Part shown: one piece after another, positions 1 through 64,000 of the stretch
How positions within the stretch are numbered: position 1 is the first letter of the stretch
Layout of the letters: every line of letters starts with the position of its first letter
Assembly (NCBI GenBank): GCA_934756675.1
Contig: CAKVLG010000001.1
Location: 128,540 to 192,539 of the forward strand
Reading direction: 5' to 3'
From: an uncultured Clostridia bacterium
GTDB lineage: Bacteria; Bacillota; Clostridia; Christensenellales; UBA1242
DNA: 64,000 bases
Notes under the pieces: model-generated
Database searches by the model: none
Told to the model about the DNA's origin: nothing
The model's input: only the letters and a program-made list of their open reading frames with translations
Made by a program: the position numbers and the translations under genes

Positions 1-91
1 TGTTTTAGTAGCTCAATTAGTTGGAATGCTTACAATGCCTATGCGTGGGCTTGCAGTGGCTATTGATCAAATAGCAAAGAAAAACGCGTAA
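1..91 (+). CDS. rplJ: 50S ribosomal protein L10, C-terminal end (gene starts outside the window)
   Basis: Frame 2 reads VLVAQLVGMLTMPMRGLAVAIDQIAKKNA* and ends at TAA 89..91. It lies directly upstream of rplL, as in the conserved rplJ-rplL operon. Confidence 0.7.
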   Translation, partial: VLVAQLVGMLTMPMRGLAVAIDQIAKKNA

Positions 92-114
92 TAATTTTTT
101 AAGGAGAAAATAAA

Positions 115-492
115 ATGGCAGATATCAAAAAATTTGTTGAAGATGTTAAAGGTTTAACAGTTGTAGAGCTTAACGAACTTGTTAAAGCTCTTGAAGAAGA
201 ATTTGGAGTTAGTGCAGCAGCTATGGCAGTTGCAGCTCCAGCTGGTGGTGCAGCCCCTGCAGCAGCAGAAGAAGAAGAAAAGAGTGAGTACACAGTAGTA
301 CTTAAAGAAGTCGGTGCTAACAAAATCAACGTTATCAAAGTTATTCGTGATATTACAGGTCTTGGACTTTCTGAGTCTAAAGCACTTGCTGATAACGTTC
401 CAAGCACAATTAAAGAAAACGTTGCTACAGATGCAGCTAAAGAAATGGTAGAAAAATTCAAAGCTGCTGGTGCAACTGCTGAATTAAAGTAA
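115..492 (+). CDS. rplL: 50S ribosomal protein L7/L12
   Basis: 125 aa with the typical N-terminal dimerisation helix, an Ala/Glu-rich hinge ([17 protein letters not shown]) and a C-terminal domain ([24 protein letters not shown]). An AGGAG Shine-Dalgarno sequence lies upstream. Confidence 0.97.
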
Positions 493-528
493 TAAATAGC
501 GATAAAAAATAAACAGTGTGAAGAAAAA

Positions 529-556
529 AATTCCAACGTAATGTTGGAATTTTTAT
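529..556. terminator. Rho-independent terminator hairpin between rplL and the convergent regulator gene
   Basis: ttccaac-gtaat-gttggaa stem-loop followed by a T-run. A-rich sequence on the other side makes it potentially bidirectional. Confidence 0.6.
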
Positions 557-570
557 TTTGCTAATTTGTT

Positions 571-1203
571 TTATTTTTCTAAATCGACTTCTTTTTGAGC
601 TTTTTTAAGGTTGCGTATACCAAGTATCGAAAAAAGTAATATTAACCCCGCTTGAACTGGCACACAAATTAAAAATACAAGCCAAATATTTTGCACAGTT
701 CTAAGCGTCAGATAAATTGCTAAAGCCAAAGTCCAAAGCAGCCCCGATGCCATAATACACTTCAAGTAATACTTGCCCCAAATGCATGCAAACACAAGCA
801 ATACAATAAATGAAATTGGTAAGGCATAAATAAACGCAAGCTTTGGCCAAACAGCACCCGTGCCAAACAAGTTTGGAAAAACATATAAGCAAACTGCAAG
901 TATCCAAACGATTGTTGTAGATGCAATGGCAATAAGCAATTTTTTATATTTAACAAATATGTCTTTTAATGCTGGTTTGGGTCTTATATTTTTTTTCGGT
1001 GATAATAAATCGTCAACACTAACACCAAACAAATCTGCTAAGCTTTTTAATACAAAAATATCTGGCACAGACTCCCCGCGTTCCCACTTAGAAACTGCCT
1101 TGTCTGAATAATTAATTTTTTCGGCAAGTTCAAGCTGCGTCAAACCAAGTTTTTTACGACATGTAACAATGTTTTCTGCAAGTACATCTTCTAACTTTTT
1201 CAT
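571..1203 (-). CDS. XRE-family helix-turn-helix regulator fused to a multi-pass membrane domain
   Basis: The N-terminus LGLTQLELAEKINYSDKAVSKWERGESVPDIFVLKSLADLFGVSVDDLL is a classic HTH_3 motif. The C-terminal ~130 aa are hydrophobic, with about 4 predicted TM segments. Confidence 0.8.
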   Translation of the reverse strand: MKKLEDVLAENIVTCRKKLGLTQLELAEKINYSDKAVSKWERGESVPDIFVLKSLADLFGVSVDDLLSPKKNIRPKPALKDIFVKYKKLLIAIASTTIVWILAVCLYVFPNLFGTGAVWPKLAFIYALPISFIVLLVFACIWGKYYLKCIMASGLLWTLALAIYLTLRTVQNIWLVFLICVPVQAGLILLFSILGIRNLKKAQKEVDLEK

Positions 1204-1386
1204 AGCATAATTATATCAATAAAAAAATTATTAATCAAGTAAAATTTTGTTCTATTTTTATTGACTCTACTGGCGGTAGAGTGAGCAAAAAAATTCTACA
1301 TCAACTATTTTAACTGTCGAGAAATATTTGTTGCAAAACGCTTTTACACTTGCATATACTATTCCCGTAAGCAAGGAGGAAAAAAC

Positions 1387-2238
1387 ATGAAAATTGCTAT
1401 CAGTGCAGAGTCAACAATCGACATGCCACAAGAATTATTAAATGAATTTGATATACACACTGTTCCATTTACCATTTTACTTGGCGACAAAACGGGGTTA
1501 GATGGAAAAATAACGAGCAGTGAAATTATAGAATATGTAAAAGAAAACAAGGTATTGCCAAAAACAAGTGCAGTTAATGAACATCAATATAACGAGCATT
1601 TTTCAAAATTACTCAGTGATTATGATGCCGTAATTCATTTTTCGCTTTCAAGCGGACTTTCTAGCGCATACGAAAACGCCGTTGCTTCGGCGAAAAACTT
1701 TAAAAACATTTATGTTGTCGATACCCTATCCCTTTCGACAGGTATTGCATTGCTTGCTATTTATGCAAGAAAGCTTGCCCGCAAAAATGTTGCTCCAGAA
1801 CGTATTTTTGAGCTTTGCAATATCAGAAAAAAGGATTTGCAAGTTAGTTTTGTTTTGAAGCGTTTGGACTTTCTATATAAGGGCGGCAGATGCAGCAGCT
1901 TACAATTGCTTGGTGCGAACCTTTTGCAACTTAGACCAGAAATTTTGGTCGAAGACGGCAAAATGCATTCTAGCAAAAAGTTCCGTGGAAACATGGACGT
2001 GTGTGTCACAAAATATTGCGAAGATATTTTACAAAGATTTTCTACACCAGACAAGAGTGAAGTCTTTGTAACATACACAACAGCCACAAAAGAAATGTTA
2101 GACAATGCAACAAAATGTCTTAAAAATGCAGGGTTCGAGAATATTCATTATACAACCGCTGGCGGAACGATTACCAGCCACTGCGGCGAGTTTTGTTTAG
2201 GCATTCTTTACATCAACAGCGAAGAACCAAAGATATAA
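1387..2238 (+). CDS. DegV family fatty-acid-binding protein
   Basis: 283 aa with DegV-like layout and length. It is a paralogue of ORF 17774..18625 (shared blocks LPKTSA, GGR.S.L..LGANLL.. .P). A strong AAGGAGG Shine-Dalgarno sequence is present. Confidence 0.9.
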   Translation: MKIAISAESTIDMPQELLNEFDIHTVPFTILLGDKTGLDGKITSSEIIEYVKENKVLPKTSAVNEHQYNEHFSKLLSDYDAVIHFSLSSGLSSAYENAVASAKNFKNIYVVDTLSLSTGIALLAIYARKLARKNVAPERIFELCNIRKKDLQVSFVLKRLDFLYKGGRCSSLQLLGANLLQLRPEILVEDGKMHSSKKFRGNMDVCVTKYCEDILQRFSTPDKSEVFVTYTTATKEMLDNATKCLKNAGFENIHYTTAGGTITSHCGEFCLGILYINSEEPKI

Positions 2239-2239
2239 T

Positions 2240-2935
2240 ATGAATCTTAAAAACACAAATATTACCTTAATCGGGGACTCTATTTCAAAGGGTCTTTATT
2301 TGCAAAAGCTAAAACCAGTTCCACTCGAACAATCTGCATTAAAAATAATAGAAAATAAATACGATATAAAAATTAATTGTCAATCTTGTTTTGGGCAAAC
2401 ATTGCAGCGTGCATGCGACAAAAAGGTTTTCGAAAACTATTTAAGCTCGATTGATACCAACCAAAACAACTTACTTATTCTTTGGCTTGGTGGCAACGAT
2501 GCTGACTTTAATTGGAAAGAAGTTGCAGCTGCTCCACAAGAAAATCACCAACCAAAAACACCAATACACGAGTTTGAAGAATACTTAAATAACACATTAA
2601 AAATGTTAACAAATGCCAACGTTAAAGTTGTTTTGTTATCACTCCCACCAATCGACAGCGAGCGATATTTTGAAGTTATCAGTCAAATTGCAGACAAAGA
2701 AAAAGTGTTACAATTTTTCAATAATGACATAAGCGTTATCTATCGTTATCAAGAAAGATACAGCAGAGCCATTGTTCAAGCGGCAAAAAATAACAATTGC
2801 TCACTTATTGATATTAGAAACGAATTTTTGCTCAGACGCGACCTTAGATCTTTGCTTGCAAGTGACGGTATTCACCCAAACCAACAAGGGCAACAATTAA
2901 TAGCGTCATTTATAAAAAAGAAAATCGAAGAATAA
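2240..2935 (+). CDS. SGNH/GDSL-family hydrolase (lipase/esterase-like)
   Basis: Block I GDSISKG, block III GGNDA and block V DGIHPN are all readable in the translation. Confidence 0.8.
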   Translation: MNLKNTNITLIGDSISKGLYLQKLKPVPLEQSALKIIENKYDIKINCQSCFGQTLQRACDKKVFENYLSSIDTNQNNLLILWLGGNDADFNWKEVAAAPQENHQPKTPIHEFEEYLNNTLKMLTNANVKVVLLSLPPIDSERYFEVISQIADKEKVLQFFNNDISVIYRYQERYSRAIVQAAKNNNCSLIDIRNEFLLRRDLRSLLASDGIHPNQQGQQLIASFIKKKIEE

Positions 2936-2977
2936 AAAGACCATTACTTGCCAGTAATGGTCTTTTATTTATACTAT

Positions 2978-3412
2978 TTATACTTTGTCGAACTTAAAAC
3001 CAAGATTGCTTGCAACCTTTTCAAACTTAACAATGTTGAATATTCCCCATTGCGTGCAAACGACAACCGTGTTTCCGTCTTTTAATTTAAATGACGAATC
3101 CATAAAATATCGCTTTTTGCTATCTTTTATTTTCTCCGCATTCTCTTTTAATTCAACAACATTAAGCGACCCCTGAATCGATTTATCGAACACACAAGCA
3201 AGCTCAGAATACGTAGGGTTATTTTGCTTAATATATTTTTCAATCACTGCCAAAACAAAACGATTTTTAGGTAAAATCTTGTTATCTACCATATATCTGG
3301 TTTTGTCACGCCCTGTGCCAGTTTCTTCAGTCTTTTTACCATTTTGCAAAACAATATTTTCTAAAAGTTCAATACGTCTTTTTAATTGTTCAATTTCGTT
3401 AACTATATCCAT
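2978..3412 (-). CDS. Hypothetical protein (N-terminal coiled coil plus a ~100-aa alpha/beta domain)
   Basis: 144-aa ORF with no competing ORF. A TTGATT-17-TGaTAAAAT promoter ends 6 nt before the ATG. I could not assign a family. Confidence 0.5.
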   Translation of the reverse strand: MDIVNEIEQLKRRIELLENIVLQNGKKTEETGTGRDKTRYMVDNKILPKNRFVLAVIEKYIKQNNPTYSELACVFDKSIQGSLNVVELKENAEKIKDSKKRYFMDSSFKLKDGNTVVVCTQWGIFNIVKFEKVASNLGFKFDKV

Positions 3413-3467
3413 GACTTAATTTTATCACACCCTCAAATTTTAATCAAGTTTTTATTAACAACTATGC

Positions 3468-3535
3468 AAAAACTAAAAATATTTACAAAAAACTAGAAAA
3501 AACTTATAAAAACTATTTACAACTAGGAAAAACTA
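3468..3535. repeat. Phased A-tract array (AAAAACTA every 10 bp) upstream of the NUDIX gene
   Basis: AAAAACT(A/T) starts at 3468, 3488, 3498, 3508 and 3528, with A5 at 3476 and a degenerate copy at 3518. The period is exactly 10 bp. Confidence 0.7.
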
Positions 3536-3568
3536 TGGTATTATATTCGCAGAAAAGGAGAAAACATT

Positions 3569-3994
3569 ATGGATAAAAAATTAGTTACAACAGTTGCAGG
3601 CATTATTGAAAACCAAAACGGAGAGATTTTGTGCACATTGCGTGACCAAGGTAAATACGATTATGTATCTTTTGTTTGGGAATTTCCTGGCGGTAAAATA
3701 GAAGCTGGCGAAACCAAACATCAAACACTTGCAAGGGAGCTTAGAGAAGAGCTTGATATAACCGTCAATATTGGCGATTTTTATTACCAGGTTGAGCACG
3801 ACTACCCAGATTTTCATTTGTCTATGTCGCTTTACAAATGCAAGTTTAATGGCGACCATATGGCAATGAATGTTCACAAGGCAATTAAATGGGTTGAAAA
3901 GAAAGACTTGCTTAAACTTGATTGGGCAAAAGCCGACTTGCCAGTTGCAGAAAAGCTTTTTACAGAATATACCGCTGCGCAAGAAAATGTATAA
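3569..3994 (+). CDS. NUDIX hydrolase (MutT / 8-oxo-dGTP diphosphatase-like)
   Basis: The Nudix box GGKIEAGETKHQTLARELREELDI (G-x5-E-x7-REUxEExGU) is present. The protein is 141 aa. Confidence 0.85.
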   Translation: MDKKLVTTVAGIIENQNGEILCTLRDQGKYDYVSFVWEFPGGKIEAGETKHQTLARELREELDITVNIGDFYYQVEHDYPDFHLSMSLYKCKFNGDHMAMNVHKAIKWVEKKDLLKLDWAKADLPVAEKLFTEYTAAQENV

Positions 3995-4041
3995 AAAATA
4001 AATTAATAAAAAAGAATTCTTACACAGAATTCTTTTTTTGT

Positions 4042-4851
4042 TTATCCAGCTATGTCTATATTAAATTTATCGTTATTTATATTTCCATAATAAATAATTG
4101 TGTGCCCCAGAAACATGTCGTCATCGTCAAAATATACCGAAATGTCATCGCCCGCTATATCAATGGCAATGCTGCCTTTTGTAATTCTATCAACCACTTT
4201 ACTCTCTGTGATTTTTTGACAATTGTTTTCCCATTCGTTTGCGAGATTTGCAACTTCTTTCGAGCACTTGTGGGCAATATCTATATAAAAAGAAATAATA
4301 TCAGCGTTAATCTTTTTGAAAGTATTAATCGATTTAGACGCATCAATTTCGTTCTCAGGTTCAAGCGATATATAAACTTTTTTATCACTCACATTGTATT
4401 TTGCATCGTACCTTTCAAGCACCTTATCGTAAACAAACATAACACCGTCAACAGCCATTGTTATCGGCTTGTTTAGTTCTTCTATAAGACTATCAAATCT
4501 TTTGTCTTTTGTCTTTTTAATCTTTAACAAATAATAAAAGTCTTTATCTTTCACTTTTTTGCATTTAATTTTATAAGCACAAACATTTTGCGTTTTAATA
4601 ACTTTTAAAGGCTTTTTGTTATTCATGTAATATATAAAACTAATTTTGTTATTAACCACTTGGTTTTTATCGTCAATAAACGCAACACAATTTATTGTTT
4701 CTGAATAATAATCTTCGCCCTTTAATTTTGTTACACCACTCAAATTGTAACCTGTTAGTGCTGTTAACTTTATCGTTTTTTCTTCGCAACTATTTTTCAA
4801 AAAGTCGCTGCAAAAATTTTTAAATTCTTTAGTGCTAGTTTTATCTTCCAT
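4042..4851 (-). CDS. Hypothetical protein
   Basis: Long ORF. I chose the internal start MEDKTSTKEF (ATG 4851) preceded by GGCGGAAAG. I recognised no family. Confidence 0.55.
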   Translation of the reverse strand: MEDKTSTKEFKNFCSDFLKNSCEEKTIKLTALTGYNLSGVTKLKGEDYYSETINCVAFIDDKNQVVNNKISFIYYMNNKKPLKVIKTQNVCAYKIKCKKVKDKDFYYLLKIKKTKDKRFDSLIEELNKPITMAVDGVMFVYDKVLERYDAKYNVSDKKVYISLEPENEIDASKSINTFKKINADIISFYIDIAHKCSKEVANLANEWENNCQKITESKVVDRITKGSIAIDIAGDDISVYFDDDDMFLGHTIIYYGNINNDKFNIDIAG

Positions 4852-4986
4852 ACTTTCCGCCCCTGAATATAGTATAACATATAAATAGCAAAACAACTAA
4901 TAAAAAGTATAAACAGAGAAAAATACAATATCCAAAATTTTTAGCAAAAAGAAAATGCCCCGAATGGAGCATTTTTATTTTGCGTT

Positions 4987-5418
4987 TTATCTTAAAATTA
5001 TTGTTGTGCTTGTTGGACAAATTTCTTCGCCTTCTGCCAAAATAATTTCTTGACCGTGATTGTATTCTTTTACATACAAGCCAATACGAATATTGAATGT
5101 CTTTTCGTTTCCATAGGCAGAAAGGACTGTGTATTTACCTGGTTTAATTTCGTTCTTTTTACCAACAACCATAACTTTTCTTGGTTGCAAAATAACATCT
5201 TTGCGGTCGTATGTAATGTTCATTTCGCCTTCTTTATCAACAATTGTTTTGTCGAGTGAATAACGAACACCTTTTTCAACCTTAACTTCGTCTGCCATGC
5301 GCGTTTTTTCTTCCGCACGAGATTTACGTGCTTTTGCTATATCCCTAGCGGTAACAGCAATAAAGATTATTACCAAAACGGCTGCAACGCCAATTAATAC
5401 ATATTTAAGAATATCCAT
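4987..5418 (-). CDS. Hypothetical single-pass membrane protein
   Basis: N-terminal TM helix (YVLIGVAAVLVIIFIAV), AAGGAG Shine-Dalgarno sequence, 143 aa. Confidence 0.6.
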   Translation of the reverse strand: MDILKYVLIGVAAVLVIIFIAVTARDIAKARKSRAEEKTRMADEVKVEKGVRYSLDKTIVDKEGEMNITYDRKDVILQPRKVMVVGKKNEIKPGKYTVLSAYGNEKTFNIRIGLYVKEYNHGQEIILAEGEEICPTSTTIILR

Positions 5419-5472
5419 AACTTTCTCCTTACAAATTATATTTTATCACACATATGCATTTATTGCAAGTAA

Positions 5473-6030
5473 TTAATGCCCTGCTAATCGTTTTAAACCA
5501 AAATATGGTTTAAGTTTTTTCAGTGACGCTTTTAGTTTTTCAAAATCACCGTCTACCATATCTGTTCTGCCATAGCCACCATCAAACAATGTATCGCCAG
5601 AAAATAAGACATCACCCACTACAAAACAACAACTGCCACTCGTGTGCCCCGGCGTGTGCAAAACAAGCATATCTATTCCGCAAAAATTCTGATTGCCATC
5701 TTGTAGCATTTCGTCTGCATTTGTTTTTGGAAAAGGCTTGTCAAAAAGTTCTTCCATATTATCTTTATTATGCAATTTTTCGGCATCAAGAGAGTGCACA
5801 TAACATTTCGCGCCAAGCTCTTGCAACGCTTTTACCGAATAACAATGGTCATAATGCCCGTGAGTTAACAAAATAACAGCGGGTTTTAAGTTTTTTTCTT
5901 TTAAAAATGTGATTATTTTCTCGGTTTCTTGACCAGGATCGATAATAACAGCATTTTCGCCACATTCCAAAATATAACAATTTTCTTTTATTTGACCAAG
6001 CACTAGTTTATTGATTTTAAATTTGTCCAT
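5473..6030 (-). CDS. MBL-fold metallo-hydrolase (glyoxalase II-like)
   Basis: The H-x-H-x-D-H motif (THGHYDH) is present, followed by downstream HTPGHT and D/H metal ligands. Confidence 0.85.
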   Translation of the reverse strand: MDKFKINKLVLGQIKENCYILECGENAVIIDPGQETEKIITFLKEKNLKPAVILLTHGHYDHCYSVKALQELGAKCYVHSLDAEKLHNKDNMEELFDKPFPKTNADEMLQDGNQNFCGIDMLVLHTPGHTSGSCCFVVGDVLFSGDTLFDGGYGRTDMVDGDFEKLKASLKKLKPYFGLKRLAGH

Positions 6031-6142
6031 AAAAATATGGTAACATATTTTTTTTGTTTAATACAACCAAAACGAAAAGTTTTTTATGTTTTGTTTTGCG
6101 ATATTTTTTATATTTGATATAACTAGTTCAAGGAGAAAATAT

Positions 6143-6715
6143 ATGGAAAAAACAAGAATAATACTAGTTGAGGGTCCACAAGGCGTTGGCAAAACTACAC
6201 TAGTGGAATATTTGCGTGAAAATATTGCCGGGTGCGACTTGTTTAGGCTCAGTGGTATTAAAGACAAAACAAAAACAGGACTAGAAAAGAACAAAAAACG
6301 TTATAACACTCTTATTGATTATATAAGCAATTGCATTGGAAACGGCATTGATATGGTGTTTGACCGCAGTTTTGCCAGCGAGCAAGTATATTCTTCGCTT
6401 GGATTTAAAGATTACGATTTTACGGCTATTTTTGAAGAACTTACAAAAAAGTTTAATGCTCTAGATGCTGACATTTATTACTTCAATCTATATATCGACA
6501 ATCTGGACTTATACAAAAAACGCATAGAACGTGACCACCACCATGGTTACATTGCTTTTAGCAAACAAAATTGCGTAAATCAACAAACAGCATACAAAAA
6601 AGTGTCTGATTATTTAAAAACGTTTTCTAATATCAAAGTTTATGACATTGCAATGGACGATTTTGCAAAAGGATACGAGCAAATAAATAAAATATTAAAT
6701 ATAACTTTAAAATAA
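6143..6715 (+). CDS. P-loop nucleoside/nucleotide kinase-like protein
   Basis: Walker A motif VEGPQGVGKTT near the N-terminus. AAGGAG Shine-Dalgarno sequence at 6130. Size and layout resemble dNK/thymidylate-kinase-fold proteins. Confidence 0.7.
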   Translation: MEKTRIILVEGPQGVGKTTLVEYLRENIAGCDLFRLSGIKDKTKTGLEKNKKRYNTLIDYISNCIGNGIDMVFDRSFASEQVYSSLGFKDYDFTAIFEELTKKFNALDADIYYFNLYIDNLDLYKKRIERDHHHGYIAFSKQNCVNQQTAYKKVSDYLKTFSNIKVYDIAMDDFAKGYEQINKILNITLK

Positions 6716-6735
6716 AAATAAGAGCTACCCCGCTC

Positions 6736-7464
6736 TTATTTTTTTGATTTAAAATATGCTAAAAACTCCGTGTTACCATCGCCGCCAAGAATCGGACTAG
6801 TAGTTAGACCAAGGCAGATAAATCCTTTTTCAAAAAACGCATTTTTTATATCATCTACCACTTTTTTATGCAATTTTTCGTCTTTTATTATGCCATTATA
6901 TTTTTTTGCTAATTGCATGCCAACTTCAAATTGTGGCTTTATGAGTGTAATAATTTCTACATCAGTGCCAGAAAAGTCACATTTTAACTTTTCAAGTATC
7001 ACTTTCAGTGAAATAAACGATACATCAATCACAACTAAATCAATCTTCTGCAAATTTTTTATTTCTAAGTTGCGATAATCTGTTTGTTCAAAGACTGTAA
7101 CCCGCTTATCTTTCCTAATTTTTGCGTCCAAAATGTTTGTTCCCGTGTCTACGCAATACACTTGTTTTGCGCCTCCAGTAAGCACCACGTCAGAGAACCC
7201 ACCAGTAGACGAACCAATATCGAGCACTGTTTTACCACTTGGGTCTACGCCAAATTCACTAAGCGCCTTTTCTAGTTTTAGTCCCCCGCGAGAAACCCAT
7301 TTTAGTGCATTTTTGATTTCTATTTTATCGCTACTAGTAACATCATTGGCAGGTTTTGTTATCACCTTTCCATTAACAAAACAATTGCCGTTTTCAATTT
7401 CCATTTTTGCCCTAGCACGCGAACTAACAAACCCATTTTCTGCTAAATAAATATCTAATCTCAT
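6736..7464 (-). CDS. tlyA: TlyA-family rRNA 2'-O-methyltransferase (hemolysin A-like)
   Basis: An N-terminal S4 domain (RLDIYL...SRARAKMEI..G.V.VNG) is followed by an FtsJ-like SAM-binding motif (VLDIGSSTGGF). The start overlaps the xfp stop (TAATG). Confidence 0.9.
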   Translation of the reverse strand: MRLDIYLAENGFVSSRARAKMEIENGNCFVNGKVITKPANDVTSSDKIEIKNALKWVSRGGLKLEKALSEFGVDPSGKTVLDIGSSTGGFSDVVLTGGAKQVYCVDTGTNILDAKIRKDKRVTVFEQTDYRNLEIKNLQKIDLVVIDVSFISLKVILEKLKCDFSGTDVEIITLIKPQFEVGMQLAKKYNGIIKDEKLHKKVVDDIKNAFFEKGFICLGLTTSPILGGDGNTEFLAYFKSKK

Positions 7465-9812
7465 TATTTGTTATTCCAGTTCCAGTCGGCAATTTCTGGC
7501 ATGTCGACACCATATTTGCGGATATATTCGCTGTTCTCTTTAAGCTTAGATTTGCAAAAACGTGTAACTTCTTCTGTTTTCTCTTTTGGTAAGTCAAGAT
7601 ATTTTATTGCCTTTAACACCAAATTGTATCTGTCTGTTTTGTTGAGTGCACACATATCAAAAGAAGTTGTTATTGTGCCTTCTTCGCTATAGCCAGAAAC
7701 ATGTAAGTTTCGGTTGTGTCTATTGTATACCAATTGATGAATAAGTGTTGGATAGCCGTGGAAGTTGAAGATAATTGGTTTAGACAAAGTGAAAAGTTTG
7801 TTAAACTCGCTATCTGTTAACCCGTGTGGGTGCGATTTGTTAGAAACAAGTTTCATTAAGTCCACGACATTAACAAATCTAACATTTAGTTTTGGTAAAA
7901 GTTTTTTGAGTACGGTTACCGCAGCCAAAGCTTCTACAGTTGCAGTATCCCCGCAAGAAGCAATAACCAAATCTGGGTGCTCGGTATCATTCATACCTGC
8001 CCATTTCCATTCAGAAACACCTTTTGCACAATGTTCCTTAGCTTCGTTCATCGAAAGCCATTGGTAACGCGGGTGCTTAGATGCAACGATTGTGTTTACA
8101 TAATTTTCACTCTTCGCACAATGGTCGTAGCACGAAATCAAGCAGTTTGCATCGGCAGGTAAATATACGCGAACAATGTCCGCCTTTTTGCTAACAATAT
8201 GATCCAAAAATCCTGGGTCTTGATGAGTAAACCCATTGTGATCTTGTTGCCACACATTGCTTGTGAGTATTAAGTTGAGCGAAGATATTGGCGCACGCCA
8301 CTTTATTTCGTTGCAAACCTTAAGCCACTTTGCATGTTGTGCAACCATGCTATCTACAACGCGAATAAATGCTTCGTAGCTGTCAAACATTCCATATCTG
8401 CCAGTGAGCAAGTACCCTTCTAGCATGCCTTCACACAAATGTTCAGATAAAAATGAATCGTGCACTCTGCCAGTGTTTGAGAGTTTGTCATCATTCTTTG
8501 TAATAGGCGCGTCAAAAGCACGATTTTCAACTTCAAACACCTTATATAATCTGTTGCTCAATGCTTCGTCCGGGCTAAAAATCCTATAGTTTTTGTTTTT
8601 ACTATTAAGCACAAACAAGTCGCGAACATAACCGCTTAACTCTAGCATATCCTGAGCTTTTACCGTACCATGACCGCGGAACTTAACCGCATAATTATCA
8701 ATTGGTGGAGTAATAAGTTCTTTTTTAAGCAAGCCGCCATTTGTATAAGGCGAAGCGGTCATGCGTTTGTTGCCCTTTGGCAAAATCTTGGCAATGTCTG
8801 AGTTAAGCTTATAGTTTTCGTCGAACAATTGATCTGGGTTGTAACTTGTAAGCCAATTCTTGAGCAATTTTAAATCGCCTTCGGTATTAATTGTAAGTGG
8901 AACTTGGTGTGCTCTAAATGTTCCTTCTATCTGATTGCCCGCAACAAACTTTGGACATGTCCACCCCTTTGGAGAGCGAAGGATAATCATTGGCCACTTT
9001 ATATTTCTAATTCTACCAGTTTTAATGTGGCGAATATCTTTCATAGCACTGTCCATTGCTTTTGCCATAAACTTGTGCATGATTAGAGGTTCGTCACCTT
9101 CTACAAAATATGGTTTGTAACCATAGCCATCAAACAAGTGCTCAAGCTCGGTATCAGACAGTCTTGAAAGAATTGTTGGATTGCTAATCTTATAGCCATT
9201 TAAATGCAAAACTGGCAAAACCGTTCCATCTGTCTTTGGGTTAATAAATTTGCAACCAAACCAAGATGTTGCAAGTGGCCCAGTTTCCGCTTCGCCATCA
9301 CCAACAACCGTCACTGCAATAAGATTTGGGTTATCGAGAACAGCACCAAAAGCATGTGCAAGCGAATATCCAAGTTCGCCACCTTCGTGAATAGAACCCG
9401 GAGTTTCTGGCACGCAATGTGAACCTATACCACCAGGAAAAGAAAACCTTTTGCAAAGTTCTGTCATACCCTTTTTATCTTGCGACACAAAAGGATAGTA
9501 CTCACTATAAACACCTTCGAGATAGCTGTTGGCAGTTAAAAAGTTACCACCGTGCCCAGGCCCCGAAATAAAAATCATATCTTGGTCATATTTGCAAATA
9601 ACTCTGTCGCAATGCGCATAGATAAAGTTTTGTCCAGGAACTGTTCCCCAGTGTCCAACAAGTTTTTTCTTAATGTCATCAAAACAAAGCTCATGGTCAC
9701 GCATAAGCGGATTGCTTAATAAATATAATTGTGCTGCAGACAAATAGTTTGCCGCATTCCAATACTTATTTAAGGTTTCTAAATATTCGTTTGTAGAATA
9801 ATAATCTCTCAT
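7464..9812 (-). CDS. xfp: Xylulose-5-phosphate/fructose-6-phosphate phosphoketolase
   Basis: About 780 aa with phosphoketolase signature blocks (GHWGT.PG, EGGELGY, GPGHGG, and the TPP-binding GDGE region). The start was set at MRDYYST (ATG 9812), preceded by GGGGGA. Confidence 0.93.
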   Translation of the reverse strand: MRDYYSTNEYLETLNKYWNAANYLSAAQLYLLSNPLMRDHELCFDDIKKKLVGHWGTVPGQNFIYAHCDRVICKYDQDMIFISGPGHGGNFLTANSYLEGVYSEYYPFVSQDKKGMTELCKRFSFPGGIGSHCVPETPGSIHEGGELGYSLAHAFGAVLDNPNLIAVTVVGDGEAETGPLATSWFGCKFINPKTDGTVLPVLHLNGYKISNPTILSRLSDTELEHLFDGYGYKPYFVEGDEPLIMHKFMAKAMDSAMKDIRHIKTGRIRNIKWPMIILRSPKGWTCPKFVAGNQIEGTFRAHQVPLTINTEGDLKLLKNWLTSYNPDQLFDENYKLNSDIAKILPKGNKRMTASPYTNGGLLKKELITPPIDNYAVKFRGHGTVKAQDMLELSGYVRDLFVLNSKNKNYRIFSPDEALSNRLYKVFEVENRAFDAPITKNDDKLSNTGRVHDSFLSEHLCEGMLEGYLLTGRYGMFDSYEAFIRVVDSMVAQHAKWLKVCNEIKWRAPISSLNLILTSNVWQQDHNGFTHQDPGFLDHIVSKKADIVRVYLPADANCLISCYDHCAKSENYVNTIVASKHPRYQWLSMNEAKEHCAKGVSEWKWAGMNDTEHPDLVIASCGDTATVEALAAVTVLKKLLPKLNVRFVNVVDLMKLVSNKSHPHGLTDSEFNKLFTLSKPIIFNFHGYPTLIHQLVYNRHNRNLHVSGYSEEGTITTSFDMCALNKTDRYNLVLKAIKYLDLPKEKTEEVTRFCKSKLKENSEYIRKYGVDMPEIADWNWNNK

Positions 9813-10010
9813 ATATCCCCCTAGTTTTCTATAGTATGGCAAAAACTCATGCTTTGTTGCAAATGATTTGAGCACAATTTTAAAAATCCGCCCTAAAATT
9901 TTAGTGAATTATTACTTTAGTAATAAAATATTTCGTTGACAATTATTTTGCGCTGTGATACATTACTCGTGCTTAAATTTTTGCAATAAAAAAGCCCAGG
10001 ATTCTGGACT

Positions 10011-10055
10011 TGGTGCACCATAAGGGATTCTAACCCCTAACCCTCGGTTCCGAAG
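10011..10055 (-). pseudogene. Orphan 3' half of a tRNA-Arg(UCG) gene (anticodon loop to CCA)
   Basis: The reverse complement reads cttcggaaccgagggttaggggttagaatcccttatggtgcacca: anticodon loop, 3' anticodon stem, T-arm, acceptor 3' strand and CCA. Its acceptor strand atggtgc pairs perfectly with the 5' half at 13281..13321. Confidence 0.75.
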
Positions 10056-10322
10056 GGGGCGACAAAACTTACCAAATTGTATCATATTTTAATCGTTTTT
10101 TAACATATAAAATCGTTTTGTGATATGGCTAAAACCCCGAGGAATAAAGGCTTTTAGGCACTTTAATTTAACAAAAGTTATCATACAATATTTTGTAAAT
10201 AAAATACAACATTAAACGACATACTCGCAGAATTTTTGCATTTTTATTGTAAATTATCTTAGAAAAGGTATTAAAAAACTATACATTTTATTGCATTTAA
10301 TTTTAGAAATAAAGAAAGAAAT

Positions 10323-10351
10323 TTGACAAAGTAGTTCAAAAGATGTAAGAT
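10323..10351 (+). promoter_or_regulatory. Sigma-A type promoter driving the SAM riboswitch/metK leader
   Basis: TTGACA (10323..10328), a 17-nt spacer, then TAAGAT (10346..10351). Confidence 0.6.
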
Positions 10352-10355
10352 GTTT

Positions 10356-10490
10356 ACATCCATAAAGAGTGTGCGAGGGACAGCCCCGTTGACCACACAG
10401 CAACCTGACAATGGTTAAGGTGCTAAAGGCTGACCGATGGGAACTATATAATTTTTAATCCTATCGGTAACGATGGGATTTTTTAATCCC
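10356..10490 (+). promoter_or_regulatory. SAM-I (S-box) riboswitch with terminator expression platform
   Basis: The conserved S-box core is readable: AAAGAG..GCGAGGGAcaGCCCcgTTGAccac..GCAACC....GGTGCTAAagGC. A terminator follows (aatcctatcg-gtaa-cgatgggatt plus TTTT, 10457..10485). Its 5' strand can alternatively pair with the P1 3' strand (cgatggga). Confidence 0.85.
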
Positions 10491-10524
10491 TTTATGGAAA
10501 TAAAAAATAAAGGATGAAAGAAAA

Positions 10525-11525
10525 ATGAAAAAAAATATTACAAGCGAAAGCGTAAACATTGGGCATCCTGATAAAACTTGTGATGTTATCGCAGATGCCT
10601 TTTTAGATGAAGCACTCTCGCAAGACCCAAATTCACAAATGGCTGTTGAGTGTGCAATTAAAAACAATAAACTTTATATTTACGGAGAAGCAACAACAAA
10701 AGCGAAGATAGATTATGATAGTATTGCACGAGCAATCTTGAAAGATATTGGTTACAAAAATAAATTTAAAATCATTAAAGAAATAAGTAAGCAAAGCCCT
10801 GACATCAATCAAGCTGTTGTTAAAGATGATATTGGTGCGAATGATCAAGGCATGGTTTATGGATACGCAACTAACGAAACAAAAGAATTCATACCATTGC
10901 CTCTCTTAATAGCCCATAAAATAATGCGTCAGTATGAGGCGTTTAGAAGAACAAGGACCGATTTCTTTGCAGATGCAAAAAGCCAAGTAACGGTAGAATA
11001 CAACAATGAAAAACCAAGTAAAATTTCTACTGTTTTAATCTCAGTTTCTCATGATAAAAGGCTTCAACTTGAAGAAATACAACAGTTAATTAAAGAGAAT
11101 GTTTTGGATAAGGTTTTGAAAGAATACAAAAAATACACAAAAGACATTCGCTACATTATCAATCCAAGTGGCAAATTTACAATTTGGGGTTCTTATGGAG
11201 ATTCTGGTTGCGTTGGAAGAAAGATAGTTGTTGATACTTATGGCGGAGTTGGTCGTGTTGGCGGTGGGTGCTTTTCAAGTAAAAATGCGACCAAGGTTGA
11301 TAGGTCTGGTGCTTATTATGCAAGATTTTGAGTTTTTTAGCACCAGTTTTAGCAAGTGTCGTTTTTATCTTTTTAAAGTTGTTTAAGATTACTTATTCTT
11401 CCCATAAGCAAAGGCATTCAGCCACTTTTGGAGTTATTAAATCACTAAAAGCCCGAAAATATAGGCAAAAGCAAGACTCAAGCGCATTTTTCGCTGTTCC
11501 GTTAGAAAAATTGAGATTTTTATAA
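10525..11525 (+). pseudogene. metK: S-adenosylmethionine synthetase, disrupted (premature stop, then frameshifted remnant)
   Basis: The first 268 aa carry MetK motifs (GHPDK, GANDQGMVYGYA, DAKSQVTVEY, GRKIVVDTYGG, KVDRSGAY). The frame then ends at TGA 11329..11331, where about 110 more residues are expected. Downstream frames hold only weak MetK-like fragments (ITY..ISKGIQPL.., TFG..K). Confidence 0.8.
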
Positions 11526-11584
11526 AATTATTGATACAAAAACAGCTATTGTGTGCTATAATCTCTTATAAGAGGAGTAATAAT

Positions 11585-11989
11585 ATGTTATTTGGACCTA
11601 AATTGCGAAAAGCAGAACTAAAAAACGGCAGAGAATTTTTTATAGAAGAACACAATAAATGTGCCTATTTATATGTCACAAATGAAAGAAGAAATCATAT
11701 CTTTGCTAAGTGTTGGCTTGCAAATTATTGTAAGGCTCCGATTGAAAAAGATATTAAATCAATGGAAAAAGGGATGCAACCAAGGATGCACATCTCTGCT
11801 TGTGCTATTCCAGAGGGTATTGCTCCAATTAAGAATTTTGAATTTAAATGGATTGATGAACAATCATTTGCTGTCATGGTTGAAGGCAAAGCTGTTGCTT
11901 TAATAAGAAATGTATTCACCGACAATGTTGAATGTTATAGCAAATTTATAACAAAAGAAACTTACGGCACAAAGCCACTTAAAATTTAA
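11585..11989 (+). CDS. Hypothetical protein (cargo of the island remnant)
   Basis: 134-aa ORF with an AGGAG Shine-Dalgarno sequence and no recognisable family. Confidence 0.5.
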   Translation: MLFGPKLRKAELKNGREFFIEEHNKCAYLYVTNERRNHIFAKCWLANYCKAPIEKDIKSMEKGMQPRMHISACAIPEGIAPIKNFEFKWIDEQSFAVMVEGKAVALIRNVFTDNVECYSKFITKETYGTKPLKI

Positions 11990-11998
11990 GGAGGATTT

Positions 11999-12610
11999 AT
12001 GAACATTCAGCCTATTTTAGATTTTTATAATAAAAAAATTTCTGCTAAAGAATTTGTTGAAATAGTAAATAATGATAATAGTTTACAAGATGAATTTAAT
12101 AAGGTTTTAAAAAATAGTCCGCCAAATCCTAAAACCACAACAGCAATTGAATGGATGAACACGAGTTATTCAAAAAACACAGATTTAGAAGACGGAACAA
12201 GAGTTGGTGATTATTTAGTCTGGTTATTGATAAGGGATTATTTATCAAAAGGTAAAAATATTCAATATTTAAGCCAAGAAGATATAAATGACTTTATCCT
12301 TAGTGGAATAACAGAAATGTCGTTGGTGTATAATGCGGAGAAAGATGTTGAAAAGTTTATTGTAAACAATGTTATATCCAAACTTGGCAAAATTGAAAGC
12401 ATATCAAAAGCGATTAAAGAAAGCAAAGAAATAGTTAAAACACTGTTTGTTTATGAAAATAAGCCACCGCGCTGGGCGCAAGCCTGTGAATGGCCAATTG
12501 AAAACAACAAGCCAATGGTATTCATTTCGCAAAAGAATGTTGGTGAAAAAGTGACCTATACTTTTAAAGACAGTAAATCACAAATAAAAGAAATTGTTCA
12601 GTATTATTAA
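11999..12610 (+). CDS. Hypothetical protein (cargo of the island remnant)
   Basis: 203-aa ORF with an AAGGAGG Shine-Dalgarno sequence. The C-terminal motif KPPRWAQACEWPIENNKPMVFISQ resembles, from memory only, the P.W.Q...WP...G.PM.F..Q block of YwqG/DUF1963-type proteins found in toxin-immunity loci. Confidence 0.55.
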   Translation: MNIQPILDFYNKKISAKEFVEIVNNDNSLQDEFNKVLKNSPPNPKTTTAIEWMNTSYSKNTDLEDGTRVGDYLVWLLIRDYLSKGKNIQYLSQEDINDFILSGITEMSLVYNAEKDVEKFIVNNVISKLGKIESISKAIKESKEIVKTLFVYENKPPRWAQACEWPIENNKPMVFISQKNVGEKVTYTFKDSKSQIKEIVQYY

Positions 12611-12618
12611 AACGGTAA

Positions 12619-12888
12619 AACTCGTGTGCAAGTTTAATGCTTGCAAACGGAACTCCAATGAAAAACATACAAGAATGGCTAGGACACTCAAATTTTAACA
12701 CCACAGCAGATGTTTATTCCCATGTTGATTTTAGTGCTAAAATAGAATCCGCCAAAATAATAGATAAAACAATCACTAGAAATAATGATGCTGAAAAAAC
12801 AAAAAAAGAAGATATAAGCGATGAAGAATTTGAGGAATTTTTAGAATGGCGAAGAAGAAAAAAGTTGCAACAAGATAGCGAAATGTAA
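12619..12888 (+). pseudogene. Tyrosine recombinase/integrase, C-terminal fragment only
   Basis: The frame reads SCASLMLANGTPMKNIQEWLGHSNFNTTADVYSHV. This is the conserved box II region, including the LGH motif and the catalytic Tyr in Y-x-H. An in-frame stop lies immediately upstream, so the N-terminal ~250 aa are missing. Confidence 0.8.
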
Positions 12889-12959
12889 AAAAATTGTATT
12901 TTTATGATACTAAAAAGCATTAAAAAACACTATATAAAATCAAACGGTATTTGCACAAA

Positions 12960-12992
12960 ATCTTAGTTTTATCTTAGAAAAATCTTAGAAAA
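12960..12992 (+). repeat. Three tandem 11-nt units ATCTTAG(TTTT/AAAA)
   Basis: The units atcttagtttt|atcttagaaaa|atcttagaaaa run head to tail. The same 11-mer atcttagaaaa recurs at 10256..10266 near the other end of the island. Confidence 0.6.
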
Positions 12993-13096
12993 ACACGATT
13001 TTTGAGCAAAAAAGGGCTAAAAATCACTACATTTTTGAAATCAAAAACTCGAACCCTTAAACAATGATACTTGACAGTGTAAGATATATGTGTGAT

Positions 13097-13135
13097 AAAA
13101 AAATAAAAAATCAGCGACTTGCTAAAAGTCGCTGA
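13097..13135 (-). terminator. Rho-independent terminator downstream of the intact tRNA-Arg
   Basis: tcagcgact-tgctaaa-agtcgctga hairpin (13111..13135) followed, on the minus strand, by a long T-run (A-run 13097..13110 on the plus strand). Confidence 0.65.
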
Positions 13136-13158
13136 AATGCCCTAAAATAAAGGGTTTT

Positions 13159-13235
13159 TGGTGCATCTGTACGGACTTGAACCGTAAACCCTCAGTTCCG
13201 AAGACTGATGCTCTATCCAATTGAGCTACAGATGC
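13159..13235 (-). tRNA. tRNA-Arg (anticodon UCG), CCA encoded
   Basis: The reverse complement gcatctgtagctcaattggatagagcatcagtcttcggaactgagggtttacggttcaagtccgtacagatgcacca folds as a 77-nt cloverleaf. Acceptor gcatctg/cagatgc, anticodon stem tcagt/actga, loop CTTCGGA. Confidence 0.9.
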
Positions 13236-13280
13236 AAATGCAACATTTTTTGATGGGAAATGTCAAACCCCTGACAATCT

Positions 13281-13321
13281 GTTCCGAAGACCGATGCTCT
13301 ATACAGTTGAGCTAATGGTGC
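13281..13321 (-). pseudogene. Orphan 5' half of a tRNA-Arg(UCG) gene (acceptor to anticodon loop)
   Basis: The reverse complement reads gcaccattagctcaactgtatagagcatcggtcttcggaac: acceptor 5' strand, D-arm, anticodon stem and loop. The sequence after it (13236..13280) is only a degenerate T-arm-like stretch and cannot close the acceptor stem. Confidence 0.75.
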
Positions 13322-13374
13322 ATAGAATAATTATATGCCAAATTTTTGCAAAAATCAATTTTGTAGGAGAATAT

Positions 13375-15135
13375 ATGTTTAAACTATTCAAAAAATTAAA
13401 CTATAAGCAATACATTGCCATGTGTTTGTCGCTTATTTTGATAGTTGGTCAAGTTTGGCTCGACCTTAAACTTCCAGACTACATGAACAGTATCACAACA
13501 CTTATTCAAACAAATGGCGCAATTTCAGAGATTTGGAAAAACGGCGGATATATGCTAGCATGTGCACTCGGCAGTCTGTTGCTTTCGTTTGTCGTTGGGT
13601 TCTTCACAGCAAAGATTGCCGCTGGGCTTTCGATGCGACTACGCTCTGATGTATATAACAGCGTTTCAAACTTCTCTAAGGGCGAAATTAACAAGTTTAC
13701 GACATCAAGTTTAATTACACGTACAACTAACGATATAACTCAAGTTCAAATGTTTTTTGCAATGGGTTTGCAAATGTTAATAAAAGCACCTGTTCTCGCT
13801 GTTTGGGCAATTATTAAAATCGCAGGCAAAAGCTGGCAATGGTCACTCACAACAGCTACAGCCGTTTGCGTGCTACTTGTAATGATAACCGTTCTTATTA
13901 TCTTTTGCTTACCTAAGTTCAAAATTGTTCAAAAGCAAACAGATGAAATCAACCGCCTTTCGCGTGAAAACCTAACAGGTCTTAGAATTGTTAAAGCCTT
14001 TAATGCCGAAGCTTATCAAGAAGAAAAGTTTGAAAAGGCAAACAATAACTTAACAAAAACCCAACTCACAACATCAACACTTATGAGCATGCTCAGTCCT
14101 ACCATGACGGCAATTATGAGTGGTCTTAGCCTTGCTATTTATTGGGTTGGTGCAAGCATAATTAAAAATGCTAATATGCTTGACCGCATCGGCCTATATT
14201 CAGACATGATGGTGTTTATGAGCTATTCTGTTCAAATTATAAGCGCATTCATCATGCTTGCATTCATCTTTGTACTTATGCCAAGAGCAATTATTTCAGC
14301 AAGACGTATTAACGAAATTCTTGACACAAAATCTTCTATAACAGACGGCAAAGGTGCTACTCCAACAGAAGTTGGCACAATTAAGTTCGATAATGTCGAC
14401 TTTAAGTATCCAAACGGTCAAGAAGACGTTTTGTCTAACATCAATCTCGACATTAAAAAGGGCGAGTTTGTTGCATTTATTGGTGCAACTGGCTGCGGTA
14501 AATCAACACTTGTAGACCTTGTTCCAAGATTTTTTGACGCAACTAGCGGAACTGTCTATGTCGATGGCGTAGACGTAAAAGACTATAAGCTTAACGACTT
14601 GCACAACCGTATTGGTTATGTTTCGCAAAAGGCAGTGCTATTTACAGGAACGGTGCTTGGCAACGTTACACTTGGAACTGTTGATGGCAAAAAGGTTTCA
14701 AACGAAGACGCAGCTGAAGCGATTAACCGCGCTCAAGCTAGCGAATTTGTAGACAAAATGAGCGAAAAAGAACAGTCATACATTGCTACAAGCGGCAAGA
14801 ATATTTCTGGCGGTCAAAAGCAACGTTTGTCTATCGCAAGAGCAATTGCCAGAAAACCAGAGTTTTTGATTTTCGATGATTCGTTCTCTGCCCTAGATTA
14901 TGCAACAGATAAAAAATTGCGTGCCACCCTTAAAAAAGACTTTAAAGGCACAACAATTTTGCTAGTTGCACAACGTATTGGTACTATTAAAGATGCCGAC
15001 AAGATTGTCGTGCTCGAAGATGGCAAAATTGTTGGCGTTGGTAAGCACAAAGATTTACTAGATAATTGCAAGACATACAAAGACATTGCACTTTCGCAAT
15101 TATCAAAGGAGGAAATCGATGGCACAGAAAAATAG
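13375..15135 (+). CDS. ABC transporter, fused permease/ATP-binding subunit (type-I exporter half-transporter A)
   Basis: Six-TM domain followed by an NBD with Walker A GATGCGKST, signature SGGQKQRLSIAR and Walker B FLIFDD. The start is set at ATG 13375 after an AGGAG Shine-Dalgarno sequence, not at 13294, which lies in the tRNA fragment. Confidence 0.9.
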   Translation: MFKLFKKLNYKQYIAMCLSLILIVGQVWLDLKLPDYMNSITTLIQTNGAISEIWKNGGYMLACALGSLLLSFVVGFFTAKIAAGLSMRLRSDVYNSVSNFSKGEINKFTTSSLITRTTNDITQVQMFFAMGLQMLIKAPVLAVWAIIKIAGKSWQWSLTTATAVCVLLVMITVLIIFCLPKFKIVQKQTDEINRLSRENLTGLRIVKAFNAEAYQEEKFEKANNNLTKTQLTTSTLMSMLSPTMTAIMSGLSLAIYWVGASIIKNANMLDRIGLYSDMMVFMSYSVQIISAFIMLAFIFVLMPRAIISARRINEILDTKSSITDGKGATPTEVGTIKFDNVDFKYPNGQEDVLSNINLDIKKGEFVAFIGATGCGKSTLVDLVPRFFDATSGTVYVDGVDVKDYKLNDLHNRIGYVSQKAVLFTGTVLGNVTLGTVDGKKVSNEDAAEAINRAQASEFVDKMSEKEQSYIATSGKNISGGQKQRLSIARAIARKPEFLIFDDSFSALDYATDKKLRATLKKDFKGTTILLVAQRIGTIKDADKIVVLEDGKIVGVGKHKDLLDNCKTYKDIALSQLSKEEIDGTEK

Positions 15136-16909
15136 ACAACGTGGCCGCAATATTCAAAAGCCAAAAAGTTTAATAAAATCGACTAAAAGATTGCTTGATT
15201 ATTCTAAAAAATATATGCCTATTGTAATCTTTGCAATTATCTGTTCTATGGCGGGCTCAATTCTTTCTGTCCTTGGCCCAGACCACCTAAAAGACATGGC
15301 AAATCACATTGCAACAAACATGTTTACGGGCATTGACTTAGCTGTCGTTTCGCAAATCGGTTTAACATTAGTTGCAATCTATACTACAAGTGTCATTCTA
15401 TCTATTTTGCAAAATATTATAATGGCACGCGTTTCTCACAAAATTTCACGAAATGTACGTTCTGACCTTTCAAGAAAAATAAACAAACTTCCTATTGGTT
15501 ACATTGACCATAACTCAACTGGCGACATTATGAGCCGCATAACTAACGACTCTGACCAATTGAGTCGCGGACTTTCGAACGGAATTACGACACTTGCAAG
15601 TGCAACAACAATGCTACTTGCATCAACTTTCATGATGTTTAAAACAGACTGGAGATTGGCACTCACAGCCATTGGTTCTTCTCTTGTTGGTTTTATATTC
15701 ATGGCAATTATAATTTCTATTTCCGAAAAATATTACATGGCTCAACAACAAGAACTTGGACGCATTGACGGTCACATCGAAGAAGTTTTCTCTGCCCACG
15801 ACATTGTTAATGTATATAATGCAACAGCAGAAAAGACTGGTGAGTTTGAAGTTATCAACAAAAAATTATACAACGCCGTTTGGAAAGCTGAATTCTTTGG
15901 CGGACTTATGCCATCACTCATGAACTTTATTGGCAACCTTGGGTTTGTTGCTGTTTGTGTAGTTGGTGCGGTGCTCGCTTCTAGCGGCAAAATATCTATT
16001 GGTACAATTGTTGCTTTCATCATTTATGTACGTCTATTCTTAAACCCATTAAATCAAATTGCTCAAGGGTTCTCTACCCTTCAATCTGCGGGCGCTGCAA
16101 GTGAACGAGTGTTTGAACTACTCGATCAAAAAGAACTCGAAGACGAAAGCTATAAAACAGCATACCTTGCTCCAGAAGATGTAAAAGGTAAAGTTGATTT
16201 CAATGATATTTGTTTTGGTTACAGCCCAGACAAAGAAACTATTTCTCATTTCACAATGCACATAAAACCTGGTCAAAAGGTCGCAATTGTTGGGCCAACA
16301 GGTGCGGGCAAAACAACAATTGTAAACTTGCTTATGCGTTTTTATGAACTTAATAGTGGTGACATTTGTATAGACGACATAAAAACAAGCGACCTTACAA
16401 GAGATAACATTCACAACTTGTTTGGTATGGTTCTTCAAGACACATGGCTATTCGATGGTACAATCCGCGAAAACCTGGTTTATGATAAAGAAAATGTATC
16501 AGATGAAACATTGAACAAAATTATCGATGCTTGCGGTCTATCTCACTTTGTTGGCACGCTTCCAAATGGGCTCGATACCAAGCTCGATGACAACACCGCC
16601 GTTTCGGTAGGTCAAAAACAGCTCTTAACAATTGCAAGAGCAATGGTTCAAAACTGCCCTATGCTTATCCTTGACGAAGCAACAAGCTCTGTCGATACAC
16701 GCACAGAAATTGTTATTCAAAACGCCATGGACAAGCTCACCAAAAATCGTACATCGTTTGTTATTGCTCACAGACTTTCGACAATCAAGAACGCTGACGT
16801 AATCATCGTTATGAACGAAGGCAAGATTATTGAAACTGGCAACCACAAAAAGCTTCTCGAAAAAGGCGGATTTTATACTAATTTGTATAATAGTCAATTT
16901 TCAAAATAA
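15119..16909 (+). CDS. ABC transporter, fused permease/ATP-binding subunit (half-transporter B, heterodimer partner)
   Basis: Walker A GPTGAGKTT, degenerate signature SVGQKQLLTIAR, Walker B LILDEATS. The start ATG 15119 after AAGGAGG overlaps the upstream stop by 17 nt. This pairing is typical of heterodimeric multidrug exporters. Confidence 0.9.
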   Translation: MAQKNRQRGRNIQKPKSLIKSTKRLLDYSKKYMPIVIFAIICSMAGSILSVLGPDHLKDMANHIATNMFTGIDLAVVSQIGLTLVAIYTTSVILSILQNIIMARVSHKISRNVRSDLSRKINKLPIGYIDHNSTGDIMSRITNDSDQLSRGLSNGITTLASATTMLLASTFMMFKTDWRLALTAIGSSLVGFIFMAIIISISEKYYMAQQQELGRIDGHIEEVFSAHDIVNVYNATAEKTGEFEVINKKLYNAVWKAEFFGGLMPSLMNFIGNLGFVAVCVVGAVLASSGKISIGTIVAFIIYVRLFLNPLNQIAQGFSTLQSAGAASERVFELLDQKELEDESYKTAYLAPEDVKGKVDFNDICFGYSPDKETISHFTMHIKPGQKVAIVGPTGAGKTTIVNLLMRFYELNSGDICIDDIKTSDLTRDNIHNLFGMVLQDTWLFDGTIRENLVYDKENVSDETLNKIIDACGLSHFVGTLPNGLDTKLDDNTAVSVGQKQLLTIARAMVQNCPMLILDEATSSVDTRTEIVIQNAMDKLTKNRTSFVIAHRLSTIKNADVIIVMNEGKIIETGNHKKLLEKGGFYTNLYNSQFSK

Positions 16910-16993
16910 AATATCGACGAATTACTTTTTTTAAAGCGAAAGTAGTTCGTTTTTTTGTTGTAAGATTAATTTATTTTGTGGTACAATTGTTGC

Positions 16994-17764
16994 ATGGAAA
17001 ATTTAGAAGAACAAAATTCACTTCCAGATAAAGAACTTGAAGAAAACAGCGAGCAACCAAAAAGCACATACAAAACGCTTGTTGAATGGAGTCAAAAACC
17101 ACAATCAAGGTTTTTGCTATCAGCGTGTGCAATATTTGGCTTTGTGTTTGTTTGCTTTATTTTTGTTTTTCAAATAATTCTTTGCCCCATTGGTGTAATT
17201 GGTGCTAGCATGCAACCAACAATAAACGTGAGTGCTGGCGGCGCGGACTACTCACAAAATACCGATGTTGTGTATTTCCGCAAATATGATGCCTATAATT
17301 ATAAAGATATTGTTATTATTGACGGTGGGTACACTCGTGACAAAGCAAAACTCATCAAGCGCGTTATTGCTACCCCAGGTCAAACAATAACTTTTAAATA
17401 TAAAAATAAAGTTTCACTCACTTCAAGTGAATATCGCGGATATATAACCGTTAATGTCGTTGTTGACGGAACCACGCTGTCCGAAGATTATATCAAAGAA
17501 GAAATGCGACTAAAAATATACCGCAACAACTTGGAATTTTATAATACTTACAACGAAATAATTTCCAAACTTGACGCCAAGCAAGATTATGTGTATACTT
17601 TAAGTCAAGACGAATACTTTGTTATGGGCGACAACCGCAACAATTCAACAGACAGCAGATTTTTTGGTCCAGTCAAAGCTAAGGATATTGACGGCAAAGT
17701 TGTTTTACACGTACCTTATGGCAAATCATTATTTATTGTAATTTGGAACAAAATTTTTAATTAG
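16994..17764 (+). CDS. lepB: Signal peptidase I
   Basis: Catalytic Ser box GASMQPTI, Lys box LIKRVIATPGQTI and the GDNRNNSTDSR box are all present, with an N-terminal TM helix. Confidence 0.88.
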   Translation: MENLEEQNSLPDKELEENSEQPKSTYKTLVEWSQKPQSRFLLSACAIFGFVFVCFIFVFQIILCPIGVIGASMQPTINVSAGGADYSQNTDVVYFRKYDAYNYKDIVIIDGGYTRDKAKLIKRVIATPGQTITFKYKNKVSLTSSEYRGYITVNVVVDGTTLSEDYIKEEMRLKIYRNNLEFYNTYNEIISKLDAKQDYVYTLSQDEYFVMGDNRNNSTDSRFFGPVKAKDIDGKVVLHVPYGKSLFIVIWNKIFN

Positions 17765-17773
17765 GAGAAACAT

Positions 17774-18625
17774 ATGACAATTGTAGCAACAGACAGTTCT
17801 TGCGATTTAAACTATTTATTAAAGGATAGAAATATCCCGTTTATTCCAATCTATGTAATCATGAATGGTGAAGAATATCACGACGGTATTGATATTACGC
17901 CAGAAGATATTTTTAAAAATGTTAAGGAAACAAAAAAACTTCCAAAGACTTCCGCACTAAGCGAAAATGATTATGAAGAATTTTTTAAAAAGCTAACAGC
18001 AAATGGCGACGATGTTGTTTATATCGGTCTATCTAGCAAACTTTCTACAAGCTATAACAACAGCATTAACGCTGCTAAAAAGTTCAATGGTAAAGTTCAT
18101 ATTGTTGACGGCAAAAACTTGTCGACAGGTACTGGTCTTAGCGTTCTTTATGCAAAAGACCTAGCAGATAAAGGCTTGCCAGCAAGCGAGATTGCAAAAA
18201 AAGTTGAAGAGAGAGTTCCATTTGTTCAAGCTTCGTTCATTATCCAAGAAGTTGAATACTTGTGGCGTGGCGGTAGACTTTCTACCCTTTCGATGCTCGG
18301 CGCAAACCTTTTAAAAATCAAACCACAAATCGAAGTTATTGACGGCGAAATGAAAAACACCGCAAAACCACGCGGCAAAATGGTTCCAGTTCTAAAAGAA
18401 TATATCGATAGGATACTTGCAACATACAACAATCCAGACACAACAAGATGTTTCATTACTCATTCTTCTATCGAACCAGAAATTGCCGAAGAAATGGTCA
18501 ATTATGTTAAATCTAAGGGAATATTCAAAGAAGTATATAACACCGTTGCTGGAGCAACTATAACCAGTCATTGTGGTAAAGGTACACTTGGTATTTTGTA
18601 CATTAATGACGGGGACCATGAATAA
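17774..18625 (+). CDS. DegV family fatty-acid-binding protein (second paralogue)
   Basis: 283 aa, collinear with ORF 1387..2238. AGGAG Shine-Dalgarno sequence. Confidence 0.9.
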   Translation: MTIVATDSSCDLNYLLKDRNIPFIPIYVIMNGEEYHDGIDITPEDIFKNVKETKKLPKTSALSENDYEEFFKKLTANGDDVVYIGLSSKLSTSYNNSINAAKKFNGKVHIVDGKNLSTGTGLSVLYAKDLADKGLPASEIAKKVEERVPFVQASFIIQEVEYLWRGGRLSTLSMLGANLLKIKPQIEVIDGEMKNTAKPRGKMVPVLKEYIDRILATYNNPDTTRCFITHSSIEPEIAEEMVNYVKSKGIFKEVYNTVAGATITSHCGKGTLGILYINDGDHE

Positions 18626-19170
18626 TGAAAAAACAACTTTTAAGTTTGTTGCTATTGCTTCTATTCCCTGTTATGCTTCTTGGCGGTTGTGCTAAAGATA
18701 AGGCACCAAATCAAATAAATATGACAAGGTATTTCTCTGGTGCATCATACACAACAAAAAAGAGTTCTGGGTCAGTCACCAGCAGCGTTGATAACTTTAT
18801 TTCAATGCCAGAGCTAGATGCCTACACAAACATCTTGCTCGAAGGTAATACCGCTTGGCTCTATGGCATGACGATTGAGTATTTATATTTTGATATTCTC
18901 GCAACACAAAGCGGTAAAATTGAAATTGAAATCAAATTAACAAACCTTACACGCGGTTCGAACGAAGAGTCACTCGACAGCGAAAAATATTTTGACAAAA
19001 CCTTTGAATGGACAGTTGAAGCTAACACAACAAAACGCGTAAAGATAGAAATTTCTGATGTTGTTAATGCAATCGAAAGTTCCACAAAACTAGAATTTAT
19101 ATTTATTGTCACGCCAAGCGAAACTTACTCCCTTGGCAACATCATTTTAACTGGCTATCATAATACTTAA
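18625..19170 (+). CDS. Putative lipoprotein
   Basis: Signal peptide with a lipobox (LLLLLFPVMLLGGC). The start overlaps the degV stop (ATAATG). Confidence 0.7.
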   Translation: MKKQLLSLLLLLLFPVMLLGGCAKDKAPNQINMTRYFSGASYTTKKSSGSVTSSVDNFISMPELDAYTNILLEGNTAWLYGMTIEYLYFDILATQSGKIEIEIKLTNLTRGSNEESLDSEKYFDKTFEWTVEANTTKRVKIEISDVVNAIESSTKLEFIFIVTPSETYSLGNIILTGYHNT

Positions 19171-19214
19171 TAAGTCTAAAGCTTCAATTTAAACACAAAA
19201 AAATTCCTAAGTAA

Positions 19215-21041
19215 TTAGGAATTTTTCTTTTGCTCTGTTTTTTTCACGCCCGCCCGATTTGTTTTGTTAGCACTTTTGTTTTTGCTAGCGGCATATACCA
19301 TTTCATCTTGACTTGTTTTGTCGCCATTTTCTTCACTTGTTTTTTTGTTTTCGAAATCGTCTTTATTTTGAATATCGTCAGTGGTCAAAACTTGCTCAAT
19401 AGGTATATCGCCTATTCCATCGCCATCAATATCCATAATTGGGGTCACAGCATCCATGCTTATTGCACCGCCACCATCGGCCGCTGGCTGTTTTTTTCTT
19501 TTCAAACCAACAATAATATCCTTTATCCAATTCAAGCAATCTTTAAATCCAGGGATTAACATAAATTCCAATGTTAAAGTTATCCCACAAACTATTGCAC
19601 AAACTAAAAATCTTAGTGCTAGTAACCATATTCCACCACTAGGTAATAATCCACAAATAAAATATGTTATTGCTCCGCTAACAACCATACAGACCGTATA
19701 TCCAATATACGTTATAAAATATTTAATTGTGCTTTGTTTTAAATAATATTTATTTAAAATATATGGTTCTACCCATAATGGTGCAAAAATTGTACTTGCA
19801 ATAGTTCCAAGTATTATACCTATTATTCCCCAAAATTTAGCAAGTATTATTGACACAATAAGATTTATCAGAGCTTCACAAATTGGTTTAAATCTATCTT
19901 GATAAAATAGCCCTACACACTGCTTGAATTCACTGACCATATTTCGCGATTTCGTAAGATAAAAGCTAAGACAAATGATTAGCACTGTTTTTGTATCAAA
20001 AATTAACGAAACAGATTTATCTTTAATTAAAATTGTATTTATGAAAGGATTAGCTAAAACGAAAATACATACTGTACAAAATGTTATTATATAAAAATGC
20101 AGCATGTTTAATTTTTTAAATAATTTAACATTGTCTTCAACACTTTGACTAGCGATAGAATTACCAATACTGCCAGAAATAGCACTTATGTATAATGAGA
20201 ATAACATACCAACATATGTCGTTATTAATACATAGTTGGAATAAATTCCAAGTTCGGAAGCCCCAATCATCAAATAGATCAATATGCTATCAGTACCAAA
20301 AACAATCACACCACCGATTTTATGTAGAAGCATTGCATAAACATTTTTATTAATTTTTTTTCTAGCATCTACATCCAGTTGGATTATTGGTCCATATATG
20401 ATTTCTTTGTATTGTTTATTTGTTATGTTATATACAATTAAATTGTTAATTATGTTCGTACACCCAACAGCAAGTAAGTATAAATAATAATTCTTTAAAA
20501 ATACAATAATTATTAGTTGTAATACAGACTGCATTAAACTTGCACAAATGTTTATTTTAGATTCTATATCCTGTCTTTGTGACGTGTACAATAAAGCTTT
20601 CCTATGAGCACAGAAATATGTTACTACGCTATTGAACAAAAATATAAAATAAACAAGATAAAGATTAACATCAATGTTTGGAGCTTTTGATTTAAAGTAA
20701 TTCATAAATGGAACAATACAGAGTCCCAACACTAAAACAACACAACCAATAGTAAAATAACATTTTTTATAAAAATTAAGCAAGGATCTAGTTTTATCTT
20801 TGTCCCCTTCAGCCATAGGCTTAAACATTGCAAAAACTATTGCACTTCCTATTCCCATTTCCGCCAAAGATAATACAGAAAGAATATTTGTAAATAATGA
20901 ATTTAAACCCAAATATTGCTCATTAAAGTAAAAAATAAAATACCTACGCACGAAAAAACCTAGCACCATTTGAATTAAATATGCCAATACAGAAAATATT
21001 ATATTTCTTACAGAGTTTTTTGTTCTAGATTCATTATTCAT
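19215..21041 (-). CDS. wzx: Polysaccharide flippase (Wzx / MOP-superfamily PST transporter) with a ~95-aa charged C-terminal tail
   Basis: About 12-14 TM segments. The N-terminal block KNSVRNIIFSVLAYLIQMVLGFFVRRYF...LGLNSLFTNILSVLSLAEMGIG is typical of PST-family flippases. The start is uncertain (GTG 21059 or ATG 21041). Confidence 0.8.
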   Translation of the reverse strand: MNNESRTKNSVRNIIFSVLAYLIQMVLGFFVRRYFIFYFNEQYLGLNSLFTNILSVLSLAEMGIGSAIVFAMFKPMAEGDKDKTRSLLNFYKKCYFTIGCVVLVLGLCIVPFMNYFKSKAPNIDVNLYLVYFIFLFNSVVTYFCAHRKALLYTSQRQDIESKINICASLMQSVLQLIIIVFLKNYYLYLLAVGCTNIINNLIVYNITNKQYKEIIYGPIIQLDVDARKKINKNVYAMLLHKIGGVIVFGTDSILIYLMIGASELGIYSNYVLITTYVGMLFSLYISAISGSIGNSIASQSVEDNVKLFKKLNMLHFYIITFCTVCIFVLANPFINTILIKDKSVSLIFDTKTVLIICLSFYLTKSRNMVSEFKQCVGLFYQDRFKPICEALINLIVSIILAKFWGIIGIILGTIASTIFAPLWVEPYILNKYYLKQSTIKYFITYIGYTVCMVVSGAITYFICGLLPSGGIWLLALRFLVCAIVCGITLTLEFMLIPGFKDCLNWIKDIIVGLKRKKQPAADGGGAISMDAVTPIMDIDGDGIGDIPIEQVLTTDDIQNKDDFENKKTSEENGDKTSQDEMVYAASKNKSANKTNRAGVKKTEQKKNS

Positions 21042-21045
21042 TGTT

Positions 21046-22176
21046 TTACCATTTTTCACAAATTTTGTTTATAATCTCTTTATTGTTTATTTTAATGCAT
21101 TTCATTTGTTTCTTTATTTTTTTCAAAACATCTCTATTTAAACATCTTTTGAACATTTCATATATAGCTTCTTCATTGTTTTCACAAACATAACCGTTTT
21201 TGTTTACCATTTCATATGCTGATGTTGTATTTGTAGATAGAATTGGCACATTCAATAAAATCGCTTCCCCATATACCATAGGTGCCGCTTCTTGATATGA
21301 CCCCAAATAAAAAGCATCTGCAGCTTTTATATACGGATAGGGATTCTTCTTAAACCCATATAACTTTATATATTCCTCCATATTATTGTCTTTTATAAAG
21401 TATTCTATTTCACTTCTTTCATTACCATCGCCACATATATGCCAACAAAAATTATACCCCTCGTCATGCAATTTTTTCATAACCTTTAGACTTCTAATTA
21501 TTCCCTTTTCTTTTGCCAACCTACTTACACTGATGATATTAACAACATCTCTATCATACTCTATATTGAATTCATCTGACAACCTTTTTATCTCTTCTCC
21601 GTCCGTGGGGTTTTTTAAAACATCTACTTTACCTTTTAAATCTGCACGATATTCTAATAGTTCGTCTTTGCATGAATTAGACACACACAATATTTTATCA
21701 AATTGCTTTGCTATATCAAAAAATTCATTATTAAACATTGACTCATCTTGATGTATAGAATTGTGCAATACCATTGCCTTCGACGTAGATTTAACACAAT
21801 TTATTGTAAACTGCATAATCGCTTTATTTTGAAAAAAACAAATAGCTTTGTCAAATTTATCATTCATTTGATATTTTTTCAAAGCTTTTAGATAATTCTT
21901 TTCTAAAAGGCCAAGCATACTTAATATTTTTACAGACATTTTATCAATTAACTGTTTGATACTTTTTATATCCTTTTTTGATAAAAAATACTTCTGTATC
22001 TTCTGAGGCATGTACTTCACATTTCCATATTCTCTTATTTTTTCACTTAAATAACATTTTTTTGTAAATAAATAAGTGACATCAATATTTTCATTTTTTA
22101 AAATCTTTGACAATGTCAAAAGACTTTTTTCCGCTCCACCAAATGGTGATGCAAAAAAAACAAACAATATTCTCAT
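21046..22176 (-). CDS. Glycosyltransferase, GT4 family (GT-B fold)
   Basis: C-terminal GT1/GT4 signature region (SYQEAAPMVYGEAILLNVPILSTNTTS), 376 aa. Confidence 0.8.
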   Translation of the reverse strand: MRILFVFFASPFGGAEKSLLTLSKILKNENIDVTYLFTKKCYLSEKIREYGNVKYMPQKIQKYFLSKKDIKSIKQLIDKMSVKILSMLGLLEKNYLKALKKYQMNDKFDKAICFFQNKAIMQFTINCVKSTSKAMVLHNSIHQDESMFNNEFFDIAKQFDKILCVSNSCKDELLEYRADLKGKVDVLKNPTDGEEIKRLSDEFNIEYDRDVVNIISVSRLAKEKGIIRSLKVMKKLHDEGYNFCWHICGDGNERSEIEYFIKDNNMEEYIKLYGFKKNPYPYIKAADAFYLGSYQEAAPMVYGEAILLNVPILSTNTTSAYEMVNKNGYVCENNEEAIYEMFKRCLNRDVLKKIKKQMKCIKINNKEIINKICEKW

Positions 22177-24023
22177 AATTTATTCATTCTCCACTTTAGG
22201 TAAAACTTTAAGCATGATAATTTATATCTAAATTTTTCCTTAATTTTATTTTTTGTTCCGATTGTTTTTCCAACTTTTGCAAAGGCATCAACAAAACTAT
22301 TATTAGCTTTTAGCAACCACTCAATATCATTTCTATTTGTGTGCAATAAAAATTGTACATTGATTTTGACTATTTGATTTTCAATGTTTTCAGTTTTTAC
22401 ATCTAGTATTTTTTCAAATTTTGATTCAATTTCATCTTGTAGCTCTTTTATAAATTGATTATAATTTTCAATGTCATTATCATTTTCATCATAAACGACA
22501 CTTCCATCCATCGTATAACCAGCTACCCGTCCATGGTTTGCACGTAATATCTGTTCATAATTCATTATTCTATACTCGAAAACCTTTTGCTTGAAGTCTG
22601 GTGCTAAAGGACAATCTGAATACAGCAATCCATGCTTTACATTTCTTTCTAAAAGGTTACCCTTCTGACTTCTATATCCAATATAATATCCTTCAAGTCG
22701 TTTGTTATCGTCAAAAAATTTATACAAGCAATCTTGCATTGTACCTTTCCAACCAACATCAACTATAAATAATTTATCATTTTTGGTAACACCTATTTTA
22801 TTTAGGTATTCGCTAAAACCTTTTCTTTGTGATGATCTTAATTGTTCATAGTAATTTATAAAATTTTTATTTTTTAGCAATTGCTTAAAATACAAATTTT
22901 CCGCAATATTAGCTATTTTTTTATCAAAATTACAATCAATTTCACTTTTTAATGAAGTTATTAATTCTTCATTAGCTGATAATGTTTTTAAAAAATCATT
23001 AATAGAAATTTGATTGCTTTCATTAATAATAAATGAAAAATTTTCATCCTTTAATGATTTCAAACTTGCATTAAAAACAGAATTCCTTGACACTTGAAAA
23101 TAATGTGAAGTTATTTCTATATTGTTTTTCAAACAATATTTATCAAAAAGTTTTTTTAAAAACAAGCCCTCTCTTGATAAAAAATATACATCTTTAGCAT
23201 GATTATTTTGTAAATTTTCTACAAGCTTTCTTATAAACAAATACAATGGAAATGCATAATTTGAATAATTATATTTGCATTTTTGATTTAATATATTTTT
23301 TAAATTTTTATCAATTTGAGTCTTAAGATTAATTCCATAAATTTTCTTTTTGTCTTCTTTTTTTAAGCTAGATTTTTTATGTTTGATTTTTATAGAATCA
23401 ATTCCAAGTTTATTCGGAACAATATTATCTGAATAGACGTTGTCTCCAATCATAATAACATCTGAAGAATTAATATTCTTTGACTTTAAAATTTCTTCAT
23501 ATAGTGAACCTTCTTTTTTTGATTTATTATAATCACACGAAACAAAAATCTCATCAAACAAATTATCAATATTATTCTTTTTCAACAAATTAGCAATAAA
23601 CTCTTTTCCGCAATAAAAATCAGATACTAAAAATATCTTTTTATTGTCATTTTTGTATTTTTCTAATTTAGATATTATCTTGTTATTCGCAAATATACTT
23701 TCTCTTTCTACATCAAAATATAATTCTAATCCAGCTTTAACAAACTCATCACAATTACATTTAAAGCCAACTTTGTATATTAAATTTCTTTCATATATAA
23801 GACCAAGCACCTCTGCAAGTGTAAACTCATATGGCATATTGTTTATTTTACTGAGTCTTAACTCTGCACTAACAAACATTCTATACAATTTTTCAGCACT
23901 AACATTTAATTGCAATTTATCTACAAGTTTTTTTGATAAATAATATTTTGTTTCCTCAGCAGGAATATTTCTTAGCAAAACTGTATCAAAACAATCAACA
24001 AAAATATATTTATATCCTTTCAT
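22173..24023 (-). CDS. HAD-superfamily-like hydrolase domain fused to a ~400-aa uncharacterised domain
   Basis: The N-terminus FVDCFDTVLLR is motif-I-like and IMIGDNVYSDNIVP is motif-IV-like (GDxxxD). I could not match the remainder to any family. Confidence 0.55.
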   Translation of the reverse strand: MKGYKYIFVDCFDTVLLRNIPAEETKYYLSKKLVDKLQLNVSAEKLYRMFVSAELRLSKINNMPYEFTLAEVLGLIYERNLIYKVGFKCNCDEFVKAGLELYFDVERESIFANNKIISKLEKYKNDNKKIFLVSDFYCGKEFIANLLKKNNIDNLFDEIFVSCDYNKSKKEGSLYEEILKSKNINSSDVIMIGDNVYSDNIVPNKLGIDSIKIKHKKSSLKKEDKKKIYGINLKTQIDKNLKNILNQKCKYNYSNYAFPLYLFIRKLVENLQNNHAKDVYFLSREGLFLKKLFDKYCLKNNIEITSHYFQVSRNSVFNASLKSLKDENFSFIINESNQISINDFLKTLSANEELITSLKSEIDCNFDKKIANIAENLYFKQLLKNKNFINYYEQLRSSQRKGFSEYLNKIGVTKNDKLFIVDVGWKGTMQDCLYKFFDDNKRLEGYYIGYRSQKGNLLERNVKHGLLYSDCPLAPDFKQKVFEYRIMNYEQILRANHGRVAGYTMDGSVVYDENDNDIENYNQFIKELQDEIESKFEKILDVKTENIENQIVKINVQFLLHTNRNDIEWLLKANNSFVDAFAKVGKTIGTKNKIKEKFRYKLSCLKFYLKWRMNKL

Positions 24024-24079
24024 ATGTTTATTCCTTTTCTAGTTTTTTATAAATCCTATTTACGCTGTTTGTGATTATA

Positions 24080-25027
24080 TTAACTTTTGTGATTTTTTAT
24101 CTTGCATAATAAAATGTATAATGATCTAAAATGTTTGAATAAAAAGTTTTTATATCCTTTTTTCTCTAAAAGTTTATAAATCTCATTAAACTTATCAACA
24201 ATCTTTTTTGCTATAGGTTTATAATGTTTATAACAACTCATGTACAAAGATCTAAGTTCGAAACAATAAGATAATAAATTTTCTTTTTTTAAATCAGGAT
24301 AAAGTTTATTTATTAATAAAAATCTTTGATTAAAAGCATCATATAAATCTTCACAATTCTTTATGTTTTTATTTGAAGTAATTGAAAGACGACGTTGCAA
24401 ATAATTATATACACAATAGTTAACTAGAACCGCTTTATTAATTTTAGAAAAAAGCTTAGCAGCAATAAATTCGTCTTCATGCAAGCGTCCAACATCGAAT
24501 CTTATATTTTTAAAAATCTCTTTTTTAAAAATTCTCCCCCACGCAACAACAAGCATAGATTCGGTATGTGACATTAACAACTTTATAAGTTCTTCATTGT
24601 TATAACATATTATAGAATTATCAATTAAACCTATGTTTTTTGAGCTATCATCATTTTCATAAACAAACTTTGGTCTTCCAATCGCAACATCTGCATCATT
24701 TTCTTCAAGGGCTTTTTTTAATACAGTTATCGCATCAAGTTCTAGATAATCATCACTATCGACAAAGGTTACATATTCACCAGTCATTACATCTAAGCCA
24801 GCATTTCTTGCATCAGAAAGCCCACCATTTTTTTTGTGAATTACTTTTATTCTTTTATCTTTTTTTCCCCATTCATCACACATTTTGGGGCAATTATCTG
24901 GCGAACCATCATCAACCAATATAATTTCTAGATTTTTATATGTTTGTTTAACAATAGATTCAACGCATCTATCAAGATACTTTTCAACTTTGTATATAGG
25001 AACTACTACGCTAATCAATTTGTTCAT
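24080..25027 (-). CDS. Glycosyltransferase, GT2 family
   Basis: ISVVVPIYKVEKYLDRCVESIVKQTYKNLEIILVDDGSPD followed by DSDDY (the DxD motif). Confidence 0.88.
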   Translation of the reverse strand: MNKLISVVVPIYKVEKYLDRCVESIVKQTYKNLEIILVDDGSPDNCPKMCDEWGKKDKRIKVIHKKNGGLSDARNAGLDVMTGEYVTFVDSDDYLELDAITVLKKALEENDADVAIGRPKFVYENDDSSKNIGLIDNSIICYNNEELIKLLMSHTESMLVVAWGRIFKKEIFKNIRFDVGRLHEDEFIAAKLFSKINKAVLVNYCVYNYLQRRLSITSNKNIKNCEDLYDAFNQRFLLINKLYPDLKKENLLSYCFELRSLYMSCYKHYKPIAKKIVDKFNEIYKLLEKKGYKNFLFKHFRSLYILLCKIKNHKS

Positions 25028-25032
25028 ATTGT

Positions 25033-26826
25033 TTATCCTTTAAATTTTACACTTTCATATATCGCTAACACTTTTGCCTTGTATTTTTCAATATTGTTGT
25101 AATCACTACTAAATAATTTAACATTATTACTAATCTTGCTATAGTATGTTTTGTCAGTTAAAAGACGAATAATTAAACTAGCTGCTTCTTCGTTTGAATC
25201 AAACAAAAATCCTGTTTCGCCGTCTTTTAAAAGTTCCATCATTCCACCAGTTTTAGTCGAAACAATTGGCAACCCGCAAACTTGACCTTCGAGCGCGCAC
25301 ATTGGAGTACCTTCGCTAATTGATGTGAGTATTTGAACCTTACTATTTTTTAGCAAACCATACCCGTTATCTAAAAAACCATAAAATGTAATGTTATTTT
25401 GAACGCCTAATTCCTTTGCCAAGTTTTTGCAATTGTTTTCTTCTTCACCATTACCAATAATTGCAACTTTGACATCTGGCAATTTTTCTGAAACTAATTT
25501 TGTAATTTCAACAATTCGTTTTGGATTTTTTATATAACTTAGTCTGCCAAGATAAACAATATCTGACTTATCATTATATTGCGACTCATTGACCTTTTGC
25601 AAAAATTGGTCTTTGTTAATCACATTAGGCAAAATTGAATATTTACCTTCAAGGCATGCTTTATATTTATAGTCTTCATAGCTTTCTTTTGAAACAAATA
25701 TTGCATGCTTAACTTTGCCATTTTTAACCAAGTATTTAAACAAAATTGATTTTAATGATGTTTTTCTAAATTTTATGTGATTACAATGGATATGCCCAAC
25801 AATCGGGATATTTTTGCTTGCTAAAGCAGATATAGTTATAGCCTTCATGTCGTGCGCATGAATGACAGTTGGTTTAAATTCTTTTAACACACGCTTTATT
25901 TCTTTTTTGCAAAGTTTTTTTATTGGAGCAAATTCAATCTGTTTTTCGTTAAGGGTATTTCTTATAGTGCCGTCTGGCGAGCAATAAACAGACTTAACAC
26001 TACCATTAAATGCTTGTATTATTTGGCAAGCAACATTTTCTGCTCCCGAGTAAGTATTTGTAGACAATACATGTAATATTTTTTGTTCATCTCTTGTACC
26101 CAGAGCCTTTTTTGCTTGTTTTTTTGCTTTTAACCTACTCACCATTTTTTGACCCATTAGGCGTTTTATAAACATTTTTATCTTTGCACTACATTTCTTG
26201 CCAGCCGAAATCCATGTGCCTTCAAAGTGATGTATCGTCATTGTGTTTTTAGTTTTTCTAATTTTTCCATCACTCAAACTTTTTGGACTAAAGTATTCAC
26301 TAGAATAAATTTTTATATTTTCTAATGTTTGTGTTGTTCCATCACATACTAGACCATACTCCAAAAGTTTATCTGTAAAAATGTTACAAACAGTCACTTG
26401 TTTTTTAGGTGTAAATTCAAAAACTCTTTTTTGATATTCATTTACGATATCACAAATAATCTCGTGATTAGGAACAGCACCAACAATAACACCAGGATTT
26501 ACCAGACCACTGCTTTCAAATCCACTAAATGCTCTATTTTCTAGTAATTCATTTATTGGTTTTAAAAATTCAACATCAATATCGACATAAATTCCGCCAT
26601 ATTCTTTTAAAATATAAAAACGCAAAACATCGCTTGCAAATGCATATTTTTTTGCATCGTATGCATCTCTGCAATAAGTGCAACAATCGATATTAAGATT
26701 ACTTTCGTCCCATCTTTTTATTTCATAGTCAGGGCAAAACTTTTTCCAAGAAGCTTTACATTTTTTTAGTATTGCAGGTTCTTCTTTTCCACCCAGCCAA
26801 ATATAATGAATAATCTTTGGAATCAT
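25033..26826 (-). CDS. Two-domain glycosyltransferase: N-terminal DXD-containing sugar transferase fused to a C-terminal GT4 domain
   Basis: The N-terminal IPKIIHYIWLGG...YGGIYVDIDVE is of the Gly_transf_sug / capsular-synthesis type. The C-terminal SISEGTPMCALEGQVCGLPIVSTKTGG is a GT4 signature. A basic linker lies around aa 215-245. Confidence 0.75.
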   Translation of the reverse strand: MIPKIIHYIWLGGKEEPAILKKCKASWKKFCPDYEIKRWDESNLNIDCCTYCRDAYDAKKYAFASDVLRFYILKEYGGIYVDIDVEFLKPINELLENRAFSGFESSGLVNPGVIVGAVPNHEIICDIVNEYQKRVFEFTPKKQVTVCNIFTDKLLEYGLVCDGTTQTLENIKIYSSEYFSPKSLSDGKIRKTKNTMTIHHFEGTWISAGKKCSAKIKMFIKRLMGQKMVSRLKAKKQAKKALGTRDEQKILHVLSTNTYSGAENVACQIIQAFNGSVKSVYCSPDGTIRNTLNEKQIEFAPIKKLCKKEIKRVLKEFKPTVIHAHDMKAITISALASKNIPIVGHIHCNHIKFRKTSLKSILFKYLVKNGKVKHAIFVSKESYEDYKYKACLEGKYSILPNVINKDQFLQKVNESQYNDKSDIVYLGRLSYIKNPKRIVEITKLVSEKLPDVKVAIIGNGEEENNCKNLAKELGVQNNITFYGFLDNGYGLLKNSKVQILTSISEGTPMCALEGQVCGLPIVSTKTGGMMELLKDGETGFLFDSNEEAASLIIRLLTDKTYYSKISNNVKLFSSDYNNIEKYKAKVLAIYESVKFKG

Positions 26827-27953
26827 AGTTTACCTCCTATCTTCATAACTGCATAAGGGTATACACCGCATGACCCTTTTATTTTTATTAGGAAATACAT
26901 ATAGCAGAATGCCACAACAATCAATGCAATGTTATACATAACTTTTAAGTTCTTTCGCTTTAAAAGACCACCTAACATCTCAGCAATAAAGATAATGCTA
27001 AAGAAAAAGTACATACTCGTACGGTTAAATAGTGTATTTAAATTATACGGTATTCCAACTATCTTTGTAAACACATATACGGCAAATAACCAAATAAAAA
27101 ACGAAAAATCTTGTTGCTGCTTTTTGTCCATTTTGCTTTGCATTTTGAAGTATGCAAAGCACGCAACAGCAAGTATAATTGTAACCCCAATAGCATAAGG
27201 AATATCTAACCTTGACGAAGATTCCATCGACCCCATAGCAATATATTGCGAATAGTAACTAAATTGCGGGAAATAATCTTCGAGCAAACGCAATAAATCC
27301 ACAATCGAAATTCCTAGCATTATCATAATTGAAATAGCAATTATTCCTGTTCTCCAATTGAGTTTTACATATTTTGGAATTACATAAAAAAGTGCAATCA
27401 AAGCCGACAAATGGAAGAAAAAGCCTAAAATTACATAAATTAAAAAGACAAGTATATTATTTCGCCTTAGCCAAATGAGTCCCAATACGCAAAAATCTAA
27501 AGCTAATATTTGTCTATAAAGCCCCAACATTTGAGCATAAATGCCAAGTGTAAAAAACAATAACCAACAAATATACGTATTGTTAGAATATTCATTAAAA
27601 AGTGCATTAAACGAATAAACCGTGAACGAAGCAATTACAAACCACAACACATTAATGGGCATTCCGAGAAGTGTAATAATAAAATTTAGTCCTGCATACC
27701 CAACACCATAATCATAACATGGTCTTCTTTCTGCTACACTGTTAAAATATTTTATATAATTGCTATTATCTGCACCAACACTTTCTGCTCTTATTGTGGC
27801 AAACATAATTGCCAGAAACAAAATGAGAGTTTTATTCGTAAAAATAACTGTATATAAATAAGGATGTTTTTTGTCAAAACCAAAATGAAGAGCTAATTTA
27901 TCTAGCCCCCAGGTTAAAACCACAACCGCAAATAGCATAATATAAACTAGCAC
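26823..27953 (-). CDS. EpsG-like / Wzy-type polysaccharide polymerase (polytopic membrane protein)
   Basis: 376 aa with about 10-11 TM segments. The position inside a Wzx-dependent locus and the size fit EpsG-family polymerases. Confidence 0.65.
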   Translation of the reverse strand: MLVYIMLFAVVVLTWGLDKLALHFGFDKKHPYLYTVIFTNKTLILFLAIMFATIRAESVGADNSNYIKYFNSVAERRPCYDYGVGYAGLNFIITLLGMPINVLWFVIASFTVYSFNALFNEYSNNTYICWLLFFTLGIYAQMLGLYRQILALDFCVLGLIWLRRNNILVFLIYVILGFFFHLSALIALFYVIPKYVKLNWRTGIIAISIMIMLGISIVDLLRLLEDYFPQFSYYSQYIAMGSMESSSRLDIPYAIGVTIILAVACFAYFKMQSKMDKKQQQDFSFFIWLFAVYVFTKIVGIPYNLNTLFNRTSMYFFFSIIFIAEMLGGLLKRKNLKVMYNIALIVVAFCYMYFLIKIKGSCGVYPYAVMKIGGKL

Positions 27954-28015
27954 AAAAACTCCTTTTAAGTCAACTAATGTATTTTATTGTATATAAATGT
28001 AATATTTTTTACATT

Positions 28016-29143
28016 TTATTTTTCAAATTTAATATTGGAATAAATTTCAATCATTTGTTTATTAACTTTGTCAAAGCTATAGTTTTCAACTTCTTTTTTG
28101 TTTCTTGCGGAAAATTGATTGTATTTATTCTTATCACTAAATAGTTTTTCTATTGAAAGCACAAATTCTGAAACACTAGTTGGATCACACAAATAGCCAC
28201 CTTCATTATTACCAACTAGATCTCTACATCCTCTTGTCTTTGATGCAACAATTGGTTTACCATATGCCATTGCTTCTTCCATAGACCTAGGCAATCCTTC
28301 TCTTAATGAAGGCATAACAAATATGTCTGATGCTTGAACAATATCTTTAACATCTTTTCTAAAACCAAGCAGTTTTATACGATCTTCCAATTTATTTTCT
28401 TTAATGAATTTTTCATATTCTTCTTTACGTGGACCTTGACCGCATATTACGAATTTTATTTTTGGATTGCTTATTTGTTTAATTGCTTCAAGTATAACTA
28501 TGTGGTTCTTATTTTTATTTAGTTCCCCAACAGCCAAAACAATAAAATCATCATCATTTAAACCAACAGACGCTCTAAGTTTTGTTTTATCCAAGTTCTT
28601 ATTTTCTTTATACTTACCTAAGTCAATACCAATGCCATTAATTAAATATACTTTTTTTGCGTGCATTTTTTTCGCATTGTTAAAATCTTCATTATTAATA
28701 GTTACTAATGCATCTGTGTATCTTGAATAATGTTTTTCTATAGGCTTAAAAATTAGGTTGTTTTTTAAAGGGGCACCTTTAAAGAAATGAAAACCATGAG
28801 CTGTATATATACAAGGCAAATGGAATTTGTGCGCAACTTTACGCCCCATCATGCCACCAACAGGTTGATGACAATTGATAAAATCATATTTTTCATCTTT
28901 TACCAACTTTATTAATTGTTTATAACCTTTTAAATTTTTTGGATTTAATGGATTGCGTGCAAAATTGATTTCGTGCATAACAAGTCCCATATCCTTTAAT
29001 TCATCGAACCAGAACCCAGTTCTTGCACAAGCACACTCAACAATATTTCCATTATCCTTTAAAACTTGTATGTGAGGCACTAAAAATTGCCAAATCATAT
29101 TATCTGTTGTAGTAACAATCAAAACCTTTTTATTCGAAAACAT
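28016..29143 (-). CDS. Glycosyltransferase, GT4 family
   Basis: PSLREGLPRSMEEAMAYGKPIVASKTRG signature. AAGGAG Shine-Dalgarno sequence. First gene of the minus-strand polysaccharide operon. Confidence 0.85.
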   Translation of the reverse strand: MFSNKKVLIVTTTDNMIWQFLVPHIQVLKDNGNIVECACARTGFWFDELKDMGLVMHEINFARNPLNPKNLKGYKQLIKLVKDEKYDFINCHQPVGGMMGRKVAHKFHLPCIYTAHGFHFFKGAPLKNNLIFKPIEKHYSRYTDALVTINNEDFNNAKKMHAKKVYLINGIGIDLGKYKENKNLDKTKLRASVGLNDDDFIVLAVGELNKNKNHIVILEAIKQISNPKIKFVICGQGPRKEEYEKFIKENKLEDRIKLLGFRKDVKDIVQASDIFVMPSLREGLPRSMEEAMAYGKPIVASKTRGCRDLVGNNEGGYLCDPTSVSEFVLSIEKLFSDKNKYNQFSARNKKEVENYSFDKVNKQMIEIYSNIKFEK

Positions 29144-29206
29144 AGTTACTCCTTATTGAATTAATTATATAGTAAGAGACGCTTAGTAGTCAATCAAACA
29201 AAAGAA

Positions 29207-29243
29207 AAACACGCAATAGTTATTTTCTATTTGCGTGTTTTTT
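29207..29243 (-). terminator. Terminator hairpin downstream of gyrA
   Basis: aaacacgcaa...ttgcgtgttt inverted repeat with flanking A/T runs, immediately after the gyrA stop. Confidence 0.55.
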
Positions 29244-29246
29244 ATA

Positions 29247-31772
29247 TTATTCTTCAGTTGTAACTGTGTCGCCAATATCAAGCGCTTCACCAGTACTATC
29301 TTCTGTCATATCTTCGGCAACAGCATCAGCAATTGCAACTGTTGCAACTTTTGAGTTGCCTTTAAGTTTCATAATCTTTACGCCAATTGTATCTCTACCA
29401 ATTCTCGATACATCTTTGGCAGGTGTTCTTATAACAATACCATTATCGGCAATTATCATAATATCTTCGTCATCATTAACTTGTTTAAGGTTTACAAGTC
29501 TGCCAGTCTTTTCGTTGAACACGCCAGCCTTAACACCTTTACCTTTACGTGATTGTAATCTATATTCGTCTTGTGGACTACGTTTGCCATAACCGTTTTC
29601 GGTAATTGTTAAAATATCGTAACCTGGTTTAAGAGCGATCATATCAACAAGATAATCATCGTCAGACAAGTCAATAGCACGAACACCAACAGTGTCACGT
29701 CCGAGAGGTCTTACATCATTTTCAGAGAACTTAATACATTTACCTTCGTTACTTGCAACAATAATTTCACTATCGCCAGTTGTAAATTGAACACTAATAA
29801 GTTCGTCACCATCGCGAAGTGAAATTGCAATCTTACCACTCTTTCTAATGTTTCGATATTCTTCGATAGGTGTTTTCTTTATCATGCCTTCTTTTGTTGC
29901 GATGATAAGTGAACCTTCTGTTGAATCTGTCATTGGAATGATTGTGTTAATCTTTTCGTCTTTTTCAAGTGGTAAAAGGTTGATAACAGCTCTACCCCTT
30001 GCGGTCTTTTGACCTTCTGGGATTTCGTATCCTTTTAAAGTATAGACCTTACCCTTGTTACTAAAGAACATAATGTCGTCATGAGTGTTTGTTATGAACA
30101 TGCTTTCGACGAAATCTTCTTCTTTTGGCTTGTGAGCTGTAACACCAGCGCCACCACGATGTTGAGATTTGTATTCGTCAACTGGTACACGTTTGATGTA
30201 ACCATAGTGTGTCATCGAAATAACAACATCTTCTTTTGGAATAAGATCTTCGAGATTTACATTGCCACAGCTTTCACTGATTTCTGTACGACGTTCGTTG
30301 CCATACTTTTCTTTGATTTCTGTGATTTCTTTTATGATGATGTCATCAATCTTTTCTTCACTTGCAAGTATACCACGAAGTTCCATGATTGTTTTTCTAA
30401 GTTCTTCAAGTTCTTCTTTAAGCTTTTCTACTTCCAAACTTGTCAATCTTTGAAGACGCATATCAAGAATCGCACCAGCTTGCTTATCAGAAAGCAAGAA
30501 CTTTGCTTGCAAGTTGCTTGATGCTTCTTGTCTATCTTTTGAAGCCTTGATAACAGCAATAACTTCATCAATATTTGCAAGAGCAACAACCAAACCTTCA
30601 ACAATGTGTTCCCTTTCTTCTGCACGGGTTAAATCGTACTTTGTACGTCTGTAAATAACATTTTGTTGGTGTTTTATATATTCGGCTAAAATTTGTTTCA
30701 AATTGCAAATTTTTGGTTTGTTATCAACAAGTGCAAGGAATATAATACCGTAACTTGTTTGAAGTGATGTCATTTTGAAAAGTTGATTTAAAATTATTTC
30801 TGGTTGATAGTCTTTTTTCACATCAACAACAATTCTAAGTCCACTTACACGGTCTGACTCTTCCTTGATATCTGCAATACCTTCTATTTTTTTATCTTTA
30901 ACAAGGTTTGCCATTTGTTGAATTAAATCTGTTTTAATAATTTGATATGGAATTTCTGTTATAACAATGCGGTTTCTGTTGTCATCTTCTTCAATTTCTG
31001 TTTTACTTCTAACAACAACACCACCACGACCAGTCATGTATGCTTGTTTAAGTGCTTCCGTACCCATAATTATACCGCCAGTAGGATAATCTGGTGCAGG
31101 CATATATTGCATTAATTCTTCAATTGTTATGTCTGGGTTCTTTATTTGAGCAACAACGGCATCAATAACTTCACCAAGGTTGTGTGGTGGAATATTTGTT
31201 GCCATACCAACAGCAATACCATCTGAACCATTTACCAAAAGGTTTGGGAAACGTGCTGGGAGCACTGTTGGCTGTTGAAGTGTTGCGTCATAGTTTGGGT
31301 AAAAATCCACCGTTTCTTTATCGATGTCGCGCAATAATTCGTCTGCTATTTTTGAAAGCCTTGCTTCTGTATAACGGTAAGCAGCAGCACCATCGCCATC
31401 GACAGAACCAAAGTTACCATGGCCATCGATAAGTGTATGTCTAATAGAAAAGTCTTGTGCAAGTCTTACAAGTGCGCCATAAACTGACGAGTCGCCATGT
31501 GGGTGATATTTACCAAGAACATCGCCGACGATTTTTGCACATTTTCTAAATGGTTTATCTGATGTTAAACCAATTTCATTCATTGAATAAAGTATTCTTC
31601 TGTGAACAGGCTTCAAGCCATCTCGAACATCTGGAATTGCACGGCTAACGTTAACAGCCATAGCATATTCAATGAAGGACCTTTTCATTTCATCGGTAGC
31701 ATCTGTATCGATGATACGTGTATTATCTACTATTTGCTCGTATTGAGCTCTGTAATCATGTTTTCTTGCCAT
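29247..31772 (-). CDS. gyrA: DNA gyrase subunit A
   Basis: 841 aa with the conserved N-terminus (FIEYAMAVNVSRAIPDVRDGLKPVHRRILY), the active-site region (AAAYRYTEARL) and C-terminal beta-pinwheel repeats. Confidence 0.97.
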   Translation of the reverse strand: MARKHDYRAQYEQIVDNTRIIDTDATDEMKRSFIEYAMAVNVSRAIPDVRDGLKPVHRRILYSMNEIGLTSDKPFRKCAKIVGDVLGKYHPHGDSSVYGALVRLAQDFSIRHTLIDGHGNFGSVDGDGAAAYRYTEARLSKIADELLRDIDKETVDFYPNYDATLQQPTVLPARFPNLLVNGSDGIAVGMATNIPPHNLGEVIDAVVAQIKNPDITIEELMQYMPAPDYPTGGIIMGTEALKQAYMTGRGGVVVRSKTEIEEDDNRNRIVITEIPYQIIKTDLIQQMANLVKDKKIEGIADIKEESDRVSGLRIVVDVKKDYQPEIILNQLFKMTSLQTSYGIIFLALVDNKPKICNLKQILAEYIKHQQNVIYRRTKYDLTRAEEREHIVEGLVVALANIDEVIAVIKASKDRQEASSNLQAKFLLSDKQAGAILDMRLQRLTSLEVEKLKEELEELRKTIMELRGILASEEKIDDIIIKEITEIKEKYGNERRTEISESCGNVNLEDLIPKEDVVISMTHYGYIKRVPVDEYKSQHRGGAGVTAHKPKEEDFVESMFITNTHDDIMFFSNKGKVYTLKGYEIPEGQKTARGRAVINLLPLEKDEKINTIIPMTDSTEGSLIIATKEGMIKKTPIEEYRNIRKSGKIAISLRDGDELISVQFTTGDSEIIVASNEGKCIKFSENDVRPLGRDTVGVRAIDLSDDDYLVDMIALKPGYDILTITENGYGKRSPQDEYRLQSRKGKGVKAGVFNEKTGRLVNLKQVNDDEDIMIIADNGIVIRTPAKDVSRIGRDTIGVKIMKLKGNSKVATVAIADAVAEDMTEDSTGEALDIGDTVTTEE

Positions 31773-31780
31773 ATATCCTC

Positions 31781-33766
<1,986 letters not shown>

Positions 33767-33833
33767 TTACTAATTATTTAATATTATTATATATATTATA
33801 TATAATAGGGGTAAGAATAGGCCATATTTAGGC

Positions 33834-34934
33834 TTATTTGTTTAATTTTGTTTTAATGCTAGCGTTTTTAACTTTATGACTAAAATATTCCCCGTCTGGT
33901 TTAAACTTAACTGTTGTTCCAGTTATTATAACTTGTGCACCATTCATAAGCTCATATAAAAGTTTTTGCCTTTTGTTATCAAGTTCCGAAAAAACATCAT
34001 CTAGTATTAAAACTGGTTTTTCATTAAGCTCTTTTTCAAAAATTTCGAGCTCTGCGACTTTTAGCGCTAGTATTATTGATCTCTGTTGACCTTGACTTGC
34101 AAAGTCTTTTGCTTCCACTCCATTGACCAAAAACTTAATATCATCGCGGTGCGGGCCAACAAGCGTATACCCAAGTTCAAGTTCTTTTTCTAAATTAACT
34201 TGTAAAGCTTCAATCATATTAGCTTTAATCTCACTAGTTGTTTCCCCACGCATGCTGACATATTCCATTTTTAGCGACTCTTTACCGTCAGAAAGTTTTT
34301 GCATGGCATTTTGTGCAAGTGGAGCAATTTTTGCAATAAAGTTCCTACGTGTTTTTATTATTGGTGCGGCTAAACTTGCAAGTTGCTCTGAAAAGACATC
34401 AATTTGGTCGAGCACCATTTTTCTATCATATCTATTTTTAAGCAGTTTGTTCCTTTGTTCCAAAACCTTGTTGAATCTTGCAACCAAATTATAATATTGC
34501 CCCGAAAGTTCTGAAATATCTGTATCCATAAAATCGCGGCGTTCTTGCGGCCCACCTGTAACAATCTTCATTTCTGTCGGCGAAAAATATACAACAACCA
34601 AGTTACCAAACACTTCCGAAAGTTTGTACACTGGCGTGCCGTTTATCATAAACTTTTTATTTTCTTCGCCAGATAGCTCATACGAAATCTTAAGGTCACC
34701 AAAGTTGCGATTAACTATTATTTCTGCTAGTGCCTTACTTGCACCAAAACGAATCATATCTTTATGCTTGGTAGTTCTTGGGCTTTTTGTCCAGCTTGCA
34801 GTTACCAAGGCTTCGACAAGGTTTGTTTTTCCTTGCCCATTTTGTCCAGTTACCAAATTTACGCCACGACAAAATTCCGCATTGGCGGTTTCATAGTTGC
34901 GAAAATTGACAAGCTTTACACTTTTTACATACAT
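33834..34934 (-). CDS. recF: DNA replication and repair protein RecF
   Basis: MYVKSVKLVNFRNYE...VTGQNGQGKTNLVEA (Walker A), the signature SQGQQRS and Walker B LILDDVFSELD. The start is ATG 34934. Confidence 0.93.
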   Translation of the reverse strand: MYVKSVKLVNFRNYETANAEFCRGVNLVTGQNGQGKTNLVEALVTASWTKSPRTTKHKDMIRFGASKALAEIIVNRNFGDLKISYELSGEENKKFMINGTPVYKLSEVFGNLVVVYFSPTEMKIVTGGPQERRDFMDTDISELSGQYYNLVARFNKVLEQRNKLLKNRYDRKMVLDQIDVFSEQLASLAAPIIKTRRNFIAKIAPLAQNAMQKLSDGKESLKMEYVSMRGETTSEIKANMIEALQVNLEKELELGYTLVGPHRDDIKFLVNGVEAKDFASQGQQRSIILALKVAELEIFEKELNEKPVLILDDVFSELDNKRQKLLYELMNGAQVIITGTTVKFKPDGEYFSHKVKNASIKTKLNK

Positions 34935-35035
34935 AATTGCATTATACCACAATAAAGATAAATTATAAAGCGAAAAACATAAATTTGGTTGCAAGTTTTG
35001 TTGGTTGTATTGTATAATCTGTTAAAGGAGTTACC

Positions 35036-36427
35036 ATGGAAGAGAATAACGGCATTATTGTTTCTGGAGAAAATGATATAGATATTAAAAGTGTTTGGAA
35101 TGACTGTTTACCTCTCATTGGTAAAAATACGACAGCAATATCTTATGATGTGTGGATAAAATCGCTTTTGCCACTAGAACTCAAAAACAATACGCTAGTT
35201 CTTGGCACGCCATCTTCATCTAGCAAAAATGTAATATTGAAGCATTATAAAGATATTATTAAAAACGCTCTTAGCCAAGTGCACACTGCAATAACAGACA
35301 TTGAAGTTATCGTTTCTACTGGTGAAGAATCTGAAGAAAAATCCGAAGAAAACGACGTGGCAGAGAAAAAAGAAGAGCCACGCGTAATTAAAACATCTTC
35401 GGTATTCAATCCAAAATACACATTCGATAATTTCGTTGTTGGTGGCAGCAACCAATTTGTTGCCGCAGCAGCTAAAGCCGTTGCAGAAGCACCTGGCAAA
35501 AAGTTTAACCCATTATTCATTTATGGTGGCAGTGGTCTTGGCAAAACTCACCTTTTGCAAGCAATTGGCAACTATGTTACCGAGCATAATAAGGACATGA
35601 AGGTTATTTATACCCCAACGTCAACGTTTTCGAATGAACTTATCAGTGCAATTCGTAGCAATAGCAAGTCAGCAACTAGTGAATTTCGTGAACTATATCG
35701 TACTGCAGATGTTTTGATTGTCGACGATATTCAATACCTTGTTGGCAAAACAAGTACACAGGAAGAGTTTTTCCAAACATTTAACGAGCTCTATGAACGC
35801 GGCAAACAAATTGTTCTCGCTGCAGATAAACCACCAAAAGAAATTGCCACTCTTGAAGAACGCATCCGTTCCCGCATGGAATGGGGTATGATTGCAGACA
35901 TTGGCGTTCCAGATGTTGAAACACGTATTGCAATTTTATATAAAAAGGCACAAATAGAAAGATACAACATCTCGCGCGAAGCTATTGAATATATTGCAGA
36001 TATTTCGACAACTAATATCCGCGAAATGGAAGGTTACCTATCCCGCGTGGTATTCTTTGCTGGTCTGATTGGCGAAAACCCAGCATCAATTCAATCTGCA
36101 CGCGAGGCACTAAAAAATATAGCAATCGAAAAAACAGAAACTGTCGATGCAGACAATTGTATTGATTGCGTTTGCAAGTTTTATTCAATAAAGAAAGAAG
36201 ATTTGCTTGCAAAAAAACGTACAAAAGAAATTGCGCAAGCAAGACAAGTTGCAATGTTTTTAATAAGCGAACTTGTCAATCTTCCACTTGTTACAATTGG
36301 CAATATTTTTGGCAAAGACCATGCAACTGTCATTTATGCAAAATCTAAGATTAGTGAAGACATGAAAAAGTCTAAAAAACTTGCCGTTGAAATCAACGAT
36401 ATGAAACAAATGATAAAAGGTAAATAA
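35036..36427 (+). CDS. dnaA: Chromosomal replication initiator protein DnaA
   Basis: 463 aa with AAA+ Walker A GGSGLGKTHLL, box VII, and the domain IV DNA-binding helix (GKDHATVIYA). Confidence 0.97.
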   Translation: MEENNGIIVSGENDIDIKSVWNDCLPLIGKNTTAISYDVWIKSLLPLELKNNTLVLGTPSSSSKNVILKHYKDIIKNALSQVHTAITDIEVIVSTGEESEEKSEENDVAEKKEEPRVIKTSSVFNPKYTFDNFVVGGSNQFVAAAAKAVAEAPGKKFNPLFIYGGSGLGKTHLLQAIGNYVTEHNKDMKVIYTPTSTFSNELISAIRSNSKSATSEFRELYRTADVLIVDDIQYLVGKTSTQEEFFQTFNELYERGKQIVLAADKPPKEIATLEERIRSRMEWGMIADIGVPDVETRIAILYKKAQIERYNISREAIEYIADISTTNIREMEGYLSRVVFFAGLIGENPASIQSAREALKNIAIEKTETVDADNCIDCVCKFYSIKKEDLLAKKRTKEIAQARQVAMFLISELVNLPLVTIGNIFGKDHATVIYAKSKISEDMKKSKKLAVEINDMKQMIKGK

Positions 36428-36481
36428 AAAAACTTGATTTTTTTACCACTTTTAATATAATTTTACTTAAGGAGAAAAAAC

Positions 36482-37588
36482 ATGAAACTTATTTGTGAAG
36501 GATTAGATCTAAGCGATGCAGTTTTAAAAGTTATAAGAGCGACTGCAACAAAAACAACCAACCCAATACTCGAAGGTATCAAACTCAGAGCAAGTGAAGA
36601 CACTTTGACTTTATCTGCTACCGACCTTGAAATATCTATTGAAAAAACAATTCCTGCCGATGTAAAAATCGAAGGCGAAGTTGTTGTTCCAGGTAAGTTT
36701 TTTGCAGACTTTGTTAAAAAACTTTCTGGCGAACAAATTGAATTATCTTTAACAGACCACAAACTCTTAAAGATTAAGTACACCGATTCAGAAGGCTTTT
36801 TGCAATGCATGAACGTTGATGAGTTCCCTGTTCTAAAAGAACTTAGTAACCCAGAAGTTATTGAACTTTCAAAGAACGACTTTAAGGACCTTATTAATAA
36901 AACTATTTTCTCAGTTGCTGTTGATGATGCAAGACCAATTTTAAAGGGTTGTCTATTTGAGATTTCTCAAAATCAAATCACAGCTGTTGCGCTCGATGGT
37001 TTCCGCTTAGCACTTGTTAAAAAACCAATAAGGAGCACATCGTCAGAATTTAATTGCATTGTTCCAGCAAGAACACTTGGTGAAATAAGTAAACTTCTTG
37101 AAACAGAAGAAGATGACGACTTGCAAATATTTATTCAAAAAAATTATTTACTCATAAATCTTGGCAGCACAAAAATTATCACAAGGCTTCTTGATGGCGA
37201 ATTTATTAACTATAAACAAGTTATTCCAACAACTGCTAGCAGCGTTGTTACAATCAATACTCGTCAATTACAAGACGGTCTAGACAGAGCAAGTTTGCTT
37301 GCCCGCATGGACAAAAATAATCTTGTTCGTTTTGATATAAAAGATACACTTTTAACACTAACAAGTAGTTCAGACATCGGTAATGTTACCGAAAATATCA
37401 CAATCGCACTTGACGGTAAAGACATTTCTATTGCATTTAATGCAAGATACTTTAGTGATTGCGTAAAAATCATTGGTGACGAATTCATTAAAATCAACTT
37501 TACATCACCTATCGCGCCTTGCACAATTTCTTCAACAGAAGGTGGCGATTACTTATATCTAATTCTTCCTGTAAGAATTATGCAATAG
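36482..37588 (+). CDS. dnaN: DNA polymerase III beta sliding clamp
   Basis: 368 aa, three-domain clamp pattern (NPILEGIKL..., ARPILKGCLFE, C-terminal YLILPVRI). Confidence 0.95.
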   Translation: MKLICEGLDLSDAVLKVIRATATKTTNPILEGIKLRASEDTLTLSATDLEISIEKTIPADVKIEGEVVVPGKFFADFVKKLSGEQIELSLTDHKLLKIKYTDSEGFLQCMNVDEFPVLKELSNPEVIELSKNDFKDLINKTIFSVAVDDARPILKGCLFEISQNQITAVALDGFRLALVKKPIRSTSSEFNCIVPARTLGEISKLLETEEDDDLQIFIQKNYLLINLGSTKIITRLLDGEFINYKQVIPTTASSVVTINTRQLQDGLDRASLLARMDKNNLVRFDIKDTLLTLTSSSDIGNVTENITIALDGKDISIAFNARYFSDCVKIIGDEFIKINFTSPIAPCTISSTEGGDYLYLILPVRIMQ

Positions 37589-37596
37589 GAGTTTAT

Positions 37597-38265
37597 ATGG
37601 CTAAAGATAAAAAAGAGACTAAAAAACTTGGTCTTTCTGGCTGGATCGAAATTTTTGTATTTGTACTCACTGCTCTCGATTTAACATTTTTGTTACTTGG
37701 CATTTTTAATGTTGTTAGACCAGAATGTTTAACTCGCGATACATTTAGTTATATTGTAGCATTTGTTCTTCTTGGTGTTTGCTTGCTCTTGTTTATTGCA
37801 TTAATGCTCACCGAAAAACTTGGCAAGTTCAGTTTACCTGGCTGGCTCAAATGTGTACTTTATGTCGGATTTTTCGTATTCTCTAACATTTATTATTATT
37901 TTGGATTATTTGACTACACAATTACTTTAATCTTTTTCTACGCCTACCTTGGTTTTGTTTTAAGCGTACTCAGCCTTTCGATATTCTATAATCTTCAAAA
38001 AACGGAAGCTGGTATCATTAAAACAAACAGTTCTTTTGTTAGCTTTTTCACATTCTGTTCTACCCTTGCAATTGGCACAATAATCGAACTCGTTGTTTGT
38101 AGTATAAAAATTTTAGCTGGCACTACAGCATTGCCTGCAACCGCATTTATCGTTAGCATTTGCAGCATGATGATTGTCTCACTCATTATGGCAGTAGCTT
38201 ATTACATATCGCTAGAAAAATCAAAAAAATTTATCAATCTTTGCTTAATAAAATTTCAAAAGTAG
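37597..38265 (+). CDS. Hypothetical polytopic membrane protein
   Basis: 222 aa with about 6 TM helices and an AGGAG Shine-Dalgarno sequence. It occupies the slot between dnaN and rpmH. Confidence 0.6.
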   Translation: MAKDKKETKKLGLSGWIEIFVFVLTALDLTFLLLGIFNVVRPECLTRDTFSYIVAFVLLGVCLLLFIALMLTEKLGKFSLPGWLKCVLYVGFFVFSNIYYYFGLFDYTITLIFFYAYLGFVLSVLSLSIFYNLQKTEAGIIKTNSSFVSFFTFCSTLAIGTIIELVVCSIKILAGTTALPATAFIVSICSMMIVSLIMAVAYYISLEKSKKFINLCLIKFQK

Positions 38266-38349
38266 AAAAGGTCGCGTCAAGCGACTTTTTTTGTTGCCTA
38301 AAATATATAATTATATATATTTATATATAGCATTTGGCAAAAAATTGTC

Positions 38350-38378
38350 TTGACAAGAGCCGAACCTATCGTTATAAT
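38350..38378 (+). promoter_or_regulatory. Consensus sigma-A promoter for the rpmH-rnpA operon
   Basis: TTGACA (38350..38355), a 17-nt spacer, then TATAAT (38373..38378). Confidence 0.7.
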
Positions 38379-38422
38379 AACAATTACTGCAAAAAGCAGA
38401 AATTATAGGAGACTTATTTTTT

Positions 38423-38557
38423 ATGAAAAGAACTTATCAACCAAAAAAAGCTAACAGAAATAAAGTTCATGGCTTTAGAACAAGAATGAAAACAAAAGGT
38501 GGCAGAAATGTACTTGCTCGCCGCAGAAACAGAGGCAGAAAAAAAATTAGCGCATAA
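38423..38557 (+). CDS. rpmH: 50S ribosomal protein L34
   Basis: Not in the supplied ORF track (44 aa). Translation: [49 protein letters not shown] Shine-Dalgarno sequence lies upstream. Confidence 0.95.
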
Positions 38558-38568
38558 CGAGGAAAACG

Positions 38569-38904
38569 GTGCTTAAAAAAAATTATAGATTGAGAAAAAA
38601 ATACCAGTTTAATTACGTTTATAAGGTAGGCAAAACTCAAAGGCAACCAGACTTGATTTTGTTTTACTGTCCAAGTAAAAACAAAAACATTAAAATTGGC
38701 TTGTCTGTAAATAAAAAAGTAGGCGGCGCGGTTACGCGTAACAGAATAAAAAGGCAACTACGTGAATCACTTTTACCAGTCCTTGATTTATTAAAACCAA
38801 ACTTTAATATAATTATATTTGCTCAGCCATCGATTAATGGTAAACCATTTGGTGACATAAAATCCCAAGTAACAACTGCCCTAACAAAGGCGGAAATATT
38901 ATGA
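38569..38904 (+). CDS. rnpA: Ribonuclease P protein component
   Basis: 111 aa with a GTG start. The RNR motif region KKVGGAVTRNRIKRQLRE is present. Confidence 0.9.
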   Translation: MLKKNYRLRKKYQFNYVYKVGKTQRQPDLILFYCPSKNKNIKIGLSVNKKVGGAVTRNRIKRQLRESLLPVLDLLKPNFNIIIFAQPSINGKPFGDIKSQVTTALTKAEIL

Positions 38905-39176
38905 AAACCTTTCTCAATATAATTTTATGGATACCAAAGACGATAGGACTAGCACTTGTGTGGCTTTATAGGATACTTATTTCTCCTTTCATTCCACACG
39001 CTTGCAAATACGATCCTACATGTTCGGTTTACATGACCGAAGCTATAACAGAATTTGGCATAATAAAAGGTGGCATTCTTGGTCTTAAAAGACTAGCAAG
39101 ATGTAACCCTTGGGCAAAAGGCGGAAAAGACCCCGTTCCTGTTAATAGCAAAGGAGATTATAAATGGCTAATGTAA
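38901..39176 (+). CDS. yidD: Membrane protein insertion efficiency factor YidD
   Basis: YRILISPFIPHACKYDPTCSVYMTEAI...RLARCNPW is the conserved YidD core. Confidence 0.9.
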   Translation: MKTFLNIILWIPKTIGLALVWLYRILISPFIPHACKYDPTCSVYMTEAITEFGIIKGGILGLKRLARCNPWAKGGKDPVPVNSKGDYKWLM

Positions 39177-40216
39177 CAAACTTGCTCGGTGCAGCAGTTA
39201 GTGCCCCTGGTGGTCTATGGGTAATAATAATAAATTGGATTAATGGCGCTATTGGCAACCTTGGCTGGACAATAGTGCTTTTTACCGTACTTATTAAACT
39301 TGTTCTTTCCCCACTAGACTTCTCTGTTAAATATTCTACAAAGAAGACGACTCTCACCCAACAAAAACTTGCCCCTCAAATGGCAAAACTTCAAAAGAAA
39401 TATGGTAACAACCCACAAATGCTTCAAACGCAACAACAAGCATTGTATAAAAAAGAAGGCACAAACCTTGTCGCTTCTTGTGTTATAATGCTTATAAACT
39501 TAGTTGCAACACTTGTTATATTCTTCACAATCTTTGCTTCTCTTCGTGAAGTTGCCGCATTTAATGCAATCAAGCAATACGACGAATTGCAAGTAGTCTA
39601 TACTCAAGCTGTTGAAGCTGGCGAAGACCCAACAGCAGCAGTTAATGCAAAATGGGACGAAAACAAAGATAGTTGGCTTTGGATATCTAACATTTGGGGT
39701 AAAGATGGTAACTATAAACCAATGCTTACTTATAATGACTTAGTATCTAGTGTAAACAGTTCTGGCAAACAAGAGTATAAAGATTATGTTGCAAGCATTA
39801 ATCAAGACACATACAACCATATTCAAGAAATCACCAACACTCACGAGAATAAATGGAATGGTTATTACATTTTGGCAGTTCTTGGTGCTGCAATAACATT
39901 CTTATCTCAATATGTATCAGAACTTGGTACAAAGCTTAAAAACAAAAAAGCAAACATGGTAGCGCAAGCTGCAAACCAAAACAAATCAATGGGACTAATC
40001 ATGAAGATATTGCTCCCAGTGATGATGGTAATATTTGTTTTAACAAGTAGTGCATCGTTTGGTATATACATTCTGGCAAGCTCAGTAGTTTCAACGCTCA
40101 CAAGCGTACTTATCAACTTAATAGTAGACAAAATGACCGCTAAAAAACAGCGTGAAGTTACTGAATATCTTGAAAAAGAAGCGGTAAAAGCTGAACGCAA
40201 AGCGATAAAACAATAA
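39164..40216 (+). CDS. yidC: Membrane protein insertase YidC/SpoIIIJ family
   Basis: LFTVLIKLVLSPLDFSV...Q.KLAP.MAKLQKKYG...Q.....LYKKEG.N block, five TM helices and a basic C-terminal tail. Confidence 0.88.
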   Translation: MANVTNLLGAAVSAPGGLWVIIINWINGAIGNLGWTIVLFTVLIKLVLSPLDFSVKYSTKKTTLTQQKLAPQMAKLQKKYGNNPQMLQTQQQALYKKEGTNLVASCVIMLINLVATLVIFFTIFASLREVAAFNAIKQYDELQVVYTQAVEAGEDPTAAVNAKWDENKDSWLWISNIWGKDGNYKPMLTYNDLVSSVNSSGKQEYKDYVASINQDTYNHIQEITNTHENKWNGYYILAVLGAAITFLSQYVSELGTKLKNKKANMVAQAANQNKSMGLIMKILLPVMMVIFVLTSSASFGIYILASSVVSTLTSVLINLIVDKMTAKKQREVTEYLEKEAVKAERKAIKQ

Positions 40217-40227
40217 AGGAGATACTT

Positions 40228-40920
40228 ATGAAATCTATTGAAACAGAAGGTAAAACCGTTGACCAAGCCATCGAAATTGGCTTATATAAACTCGGTTTAA
40301 CACGTGACCAAGTAAAAATTACAATTCTCGAAGAATCTGGATTGTTCACAAAAGCAAAAGTTCGTTTGTCTACAAAAGATTCTAGCCCAGAAGAAGATGC
40401 AATCCGCACAAAAGTGGAAGAATTACTCAAGTGCCTAGGCATTAATTGTGACGTTTATGTCGAAGAAAGAGAAGAAAACTATCTTGTCGATATAACAGGC
40501 GAAGATGCCGCACTTGTTATTGGTAAACGTGGCGACACACTTGACGCTTTCCAAACATTAATTAATGCAATGATTAACGACAAAAAGCCAGCAGATGCTC
40601 GTAAACGTATTGTTGTAGATAGCAATAACTATCGCAGCAAACGCGAAGATACATTAAAAATCTTGGCAGAACGCATGGCAGCACGTGCCGTTCGCGAACA
40701 TCGCGATATTCGTTTGGATCCAATGAACGCATACGAAAGACGCATTATTCACAACGCTCTTAACGACAGTGCTAAAGTTGAAACCGAAAGCACAGGCACT
40801 GAACCAAACAGATGTGTTGTTATAAAACTTAAAAACCGTCAAGACAAACGCAAAGAAAAAAATCAAGCTAGAAAAGAAGAGTCTGCAAACGAAACTGAAC
40901 TCAGAGATTATAATGATTAA
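40228..40920 (+). CDS. jag: RNA-binding protein Jag/KhpB (Jag_N, KH and R3H domains)
   Basis: Jag_N start (GKTVDQAIEIGLYKLGLTRDQV), KH-like GKRGDTLDAFQTLIN, and R3H (MNAYERRIIHNAL). Confidence 0.85.
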   Translation: MKSIETEGKTVDQAIEIGLYKLGLTRDQVKITILEESGLFTKAKVRLSTKDSSPEEDAIRTKVEELLKCLGINCDVYVEEREENYLVDITGEDAALVIGKRGDTLDAFQTLINAMINDKKPADARKRIVVDSNNYRSKREDTLKILAERMAARAVREHRDIRLDPMNAYERRIIHNALNDSAKVETESTGTEPNRCVVIKLKNRQDKRKEKNQARKEESANETELRDYND

Positions 40921-41018
40921 GAGGCAATTGCCTCTTTTTTTTGTGCAAATTTTCTTTGCTGACATAGTTTTTTTATCAAATAGTTGAAAATCTAAAATTT
41001 TATAGTATAATCAATATT

Positions 41019-42371
41019 ATGTTTAACTCACAAATTAATGGAACAATAGTAGCGCTTTCTACTTCAAGCATGGGGCTTGGGGCTATTTCGGTTGTAAGAA
41101 TGTCTGGCGAAGACGCCATAAAAATTGCAAGCAAAATTTTTGCTACATCTAAAAATAAAAAACCTAACGATTTTGAACCACGAAAAATGGAACTTGGTAC
41201 ACTCACCACCCGTTCGCTTAAAGATAAATGTTTGTGCGTGGTTTTTAAAGCACCAAACAGTTTCACTGGCGAAGATATTGTTGAATTTCAAACGCATGGT
41301 GGTTCGCAAATAGCACAAAGCATTGTTGAAGAATGCATCGCACAAGGTGCGCGTATGGCTGGCAACGGCGAGTTCACAAAACGAGCTTTTTTAAATGGCA
41401 AAATGACTCTCGCATCTGCCGAAGGTATGATGGACATGATCAATGCCGAAAGTGCAGCCGAAGTCCGTGCGGGGTTCGACTTGCTTGGCGGCGAGCTCAA
41501 TAAAATTGCTATCAGCGCACAAGAAGAACTAACAGACATTTTAAGTGAAATTGAAGTTTCGTTTGACTATCCAGAAGAACAAATAGAATACATAACAAAA
41601 ACAAACGTGAAAAATCGTTTAGTTAACATTTCCGAAGCGCTAGAAAAGGTCTTAGCTAGCAATCAAAACAGCGGGATAATTAAAAACGGAATTAAAGTAT
41701 TGATTCTTGGCAAACCAAATGTTGGAAAAAGTAGTTTGCTTAACAGGCTAATTGGCAGAGAACGTGCCATTGTAACAGACATTCCTGGCACCACGCGTGA
41801 CTCTATCGAAGACACGTTCACAATCAATGGCGTTAAATTCACATGCATAGACACTGCCGGCATTCGCGACAGCGAAGACAAAGTGGAACAAATTGGTGTC
41901 GACAAGGCAAAAGAGCAAGTTAGCAGCGCCGACATTATTCTTTTTATCCAAGACGGCTCGAAGGGGCTTGACGAACAAGACCAAGAGATTTATGACCTTG
42001 TTCAAGGCAAAAACTTTTTGATAATTAAAAACAAAGGCGACCTTATGACCGAAAAATCTGTCGATGACTTTATTATTTCGGCAGCAAGCGGAAAAGGTGT
42101 TGAAGAACTTAAACAATTAATTTACAACAAAACTGTTGAAGGCAAAATCAACACTAATGGTTTAATCATAACAAATAACAGACATATAGATTGTTTGCAA
42201 CGTGCCAAAGAAAACATCGACCATGCAATCATGAACATCGAAAACGACACACTGGACTTAACGACAATAGACCTAAACTTAGCATATAGTGCCCTTGGCG
42301 AAATAACTGGAAACACATCGGGCGAAGATATTATCAACTCTATCTTTAGCAAGTTCTGTTTGGGAAAATAA
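41019..42371 (+). CDS. mnmE: tRNA modification GTPase MnmE
   Basis: N-terminal TIVALSTS..GLGAISVVRMSG, G-domain GKPNVGKSSLLN / DTAGIR / NKGD, and the C-terminal CLGK. Confidence 0.95.
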   Translation: MFNSQINGTIVALSTSSMGLGAISVVRMSGEDAIKIASKIFATSKNKKPNDFEPRKMELGTLTTRSLKDKCLCVVFKAPNSFTGEDIVEFQTHGGSQIAQSIVEECIAQGARMAGNGEFTKRAFLNGKMTLASAEGMMDMINAESAAEVRAGFDLLGGELNKIAISAQEELTDILSEIEVSFDYPEEQIEYITKTNVKNRLVNISEALEKVLASNQNSGIIKNGIKVLILGKPNVGKSSLLNRLIGRERAIVTDIPGTTRDSIEDTFTINGVKFTCIDTAGIRDSEDKVEQIGVDKAKEQVSSADIILFIQDGSKGLDEQDQEIYDLVQGKNFLIIKNKGDLMTEKSVDDFIISAASGKGVEELKQLIYNKTVEGKINTNGLIITNNRHIDCLQRAKENIDHAIMNIENDTLDLTTIDLNLAYSALGEITGNTSGEDIINSIFSKFCLGK

Positions 42372-42372
42372 A

Positions 42373-44217
42373 ATGGAAAACAAATATCAAGCTATAGTAA
42401 TTGGCGGTGGCCATGCGGGCGTGGAAGCTTGTCTTGCAACTGCCAGAACAAACATAAAAACATTACTAATCACACTCACAAAAGATGGTGTGGCTTTTTG
42501 CCCATGCAATCCATCTATTGGTGGCACGGCAAAAGGTCACCTTGTTTGCGAAATAGACGCTCTTGGCGGTCAAATGGGTATTTCTGCAGATGCAAACTCT
42601 TTGCAATTAAGAATGCTCAACCTTGGCAAGGGACCAGCTGTTCACAGTCTTCGTGCACAAATAGATAAATTTTCATATCATGACTATATGTTAAACGTGC
42701 TAGAACATCAAGACAATCTCGACATTGTGGAAGGCGAAGCCAGCGACATTTTGGCTGAAAATGGCAAAGTGACAGGCGTAAGACTTGCAAGTGGCGAAAC
42801 ATATTTTGCAGACGCCGTCATAATAACAACAGGCGTATATCTAAACTCACGCATTATTATTGGCGAAGAAATCGAAAATGCTGGACCTGCTGGATTTTCT
42901 AATGCAAGTTACTTAACAAAAAGTCTAGCTGACCTTGGTTTTGACTTAAGACGTTTTAAGACTGGTACCCCACCAAGAATTGTTGGTAACACCATCGATT
43001 ATTCTAAGTTCGAAAAACAATATGGCGACGACACTGTTCAAACTTTTTCGTTTATGACAGATGTAAAACCAAAGAACACTCATGTTTGTTATCTTGGCTA
43101 TACATCGGCAAAAACAAAAGAAATCGTTATGAACAATCTTGACCGAGCACCAATGTATTGCGGAATAATTACTGGTCAAGGTCCAAGGTATTGTCCTTCT
43201 ATTGAAACAAAATTTGTGCGTTTCGCCGACAAAGAGCGTCACCAGTTATTCTTAGAACCAGAACGCCGCGACATGTCTGAAATATACGTACAAGGTCTTT
43301 CTACTAGCATGCCAAAAGACATTCAAGACCAAATGGTTGCAAGTGTCGAAGGTATGGAAAATGCAGAAATAAAGAAATATGGTTATGCAATTGAATACGA
43401 CTGCATCGACCCACTAAACCTATACCCAACGCTAGAATTTAAAAAAGTTAAAGGTATTTTTTGTGCAGGACAAATCAATGGCACAAGCGGATATGAAGAA
43501 GCTGCTGCCCAAGGCTTGCTCGCAGGACTCAATGCCAGTTTGGAAATCCGCGGCAAAGAGCAAATTATTCTCTCGCGTGATAGTTCATATCTTGGTGTTC
43601 TTGTTGACGACCTTACAACAAAAGGAACAAACGAACCATATAGAATGATGACAAGCCGTGCGGAATATCGTTTACTTCTAAGGCAAGATAACGCAGACCT
43701 AAGACTCACAGAAATTGGCAGAAACGCCGGACTTGTAACTGACGAAAGATATAGCAGATTTTTAGCAAAAAAGACTGAAATGGAAAAAATCGAAGTTCTA
43801 AAAAATGAGATGATTAAACCATCACCAGAACTAGCTGAATTTTTGGAAAACTGCGGCGAAGCTCCTGCCCCACAAGGCATTAGCATTGCCGGACTTATGA
43901 AACGTAACCATGTTGACTTTTTGGAAGCAAGAAAAAAACTTGGTTTGCTCAAAGACTTTTCAGAGTTTGCCGTATTTGAAGTTGCTATCGAAACAAAGTT
44001 CGAAGGATATTTGTCGCGTGAACGTCAACTTATAAAGCGCAGCAAAAAGCTCGAAGAAAAAGCTATACCAAAAGATTTCGATTTCACTAAAGTAAAAGGT
44101 CTAAGACTTGAAGCAGCCGAAAAACTAAACAACATTCACCCACTTTCTGTTGGTGCCGCAAGTAGAATTTCGGGCGTTAATCCAGCTGACATTACCGTAC
44201 TTTTAATGTGGCTTTAG
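42373..44217 (+). CDS. mnmG: tRNA uridine 5-carboxymethylaminomethyl modification enzyme MnmG (GidA)
   Basis: FAD-binding VIGGGHAGVEA, followed by SCNPSIGG-like CNPSIGGTAKGHL, GPRYCPSIE and FCAGQINGTSGYEEAAAQG. Confidence 0.96.
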   Translation: MENKYQAIVIGGGHAGVEACLATARTNIKTLLITLTKDGVAFCPCNPSIGGTAKGHLVCEIDALGGQMGISADANSLQLRMLNLGKGPAVHSLRAQIDKFSYHDYMLNVLEHQDNLDIVEGEASDILAENGKVTGVRLASGETYFADAVIITTGVYLNSRIIIGEEIENAGPAGFSNASYLTKSLADLGFDLRRFKTGTPPRIVGNTIDYSKFEKQYGDDTVQTFSFMTDVKPKNTHVCYLGYTSAKTKEIVMNNLDRAPMYCGIITGQGPRYCPSIETKFVRFADKERHQLFLEPERRDMSEIYVQGLSTSMPKDIQDQMVASVEGMENAEIKKYGYAIEYDCIDPLNLYPTLEFKKVKGIFCAGQINGTSGYEEAAAQGLLAGLNASLEIRGKEQIILSRDSSYLGVLVDDLTTKGTNEPYRMMTSRAEYRLLLRQDNADLRLTEIGRNAGLVTDERYSRFLAKKTEMEKIEVLKNEMIKPSPELAEFLENCGEAPAPQGISIAGLMKRNHVDFLEARKKLGLLKDFSEFAVFEVAIETKFEGYLSRERQLIKRSKKLEEKAIPKDFDFTKVKGLRLEAAEKLNNIHPLSVGAASRISGVNPADITVLLMWL

Positions 44218-44283
44218 TATTGACAATTGATAAAATATAGAATAAAATAACTTTATAAATGATTTGTAAAGGAGATTGATTTT

Positions 44284-44673
44284 ATGGCAACAACATACAT
44301 TGCAACAAGGAACTTGGCATTATTTATGATCTTTCAAGGGAAGAAAATGAACAGCGAACCTTTGGTTGTTACCGAGCAAGAGTTAGAAAATTTTATCTAC
44401 GCCTACATTAATGACTCAAGGTTACCAAAAAAAGACTTTTTGAATAACACATACGAATATGACTTTTCAGATAATTACCCTATTGCAGAAGGCATTAAGT
44501 ACGATGCAAACAAAAAGACATACACTGCCACAGTTAGCCTTACATCAATTTGCCAAAACATTGCAAAAACTGATAAAACTAACTCATTAACATATACTTT
44601 GTCAGCATATGCCGAAACACTTGTAAAAGAAAAGGCATACAAAAAACAAAAGCCAGACGAACCAGTTTGCTAA
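44284..44673 (+). CDS. Hypothetical protein
   Basis: 129-aa ORF with an AAGGAG Shine-Dalgarno sequence, followed by a terminator. No family recognised. Confidence 0.5.
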   Translation: MATTYIATRNLALFMIFQGKKMNSEPLVVTEQELENFIYAYINDSRLPKKDFLNNTYEYDFSDNYPIAEGIKYDANKKTYTATVSLTSICQNIAKTDKTNSLTYTLSAYAETLVKEKAYKKQKPDEPVC

Positions 44674-44680
44674 AAAAAAT

Positions 44681-44706
44681 CCACCAGTAATTTTGGTGGT
44701 TTTTTT
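44681..44706 (+). terminator. Rho-independent terminator
   Basis: ccaccagtaattttggtgg hairpin followed by T7. Confidence 0.7.
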
Positions 44707-44711
44707 ATCAC

Positions 44712-44734
44712 AAAAAAACCACCCTTATGGGTGG
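44712..44734 (-). terminator. Rho-independent terminator for hup
   Basis: ccacccttatgggtgg hairpin, preceded on the plus strand by A7 (a T-run on the minus strand). Confidence 0.7.
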
Positions 44735-44758
44735 ATTTGTTTTTTGCTAATTTTTTAA

Positions 44759-45031
44759 TTAGTTTAATTTAGCTTTAAAGCTTTTACCGAATTTGAGTGC
44801 AGGAACTTTGCAAGCTTCAACTTTAACTTTTTGACCATTTGCAGGATTGTTGCATGTTCTTTCTGGTCTTTGTTTTGCTTCAAATGTACCGAAGCCAACA
44901 AGTGTAACTTTTTCGTTTTTCTTCATAGCTTCTTCAACAACTTCTACGAATGCTTCGTAAACAGCTGTAGCGTCTTTAATTGTAACGCCAGCTTTTTCAG
45001 CAACAGCTCTTAAAAATTCTCCTTTATTCAT
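44759..45031 (-). CDS. hup: DNA-binding protein HU
   Basis: MNKGEFLRAVAEKAGVTIKDATAVYEAFVEVVEEAMKKNEKVTLVGFGTFE...RTCNNPANGQKV. 90 aa, GGAGG Shine-Dalgarno sequence. Confidence 0.93.
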   Translation of the reverse strand: MNKGEFLRAVAEKAGVTIKDATAVYEAFVEVVEEAMKKNEKVTLVGFGTFEAKQRPERTCNNPANGQKVKVEACKVPALKFGKSFKAKLN

Positions 45032-45197
45032 AATTCTTTGTCCTCCTTTTTGAATTGGGATTTCCCCGCTTCTATGGTTATATTTTACCATAACAATAAA
45101 AGCATTTCAAAATGATTTTTACCCAAAACGTAAATTTTTAACAAAAAAAGTGGCTTTTTGTTAGATTTTATCGCACTTTTAACCACTTTTTATTGTT

Positions 45198-48100
45198 TTA
45201 ATCTTCTTTTACTTGTTTTTTTCGTTTAATCACAATGTAAATTGGAGTTACAAAAACTGCAAGCATGATAACTATTAAAATAAGTTTTCCTTGCGTTTTC
45301 ATTGTTCTATTATACACCGCGTGAACTTCTAAATCCGACAAAACTTCGCCTGTTTTATCCCAACCAACAAATTCGTAATCATAAAAGATATCTGATGTAT
45401 TGCTAAGCTTAAAGCTTTTTAGCATTTCACCAGCTTCATAAGCTTCTTGCTTGTAAATAATATCGCCGTCTTTGTATGTAACAACATAAATGCGTTTAGA
45501 TTGCTTGAAAAGTGCGGTGAATATTTGGTCGCCAGTTATAAAGTTGTTCTTTTTATCCCAACCGATAAATTCATATTGGTAATATACTGTTGAATCTTTT
45601 GTTGGAATAAATAAGCTACCACTATTTCCTGTTAACACTTGTTCTTCATAGACCACAACATCGTCTACAACATATTGAATTTTCGAATACTTGTTAGCGC
45701 AAAGAAGGCTCTTTATTTTGCTATCAAACTCATAGTTCATGTCAAAGTTTTCTTCTACAAAACTATTGCTATTTATCACAAGAGCTGTAACTGGAACGCC
45801 AGTTGCTGATGTCATTTCGCCGCCAGTTATGTTTTTGCCAAAGGCTACATATTTTTCAAGATAATGTGTTTTGTCAATTGCTTCAATGTTAACAGTCAAA
45901 ATCGACTTGCCAGCAGAAGAACCAATTAGTGCACCTATTTTCTCTGAAGTAGCATCTGCCTTGTTTGTAAGCGTGGCATTTACTTTGCAGCCCACAAAAC
46001 TCATATATAGTTCTTTTTGGTCAAAATTACTATGACCGAGCACACCTACAATGCCACCAACACTTCCTTTTTGGACAAGCGTTATAACATCGCCACTGCT
46101 AATACAATTGATAAATTTTGTTGTCTTGTTTGTAGCGCTACCAACAATTCCGCCAAGTGAGCTTGCAATGTAAGCGTCTTCTAATTCGAAGTCAGCACCA
46201 GCGCCAAGAATTGTTGCGTTATTTACGCAATTTGTGATTGTAACAGTTAATGGCAATGTCTTGTTTGTGTTTTCCATATATCCAACAATACCGCCAGCAA
46301 CAACACCAGTTACAAGCGATGTATTATAGCAATTTGTAATACTTGCAGAAGTGCTAGAAACGAGTGTGTATGATGTATCGGCATCGTTATTGCCCATATA
46401 TGCTATCATGCCACCAGAGAAGTTGCTAGACGAGATTGTTCCATTGATATTGTAACAATTGTCCATAATAATTCCACTAAATGCAACACCAACAATGCCA
46501 CCAGCATAGTTGCCAGTTATTTTTGCATTTTGCAGCACAACATTTTTAATTGTTGGAGTATAGACTGTCGTTTTCCCACTCTTTGTTTGAACAGTGATAC
46601 CAGTCATACCAAACAACGATCCAAAATATATCATTGTGCGATAGCCGTTTGTATTGTTTTCGTCTTTCACAGAGCTTCCAGCTGTTATTCCCGTTATATT
46701 CTTAATTACATATCCGTTGCCATCAAAGTTACCAGAAAATGGATGGTTAACATCTGTAGCTTCGTTATTCATCATACCAATGCCAAGCCAAATCTTGCCA
46801 GCAAGGTCGATGTTTGCGCTAAGCTTGAAATATTTACCAGCAAAACTTTCGCCATTTGCAACAAGAACCGCAAGCCCTGCAAGTTGCCCTGCTGTTCCTA
46901 TTACATAAGGTTTGTCTTTTTTACCATAACCATAAAGCTCGTAGCCATAGCCATCAAACGCAGCAGCTTCGTTAAACCAAAAACTGTAGCTTGAAAATGT
47001 TGGCATTTCATTTGCTTTGTTTATCTTCCAAACATATATAAAATCAAACGGTAAAACGCCATTAATTGCCACCCATTCGTTTGACGCATAATATGATGCA
47101 TTGTCATAATCAAAGTCGCCTTCAAAGGCATTGTCTGTAGACATTTTATTGTTGACAATTTCGACAACAGCATTTTCGTTTGCCGTAAACGAGCTTTTGT
47201 TTGCAATTAAATATAAATCTTGTTTAACAACATTATTTTCAATATAAATTTTGCCGCGAGTATTTGTGCAATGTATTTCGCCAACCAAAACACCATGTGT
47301 TCCGCTAACAGTGCCACTCACTCTGCAACCCATGACACCGCCATAGACGTTTTCTTTAACGCTGACAAGTGGTGTATTTTCCATATCTTGCAACGATAAA
47401 TAGCCAACAACGCCGCCACATACTCCGTCACTTGCACTTGTTTTAACTTCGCTATTAACAATACAATTGACAATGTAATATCCATTAGCTCTGCCAGCAA
47501 TACCACCAGCTATATTGCCAAGCACTTCGCCCGTGTTGTAACAATTTGAAACATAGCCAGACGTATAATACTTATTGCCTTCGTTATCAAGTTCAGAGCT
47601 AATCGCACTGCCAACAAGCCCGCCTGCAATGTTACCAATTATTTTGCCTGTGTTATAACTATTTTCAATCGAACCATTTGCAACTAGCAACCCGACAAGC
47701 CCGCCAGCCGTTTTTTCTGAACTAATATTCATATGGTTTTCGCATGTCGCAATGCCACCAAGTAATTTGCCTACAATTGCACCAGTGTAACTAGCCGTTG
47801 TAGTTGCTCTGCCCGATTCAATTACAACGTCCATAACATATCCACCTTTATCAACAACACCAAATAAACCATTGTATTTTGTGTCGCTAATGTTTGTTAG
47901 TTCCAAGTTTTTAATGCTTTTTCTGTTGCCATCAAAAACACCTTCAAATGGTTTATCTTCTGTTCCTATTGGCGAAAGCCTTTCACAACCTAGATCCAAA
48001 TCTTTTGTAAGCTTAAATCTTGCGCTATTATATTTGCCTTCATATGCGCCAGAGTTCACAAAGTATATAACAGTTTTTAAATCTGCGACACTATTTATTT

Positions 48101-50009
48101 CATATGGCGAAACAACAGTTCCTTCACCTTTTAATACTGTTAATTGTTGGTCGCTCCAAACGGCATAGAATGATGCATCTTCGGTGCCCATTATAACTGT
48201 TTTGCCAGCTTCAAAAACCACACCGTCAGCATTTGTCCAATACCAGAAATATTTGCCATTATTTTCAAACTCGCATGCTGGAAGTTTGACGAGTTTACCT
48301 TCTTCTTCGCTTAATATAATTGGTGTGCCAGACATTGAACTGTCTTTATAAAACGAATAAGTGCGGATTTCACTGCCAACACCAACTTCGACAAAAGATT
48401 CTTTAATTTTTACTATTTTTTCTTGTGCATAATTAGCTTCGGTCGCAGCCCTTAATATTGCTTCTTTTGCATCAGCAATAGTTGCAGTTTCGGTTAGTTT
48501 TGGGAGCGAGTCATACAAGAGTTTTGCAAGCGCGTTAATGTCACTTACCACACCCTTTTGATACATTTTGTATATAGCAAGTGTAAATATTGCACAGTTA
48601 CTATGAACACTACCATTGTCGCACCTAGCATCTGCATGGTTATGGTTTAAGTAACAAAGCGGATTCTTTTCACGGTAGTTTGTTGGGTTACCACTAGCTG
48701 TTGGATTCATCATGTTACGAAGACATGTGTTACTTTCAGAAAATAAATCTTCTGCAAGTAGCCAAAAATTTGTGTCCGCCATGGTATAGCCCTTTCCCTT
48801 AGCTTCTATCATTGCGCCAAAAATATCTGAATAGCCTTCTGAAAGAGCACCAGACTCGTTAAGATATTCAAAATTAGTAACACTCGTTGTCATTGCGTGT
48901 GTGTATTCGTGACCGACAATATCTAAAGGTTTTGCAAAGTTGTCGTATCTCCCACCGCCATCACCAAATATAAAATATGATCTATCGTTTGATCCAAGTG
49001 ATACATAAGCGGCATTCAAGTATTCTGTTCCATAGTGCACAAGCGCAACCAGTTCTTTTGTTCCGCCAACAGTGTTAGCAATACCCTTTTTACCTAACAC
49101 TTCATCAAAAAAGTCGTATGATGCAATCAAGTTAACGTATGCCGTGATAGCAATGCTATCTGATATCGCCCCATCACTGCTGATGTAATAATCATATCCA
49201 GAATATGTTGTTTTATTGTTATTGTTGGCCATATATATTTTTCTATCGCTATCGCCAAGCACATAAAAAATATCACTGCCTTCAGTTTCGGTATATTTCA
49301 AAGTTCCAACTGTAACAGTTTTGCCAAAAGCATCTGTTTGCGATTTATTTTCTTTGGTTGTAGTGTAACCATATGTTGGAAGCTCAGATAAGTTTTCGCC
49401 AGCGCTGACGCTTGCAAGTAATTCACCAGTATAAGCATCAACAAAACAATAATTAAGCGATGTTGATTGAACTTCAAGTTTATAGCAGAAATGGTAACCG
49501 TTTTTCTCATAGATTACCATGCTTGTGTTATTAATCTTATAGTCACCAAAATCGTCAAGTACTTCTGGTAAGTTTGGGTTTAGTAATTCTGCACTTATAT
49601 CAAGATTAATGCCACCCTTAGCGTTACCGCTTACAGATAAAACATTGCCAAGGTTATTAACCGTCACAGAAACACTTTTGCCATAAACAGCAAAACCTTT
49701 GTAAACTTGAATAAACTTATACACTTTGCCGTAGCTAATTTTTGTTTCACTATAAGGCGAAAGCTCTGCGTTTACATCTGAAAGTACAAATCTATCTTTA
49801 ACCTTTTCTACCGCATTAAGCGCGCCAGAAAAATCGTTGGCATTTGTTTTAAAGTTGCCAGCGATAAATGTTGCACTTGCAGTTGTTTGCACATCAAACT
49901 TACTATTATTTTCATAAAAATTAAGCGGCGTGAAAAGTGAAATAATTGGCAAAATAATTGCCAGTAAAATTGTTAAACTAAATAATAAAAATTTCTTTTG
50001 TGTTTTCAT
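45198..50009 (-). CDS. Large membrane-anchored M4 (thermolysin-like) zinc metalloprotease with GLUG-motif and Listeria-Bacteroides-type repeat regions
   Basis: It has a signal/TM at the N-terminus and a propeptide-like region. HEYTH is at aa 367-371 (nt ~48897..48911) and the third zinc ligand lies in GALSEGYSDIFG. Many (A)GG(L/I)VG repeats span aa ~700-1330. Repeats of the Y.F.GW...G type occur near aa 590 and 1480-1560. The C-terminus is a TM helix plus KRKKQVKED. Confidence 0.85.
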   Translation of the reverse strand: MKTQKKFLLFSLTILLAIILPIISLFTPLNFYENNSKFDVQTTASATFIAGNFKTNANDFSGALNAVEKVKDRFVLSDVNAELSPYSETKISYGKVYKFIQVYKGFAVYGKSVSVTVNNLGNVLSVSGNAKGGINLDISAELLNPNLPEVLDDFGDYKINNTSMVIYEKNGYHFCYKLEVQSTSLNYCFVDAYTGELLASVSAGENLSELPTYGYTTTKENKSQTDAFGKTVTVGTLKYTETEGSDIFYVLGDSDRKIYMANNNNKTTYSGYDYYISSDGAISDSIAITAYVNLIASYDFFDEVLGKKGIANTVGGTKELVALVHYGTEYLNAAYVSLGSNDRSYFIFGDGGGRYDNFAKPLDIVGHEYTHAMTTSVTNFEYLNESGALSEGYSDIFGAMIEAKGKGYTMADTNFWLLAEDLFSESNTCLRNMMNPTASGNPTNYREKNPLCYLNHNHADARCDNGSVHSNCAIFTLAIYKMYQKGVVSDINALAKLLYDSLPKLTETATIADAKEAILRAATEANYAQEKIVKIKESFVEVGVGSEIRTYSFYKDSSMSGTPIILSEEEGKLVKLPACEFENNGKYFWYWTNADGVVFEAGKTVIMGTEDASFYAVWSDQQLTVLKGEGTVVSPYEINSVADLKTVIYFVNSGAYEGKYNSARFKLTKDLDLGCERLSPIGTEDKPFEGVFDGNRKSIKNLELTNISDTKYNGLFGVVDKGGYVMDVVIESGRATTTASYTGAIVGKLLGGIATCENHMNISSEKTAGGLVGLLVANGSIENSYNTGKIIGNIAGGLVGSAISSELDNEGNKYYTSGYVSNCYNTGEVLGNIAGGIAGRANGYYIVNCIVNSEVKTSASDGVCGGVVGYLSLQDMENTPLVSVKENVYGGVMGCRVSGTVSGTHGVLVGEIHCTNTRGKIYIENNVVKQDLYLIANKSSFTANENAVVEIVNNKMSTDNAFEGDFDYDNASYYASNEWVAINGVLPFDFIYVWKINKANEMPTFSSYSFWFNEAAAFDGYGYELYGYGKKDKPYVIGTAGQLAGLAVLVANGESFAGKYFKLSANIDLAGKIWLGIGMMNNEATDVNHPFSGNFDGNGYVIKNITGITAGSSVKDENNTNGYRTMIYFGSLFGMTGITVQTKSGKTTVYTPTIKNVVLQNAKITGNYAGGIVGVAFSGIIMDNCYNINGTISSSNFSGGMIAYMGNNDADTSYTLVSSTSASITNCYNTSLVTGVVAGGIVGYMENTNKTLPLTVTITNCVNNATILGAGADFELEDAYIASSLGGIVGSATNKTTKFINCISSGDVITLVQKGSVGGIVGVLGHSNFDQKELYMSFVGCKVNATLTNKADATSEKIGALIGSSAGKSILTVNIEAIDKTHYLEKYVAFGKNITGGEMTSATGVPVTALVINSNSFVEENFDMNYEFDSKIKSLLCANKYSKIQYVVDDVVVYEEQVLTGNSGSLFIPTKDSTVYYQYEFIGWDKKNNFITGDQIFTALFKQSKRIYVVTYKDGDIIYKQEAYEAGEMLKSFKLSNTSDIFYDYEFVGWDKTGEVLSDLEVHAVYNRTMKTQGKLILIVIMLAVFVTPIYIVIKRKKQVKED

Positions 50010-50092
50010 AATAGCATTATATCACGCCTTAAAATTTATCACAAATAAAAATGTGGCAAATAGAAAAAGACTGGCATTTTTGCCAGCCTTAT

Positions 50093-50821
50093 TTATGCTT
50101 GTTTCTTTTGTTCTTCTGCTTTTTTTTGCTTAGGGTTTTTAAGCTCGCTTATAAGCTCTTTTGCGTAAGCTTGCTTTTCATCGTACTCTTCTTTTGTTAT
50201 TTGGTTAGATTCTAGCAAATAATCGCCAAAATAATATGCTTGCTTTGTTTTGTTTGGTTCAACAATGTCTGACTTTTTAAACACTTTTCCAATTGTTTTG
50301 AAGAATATTTTAAAGTCCATTGCAAAGCTGCATTTTTCTGCATACTCTTTGTCGTATGCAAAAACTTCTTCCCATGTGGCGTTATTTCTGCCATTTACTT
50401 GGGCAAGACCTGTTAGCCCTGGTCTAACTTTTGACCTTGCGTTTTGTTCATCATTATAAAAAACCATGTCGCTAACAAGTTTTGGTCTTGGGCCAATAAT
50501 ACTCATGTCGCCTTTAAAGATATTCCAAAGTTGTGGAAGCTCATCAAGACTTGTTTTTCTAAGTGCACGTCCAAACTTGGTCATACGTTTTTCGTCTGGC
50601 AAAAGCTCGCCATTTTCATCGCGTTCATTGGTCATCGAACGGAATTTATAAAACTTAAATATTTTGTTATTCTTGCCTGGTCTATATTGTGCAAAGATTG
50701 CAGGGCCGCCAAGCTTAATACGAACTAAAATCGCAATAATAAGCATTAATGGCCAAAGCAATAATAATGCCAAGCCAGAAAGCAAAATATCGAAAAATCT
50801 TTTAAAAAAATGTCTATACAT
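50093..50821 (-). CDS. Monotopic phosphoglycosyl transferase (bacterial sugar transferase, WbaP C-terminal / PglC type)
   Basis: FKRFFDILLSGLALLLLWPLMLIIAILVRIKLGGPAIFAQYRPGKNNKIFKFYKFRSM...DELPQLWNIFKGDMSIIGPRP is the family core. About 45 aa of extra charged C-terminus follow. Confidence 0.88.
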   Translation of the reverse strand: MYRHFFKRFFDILLSGLALLLLWPLMLIIAILVRIKLGGPAIFAQYRPGKNNKIFKFYKFRSMTNERDENGELLPDEKRMTKFGRALRKTSLDELPQLWNIFKGDMSIIGPRPKLVSDMVFYNDEQNARSKVRPGLTGLAQVNGRNNATWEEVFAYDKEYAEKCSFAMDFKIFFKTIGKVFKKSDIVEPNKTKQAYYFGDYLLESNQITKEEYDEKQAYAKELISELKNPKQKKAEEQKKQA

Positions 50822-50863
50822 AACTTTTCCTCTGCAGTCTATTATACCATATCATGTTGCAAT

Positions 50864-51388
50864 TTACAAGTCCTTATCCAAAGTCTCAATTATGTCAGAT
50901 AAATATTGCCCTGGCATAAGCTTTATCTTTTTAACTGCCATTTTATCATTCTCGTTATCAAGGTAATACTTGTCGTAATAGTCCGAAAACCAACCAGCAA
51001 ACTCTCTGCTGTTGCCACGGTTTAACATGCGCTTAGAATATTCTTCTTTGCACTCTATGCTTGGATACACCAAAACATATGGCAGATTGTGCACACTAAT
51101 TATCCCCATGATAAATGGTTCTGGCACAACCAAAAGGGTTTTGCCCTCGTCAATCATCTTAAAAAATAGTTTAATAAAGTTTTCGGGATAGTCTTTACTT
51201 TTTTTATGGCTCTCACCTTTAAGTTTTTCGATTTGAGTTTCATCAATATCGCGTGGCAAGTCAGGGTATTTGCAAAACATCTTTTCGCGGTCAATATCGA
51301 CAAAGTTTTTATTTTGTTTTGCGAGTGTCGTTTTGCCCGTGCCAGAAGTGCACGCAATTATTTGCACATTTTGTCCGTTTATAATCAT
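50864..51388 (-). CDS. P-loop NTPase/kinase-like hypothetical protein
   Basis: Walker A CTSGTGKTT at aa 13-21, 174 aa. It has its own TGaTATAAT element 6 nt from the ATG. Confidence 0.6.
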   Translation of the reverse strand: MIINGQNVQIIACTSGTGKTTLAKQNKNFVDIDREKMFCKYPDLPRDIDETQIEKLKGESHKKSKDYPENFIKLFFKMIDEGKTLLVVPEPFIMGIISVHNLPYVLVYPSIECKEEYSKRMLNRGNSREFAGWFSDYYDKYYLDNENDKMAVKKIKLMPGQYLSDIIETLDKDL

Positions 51389-51441
51389 GCGATTATTATA
51401 TCATGCACAATAAAAAAAGCCAACCATATGGCTAACTTTTG

Positions 51442-52014
51442 TTATTTTAAAAACTCGCAGAGCGGAATGGCATTAACAATGCCCGATTGCAGATTGTCAT
51501 AAAGTTCTGACATACTTTTTTCGTTGCCGCATTGAATATTGTCTATCATTTGAATGTCAAAATATTTGCTATAATATTTTCTTAATTGTTCACCCGAAAA
51601 ACCCAACGCTTCTTCAACGCTTGGATCTAAATCAAAAAACCTTGCTTCTCCATGTTCTGTTTTTTCGACAACACCATAATGGATAATTGGCAAAGATTGA
51701 GAACCTCGAACACTTTTATCTATATCACGGCTGGCAAGCACTAGCTCGAACCTACCACATTTTTTGTTAATGGCAAAACAAACCAAACAAATATATTCAG
51801 ATAATTTTTGTGGCGAAAAGGTTTTTTCTGTCAACATGTCTGCAAGGTCTTGTTCTTCTTTAAGTGTAATTTTAAACTGTGCCTTGACTTTGTTTATTAT
51901 TTCTTCAACCGACTTTGTTTTCACGTGTTCCGCAAAACGCTCTGCCGAAAAAATGACATATTCTTTGCCGCTTTCAAATTGTTTGTATTCGCCATTTTCA
52001 CTATAATAATACAT
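51442..52014 (-). CDS. Hypothetical protein
   Basis: 190-aa ORF starting at MYYYSENGEY after an AGGAG Shine-Dalgarno sequence. No family recognised. Confidence 0.5.
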   Translation of the reverse strand: MYYYSENGEYKQFESGKEYVIFSAERFAEHVKTKSVEEIINKVKAQFKITLKEEQDLADMLTEKTFSPQKLSEYICLVCFAINKKCGRFELVLASRDIDKSVRGSQSLPIIHYGVVEKTEHGEARFFDLDPSVEEALGFSGEQLRKYYSKYFDIQMIDNIQCGNEKSMSELYDNLQSGIVNAIPLCEFLK

Positions 52015-52107
52015 ACTCGCTCCTACTTTTAGTTTAATAATTATTGTCACCTTTGTCAAATTCTAAAACATACCGCAATTTACTTATTTGAGCTGTGCTA
52101 AAGCAAC

Positions 52108-53070
52108 TTATGCTTTGACTTTCGAAAACACTTTTTTAAAATCTGTTTTGTTATAAAATGCCATATAGTTAAGCTCAAAAATACTTGGCAAGCCTTTTTG
52201 CACTAAAAGCTTATCTAGGTATTCAGAAGACGATTGGAACCTTGGGTTAATTTCCATAAAATATAAATCGTCACCTTTCATAATATAATCGACGCCGCCA
52301 ATACCACGGTAGCCTTCTTTTTGAAGTTTTTTAGCAATTTTCATTGTGCTTTTTTCAATTTTTTCTTGCATCTTTTCACTTAACAATTTATAAGCATCAA
52401 AATCCCAACCGTCGTAATTTAGCTCTTTGCCAACTTTTATGTTTTGAAACGAGCCATCGAAAATATGAATATAATTGTCAGAAATCATAAATGTATTGTT
52501 TAGCGATAATGAATTTTCTACATAGCCAGACACCGCATAAGTGATTTTGCTATCAAGTTTATTAATCACGCTGTCGCTTTCGTCAAGCAAGAATGTGCCA
52601 AAGCCAGCAAAACCAGACGGCTGTTGCACAACAAACTTGTTGAACCCATCACCAAATGCATCTTTCATCTTTTTGAATGTTATATCTCTTGCTTTGAAAT
52701 ATTTATAATTAAGGCTATTAATCTCACTAGATAAAAACTCTCTGCATTTTGGTTTGTCGTTAAGCGTTTTCACAAGTCCCAAATCATTTAAACAAACAAT
52801 TCTGTCTGTGTTTTTTATGAACTCTATAGATGCTTGGTTATATAACATAAAGTGGCAATCTTTATCTTCTTTTTCAACCTTTTTCATCATTTGTTCATAG
52901 AACTTAGATATAGCTTTAAAGTTTTTTAGGTCATTATATTCAAGTTTCTTTTTATAAATATTTTCGTAGCAAATGTCATTGCTGTCGCCACCTTCAAGCA
53001 CAATTAACTTATTAAAAAAGTGACTGTTTTGCACAAGTTTTTTCTTTAACCCCAAGTAATATATTCCCAT
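52108..53070 (-). CDS. ATP-grasp domain protein (carboxylate-amine ligase-like)
   Basis: The C-terminal GYRGIGGVDYIMKGDDLYFMEINPRFQSS is the ATP-grasp Mg/ATP-binding loop pattern (E-x-N). 320 aa. Confidence 0.75.
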   Translation of the reverse strand: MGIYYLGLKKKLVQNSHFFNKLIVLEGGDSNDICYENIYKKKLEYNDLKNFKAISKFYEQMMKKVEKEDKDCHFMLYNQASIEFIKNTDRIVCLNDLGLVKTLNDKPKCREFLSSEINSLNYKYFKARDITFKKMKDAFGDGFNKFVVQQPSGFAGFGTFLLDESDSVINKLDSKITYAVSGYVENSLSLNNTFMISDNYIHIFDGSFQNIKVGKELNYDGWDFDAYKLLSEKMQEKIEKSTMKIAKKLQKEGYRGIGGVDYIMKGDDLYFMEINPRFQSSSEYLDKLLVQKGLPSIFELNYMAFYNKTDFKKVFSKVKA

Positions 53071-53185
53071 AAATATCCCCTGTTACCTTTTATTTTATTT
53101 ATATTATCACAGCAATTAAAAATTTCAAAACAAAAACTAATCAATAATTATATTGCAACAAAAAAGACGCCCTTGCGGCGCCAAT

Positions 53186-53836
53186 TTATTTTTTAGATTT
53201 TTTAGCTTTTGCTGGCTTTTCTTCTTTTGTTTCAACTGGTGTAACTTCAGTTGTTGTAGCATTTGCTTGCAACAAAAGTCTGATGTCTTTTAAGATGTCA
53301 TCAGTTGTTTCAACTTTTGGTTTAGCAGCTTCTTCTGCTTCTATTCTTGCTTTTTCTGCAGCTTCCTTTTCTGCTATATGGTTTGCCCAAGCCTTTTTAA
53401 AACTAATTTTCTTTTCACGGGCAAGTTTGCGAACTTCTTGTTTTTCTTGTCTTAATGATTTATTTTTTGCTTCTTCGACAGCATCTTTAAACATCTTGTC
53501 TGCACGCATAAACGCCTTTAAGATTAAAAACAATACAAATGCAATAATAAAGAAGTTGATGATTGCTGTGATAAATGATCCCCAATCAATATAAATACTT
53601 TTTTGTAAATCTATTGTTCCATCTGTTTTATAAACAGTTTTTAAAAATGTGTAAGCTTTTTCAAGCCCGTTTTCGCCACCAATCGAAAGTAAAAGATTGA
53701 TAAATGGCATAATAATCTTGTTTGTAAGAGCTGTTACAATCGTGCTAAAAGCACCACCAATAATTACGCCGACAGCCATGTCTACAATGTTACCACGGCT
53801 AATAAATTTTTTAAATTCAGCAAAAAATTTCTTCAT
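53186..53836 (-). CDS. mscL: Large-conductance mechanosensitive channel MscL with an extended charged C-terminus
   Basis: The N-terminus FKKFISRGNIVDMAVGVIIGGAFSTIVTALTNKIIMPFI is the MscL core. Total length is 216 aa; MscL is usually ~130-150 aa. Confidence 0.9.
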   Translation of the reverse strand: MKKFFAEFKKFISRGNIVDMAVGVIIGGAFSTIVTALTNKIIMPFINLLLSIGGENGLEKAYTFLKTVYKTDGTIDLQKSIYIDWGSFITAIINFFIIAFVLFLILKAFMRADKMFKDAVEEAKNKSLRQEKQEVRKLAREKKISFKKAWANHIAEKEAAEKARIEAEEAAKPKVETTDDILKDIRLLLQANATTTEVTPVETKEEKPAKAKKSKK

Positions 53837-53976
53837 AATTTTCTCCTTAGTTACTAGACGTATTATACAACTAGCAGCAATAAATTATCAAGTGAAAAAA
53901 AGAGCTAACACATAAATTTTTGTTTTTTGGGTAAATTGTTGAGAAATAATTTTCCGTGTGTTATAATAAGCCTGTT

Positions 53977-54064
53977 GGAAGCGTGTCAGAGTGGTCTAAT
54001 GTGCTCGTCTCGAAAACGAGTGTCCTGAAAGGGACCGGCGGTTCGAATCCGCCCGCTTCCGCCA
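53977..54064 (+). tRNA. tRNA-Ser (anticodon CGA), CCA encoded
   Basis: 88 nt, acceptor ggaagcg/cgcttcc, anticodon stem ctcgt/acgag with loop CTCGAAA, long variable arm (tgtcctgaaagggaccg), T-loop GGTTCGAATCC. A TTGAGA-17-TGtTATAAT promoter lies upstream and a hairpin terminator downstream. Confidence 0.92.
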
Positions 54065-54104
54065 AGTAAAAAAGAAAAGTCTAGCGGCTTTTCTTTTTAT
54101 TTGT

Positions 54105-54167
54105 AATGATATTTCCTAACGAAAATGATATTCATTTTATGAATGATATTGCTAACGCAATGATATT
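54105..54167 (+). repeat. Four direct copies of AATGATATT spaced 17-19 bp apart
   Basis: Copies lie at 54105, 54124, 54142 and 54159. Two share the longer unit CTAACG(N)AA(A)ATGATATT. The array is bracketed by gtaatg (54103) and cattac (54174). Confidence 0.6.
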
Positions 54168-54296
54168 TTGTCGCATTACCATACATTCATGCAACAAAAT
54201 TTAAATAAATGTTTCTCTTCAAATATCGCAAAATACAATAGTTTTCTTGACCATACCCCTATCTTTTAATATAATGCAATTATAAGGAAAAATTAT

Positions 54297-54740
54297 ATGA
54301 TTATACGTTTTGCTAAGTTAGAAGAATTAGATGCCATTTTAAGACTAAACGAAGAATTTTGTAAGGAAAATTGTTGCAACGCTATAATTACCGACAACAT
54401 AGATTTTTTTAAATCAAAAAACATCTTAGTAGCAATTATCGACGGTTTAATTTGTGGATACGCTTATGGCGATATAAATGGCGCAACAAAAACAACCACA
54501 TATCATAAAAAAGATGACAAAATATTTTATCTAGAAGAGTTGTATGTGAAAAAACAATTTAGAAATAAACATATTGGCACTAAACTGTTTGAATATCTTG
54601 AACAATATGCAAAAGATAATCATTGCAAAGGCATTGAACTTAATGCCTCTTCAAAAGATTATAAGAAACTACTTCATTTTTACATAGACGAACTTGGCAT
54701 GTCATTCTTTAGTGCTTTTTTATATAAAAAATTAAATTAG
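54297..54740 (+). CDS. GNAT-family N-acetyltransferase
   Basis: Acetyl-CoA binding motif A: LEELYVKKQFRNKHIGTKLFEYLEQYAK. 147 aa. Confidence 0.85.
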   Translation: MIIRFAKLEELDAILRLNEEFCKENCCNAIITDNIDFFKSKNILVAIIDGLICGYAYGDINGATKTTTYHKKDDKIFYLEELYVKKQFRNKHIGTKLFEYLEQYAKDNHCKGIELNASSKDYKKLLHFYIDELGMSFFSAFLYKKLN

Positions 54741-54775
54741 AGTATAAAAAACGACCCCGCAATTGGGGTCGGTTT

Positions 54776-55660
54776 TTATCTTTTCGTTGCACCGCAACTT
54801 GGACATTTATCAGAATTTTCTTTTAATGCCGTCCCACAATAAGGGCATGTTGGTCCTTTTGCTGCGATAGCCGCTTTCTTTTCTTCGTGTTTAAGCTCAT
54901 TTTTAATTATTATATTTTGTTCGTGGTATACTTCTCTAGATTTTATAATAAGCAATACAAGTAATACTAGCGATACACCAGCAACCACACCAAACATAGT
55001 AGCTTTTGTTTTTTCAGAATTTCTCATTTTAACCAAGTATCTATATTCTGCATTTTGGGCAACGTAATCAGAGTTGATTGAATATCCATCATCATCTACC
55101 TTGATTTTTATTTTTCCAGTTCTACCACCTTTCGCATTGATTTCAGCTTGAGTGTATTGTGCATATGTTTCACCAGAATATTTTATTCCAGTAGCGTCCA
55201 TAACCTGATACGTCACATAATAATAAACAACACCGTCTAGCTTACAATATTCTTTAACAAAAACAATATCTGCTTCATGTTCTTCTCCATTTTGTGCAAG
55301 TGCCGTATAGAATGACATATCGTTTTCCATTATTTGAACAGCATCTCTATTCTTGTTAAACGAAAAAACATTGCCTATACAGAAACCAATCATAAATAAT
55401 AGCAACAAAGATATTAATGTAATATATAATCCATATTTTTCTTTTTTCTCATTTGCTGCTCTAATAACTGGGTTTTTATTTTGTTTCATTGTTTCGTCGT
55501 TCTCAGACGAGCCGCCACCAAAACCACCGCCAAAAATGAATATATTTCTATTTCCACTACCTCTAGAGCCTCCCCAACTGCGAGAACCACCGCGAGAACC
55601 ACCGCTATAGCCACCGCTTGAACTTCCTCCAAAACTACCATGTTGTGGACCTACTGGCAT
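54776..55660 (-). CDS. Hypothetical membrane protein with a Gly/Ser/Arg-rich N-terminus and a C-terminal zinc ribbon
   Basis: The N-terminal ~55 aa are low-complexity GGS/GSR. There are two TM helices. The C-terminus is CPYCGTALKENSDKCPSCG (a CxxC...CxxC ribbon). Confidence 0.6.
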   Translation of the reverse strand: MPVGPQHGSFGGSSSGGYSGGSRGGSRSWGGSRGSGNRNIFIFGGGFGGGSSENDETMKQNKNPVIRAANEKKEKYGLYITLISLLLLFMIGFCIGNVFSFNKNRDAVQIMENDMSFYTALAQNGEEHEADIVFVKEYCKLDGVVYYYVTYQVMDATGIKYSGETYAQYTQAEINAKGGRTGKIKIKVDDDGYSINSDYVAQNAEYRYLVKMRNSEKTKATMFGVVAGVSLVLLVLLIIKSREVYHEQNIIIKNELKHEEKKAAIAAKGPTCPYCGTALKENSDKCPSCGATKR

Positions 55661-55672
55661 GTTATTTTCCTC

Positions 55673-57097
55673 CTATTGTTTATTTTTTATTATTTCGTAG
55701 CCATTCGCATTATCGCGAATAACATATCCTTTTTCTTCGAGTTTTGCACGCAATAAATCTGCATTTGCCCAATCTTTGTTTATCTTTGCTTGCCAACGTT
55801 GTTTTGCAAGTTCCTGAATTTCATTTGGTACAATATTTTCTACTTTTTTAACTTCACTAAACTTCAAGCCAAGTACTTCTTCACCAAGCTGAAATACCAA
55901 AGTGTTAAGTTGCTCCAAAACATTCTTATCGCCGGAATTGACAGCCGCCATAATCATTTTTTGAAGTTTGATAAATTCACTTATTGCAACCGGCGAGTTA
56001 AAATCGTCGTCCATTGCCTTGATGAATGCATTTTTAAGATTAACAAGTTCTGGAATTGTTACGTTAACCTTATTATTCGTAATCTCACGCAATTTGCAAA
56101 CTGCTGCATTGATTTTGTCGTATTGATTTTTAGCAATTAATAATGCATTGTCTGAAAAATCCACATTTGATCTATAGTGCGAGCAAAGAATTAAGTATCT
56201 AATTACCATTGGGTCGTACTTTTTATATAGATCAAGTAATGTTGCAGAATTGCCAAGACTCTTGCCCATTTTTGTTCCATTGACTGTGACAAGCCCATTA
56301 TGCATAAAAAAGTTCATTGGAATATGACCATTTAATACATCTGCTTGTGCACATTCGCATTCGTGATGTGGAAAAATATTATCTATACCACCGCCATGAA
56401 TATCAAAGTGTTCGCCCAAAAACTTACGGCCAAGCACAGTACACTCTATGTGCCAGCCTGGGCAACCTTGCCCCCATGGAGATTGCCATTTCATAAGAGC
56501 ATCGTCGCCAACGCTCTTCCAAAGAGCAAAATCTTCGTTATGTTTTTTATCTGATGCAATTTCAATACGTTCACCGCTAAGATTTTTGTCTAGTGTGCGG
56601 TTAGAAAGCTGACCGTATTTTGGGTATTTATATACATCAAAATACACGTTGCCGTCTTTTGTAACATATGCATAGCCTTTGTTTATTATCTCTTGCACAG
56701 CTGCAATCATATCATAGACAAAACCAGTAGCTCTACAAGAAATGCTAGGACGCAAAATATTCAACTTATCCATAGCGTTAAAATATTCAACTTCATATTT
56801 ATATGCTATTTCATATGCGTCTAATTGTTCAATCTTTGCTTGCTTTGCAATTTTATCTTGCCCGTCATCGCTATCGCCAACAAGGTGACCAACATCTGTG
56901 ATATTTTGAACGTATTTAACTTTAAAGCCCTTATATCGCAAATATCTGTTAATTAGGTCAAAACTTGTGTAGCTTTTTGCGTGCCCCAAATGTGGCAAAC
57001 CATAAACTGTAGGGCCGCAAACATACATACCAACATGACCATTAATAACTGGCACAAACTCTTGCTTTTTGCGTGTAAATGTATTGTAAATTTTCAT
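55673..57097 (-). CDS. cysS: Cysteine--tRNA ligase
   Basis: HIGH-type motif LPHLGHAKSY, the CPGWHIEC zinc site and the KMSKS-type motif KMGKSLGN. 474 aa. Confidence 0.95.
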   Translation of the reverse strand: MKIYNTFTRKKQEFVPVINGHVGMYVCGPTVYGLPHLGHAKSYTSFDLINRYLRYKGFKVKYVQNITDVGHLVGDSDDGQDKIAKQAKIEQLDAYEIAYKYEVEYFNAMDKLNILRPSISCRATGFVYDMIAAVQEIINKGYAYVTKDGNVYFDVYKYPKYGQLSNRTLDKNLSGERIEIASDKKHNEDFALWKSVGDDALMKWQSPWGQGCPGWHIECTVLGRKFLGEHFDIHGGGIDNIFPHHECECAQADVLNGHIPMNFFMHNGLVTVNGTKMGKSLGNSATLLDLYKKYDPMVIRYLILCSHYRSNVDFSDNALLIAKNQYDKINAAVCKLREITNNKVNVTIPELVNLKNAFIKAMDDDFNSPVAISEFIKLQKMIMAAVNSGDKNVLEQLNTLVFQLGEEVLGLKFSEVKKVENIVPNEIQELAKQRWQAKINKDWANADLLRAKLEEKGYVIRDNANGYEIIKNKQ

Positions 57098-57153
57098 AAA
57101 GCTCGTCCTCTACTTTCAGTATATACATTGCACATCTCGTTGTCAAATATAAT

Positions 57154-57181
57154 TAAAAAAAACAAGGGGGTTGCCCTTGTT
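57154..57181 (-). terminator. Rho-independent terminator of the twin R-x4-H gene
   Basis: aacaaggg-ggtt-gcccttgtt hairpin overlapping the stop codon, followed on the minus strand by T7. Confidence 0.65.
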
Positions 57182-58949
57182 ATTCTGGTTGATCTTCATC
57201 AATATTTTTTGTGCGAGCTGTTTTCTTTCTTTTTCCATCTTCGTCCGCATCTTCGAAAAATGCTTCGCTACCAAATAGATTTACAAAATTGCCAAGCGAA
57301 CCCGTAACAAAACTGCGTTCGTTCCCGTTTTCGTCAATACTAACAAACTTCATTTCAATGTTAGATATATTTTTACTCTTTTTTGAATTCAAACAATATG
57401 AATTATTATTGTGCGAAAGTGAATGTCTGATTGTTTTTAGCACGTATATTTTTTCCATATCAGTTAAATTTTCTTTCTTGGTAGACTTATCATGTCTGTA
57501 TGTAATACCAGAAAAATCCATTTTATCTAGTGTCTTTTTTAAAACTGGCGAGATATCTTTTTCTGTGTAACAATTAGTCAAATACAGTTCGTGATAATAG
57601 CTTGTTACCAAACTGTTATATCCAAGCAAATAAGTGAGTTCAACAGCCATTTCAACGTTCAAAGCTTTTGCATCGACAAGGTCAAACATTTCAAGATTAT
57701 CGGTAACAGACTTGCTATCTTTGTCTAGTTTATCAAAAAATGCTTTTGTCTTTTTTAGTGTTGCCAAAGCTTCTTCTGCCACTCTGTCTTTTCCAAAAAG
57801 TGGAACTTTACCAGTTGCATCTTTAAGCATTTGATTGACACGTTTCAATTCTTCTAGACTTTCAGCTATTTCTTTTTGGTTTAAATCTTTTGCATATTCA
57901 CTTTCATCTATACCACGGCGCTTAAGTTCTTTTGCAACGGCTTGTTGAAGATTGTATATAAGTTTAGGATTTTCTTTACCAAATGCACCTGACGTATAGC
58001 TTGGGTTGTTCAAAATTGCCGCTGCAATTATATCTGCCTTTTGCTCAAAATTATAACCTTTGTAAAAATCATCATAATAATTGATACGTTCTTTTAAAAA
58101 GTTAACAAGTCTAAAGTGTTGATCTGTAATTTTGCTCGTGTATTCTTTTATATTTCTAAGAGCATTTATAACATCATCAAAAGATTCGAGATAATTACCT
58201 TGAACTGCACATTGTGCAAACAAATCTTCACGCAATTTTTTGTGATCTTGATAGAGTGTATTGCGGGCAAAAGTTTCAAACAATCCGCGGAGCCACATAC
58301 GTGAAGCAACTATCTTCATATCTTTGCCTAAAAATACAATTTTACCACTCGTGTCTACGAATGGAGCAACATGTGCAATACAGTTTCTAATTTCAATTAA
58401 AAGTTTTCTACCGTCAATTGTAGCTCTGTCCAAGCTGTCATCATTAATTGTAACATCTAGTTCTGGTGTGACTAATTCAACAGAATTAACAAACTTTAAC
58501 TTACCGTCTTGAAACTTTCTTTCACCCGTTTGTAAATAATACTTGCTGTCTTTAACTTCGCGAAGCTTGTATCTATTGCGGTAACCAGCTATTTTCTTTA
58601 AACCAAATTTAGCAAGAAATTCTACAACATCTGGATTTTCGATATAGTTTAAAGTAAATATGCCACTCGCCATTTTATCGCATTCTTCTTCTGTTAAATT
58701 ATCAATAATATTGTCTTTATTGTTTAACACAATATATGCTGTCGAATATAGCCAAAAATCTTTTAAAACCATATCACCAATGCCCGACAAGTCGACATCG
58801 CTAGCAAACCCATCAACCGATACACCTTGTGAAAGTTTTTTTATCAATTTATTTTGTTCTCTTGCAACCATGCAGCAAAGAGCCCTTAATCTTTTTTCTA
58901 TTTCTTCTCCACTTTCAATTTTTTCTTCTCTATTTTTCATTTCTTCCAT
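57180..58949 (-). CDS. Uncharacterised 589-aa protein with two R-x4-H motifs (candidate twin-HEPN RNase)
   Basis: It is a clean 589-aa ORF with its own promoter and terminator. The motifs are IEIRNCIAHV (R188-H193) and KTIRHSLSHN (R508-H513). The functional call is inference from motifs only. Confidence 0.5.
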   Translation of the reverse strand: MEEMKNREEKIESGEEIEKRLRALCCMVAREQNKLIKKLSQGVSVDGFASDVDLSGIGDMVLKDFWLYSTAYIVLNNKDNIIDNLTEEECDKMASGIFTLNYIENPDVVEFLAKFGLKKIAGYRNRYKLREVKDSKYYLQTGERKFQDGKLKFVNSVELVTPELDVTINDDSLDRATIDGRKLLIEIRNCIAHVAPFVDTSGKIVFLGKDMKIVASRMWLRGLFETFARNTLYQDHKKLREDLFAQCAVQGNYLESFDDVINALRNIKEYTSKITDQHFRLVNFLKERINYYDDFYKGYNFEQKADIIAAAILNNPSYTSGAFGKENPKLIYNLQQAVAKELKRRGIDESEYAKDLNQKEIAESLEELKRVNQMLKDATGKVPLFGKDRVAEEALATLKKTKAFFDKLDKDSKSVTDNLEMFDLVDAKALNVEMAVELTYLLGYNSLVTSYYHELYLTNCYTEKDISPVLKKTLDKMDFSGITYRHDKSTKKENLTDMEKIYVLKTIRHSLSHNNNSYCLNSKKSKNISNIEMKFVSIDENGNERSFVTGSLGNFVNLFGSEAFFEDADEDGKRKKTARTKNIDEDQPE

Positions 58950-58959
58950 AGCGATAGCT

Positions 58960-58988
58960 ATTATACCAAATTTTTACGATACCGTCAA
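58960..58988 (-). promoter_or_regulatory. Near-consensus sigma-A promoter of the twin R-x4-H gene
   Basis: On the minus strand: TTGACG (58988..58983), a 17-nt spacer, then TATAAT (58965..58960). The ATG at 58949 is only 10 nt downstream and has no Shine-Dalgarno sequence. Confidence 0.65.
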
Positions 58989-59047
58989 TATGCCCCCATT
59001 AAAAACTAGAGAAAAAAAGACAACCAGACATAAGTCTGGTTGATTTT

Positions 59048-59124
59048 TGGTAGCGGCTGTGAGATTTGAACTTACGACCTACCGGGTATGAACCGGGCGC
59101 TCTAGCCAACTGAGCTAAGCCGCC
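59048..59124 (-). tRNA. Elongator tRNA-Met (anticodon CAU), CCA encoded
   Basis: The reverse complement is ggcggcttagctcagttggctagagcgcccggttcatacccggtaggtcgtaagttcaaatctcacagccgctacca. It forms a cloverleaf with loop TTCATAC. There is a G1-U72 wobble and single mismatches at 27-43 and in the T-stem, so confidence is slightly lower. Confidence 0.78.
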
Positions 59125-59167
59125 ATGTCTAAATACCTTCCGCCATCTGAAAAATATTTAGTTATTA

Positions 59168-59242
59168 TGGTGATCCCGAGGAGAATCGAACTCCTGTTAC
59201 CGCCGTGAAAGGGCGATGTCTTAACCTCTTGACCACGGGACC
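59168..59242 (-). tRNA. tRNA-Glu (anticodon UUC), CCA encoded
   Basis: The reverse complement is ggtcccgtggtcaagaggttaagacatcgccctttcacggcggtaacaggagttcgattctcctcgggatcacca. Anticodon loop CTTTCAC. Confidence 0.9.
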
Positions 59243-59246
59243 ATTA

Positions 59247-59323
59247 TGGTTGCGGGGACTGGATTTGAACCAATGACCTTCGGGTTATGAGCCCGACGAG
59301 CTTCCGAGCTGCTCTACCCCGCG
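59247..59323 (-). tRNA. Initiator tRNA-fMet (anticodon CAU), CCA encoded
   Basis: The reverse complement is cgcggggtagagcagctcggaagctcgtcgggctcataacccgaaggtcattggttcaaatccagtccccgcaacca. It has the C1-A72 mismatch and the three consecutive G-C pairs in the anticodon stem that are diagnostic of bacterial initiators. Confidence 0.92.
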
Positions 59324-59406
59324 ACGACTACACTATAATAATATATTATTTTGTAAATGTCAATAACTTTTTTATATTTTTGCAAAACAAAAAGGAAGTT
59401 TCCTTC

Positions 59407-60225
59407 CTAAATGTTTTTCGTTGTGTTTATTCTTTCATAAATTTTTGATAACGGCACAATTTCTATGCCCATTTCTTGTATCTTTGGTAACATATCGCGA
59501 ATTGCTCTTGCCGTGTTTTCGCCACCTTCGGCGCCAACATGCCCGATTGCCACGCTATAGCCTTGCTCTTTTGCTTTGTCGCAAGCTTCTTGCAAGTTGT
59601 GTAAAACCGCACCATACGATTTGTTTTTGTCCGCTTCCAAAAACACATCTCGTCCAAGATATGCCATGTGATTACTTGCACAATATTCTTCGCACACATT
59701 GCTTACAATTGTTCTACTATCCAAAAAGAACATATTTTTTCTCTTCATATAATCATATATGGCTTTCATAAGTCTTGGATTTCTGCTAACGCCCGACCCT
59801 ATGTGAATATTCGCACCTTTAACTTCACCCATTGACTCAATCGCTGTATCTAGTTTTTTTGTTACACTCTCTTCGTTATCGTAATTGCGGATACAAATGT
59901 TACCATACCAGCTGTCTGGCAACTTTATGTGTGCTTCCATTGGCATATGCAATATTACTTCGTGCCCATGTTCTTTTGCACGCGCTGCATCTTCTTTACT
60001 ATTTTCGCAAAGTGGCATAACCGCACATGTAAGTGGCGCGCCAATAGACAGCATTGTTTCGACACCAGACCTGTCGTACCCACCAAAGTCATCAATAACC
60101 AAGGCGAGCATTGGTTTTGTGTCACTACCCGCATGACTAATTTTTGTTGGTTGCATGTTTGACACAATCATCATACACGCAAGTGAAATACATATAAAAA
60201 TAAATATAAAGTTTTTCATACACAT
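59407..60225 (-). CDS. Divergent polysaccharide deacetylase family protein (YibQ-like)
   Basis: LALVIDDFGG...GAPLTCAVMP...HGHEVILHMPME blocks, with an N-terminal signal/TM. The exact start is uncertain (ATG 60225 or 60219; the track uses TTG 60243). Confidence 0.75.
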   Translation of the reverse strand: MCMKNFIFIFICISLACMMIVSNMQPTKISHAGSDTKPMLALVIDDFGGYDRSGVETMLSIGAPLTCAVMPLCENSKEDAARAKEHGHEVILHMPMEAHIKLPDSWYGNICIRNYDNEESVTKKLDTAIESMGEVKGANIHIGSGVSRNPRLMKAIYDYMKRKNMFFLDSRTIVSNVCEEYCASNHMAYLGRDVFLEADKNKSYGAVLHNLQEACDKAKEQGYSVAIGHVGAEGGENTARAIRDMLPKIQEMGIEIVPLSKIYERINTTKNI

Positions 60226-60301
60226 AGTTTGTGTGCTTTTCAAATTTTTATACTAAACTCAATAAATTGACTTTTACAAGAAAATGAATTATTCTTAACC
60301 T

Positions 60302-62518
60302 ATGAAAATTACAGGCATGGTGGAATCTGTCGTCTATCGCAATGACGAAACAGGCTACACAATTTTGGACGTTACTCTTTCCGATGGCACAATAATAACC
60401 GCCACCGGCAAGTTTCCCGTGCTTGGGATTTGCGAAAGCGTGAACCTATATGGTGAGTTTAAACTCAACCCAAGATATGGTGAACAGTTTGTGGCCACCA
60501 GTGTTGAAATATTTGAACCAACAACATCAGACGCAATAATTAAGTATCTATCTTGCGGGTTAATTAGCGGCGTTGGTCAAGTAACAGCCACATCTATTGT
60601 AAATATGTTTGGCGACAAAACTCTTGATATCATCGAAAACGACCCCGGTGAGCTTGCCAAAGTTCGCGGAGTTTCTATGCGCAAAGCTCAAGACATTCAC
60701 GCAACATATAGCGACATAAAAAAAATGCAAAATGCCGTTATGTTCTTGCAAAAATATGATATAACTATCAACTTAGCGGTAAAAATATATAACGAGTATG
60801 GCGACAAAACCGAAATGATTTTAAAGCAAAACCCATACCAATTGATAAACGACATCGACGGCGTCAGTTTTAAAACTGCCGATAAAATCGCCGTGCGTAT
60901 GGGACTCGATAACGTCAGTCCATTCCGCATTAAAGCCGGCATTGTTTTTGTTATAAACGAACTTTCGGAAAAAGTTGGCGGCACAGTTGTTGAACTCAGT
61001 TCACTCATCAATAACTGCCTTGGCATTTTAAATTTTGCCGAAGAACAATCTGGCGAAATCGAACGCGAACTTACCAATCTTGAAATAGAAGGTGTTATTC
61101 GTCGCATTGACTTTAATGACACAGACTGCGTGATTTTGTCTAAAATGTATTATGCGGAAAAATCTATCGCTAGCAAAATTAAACTTTTGCAAAATTCGAT
61201 AAGCGACCAAATCGAAGATGTTTCCCTTGACCTAGAAGAATATCAACGCGAAAATAACATAATATTGCACGAAAGTCAGGTGTCTGCAATCAAATCTGCA
61301 ATAAATGAAGGATTTGTCGTCATTACTGGCGGCCCCGGCACAGGAAAAACTACAATTATTAAAGCAATTCTTAAAATTTTTAATAAAAGGCATAAAAATG
61401 TGACACTTTTTGCCCCAACTGGCAGAGCTGCAAAACGCATGGAAGAGCAAACGGGTGAAAGTGCAAAAACCATACATCGTGGGCTTGAAGTCAACTTTTC
61501 AACAGGCAGACTAAACTTTTCTCGCAACGAAAACAACCCACTCGAAACAGATGTTTTAATTGTGGACGAAGTAAGTATGCTCGATATCAAGCTTGCTTGG
61601 TCACTTTTAAAAGCGATAAGTGTTGGCACGCGTGTTATTTTTGTTGGCGACAAAGACCAATTGCCAAGTGTTGGTGCAGGCAATGTTTTATCTGACATTA
61701 TCACTTCTGGTGAGGTAACCGTGTGTGAATTAAAACAAATATTCAGGCAATCTTGCGACAGCAAAATTGTTATAAACGCTCACAAAATTAACGACGGTGA
61801 AATGCCAAACTTGTCAGAAAAATCTAGCGACTTTTTCTATTCTGCAGAAAGCGACCCACAAAAGGTCATAGACTTAATCGTTCAACTTGTTTGCAGACGC
61901 ATTCCAAACTATGATAAAAACATTACCAGTCGCGACATTCAAGTCATTTCCCCAATGAAAACGGGTGTGTGCGGCGTTAACAATATTAATAGTGCCCTTC
62001 AACAGGCACTTAATCCTCCAGCCCCAAATAAAAAAGAAAAGGAAATAAACAAAACAACTTACCGTGTTGGCGACCGCGTTATGCAAACCGCAAACGATTA
62101 TGAACAGACTTGGTACAAAGACGAAAATGGCGTAATAACAAACGGTCAAGGTGTTTTTAATGGTGATATTGGCACAATTGAAGAAATTAATTCGTACACT
62201 GGTGAAGTCGTCGTTTTGTTCGAAGACGGCCGCAGGTCTGCTTACTCAATTGTTGAAATCGAAAATCTAACACTTAGTTATGCAATGACTATTCACAAAA
62301 GTCAAGGTAGCGAATTTCCCGCTGTCATTGTTCCAATCACTGGTGGCAACCCAATTTTGTTTAACAAAAACTTGCTCTACACCGCCGTTACGCGTGCTAA
62401 AAAATTGGTAGTACTAATTGGCAAAAGCGGAAATATTTATTATATGATTAAAAACAATTATATAACAACTCGCAATTGCATGCTAAAGTCATTCTTAAAA
62501 AATGGAAGCTTGATGTAA
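60302..62518 (+). CDS. recD2: ATP-dependent RecD2-like DNA helicase (SF1B)
   Basis: 738 aa with Walker A ITGGPGTGKTT, Walker B LIVDEVSMLD, VGDKDQLPSVGAGNV, and the C-terminal YAMTIHKSQGSEF...LLYTAVTRAK. Confidence 0.9.
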   Translation: MKITGMVESVVYRNDETGYTILDVTLSDGTIITATGKFPVLGICESVNLYGEFKLNPRYGEQFVATSVEIFEPTTSDAIIKYLSCGLISGVGQVTATSIVNMFGDKTLDIIENDPGELAKVRGVSMRKAQDIHATYSDIKKMQNAVMFLQKYDITINLAVKIYNEYGDKTEMILKQNPYQLINDIDGVSFKTADKIAVRMGLDNVSPFRIKAGIVFVINELSEKVGGTVVELSSLINNCLGILNFAEEQSGEIERELTNLEIEGVIRRIDFNDTDCVILSKMYYAEKSIASKIKLLQNSISDQIEDVSLDLEEYQRENNIILHESQVSAIKSAINEGFVVITGGPGTGKTTIIKAILKIFNKRHKNVTLFAPTGRAAKRMEEQTGESAKTIHRGLEVNFSTGRLNFSRNENNPLETDVLIVDEVSMLDIKLAWSLLKAISVGTRVIFVGDKDQLPSVGAGNVLSDIITSGEVTVCELKQIFRQSCDSKIVINAHKINDGEMPNLSEKSSDFFYSAESDPQKVIDLIVQLVCRRIPNYDKNITSRDIQVISPMKTGVCGVNNINSALQQALNPPAPNKKEKEINKTTYRVGDRVMQTANDYEQTWYKDENGVITNGQGVFNGDIGTIEEINSYTGEVVVLFEDGRRSAYSIVEIENLTLSYAMTIHKSQGSEFPAVIVPITGGNPILFNKNLLYTAVTRAKKLVVLIGKSGNIYYMIKNNYITTRNCMLKSFLKNGSLM

Positions 62519-62560
62519 TATACTTTCGTGTTTTCTCATAAAATGTTGTGAGGTAAAAAC

Positions 62561-62824
62561 ATGGAAACACAAACATTACACAAAATCACAATTGAAAATA
62601 GAACCAAAACTCAAATAACAGACGTTGTTGAAGTAAAAAGTGCAACCGAAAAAGTTGTCGTTTTACTCCTTAGTAAAGGAGCTATGCAAATAACCGGCGA
62701 AAACTTACACATTAACAAACTTAGCATCGAAGAAAAAGTATTGCTTCTCGATGGCACGGTCACAGAACTTAAATACACAGAAAATACAAAGACTAAATCA
62801 TTTTTCAAAAAGTTGTTTAAGTAA
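62561..62824 (+). CDS. yabP: Sporulation protein YabP
   Basis: 87 aa. HKITIENRTKTQITDVVEVKSATEKVVVL....GAMQITGENLHINKLSIEEKVLLLDG matches the YabP pattern, and the yabP-yabQ-divIC synteny is present. Confidence 0.8.
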   Translation: METQTLHKITIENRTKTQITDVVEVKSATEKVVVLLLSKGAMQITGENLHINKLSIEEKVLLLDGTVTELKYTENTKTKSFFKKLFK

Positions 62825-63174
62825 TGGGTTTTAAGATATTGCTTTTAAGTTTAATTTGTGGATTTTTAATCGCTTTATTGTATGAAATTGTGTATTTTGT
62901 GAAAAAAAATACATTTTCATTTATTTTTTTACACATCGTGCTAGACTTCACTTTCTTTTTTATATCATTCTCTTTGTTTTTTATACATGTTTTCGAAAAC
63001 TTAGAGATAAACAAGTTTATCTTTAGTTTTGCATTTTTAATAGCGGGTTTTGCTTTAGAACAAATAACTTTGCATTTTTTGTTTGACAAGATATATGATT
63101 TTATTTACACTATTTATATAAAGTGCAAAAACAGATTAAGGAAAAGTAAATTCGGCAGAAAAATATACAAATAG
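62824..63174 (+). CDS. yabQ: Spore cortex biosynthesis protein YabQ-like membrane protein
   Basis: 116 aa with 3-4 TM helices and a basic tail. The start overlaps the yabP stop. The call rests mainly on synteny. Confidence 0.6.
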   Translation: MGFKILLLSLICGFLIALLYEIVYFVKKNTFSFIFLHIVLDFTFFFISFSLFFIHVFENLEINKFIFSFAFLIAGFALEQITLHFLFDKIYDFIYTIYIKCKNRLRKSKFGRKIYK

Positions 63175-63188
63175 AGGTAAAAACGCAT

Positions 63189-63455
63189 ATGAAAAAGATT
63201 ATTAAGAATATAACAATATGTGCAACAATAGCTTTGCTAATCGTTTTTAGCATTGTAACCTATCAATTGATTAGAATTTCTAGCCTTAAAAAAACTGAAA
63301 CACAGTTAGATGCAAGGCTTGCAGAACTCCAAGCTATGGAAGTTTCACTCAGCGACGGCATTGCTCTTCGTCAAACAGACGCATACAAGCAACGTGAAAT
63401 ACGCGAAAGTCTTGGTATGATTAAAGGCGACGAAAAAATTATAATAGTTAAATAA
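63189..63455 (+). CDS. divIC: Septum formation initiator (FtsB/DivIC family)
   Basis: 88 aa with an N-terminal TM helix followed by a coiled coil (LKKTETQLDARLAELQAMEV) and a conserved C-terminal ...IRESLGMIKGDEKIIIV. Synteny after yabPQ also supports the call. Confidence 0.7.
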   Translation: MKKIIKNITICATIALLIVFSIVTYQLIRISSLKKTETQLDARLAELQAMEVSLSDGIALRQTDAYKQREIRESLGMIKGDEKIIIVK

Positions 63456-63466
63456 AAGGCAAAAAA

Positions 63467-63492
63467 AGATGCAAATGCATCTTTTTTTTGTC
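63467..63492 (+). terminator. Rho-independent terminator after divIC
   Basis: aaaaagatgca-aa-tgcatcttttttttg hairpin plus T-run. Confidence 0.7.
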
Positions 63493-63559
63493 TGATAGTT
63501 ATTATTTAACTATTTATATAAAAGTGTTATTATAATTTCTGCCATTAAAGGAGATATCT

Positions 63560-63979
63560 ATGAAAATAAATGCTAAAGAAATAAAAAACAAAGATGTGAA
63601 AACTATGAACAAAGAACAACTCAATGCATTTAGCGAAGAAGTTAAGGCATTTGAAAAACAGACCAAATTTATAAGAAATTTATCTTTAATCAGAATTTTA
63701 TATTATGTGTTTGGTTACGCTTTTGGTATTGGACTAGGACTTTGTATTGGAAAAAACTTGTTAAACTACATATATAATAATCCTATTAATATAACATTGA
63801 TAATATTATCTTGTATCTTATTAGTTGTTTGTATTACTTTAGAAGTTCTTTATAGAGTAGCAAAAAGAACTGGTGCTGAATATTCCAAAATTTTTATTGA
63901 AAAATCTGCAGAAATAAAAAATCAATACGATCTATTAAATGCAAAAGAAAAATCAGAAGAAAATCTAGACAAAAAATAA
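63560..63979 (+). CDS. Hypothetical membrane protein
   Basis: 139-aa ORF with an AAGGAG Shine-Dalgarno sequence and two TM helices flanked by charged coiled segments. Confidence 0.5.
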   Translation: MKINAKEIKNKDVKTMNKEQLNAFSEEVKAFEKQTKFIRNLSLIRILYYVFGYAFGIGLGLCIGKNLLNYIYNNPINITLIILSCILLVVCITLEVLYRVAKRTGAEYSKIFIEKSAEIKNQYDLLNAKEKSEENLDKK

Positions 63980-64000
63980 TATAGTTTATCACTTAATCTA

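Follow-up and report, generated by a model that had tools for sequence, protein, structure and literature searches.

How does a cell come by a working tRNA-Arg gene when an insertion has cut the resident copy in its anticodon loop, and what kind of element makes such a cut? This is the question raised by positions 10011 to 13321 of a 64-kb stretch of Clostridia DNA (the window, analyzed at its full length). Our preferred reading, to which we give a probability of roughly 0.85, is that the segment 10056..13280 is a non-autonomous remnant of an integrative mobilizable element, resembling a cis-mobilizable element (CIME), which disrupts tRNA-Arg, supplies a cognate replacement and moved after its truncation.

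The split tRNA-Arg gene and its empty site

The minus strand of the window carries the 5' half of a resident tRNA-Arg(UCG) at 13321..13281 (GCACCATTAGCTCAACTGTATAGAGCATCGGTCTTCGGAAC; acceptor 5' strand, D arm, anticodon 5' strand and loop) and its displaced 3' half at 10055..10011 (CTTCGGAACCGAGGGTTAGGGGTTAGAATCCCTTATGGTGCACCA), both where a sequence-only reading had located them. The final 9 nt of the 5' half (attL core, 13289..13281) and the first 9 nt of the 3' half (attR core, 10055..10047) are the same core, CTTCGGAAC, and the identity between attL and attR is limited to these 9 nt. The repeat previously read as an att-like core is thus present at both junctions, and a third copy forms the anticodon loop of an intact tRNA within the element (13203..13195, minus strand). 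ARAGORN called no tRNA at the attL or attR junction as it stands, and returned a 77-nt tRNA-Arg(tcg) when the halves were joined in silico. The insert itself measures 3225 bp; with one core copy this gives the 3,234-bp interruption reported earlier.

An empty-site allele was found in contig L002 (ENA ERZ15610551 NODE_38382), which carries an uninterrupted tRNA identical to the joined halves. It is flanked by the ABC exporter gene (99.1% identical across 2248 nt) and, on the opposite side, by DNA from upstream of xfp (98.1% across 210 nt). The L002 tRNA is of the GCACCAT type, no GCATCTG-type tRNA being present at the empty site, and its score against the Rfam tRNA model is 65.2 bits (gathering score 29). 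This score and the exact empty site exclude a chance match of the halves. The sequence-only reading had claimed a single interrupted gene and had proposed searching relatives for an uninterrupted copy between the exporter and xfp sides, as well as covariance-model scoring of the joined sequence; both approaches upheld the claim.

Upstream of the 5' half lies a promoter-like site of the resident gene (13330..13358, minus strand; TTGATT-17-TATAAT, 10 of 12 consensus matches), which now faces the 5' half, a spacer and the replacement tRNA. No terminator-like site was seen between it and position 13159, and the native terminator-like hairpin of the resident gene (9992..10011, minus strand) is still attached to the orphan 3' half.

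The replacement tRNA, its spacer and the rest of the insert

A complete replacement tRNA-Arg(UCG) with the acceptor stem GCATCTG/CAGATGC occupies 13235..13159 on the minus strand (ARAGORN; Rfam, 68.9 bits). As first described from the letters, it begins 45 nt inside the insert junction and is followed by a terminator, for which we found an intrinsic-terminator-like hairpin with a T-run just downstream, at about 13135..13101 (minus strand). The intervening 13236..13280 (minus strand) is an element-encoded spacer that starts the P' arm and is kept across sub-families. Its T-arm-like helix S1 pairs GGGG (13271..13268) with CCC (13257..13255), helix S2 pairs GACATTT (13264..13258) with AAATGTT (13248..13242), and an A-rich stretch separates the two. 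Both helices covary across relatives, and the spacer matches no Rfam family. We conclude from these comparisons that the predicted spacer structure is a conserved, covarying RNA. The view that the tRNA was not rebuilt here was correct, but its description of the spacer as a degenerate T-arm look-alike does not hold, since the spacer is conserved and not junk. The G-U pairs of the helices can form only on the tRNA-sense strand, which suggests that the spacer is transcribed in that sense. In what appear to be old insertions (L008, L010 and L013), eroded 5' halves lie beside an intact element tRNA.

Convergent with the replacement tRNA is the 3' stub of a tyrosine integrase gene (12619..12888, plus strand; 89 codons in frame, called as an 83-aa ORF from 12637), whose stop codon ends 271 nt from the tRNA, in agreement with the stub noticed earlier about 270 nt away and facing it. 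The stub matches positions 140-170 only of the Pfam profile PF00589, as well as a PHROG integrase. Alignment showed that its frame starts directly after the HxLRH motif, so that it retains LGHS...VYSH (the last His and the Tyr nucleophile only) and a charged C-terminal tail, while the remaining catalytic residues and the N-terminal domains are gone. In full-length relatives the open frame runs to 420-460 aa. By its predicted protein, the window integrase is dead.

The protein-coding genes of the insert all lie on the strand opposite to the tRNA halves. An ORF of 203 aa (11999..12610, plus strand), part of a conserved truncated cassette, had no match in Pfam, PADLOC or NCBIfam and a single weak match in PHROGs (phrog_13023, a family without known function, E 0.0013); the exact protein occurs in several genomic contexts, with 39 index blocks recording it. 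An ORF of 152 aa (11531..11989, plus strand) is called as 134 aa in public assemblies. The element also carries as cargo a 3'-truncated metK (10525..11331, plus strand; 268 aa), which ends inside the C-terminal domain and covers the Pfam N and M domains, part of the C domain, and positions 2-277 of 377 of TIGR01034. Judged by ORF length, metK is longer in related elements (364 aa in L008, 360 aa in L099). Its leader is a SAM riboswitch (S-box; 10357..10479, plus strand; RF00162, 58.9 bits, gathering score 44.4) with a terminator-like hairpin at 10457..10480.

The motif TTTTCTAAGAT has three exact copies in the 64 kb, all inside the insert and on one strand: a tandem pair in the P' arm (12971..12992, minus) and a single copy in the P arm (10256..10266, minus). 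We regard them as candidate arm-type integrase binding sites; their position on both sides of the core is suggestive support for our preferred reading. The tandem pair is kept in L006, L007, L008 and L013, and the P-arm copy is exact only in the window type. A promoter-like site at the P-arm end (10076..10103, minus strand; TTAAAA-16-TACAAT with a TG extension) reads across the core, and sequence beginning AAATATGATACAATTTGGTAAGTTTTG is kept at the P-arm ends in L014, L098, L099 and L104.

A family of elements in Clostridia

We surveyed 80 related loci from different GTDB species of Clostridia, the sequences compared being nearly all metagenome assemblies. A host 5' half, a short spacer, a complete cognate tRNA and a convergent integrase were found in this arrangement at 46 of the 80 (28 Arg-UCG, 14 Arg-ACG, 2 Lys-CUU and 2 Ser-CGA), with a median distance of 47 nt between 5' half and tRNA and a full-length integrase in 31. 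In most relatives, 25-55 nt separate the junction from the replacement tRNA, which is co-oriented with the host gene, and ARAGORN found no second tRNA past the intact one at the surveyed loci with this pattern. Matching 3' halves were located at the far end in L003/L043, L007, L014, L064 and L084, and joining the halves gave genes that ARAGORN recognizes. No tRNA lies within 1.5 kb of the integrase at 15 of the 80 loci, although at least 600 nt beyond the integrase were available there, 5 further loci end sooner than that, and 3 adjoin a tRNA-Met without a visible 5' half. From the loci that have no nearby tRNA or adjoin tRNA-Met, the integrase clade is not uniform in its targets.

The same GCATCTG tRNA also adjoins differing host halves in L006, L007, L008, L102 and L106, and across the loci many different host 5' halves, with D arms of two types, have an identical element tRNA or an identical P' spacer beside them. 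The replacement tRNA evidently travels with the element. The search for intact relatives, also proposed by the sequence-only reading, yielded elements with full-length integrases, the same core and the same layout; together with the L002 empty site they bear out its central claim, that an integrase-mediated insertion disrupted the tRNA-Arg and supplied a substitute. In the intact relative L064, which is about 9.9 kb long, Int is accompanied by an HTH_17 Xis-like protein, a MobL/MobP relaxase and DNA methylases, and none of its 10 ORFs matches a phage structural family in Pfam. By gene content it is an integrative mobilizable element and not a phage. Metagenome contigs scanned for the exact pattern yielded no free attP junction of the window type; a tandem junction in L099 reads P arm-core-P' spacer, and a nested one in L104 reads P arm-core-3' half of an element tRNA. 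These comparisons show that tRNA replacement is a conserved design of the element family, recurring in dozens of gut Clostridia species, and is not peculiar to the window locus.

In this family, integration would proceed by tyrosine-recombinase strand exchange within the 7-9-nt anticodon loop of tRNA-Arg genes, fusing the host 5' half to the element spacer and stranding the host 3' half at the far end. Since attP and target share only the loop, integration could not rebuild the gene, a loss that would be offset by a complete, co-oriented tRNA-Arg with the same anticodon, followed by a terminator. Transcription from the resident tRNA promoter would give a precursor with the replacement as its 3' part and, as its leader, the dead half-tRNA and the structured spacer, and RNase P would free the tRNA. 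The host promoter directly upstream and the lack of a terminator before the new tRNA fit such co-transcription and are suggestive of it. We infer, from the layout, co-transcription, processing and host dependence on the new tRNA; the analysis covered 64 kb of the host genome, and another tRNA-Arg(UCG) may lie elsewhere in it. In circular or tandem forms, the promoter at the P-arm end would presumably drive the replacement tRNA. A requirement for the anticodon loop only would allow one element to enter tRNA-Arg genes with different stems, and a host in which the integrase is lost would keep the foreign tRNA-Arg gene.

At the window locus, the integrase was cut to 89 codons and metK to 268. The truncated cassette was found in at least four host tRNA-Arg genes and gene neighbourhoods, with the identical 203-aa protein and the same truncation junctions in at least four of the latter. 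This recurrence argues that the cassette moved after truncation, presumably by means of the integrase of a related element, and that it spread like a CIME. The statement that the element has decayed is therefore right for its dead integrase, but decay alone does not describe it. Between the window and L014, whose host tRNA halves and flanking genes are unrelated, the left 2.6 kb of the cassette are 99-100% identical, whereas the right-hand module (12672..13280) shows only 52-75% identity. Part of the spread may thus be due to homologous recombination between elements already resident, and not to site-specific transfer of the unit as a whole.

Alternative explanations and known systems

Most known tRNA-targeting elements rebuild their target, the gene being left undisrupted by integration (PMC5704250), and an intact tRNA adjoining the integrase gene is usual for attL. 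Were that the case here, 13235..13159 would be the rebuilt host gene and the halves the debris of an older, unrelated event. This is very improbable: it is already refuted by the tRNA type at the L002 empty site, the GCATCTG tRNA accompanies the element in hosts with differing 5' halves, and attL and attR have no more than the 9 nt in common. It is less far-fetched, though still unlikely, that a single ancient insertion decayed where it stood and never moved again, its other occurrences reflecting common descent. The dead integrase, the truncated integrases and eroded 5' halves of several close relatives, and the right-hand module that differs from that of L014 would all agree with such a history. 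The near-identical left module between unrelated tRNA halves and flanks does not, nor do the empty site in a strain with 98-99% identical flanks and the identical protein and truncation junctions in at least four neighbourhoods.

The perfect complementarity of the halves, the break at the classic intron position and the promoter-like site facing the 3' half (10076..10103) could be taken for a functional split gene or giant intron, with halves that are expressed and then united by joining or splicing, in the manner of archaeal split tRNAs or of group I introns located in anticodon loops. Hardly any weight can be given to this, as an Rfam search at E<=1 returned neither an intron nor a ribozyme family, the protein-coding genes of the insert all face the other way, the flanks of the two halves are not mutually complementary, and transcription from the replacement tRNA towards the 3' half meets a terminator first; the layout is accounted for, with no need of splicing, by the integrase, the empty site and the dozens of parallel insertions in different tRNAs. 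A transposase insertion, of which the 9-bp repeat would be the target-site duplication, has a similarly negligible chance. Direct repeats of 9 bp are typical of several transposon families, but here the repeat is constant in independent insertions, which already contradicts this reading, equals the target anticodon loop and recurs within the element's own tRNA, and it is a tyrosine recombinase that is present, not a transposase.

Phages P22 and HP1, and corynephage beta at tRNA-Arg, are examples of classical anticodon-loop integration. Boilgate and Omega also integrate in this way, with reconstitution (PMC10865867). The Clostridia family shares with such elements a tyrosine integrase, a crossover in or beside the anticodon loop, an integrase adjoining attP and lambda-like arms. 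A classical attP rebuilds the tRNA from about 40-50 bp identical to its 3' part, whereas the window element matches over 9 bp, the remainder of the former 3' half having diverged into a spacer unable to complete a tRNA.

The sequence-only reading had called replacement in place of reconstitution unusual. Unusual it is, but besides being a conserved family design, the principle was published in 2024 for tRNA-dependent lysogeny in actinobacteriophages such as Fionnbharth, LeBron and Gaia (Guerrero-Bustamante & Hatfull 2024, PMC10865867). In both systems a tyrosine integrase acts at an attB overlapping a host tRNA gene, no functional tRNA is rebuilt (the common core of the phages is 8-17 bp) and putative arm-type sites flank the core (PMC10865867). 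The systems differ in host (gut Clostridia versus Actinobacteria), in carrier (an integrative mobilizable element or integrase-less remnant versus a temperate phage), in targets (here tRNA-Arg(UCG/ACG), with Lys(CUU) or Ser(CGA) in relatives) and in the conserved covarying spacer structure found here. Fionnbharth carries its tRNA at another place in its genome, where a dedicated promoter has been demonstrated (PMC10865867), whereas the replacement tRNA here, close to the crossover and co-oriented, lands behind the host tRNA promoter. The tRNA requirement was proven experimentally in the phages (PMC10865867); here such a requirement is putative. Our analysis would extend a trick so far shown only for some Actinobacteria phages to non-viral elements. 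By the description cited in PMC10865867, prophage Lj965 of Lactobacillus johnsonii is another element from Firmicutes that reportedly does not restore the tRNA when it integrates and that has a cognate tRNA gene of its own, though as a prophage it is unlike the window element.

CIMEs and the tandem accretion of ICEs and IMEs are treated in a review (PMC5704250, citing Pavlovic et al. 2004). Related loci resemble them in the attP-type tandem junction of L099 and in L104, where one element has integrated into the att-bearing sequence of another; cis-mobilization of the window element is putative, by likeness to CIMEs. Described CIMEs flank an intact target gene, whereas the window element carries a gene that replaces the disrupted target.

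The split tRNA-Arg(UCG) gene and its insertion

On the minus strand, the 5' half of a resident tRNA-Arg(UCG) gene (13321..13281) ends in CTTCGGAAC, and its 3' half (10055..10011) opens with the identical 9 nt, CTTCGGAAC. Joined in silico through this core, the halves give a 77-nt tRNA-Arg(tcg) according to ARAGORN, which calls no tRNA at the 5'-half junction (attL) or the 3'-half junction (attR) as they stand. The ABC exporter gene adjoining the 5' half is also present in public assemblies on a 2431-bp contig (L002; ENA ERZ15610551 NODE_38382). There the tRNA is uninterrupted, matches the joined halves exactly, reaches 65.2 bits with the Rfam tRNA model and lies between the exporter gene (99.1% identity) and the DNA upstream of xfp (98.1%). 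Since the empty-site tRNA is intact between the same neighbours, 10056..13280 is a 3225-bp insertion, with one duplicated core, placed precisely within the anticodon loop. The sequence-only reading of this DNA, which had assigned both half-tRNAs to one gene, is thus confirmed by the uninterrupted allele and by the scoring of the joined gene.

The longest open reading frame of the exporter begins at 13294, so that it overlaps part of the tRNA 5' half; its true start is the ATG at 13375 behind AGGAGA, and the resulting 586-aa product equals the called genes in three public assemblies exactly. The resident tRNA itself (halves; L002 169-242) has the D-loop sequence TGTA and the T-loop sequence TTAGAAT; U19 and A56 stand where G19 and C56 are usual, which looks like a compensatory change of a tertiary pair. 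The same changes were seen in a second, different tRNA-Arg(UCG) of another element sub-family (loci L023, L025, L026, L028, L042 and L066).

Inside the insertion, a 45-nt spacer separates the 5' half from a complete tRNA-Arg(tcg) on the minus strand (13235..13159; ARAGORN; Rfam 68.9 bits), as had been read from the sequence. This element tRNA is identical to the resident gene at 59 of 77 positions, has a different acceptor stem and is followed by a terminator-like hairpin with a T-run (13135..13111, minus strand). Two tandem copies of TTTTCTAAGAT (12992..12971, minus strand) lie in the P' arm and a third exact copy (10266..10256, minus strand) in the P arm; these are the only exact copies in the whole 64-kb window, all on one strand, and they look as arm-type integrase sites would, which is suggestive. 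The protein-coding genes of the insert all lie on the strand opposite to the tRNA halves. They comprise the 3' end of a tyrosine integrase, whose frame opens at 12619 just past the HxLRH motif and retains only LGHS...VYSH and a charged tail; two frames of 203 and 152 aa (ORF203 and ORF152) further into the insert; and, behind a SAM riboswitch, a metK gene cut at residue 268 (10357-11331). Neither ORF152 nor ORF203 matched anything in Pfam, PADLOC or NCBIfam, and ORF203 gave a single weak PHROGs match (phrog_13023, a family of unknown function; E 0.0013). No phage structural gene was found in the insert, where PHROGs matches were limited to integrase families, the metK family phrog_1569 and that one weak family.

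Several other origins of the split gene were considered. Classical integration would bring the 3' part of the target tRNA on attP and rebuild the gene at one junction, and after the 9-nt core attL AGATTGTCAGGGGTTTGACATTTCCCATCAAAAAATG cannot complete the cloverleaf. With a split tRNA or an anticodon-loop intron the halves would be joined as RNA, by complementary leaders or by self-splicing, and here no intron family matched at E<=1, a terminator stands between the halves and the protein genes run on the opposite strand. A transposon was also rejected. What was observed is a disrupted target gene, a crossover limited to a loop-sized core and a cognate tRNA supplied beside the junction. Integrase-mediated insertion with a substitute tRNA, as the sequence-only reading proposed, is supported by the integrase stub, by the empty and occupied sites and by full-length integrases in relatives.

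A family of elements carrying cognate tRNAs

The integrase stub was aligned with its database relatives, and the alignment was run against a single genome from each GTDB species, which gave 194 loci, the best 80 of which were kept; these are mostly from uncultured Clostridia, including metagenome-assembled genomes named Christensenella or Christensenellales. A host 5' half, a complete cognate tRNA and a convergent integrase occur together in 46 of these 80 best loci, one per species, and in all 46 the anticodon of the element tRNA is that of the neighbouring host 5' half. The targets are tRNA-Arg(UCG) in 28 loci, tRNA-Arg(ACG) in 14, tRNA-Lys(CUU) in two and tRNA-Ser(CGA) in two. The complete tRNA lies about 60-1050 nt (usually 220-460) downstream of the integrase gene on the opposite strand, and just past it, after a median gap of 47 nt, is the host 5' half, ending at or just after the anticodon loop. 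In none of the 46 loci does ARAGORN call a second tRNA, past the intact one, at the hybrid junction. Wherever the fetched flank reached the far end (L003/L043, L007, L014, L064 and L084), the complementary 3' half was present and the joined halves were valid tRNAs. We conclude that this layout is a trait of the element family.

A full-length integrase (open frame of at least 400 aa) is present in 31 of the 46 loci and a truncated one in 15, so that among the best 80 of 194 loci the intact relatives anticipated for the decayed insert do exist, with the same layout. Loss of all full-length integrases, or a recoded gene, had been considered when a first protein search returned only fragments of 51-153 aa; it was discarded once the loci showed frames of 420-460 aa, and the two-piece integrase of L005 is a frameshift. 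All 52 database relatives of the stub (P0001-P0052) are short, at 51-153 aa, with N-termini cut at many positions, and stubs adjoining replacement tRNAs are thus evidently a very frequent feature of these gut lineages. At tRNA-Ser(CGA) the design recurs with more distant relatives of the integrase (about 42-50% identity), in the genomes of L082 and L083 and in two virome contigs labelled 'Bacteriophage sp.' (L086, MT836946.1; L087, MT836101.1). One cultured strain, Anaerotignum lactatifermentans DSM 14214 (L082), is among these distant-relative carriers. In L086 no 5' half is recognisable upstream of the loop sequence, and this contig may represent attP before integration.

The GCATCTG-type tRNA of the window adjoins differing host halves in five other loci (L006, L007, L008, L102 and L106), and three other element tRNAs each stand beside three to six different host halves, with D arms GCTC/GAGC in some and GTGA/TCAC in others. 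An exact search of metagenome contigs with the 35-nt P' spacer of one sub-family found it fused to 7 further 5' halves, all different. The replacement tRNA therefore belongs to the element. At three apparently old insertions (L008, L010 and L013) the 5' half is eroded and the element tRNA intact, as expected if the host now relies on the element tRNA.

Proposed expression and the structured spacer

The element tRNA sits directly behind the crossover and would thereby come under the host promoter. A promoter-like TTGATT-17-TATAAT (13358..13330) faces the 5' half, the spacer and the element tRNA, and our scan found no terminator-like site between this promoter and the new tRNA. The spacer could also have held a promoter of its own; the scan found none there, a TTGACA-17-TTGCAT missing its criteria, and other sub-families have no -35 box or have a -10-like box too near the tRNA 5' end. 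Rejection of a spacer promoter leads us to prefer read-through, in which transcription from the resident promoter would run across the dead half and the spacer, continue through the new tRNA and end at 13135..13111. A second promoter-like site, with an extended -10, lies at the end of the P arm (10103..10076, minus strand) and reads over the core; circular or tandem forms could make use of it. After integration it is directed at the orphan 3' half, whose native terminator is still in place (to 9992, minus strand), and carriers could thus transcribe a tRNA fragment corresponding to that half.

The spacer had been taken for a degenerate look-alike of a T arm, and this view is not borne out. Across sub-families it keeps one pattern, a G-run, TTY, 6-7 variable nt, a C-run, an A-rich stretch and the complement of the variable nt. 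The best cognate helices average 5.75 bp and reach at least 6 bp in 17 of 24 cases, compared with a mean of 4.0 bp for non-cognate pairings, 36 of 514 of which reach 6 bp; G-U pairs occur on the tRNA-sense strand only. The G/C helix covaries as well (GTGGG/CCCAC, ATGGG/CCCAT), and the two helices are interleaved in the fashion of an H-type pseudoknot. Longer cognate helices and covariation of both argue against random decay. A preQ1-I-like riboswitch has a similar shape, with a helix, a 3-nt loop, a second helix and an A-rich tail, and was rejected when the spacers of the window and of three relatives matched no Rfam family at E<=1. This conserved, structured spacer is thus a putative new small RNA motif, which may act in processing, in recombination or in keeping the new tRNA insulated from the half-tRNA that resembles it.

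Carriers, spread and forms of the element

Both ends of one full-length relative are in view in L064, a locus of about 9.9 kb with ten ORFs. They encode, among others, an integrase of 441 aa (SAM-like and catalytic domains), an HTH_17 Xis-like protein, a MobL/MobP relaxase, two cytosine methylases and a DUF4238 protein, and MobL and HTH_17 are also present in L005. By this gene content these relatives are integrative mobilizable elements (IMEs). What we found argues against a temperate phage as the carrier: the relaxase, Xis, integrase and methylases of L064, none of whose ten ORFs matches a phage structural family in Pfam, and an insert free of structural phage genes. Among 50,697 phage records the integrase finds at most 42% identity, and plasmid records match metK only, so close kin was found in neither set.

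The window element, with its truncated integrase and no relaxase, is not itself an IME. It has no working integrase and no Xis either, only the integrase stub, and it retains intact att junctions with both cores and both arms, which fits the definition of a cis-mobilizable element (CIME; PMC5704250). The earlier view of an element that has since decayed thus holds for the lost genes and falls short in that the copy is more than a local relic. An identical ORF203 protein occurs in 39 assembly-index blocks, and the same cassette (metK' of 268 aa, ORF134/152, ORF203 and an integrase stub of 83/88 aa) sits in at least four different tRNA-Arg(UCG) genes, with different neighbouring genes each time. 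Compared with L014, another carrier of the cassette, window positions 10072..12671 are 99-100% identical across both truncation junctions, whereas the right-hand module (12672..13280; integrase tail, arm, tRNA and spacer) is only 52-75% identical and the host halves and flanks are unrelated. Modules have therefore been exchanged, and the sharp identity break at about 12672, inside the integrase stub, shows where cargo and integration modules recombined. We infer that the cassette spread after truncation, with related elements supplying the integrase, through site-specific movement, homologous exchange or a mixture of the two; accretion with an incoming autonomous element is one candidate route.

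A SAM riboswitch with metK is the cargo at the attR end across the element group (window, L008 and L099). Longer versions of metK encode 364 aa in L008 (1677-2771) and 360 aa in L099 (5752-6834), and the cut at residue 268 in the window cassette is the exact end of homology to L008.

In tRNA-dependent lysogeny a short core allows no reconstruction, and viable integrants require the cognate tRNA; it has been demonstrated for mycobacteriophage Fionnbharth and Cluster L, and confirmed or predicted in other actinobacteriophages (PMC10865867). Its wider extent was posed there as a question, with a Lactobacillus prophage as a hint, and related integration vectors were proposed for mycobacteria (PMC10865867). 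The elements described here share the tyrosine integrase, an attB overlapping a host tRNA gene, a core (9 nt) too short to rebuild the tRNA and a carried cognate tRNA. They differ in their carrier (IME or CIME), host phylum and target tRNAs, in the position of the tRNA directly behind the crossover, in the structured leader and in the spread of an integrase-less derivative. Replacement rather than reconstitution of the tRNA, proposed from the sequence, is upheld by the 9-nt core and by the lack of an ARAGORN call at the junctions; as a principle it had already been published (PMC10865867). According to a review of IMEs, integration leaves the target gene undisrupted (PMC5704250), a rule to which this family is an exception. 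Our literature searches found no description of the family.

We tentatively read a module of about 660 bp, made up of the integrase 3' end, arm sites, terminator, tRNA, structured leader and loop-sized core, as a portable "tRNA-swap" device with a need for the leader, host dependence and spread by helpers, and put the probability of this joint reading at roughly 0.4. If it is true, an anticodon loop would be all that carriers need to enter tRNA-Arg genes across gut Clostridia that have diverged widely; expression or processing of the incoming tRNA from the captured host promoter would depend on the covarying, pseudoknot-like leader; and dependence of the host on the foreign tRNA would see integrase-less cassettes retained and passed on by helpers, with tRNA genes replaced horizontally. 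A principle shown experimentally only for actinobacteriophages (2024) now appears in non-phage mobilizable elements of uncultured gut Clostridia, where 46 of the 80 best loci, each from another species, make the design common. With a target of 7-9 nt that every tRNA of a given anticodon shares, an element would have a broad host range, and once an element decays the native tRNA gene can be permanently replaced by a foreign one. Island mappers that seek a restored tRNA and a displaced fragment may misplace the ends of such elements, and a combination of integrase, attP and tRNA could serve as an integration vector in poorly tractable organisms.

No free attP of the window type turned up in an exact-pattern scan of metagenome contigs. 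The scan with the 35-nt P' spacer, from a different sub-family, gave the 7 integrated copies mentioned above and also two junctions without a tRNA half. In both, the core and P' spacer lie behind non-tRNA sequence: L090 has one attL-type copy at about 49 and another at about 2133, some 2 kb away, and L093 (at about 6900 of 7 kb; integrase of 374 aa; no terminal repeat found) could be a free or secondary-site form. L099 contains a tandem attP-type junction (P-arm end, core, P' spacer) and a second element, with the 360-aa metK.

In L104 (about 5193) and L008 (685-932), a P-arm end continues by way of the core into the 3' half of a tRNA of the element type. The replacement tRNA of a resident element is therefore itself a target for integration and can act as attB. 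At the far end of L064 (791-930) the set of P-arm end, core, P' spacer and tRNA is present a second time; this tRNA is hybrid-like, with an element 5' part, a host 3' half and a T3-C70 mismatch, and the arrangement suggests serial integration followed by deletion between cores.

Follow-up and report, generated by a model that had tools for sequence, protein, structure and literature searches.

The window analysed here (the whole 64,000-nucleotide stretch of DNA, from an uncultured Clostridia bacterium) contains a gene for a 589-residue protein that belongs to no named family and carries two R-x4-H motifs of the kind found in HEPN ribonucleases; it raises the question of what this protein is and what it does for its host. 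To our knowledge, nearly all catalytic HEPNs of prokaryotes belong to conflict systems. The sequence-only reading had considered that it may be a single-polypeptide, two-HEPN RNase employed in defence or abortive infection, or as a stress-activated toxin; the analysis presented below supports the twin-HEPN part of this proposal, whereas the defence role is not backed by the genomic context.

Gene layout and expression signals

The coding sequence was confirmed at positions 57180..58949 by the ORF list and translation and lies on the minus strand (ATG start; stop codon at 57180-57182); the predicted mass of the product is 68 kDa. A consensus scan revealed a sigma-70-type promoter, TTGACG-17-(TG)TATAAT, at 58960..58988 (minus strand; 11 of 12 matches, extended TG), the -10 element of which ends 10 nt before the ATG, and by direct reading the intervening spacer AGCTATCGCT is devoid of a Shine-Dalgarno sequence. 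Scan and direct reading agree with the autonomous, near-leaderless layout postulated earlier, and the mRNA is predicted to be leaderless or to possess a leader of 2-4 nt. At six orthologous loci a comparable promoter likewise lies directly before the ATG, the spacers being 6, 7, 10, 18, 19 and 19 nt long. The gene also has its own intrinsic terminator, as had been claimed (57161..57181, minus strand; terminator scan: 8-bp stem with 4 GC pairs, loop of 5, followed by a T-run), whose hairpin overlaps the stop codon. On the upstream side, the terminator of the tRNA-Met/Glu/Met operon (59021..59042, minus strand; terminator scan, 9-bp stem) is predicted to insulate the gene from read-through. With its strong, conserved promoter directly before the start codon, the gene forms a monocistronic unit.

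Family distribution and conservation of the two motifs

The identical 589-residue protein is present in the NCBI, MGnify, ENA and Logan collections, where it is unnamed. Its family comprises 49 clusters or representatives among 1.84 billion, nearly all of them full-length proteins of 560-690 residues. A search of a 5.8-billion-protein index gave three matches, and the profile of the 38-sequence family alignment recovered the same three from this index, which is word-based. Five genome loci were found, all of them in metagenome-assembled genomes (MAGs) of uncultured Clostridia, and the JGI metagenome scans contained no relatives; the family, which is unnamed, has been found only in a small group of uncultured gut and rumen Clostridia.

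As proposed earlier, the protein contains exactly two R-x4-H motifs, 320 residues apart and one in each half. Motif 1, LLIEIRNCIAHVAP (58371-58388, minus strand), corresponds to R188-N-C-I-A-H193 (AGA AAC TGT ATT GCA CAT) and motif 2, VLKTIRHSLSHNNN (57411-57428, minus strand), to R508-H-S-L-S-H513 (AGA CAT TCA CTT TCG CAC). The protein has only seven histidines, and 0.32 R-x4-H occurrences are expected by chance; the motif count carries little weight on its own (P(>=2) ~0.04), and the real support comes from the invariance of both pairs among the homologues. At about 25% identity, the alignment of 38 family members retained only ten invariant columns, and four of these are R188, H193, R508 and H513 (38/38 members); every homologue has exactly two R-x4-H motifs. 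Non-conservation of the motifs, named beforehand as a finding that would speak against a HEPN assignment, was therefore not observed. HEPN active sites are defined by Rx4-6H with a polar residue (N/D/H) directly after the arginine (PMC3710099). Position 189 is asparagine in 37 of the 38 members, and the residue following R508 is polar in 37 (N/H/D in 31; N in 21, H in 9, E in 4, Q in 2 and D in 1), so that both motifs display the R-polar-x3-H arrangement with family-wide conservation. The family consensus reads [ILV]L..[IVL]RN.[LFI]AH[S].P[YF] for motif 1 and L..IR[NH]A[LI]CHG..Y.LP for motif 2, both of the form hydrophobic-R-N-x-x-x-H, and the two motif segments align with each other in profile-to-profile comparison (E 7e-5 to 5e-4). 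Judged from the alignment, conservation within the family peaks at the two motifs.

Domain layout and predicted structure

The AF2 model, built with the 38-sequence alignment, reached a pLDDT of 81.9 and a pTM of 0.82; the latter suggests a defined arrangement of the domains. The N-terminal HEPN-like module (residues ~14-231; 58257..58910, minus strand; pLDDT mostly 80-96) is predicted to consist of helices 14-40 and 59-76, an insert, the motif helix 180-193, a beta-hairpin (204-215) and helix 217-231. The beta-rich insert (residues 97-168; 58446..58661, minus strand) comprises five strands, and conserved with it are the invariant G96, L159 and T161 as well as the near-invariant F98 and D134. 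The helix that follows the hairpin carries at its start the sequence M-W-L-R-G (M218-G222; 58284..58298, minus strand), in which W219, R221 and G222 are invariant and M218 is present in 37 of 38 members; R221 is a candidate for an additional active-site or RNA-binding residue. A central helical region (residues ~236-345; 57915..58244, minus strand) with conserved R288, Y332 and Q335 is followed by a long helical hairpin or coiled coil (residues 354-412; 57714..57890, minus strand; helices 354-381 and 384-412), which is poorly conserved and modelled with lower confidence (pLDDT 55-80). The C-terminal HEPN-like module (residues ~431-565; 57255..57659, minus strand; pLDDT 80-96) is modelled with helices 431-449 and 468-476, strands 483-491, the motif helix 497-512, strands 516-551 and helix 552-565.

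In the HEPN definition, the motif is placed at the C-terminal end of a helix (PMC3710099). In the model, both motifs are located at such helix ends (180-193, and 497-512 with H513 next to it) and are followed by beta-strands and a helix, and the secondary structure of both modules fits the definition with an insert before and a hairpin plus helix after the motif; according to the AF2 prediction, the motifs thus occupy the secondary-structure position that defines HEPN active sites. The structural check suggested earlier gave a divided result, as the motifs stood at helix ends in HEPN-like order but Foldseek searches of the model against the PDB (library up to April 2026) and BFVD yielded no match at E<=1e-3, and hence no HEPN structural neighbour.

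The chain terminates in the highly charged tail that had been noted before (residues 567-589; 57183..57251, minus strand), which is predicted to be disordered (pLDDT<50 for residues 570-589). Its end, DEDQPE, is a degenerate copy of a terminal QPG(D/E) motif of the family: QP[GNE] occurred within the last 12 residues of 13 of the 38 members versus once in the other 22,258 residues. The family tails have a median length of 40 residues and are net acidic in 28 of 38 members.

Similarity to HEPN families

The failure of the sequence-only reading to place the protein in a family was reproduced in that the whole protein had no match at E<=10 in Pfam, NCBIfam or PADLOC; comparison with PHROGs and PDB sequences returned noise only. 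The PDB sequence searches (protein, family profile and two sub-profiles; the 2026 sequence set includes PbAbiF 8VZ6) produced coiled-coil noise or non-colinear chance matches (ribosome-inactivating protein, uS9), and the only matches of the family profile were designed coiled coils at the hairpin of residues 354-412. Two Firmicute "dimeric HEPN" proteins (G7MBT4 and A0A1Y6ANL6; Table S2 of PMC12165695) were tested as relatives and rejected.

Fragments of the C module matched only HEPN-clan families recurrently in Pfam, and these matches cover the motif: pEK499_p136 (4 members), HEPN_RiboL-PSP (3) and HEPN_MAE_28990 (1), the best of them, to HEPN_RiboL-PSP, at E 2.7e-4 with 16.2 bits versus a gathering cut-off of 28.4 bits. 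N-module fragments matched Abi_2 once (E 0.062) and DUF4145 once. All Pfam fragment matches were below the gathering thresholds, and the family consensus sequences gave no HEPN match in Pfam; the profile check that had been recommended against Pfam HEPN and Cas13 models accordingly returned recurrent sub-threshold HEPN-clan matches and nothing at a curated threshold.

In profile-profile alignment with hhalign, Abi_2 was aligned to the N module at E 6.7e-4 and to the C module at E 4.1e-3 (64 colinear columns), the R-N..H of the family falling on the catalytic R202-N203..H207 of Abi_2; Cas13an was aligned at E 2.3e-4 over 59 columns (N module with HEPN2), with motif 1 on the HEPN2 motif, and at 2e-3. 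The hhalign probabilities were 8-45%. For both Abi_2 and Cas13an, the alignments of the family surpassed 50-60 column shuffles and reversed templates, and they also did better than the accepted link between Abi_2 and Cas13an, which in this test reached E 0.031. When the six motif columns were deleted, the score against Cas13an dropped to the null level (14.8, 15.1) and that against Abi_2 to the upper edge of the null (19.0; 20.8 versus a shuffle maximum of 20.5); this collapse implies that the detectable similarity is essentially the motif itself. Phage phiC2 AbiF served for the AbiF comparison.

This dependence on the motif is in line with an explanation in which the protein is not a nuclease at all: the R/H pairs would bind a ligand, phosphate or nucleotide or would have a structural role, and the likeness to HEPN would be convergent at the motif level. 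The confident model with no HEPN neighbour in Foldseek and the lack of a curated HEPN model at threshold point in the same direction, and non-catalytic HEPN or HEPN-like domains are known (PMC3710099; AbiA HEPN, PMC13064643). However, HEPNs without catalysis typically lose the motif (PMC3710099), the weak Pfam matches concentrate on the HEPN clan and on no other, and the family has two invariant hydrophobic-R-[N/H]-x3-H copies, both helix-terminal and both followed by hairpin and helix; chance convergence of two independent invariant copies in the same structural position is hard to accept. With the sporulation and division genes in the neighbourhood described below, a sporulation or cell-division factor (given yabP-yabQ-divIC) would be an option; the conservation of the neighbourhood is only partial, though, and the gene always forms its own transcription unit. 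A non-nuclease is accordingly regarded as unlikely.

The molecular interpretation as a twin-HEPN protein is carried by the motifs that are invariant at about 25% identity, by their position at helix ends, by the above-null alignments to Abi_2 and Cas13an and by the recurrent HEPN-clan matches.

Genomic context and inheritance

The neighbours are those named earlier, the tRNA-Met/Glu/Met operon at 59048-59323 (minus strand; upstream, two CAT anticodons) and cysS at 55673-57097 (minus strand; PF01406 on the identical gene). TRF showed the whole 64-kb window to be free of tandem or spaced repeat arrays, none were present within 10 kb of four homologues (L003-L006), and the ten Pfam-scanned neighbours between 45198 and 62518 contained no cas or defence domains. 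No partner or immunity gene was found in seven loci; the window and the homologue loci agree with the initial statement that array, cas gene and partner gene are missing nearby. A 91-residue ORF upstream of the L002 and L005 homologues was considered as a conserved partner and rejected, since it has no counterpart in the window or at the remaining loci; the 577-residue divergent neighbour in L006 was likewise tested as a paralogue and rejected.

These data bear on the possibility of a compact Cas13-like (Cas13an-type) RNA-guided effector whose CRISPR array is located elsewhere in the genome. The two HEPN-type motifs per chain, a length just above the 429-577 residues of Cas13an (PMC12165695) and the best profile-profile match of the N module, Cas13an HEPN2, would be in line with it. 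Its other hallmarks, an adjacent array and Cas13 homology, are missing: besides the array-free and cas-free loci, the family HMM scored trivially against Cas13an in hmmsearch (<=8 bits), no Cas13 occurred in the PDB sequence matches or among the matches listed by Foldseek, and the module architecture differs by its large beta inserts. This explanation is largely refuted and is the least probable of those considered.

Scarcely more probable is an AbiF-like type III toxin-antitoxin system in the form of a fused dimer, in which a cis-encoded small RNA would neutralise the RNase. It draws on the alignment of the motifs to the catalytic motif of Abi_2 and on the proposal that AbiD/F proteins are the ancestors of fused twin-HEPN effectors (PMC12165695; PMC12737573). 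In all six loci, however, no more than 6-19 nt separate the end of the -10 element from the ATG, too little for a 5' ncRNA, and the terminator overlaps the stop codon. In the Rfam gathering scan of the window only tRNAs and a SAM riboswitch 47 kb from the gene were detected, a scan that presumably included the AbiF-associated RF03085. Conserved direct repeats flanking the gene were absent from four homologue loci, PF07751 was not matched at threshold, neither by the protein nor by whole family members, and the gene is not located on mobile elements; the protein also departs from the AbiD/F pattern of about 290 residues with a single HEPN and an upstream cis ncRNA.

Regarding inheritance, a common neighbourhood (recD2, deacetylase, yabP, divIC and tRNA-Met/Glu) is shared by the window organism, L005 and L002. 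In at least seven assemblies the gene and cysS are next to each other on one contig, and the gene shows no GC anomaly. Twelve intact 589-residue variants were found at the strain level; their amino-acid diversity of 2.1% equals that of CysS, and the motifs have no variable site. In the species the gene is fixed, and in a clade of uncultured gut and rumen Clostridia it resides on the chromosome and is passed on vertically. Collections of phages, plasmids and IMG/VR viral contigs contained no relatives. The neighbourhood survey recommended earlier, carried out in seven loci, revealed no enrichment near defence islands or CRISPR arrays: in this small sample the neighbours were housekeeping genes, and the gene was never next to defence or mobile genes. 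The traits of a defence-island gene (defence or mobile neighbours, patchy occurrence among strains, presence in phages or plasmids) were thus not seen, and the suggested role in defence or abortive infection receives no backing from the context of a gene that is syntenic, vertically inherited and fixed in its species. Long-term synteny and species-level fixation are atypical of defence genes.

This context is in line with a further explanation, in which the same twin-HEPN RNase is domesticated for housekeeping or regulatory RNA processing as a bacterial counterpart of eukaryotic Las1 or Swt1. Its substrate would be a defined cellular RNA (in rRNA, tRNA or mRNA maturation or turnover), with no role in conflict. 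Long-term synteny with recD2, yabP, divIC and tRNA-Met/Glu at loci where RecD2 is only 58% identical, the intactness in all 12 strain-level variants with a diversity equal to CysS, the strong promoter conserved in six loci, the seven loci free of partner, immunity or mobile genes and the absence of relatives from phages, plasmids and viral contigs are all compatible with such an enzyme, and HEPN RNases with a housekeeping role, such as Las1, do exist. On the other hand, the protein has changed far more rapidly than the genes with which it is syntenic (27% identity versus 58% for RecD2, 49% for the deacetylase and 43-44% for YabP and DivIC), its distribution is very narrow, an in-frame TAA at a conserved Gln in one MAG copy suggests dispensability, and nearly all catalytic prokaryotic HEPNs are components of conflict systems (PMC3710099). 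The housekeeping explanation is considered rather improbable, although well ahead of the CRISPR and toxin-antitoxin alternatives. A more specific version is doubtful as well: a vertically inherited, constitutively expressed single-chain RNase, domesticated by the clade for core RNA processing or RNA surveillance and analogous to Las1 or Swt1, that would represent a CRISPR-free HEPN-HEPN fusion, independent of the one that led to Cas13, with the conserved acidic QPG(D/E) tail as a built-in regulator or docking motif. Its fold would be arranged differently from all solved structures and from all predicted viral ones.

A probable single-chain twin-HEPN ribonuclease

With this gene an undescribed, lineage-restricted family receives its founding member; the family most likely forms a distant branch of the HEPN superfamily and is probably a new one of twin-HEPN RNases, neither Cas13 nor AbiF. 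The molecular part of this interpretation, a predicted twin-HEPN-type RNase, is likely; for the whole, which adds a lean towards a resident, self-gated function in stress or against phages, we estimate a probability of about 0.45. Statements on function rest on motif conservation and the predicted structure. Two HEPN-like modules per chain would be joined by the helical region and the coiled-coil hairpin and followed by the disordered acidic tail. Each module starts with helices and an insert, continues with a helix that ends in R-[N/H]-x3-H and closes with a beta-hairpin and a further helix. Within the chain the modules may pack against each other, an arrangement known from Cas13 and other HEPN dyads, and R188/N189/H193 together with R508/H509/H513 would form a composite, metal-independent RNase site; this putative site would cut single-stranded RNA and leave 2',3'-cyclic phosphate ends.

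The protein appears to be made constitutively and without an antitoxin, guide RNA or partner gene, and if so, its activity must be restrained within the protein itself. An RNase without gating would be toxic when driven by a strong constitutive promoter, a consideration that speaks against catalysis. The restraint might be exerted by conformation, possibly with involvement of the acidic tail, or by a narrow substrate specificity, and a trigger would release it. Provided that the protein is an RNase, a resident self-gated stress or anti-phage enzyme is slightly preferred to a housekeeping RNA-processing enzyme.

If this interpretation is correct, a compact protein of 589 residues accommodates a two-HEPN site in one chain with no need of CRISPR, guide RNA, antitoxin or partner, and a twin-HEPN gene is kept as a stable chromosomal gene instead of a mobile defence cassette. 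It would constitute a second, independent case of the fusion of two HEPNs from which Cas13 is proposed to derive, a useful test of how such fusions stay non-toxic. Bacteria would gain either their first catalytic HEPN dyad of the housekeeping type or a new class of stand-alone, self-gated RNase. A name would also be given to a conserved "hypothetical protein" that occurs in abundant uncultured Clostridia of gut and rumen, and the structurally unmatched scaffold could interest developers of RNA tools.

Comparison with known systems

The earlier impression that no described system falls into this size class is outdated, as Cas13an proteins, compact ancestral type VI CRISPR effectors, have 429-577 residues; they are proposed to originate from the fusion of two AbiD/F-like HEPN genes (PMC12165695). 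Like the 589-residue protein, Cas13an consists of one chain, is similar in size and has two R-N-x3-H motifs, one per half, and its HEPN2 helix-hairpin-helix is colinear with the family N module over the 59 aligned columns. In contrast to Cas13an, the family loci lack a CRISPR array or guide, the context is one of housekeeping genes and vertical inheritance, and the proteins possess large beta-rich inserts, a coiled-coil hairpin and an acidic tail, all three of which are missing in Cas13an; the similarity is driven by the motif only.

AbiD/AbiF (Abi_2, PF07751; PbAbiF 8VZ6) shares with the family the catalytic flavour hydrophobic-R-N-x-[C/A]-A-H, and the C module is colinear with it also through the upstream conserved helix (PVEVAVN with PIWVAVE). 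AbiF has about 290 residues and one HEPN, acts as a homodimer under the control of a neutralising ncRNA from upstream of its gene and is usually encoded on plasmids and prophages or beside defence genes (PMC12737573; PMC13064643), whereas the protein described here has 589 residues and two motifs, lacks an ncRNA and a mobile context and does not match PF07751 at threshold. One feature of the HEPN domains of Csx1/Csm6 recurs in both modules of the AF2 model; the CARF sensor domains of Csx1/Csm6, their homodimeric state and link to type III CRISPR do not apply to the 589-residue protein.

For two HEPN domains in one non-CRISPR polypeptide, Swt1 and the AbiTii homologues provide a precedent (PMC3710099; PMC13064643). 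Swt1 is eukaryotic and fused to PIN, the AbiTii homologues carry an N-terminal AbiTii domain, and no sequence similarity of the protein or its family to either was detected. Las1 is a housekeeping HEPN RNase, the endonuclease of the eukaryotic pre-rRNA ITS2, with an active site formed from two HEPN motifs; it differs in being eukaryotic and a homodimer with the Grc3 kinase as partner, and it shows no detectable similarity to the 589-residue protein.

DARNA/PD-T7-3 and ApeA are stand-alone HEPN defence genes with a built-in sensor and no partner; their HEPN RNase is constitutively present but remains inactive until a phage cue, upon which DARNA cleaves tRNA anticodon loops (bioRxiv 10.64898/2026.02.22.705581). 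DARNA consists of one HEPN and a Pds5-like C-terminal domain and forms homo-oligomers, whereas the 589-residue protein has no PADLOC match and its context is not defence-like. By analogy, gating of the DARNA type is a plausible working model for the 589-residue protein.

A family with two invariant R-x4-H motifs

The open reading frame at 57180..58949 of the window exists as the sequence-only reading described it (589 aa, ATG start), except that its strand had to be corrected to minus. A regular-expression search of the translation returned exactly the two R-x4-H motifs previously claimed, LLIEIRNCIAHVAP (motif 1, R188-H193, minus strand) and VLKTIRHSLSHNNN (motif 2, R508-H513, minus strand), at a spacing of 320 residues. 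For a protein of this composition (27 Arg, 7 His), 0.32 R-x4-H would be expected by chance; a pair thus departs only slightly from expectation (P about 0.04), and the finding could not rest on the motif count alone.

The protein could indeed not be placed in any family: Pfam, NCBIfam and PADLOC gave zero matches even at E<=10, and PHROGs and PDB sequence searches returned noise only. Among 1.84 billion representatives, an exhaustive HMMER search detected 49 family proteins, nearly all of 560-690 aa, which can be aligned over their full length and are 25-33% identical to the query; the identical protein is present, without a name, in NCBI, MGnify, ENA and Logan. Scanning a single genome from each GTDB species gave five loci, all in MAGs named 'uncultured Clostridia bacterium' (human gut, goat rumen, roe deer). 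In the alignment of 38 family sequences (mean column identity 29%), ten columns are invariant, G96, L159, T161, R188, H193, W219, R221, G222, R508 and H513, and N189 is present in 37/38. The possibility that the motifs are not conserved among homologues is thus contradicted by the alignment; every homologue examined contains exactly two R-x4-H, and conservation in this tiny, unnamed family is highest at the two motifs. Their consensus sequences are [ILV]-L-x-x-[IVL]-R-N-x-[LFI]-A-H-S-x-P-[YF] (motif 1) and L-x-x-I-R-[N/H]-A-[LI]-C-H-G-x-x-Y-x-L-P (motif 2), and in profile-profile comparison of the N with the C half exactly these two segments align (E 7e-5 to 5e-4).

Disordered tails terminate all family members (P0005-P0043); their median length is 40 aa, and 28 of the 38 are net acidic (window protein: residues 567-589, 57183-57251). 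A QPG(D/E)(D/E)-type ending (QP[G/N/E]) is found within the last 12 residues of 13 of the 38 members (e.g. ...GQPGDE, ...KQPNDDE), compared with a single occurrence among the remaining 22,258 residues; the window protein carries a degenerate copy (...DEDQPE). QP[G/N/E] is a conserved short linear motif at the extreme C-terminus and looks like a putative docking or autoregulatory element. A further R..x[IV][IV][TS]G-like motif directly follows the globular domain in 20/38 members and is lacking in the window protein.

Profile comparison with HEPN families

A reference profile of Abi_2 (PF07751, the AbiD/F HEPN family) was constructed from 28 proteins, starting from AbiF of C. difficile phage phiC2, a characterised member. 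As positive control it retrieved the solved PbAbiF structure 8VZ6 (E 2.7e-55) and, in the same search, no Cas13; accepted HEPN families are therefore unconnected at the sensitivity of HMM-versus-sequence searches. In hhalign comparisons, the N-motif region matched Abi_2 with E 6.7e-4 and the C module, which contains motif 2, with E 4.1e-3 over 64 colinear columns; the R-N..H of the family fell in either comparison exactly on the catalytic R202-N203..H207 of Abi_2, and in the C module the conserved helix upstream of the motif (PVEVAVN) also matched Abi_2 PIWVAVE. For Cas13an, the compact type VI CRISPR effectors, an alignment of nine sequences cut at 400 aa was used (eight orthologues of Cas13an listed in Table S3 of PMC12165695 plus a related AlphaFold-DB protein listed in its Table S2): the N region matched Cas13an HEPN2 over 59 columns (E 2.3e-4, probability 45%) and the C module the clade alignment with E 2e-3, whereas the same procedure gave no better than E 0.031 for the literature-accepted relationship between Abi_2 and Cas13an. 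All Abi_2 and Cas13an scores exceeded those of 50-60 column-shuffled and reversed-template controls; without the six motif columns they dropped into the null range, and the detectable HEPN similarity hence corresponds essentially to the motif and its immediate context. HEPN families have been cautioned to relate to one another in just such a motif-based manner (PMC3710099).

In an independent test, C-module fragments of all members were scanned against Pfam, and the only recurrent families were those of the HEPN clan, matched across the motif region and below the gathering cut-offs: pEK499_p136 (four members), HEPN_RiboL-PSP (three members, best E 2.7e-4) and HEPN_MAE_28990 (one member). N fragments matched Abi_2 once and DUF4145 once. 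We assign a probability of about 70% to the reading that the family is a distant, new member of the HEPN superfamily; it is outside every named HEPN family.

Predicted structure

With a four-sequence alignment the AlphaFold model was unusable (pLDDT 48); the 38-sequence alignment gave a confident model (pLDDT 81.9, pTM 0.82). According to this model, two helices (residues 14-40 and 59-76) are followed by a five-stranded beta-rich insert (97-168), the helix that ends in R188..H193 (180-193), a beta-hairpin (204-215), a helix starting with the invariant MWLRG (217-231), a helical region (236-345) and a long helical hairpin (354-412). The C-terminal half comprises helices 431-449 and 468-476, strands 483-491, the R508-containing helix 497-512, immediately followed by H513, then strands 516-551, helix 552-565 and the disordered tail. 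The confidently folded two-module protein thus presents two HEPN-type motifs, both invariant and both placed where a helix ends. In the predicted secondary structure both halves fit the HEPN description, in which a polar N/D/H directly follows the Arg (PMC3710099). Foldseek searches of the whole model against PDB and BFVD gave nothing at E<=1e-3 (best E 0.09, TM below 0.1).

Transcription unit and translation start

The expression signals proposed earlier were all recovered: a TTGACG-17-TATAAT promoter with TG extension (58988..58960) whose -10 element ends 10 nt before the ATG, a promoter-ATG spacer (AGCTATCGCT) devoid of a Shine-Dalgarno sequence, and an own hairpin terminator (57181..57161) overlapping the stop codon. 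A second, distinct terminator (59042..59021) ends the upstream tRNA-Met/Glu/Met operon; the GC content of the gene (0.33) is like that of its surroundings. The gene is a separate transcription unit at every locus, and in six loci (window, L001, L002, L004, L005, L006) a near-consensus TTGAC[GT]-17-TA[TA]AAT promoter abuts the ATG. In three of them the spacer between -10 element and ATG is 6, 7 or 10 nt without Shine-Dalgarno sequence, and the mRNA is consequently leaderless or nearly so; the other three have a short leader (18-19 nt) with an AGGA/AGGAG-type Shine-Dalgarno sequence. The mode of translation initiation is therefore evolutionarily labile, while the strong promoter is kept. The six loci offer no space for a 5' ncRNA between promoter and ATG, and in the window Rfam detected, apart from tRNAs and a distant SAM riboswitch, neither an AbiF-type RNA nor any other ncRNA. 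Expression is autonomous and probably constitutive.

Genomic neighbourhood and inheritance

In agreement with the reported lack of CRISPR/cas context, the whole 64-kb window contains zero tandem or spaced repeat arrays, and no cas or defence gene is present at 45-62.5 kb, where genes encode an M4 peptidase, a sugar transferase, an ATP-grasp enzyme, MscL, a GNAT acetyltransferase, a zinc-ribbon membrane protein, CysS, a polysaccharide deacetylase and RecD2. The peptidase (45198-50009, minus strand) is a secreted-type, thermolysin-like metallopeptidase of 1603 aa with FTP propeptide and GLUG motifs. The intergenic region upstream of cysS is just 82 nt long (57098-57179) and holds its own promoter (TTGACA-17-TATACT, 57146..57118); in Firmicutes cysS is commonly controlled by a T-box, and Rfam detected no T-box leader anywhere in the window. 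Directly downstream of cysS, the gene at 54776-55660 (minus strand) encodes a 294-aa protein with a Gly/Ser/Arg-rich low-complexity N-terminus derived from 12-nt tandem repeats (55509-55641), hydrophobic stretches that read as probable transmembrane segments, and a C-terminal zinc ribbon. A SAM-I riboswitch (RF00162, 58.9 bits) is located at 10357-10479 (plus strand), upstream of an ORF at 10525-11331.

At the loci examined, the neighbours are housekeeping genes that differ by locus: CysS and tRNAs; SecA, aldehyde dehydrogenase and DHFR-ThyA-FolD; PGI, transglutaminase and RecR-YbaB-DnaX; ribosomal protein L9, MatE and DUF1540; DivIC. One neighbourhood is common, with local rearrangement, to three lineages, i.e. 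the window organism, the goat-rumen MAG L005 and L002 (window 59048-62518; L009 1495-7770; L005 5356-12178; L002 378-2965). The order is divIC<-yabQ-like<-yabP<-recD2 followed by deacetylase->tRNA-Met/Glu/Met->gene->cysS in the window organism, deacetylase<- followed by recD2->yabP->yabQ-like->divIC->91-aa ORF->gene->tRNA-Met->tRNA-Glu in L005, and divIC->91-aa ORF->gene in L002; in L004 a tRNA-Met/Glu pair lies 5 kb downstream of the gene. The position between divIC and tRNA-Met/Glu that the gene takes in L005 and L002 is presumably filled in B. subtilis by the S1-domain gene yabR. The conserved ORF of about 91 aa directly upstream of the homologue in L002 and L005, which are related lineages (L002 830-1105, L005 9621-9896; copies 52% identical), has no Pfam family, has no counterpart in the window or at the other loci, and ends in ...EEQPEK/...EIQPEK, recalling the tail motif of the twin-HEPN-like family.

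Between the window organism and L005, identity amounts to 58% for RecD2, 49% for the deacetylase, 44% for DivIC and 43% for YabP, versus 27% for the 589-aa protein; together with the shared neighbourhood, this indicates an old, vertically inherited resident that outpaces its neighbours in divergence. Within the species, 12/12 variants are intact at 589 aa without variable sites in the motifs; the mean pairwise amino-acid difference is 2.1% for the gene product, 2.1% for CysS and 1.2% for RecD2, and gene and cysS occur on common contigs in at least seven assemblies. The homologue of MAG CAOJFR01 (L003) has an in-frame TAA at about 10316-10318 (codon 138 in the frame from 9905) at a conserved family Gln (IQDG), either a pseudogenising CAA>TAA mutation or an assembly error. 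Searches of 50,697 phage records, of 72,556 plasmids and of IMG/VR uncovered no relatives. The gene is a stable chromosomal resident without a partner.

Possible function

Synteny across lineages, fixation at species level, the housekeeping neighbours and the absence from the mobile elements searched point towards a domesticated role in RNA processing. However, catalytic prokaryotic HEPNs are overwhelmingly conflict genes, and this prior agrees with the fast divergence of the protein and the L003 copy with its in-frame stop. If the protein is an RNase, we lean slightly towards a resident stress or anti-phage enzyme over housekeeping RNA processing, although the data are not decisive.

In either role, the two modules would build one composite, metal-independent active site, by analogy with HEPN homodimers or with Cas13, in which HEPN1 and HEPN2 dimerise intramolecularly (PMC12165695). 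Since it would be made constitutively without antitoxin or guide, such an RNase must be self-restrained. This could be accomplished as in DARNA, a stand-alone HEPN defence protein in which the active site stays occluded until it is released by a phage cue (bioRxiv 10.64898/2026.02.22.705581); alternatively, a narrow substrate specificity may suffice.

Comparison with known systems

By layout, the closest known system is Cas13an, whose twin-HEPN effectors span 429-577 aa, and the earlier view that the size class matches no described system is therefore outdated. In contrast to Cas13an, the locus of the 589-aa protein lacks the defining CRISPR array, and no homology can be detected beyond the motif. 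AbiD/F proteins have the motif flavour in common with the 589-aa protein, but their size, oligomeric logic, mobility and dependence on an ncRNA are different. Known non-CRISPR HEPN dyads include Swt1, AbiTii homologues and the AFDB 'dimeric HEPN' proteins (Table S2, PMC12165695); two bacterial representatives of the latter were compared with the family and proved unrelated. The family is new and combines a twin-HEPN-like architecture, for which PDB and BFVD held no structural neighbour at E<=1e-3, with an atypical, core-genome life style.
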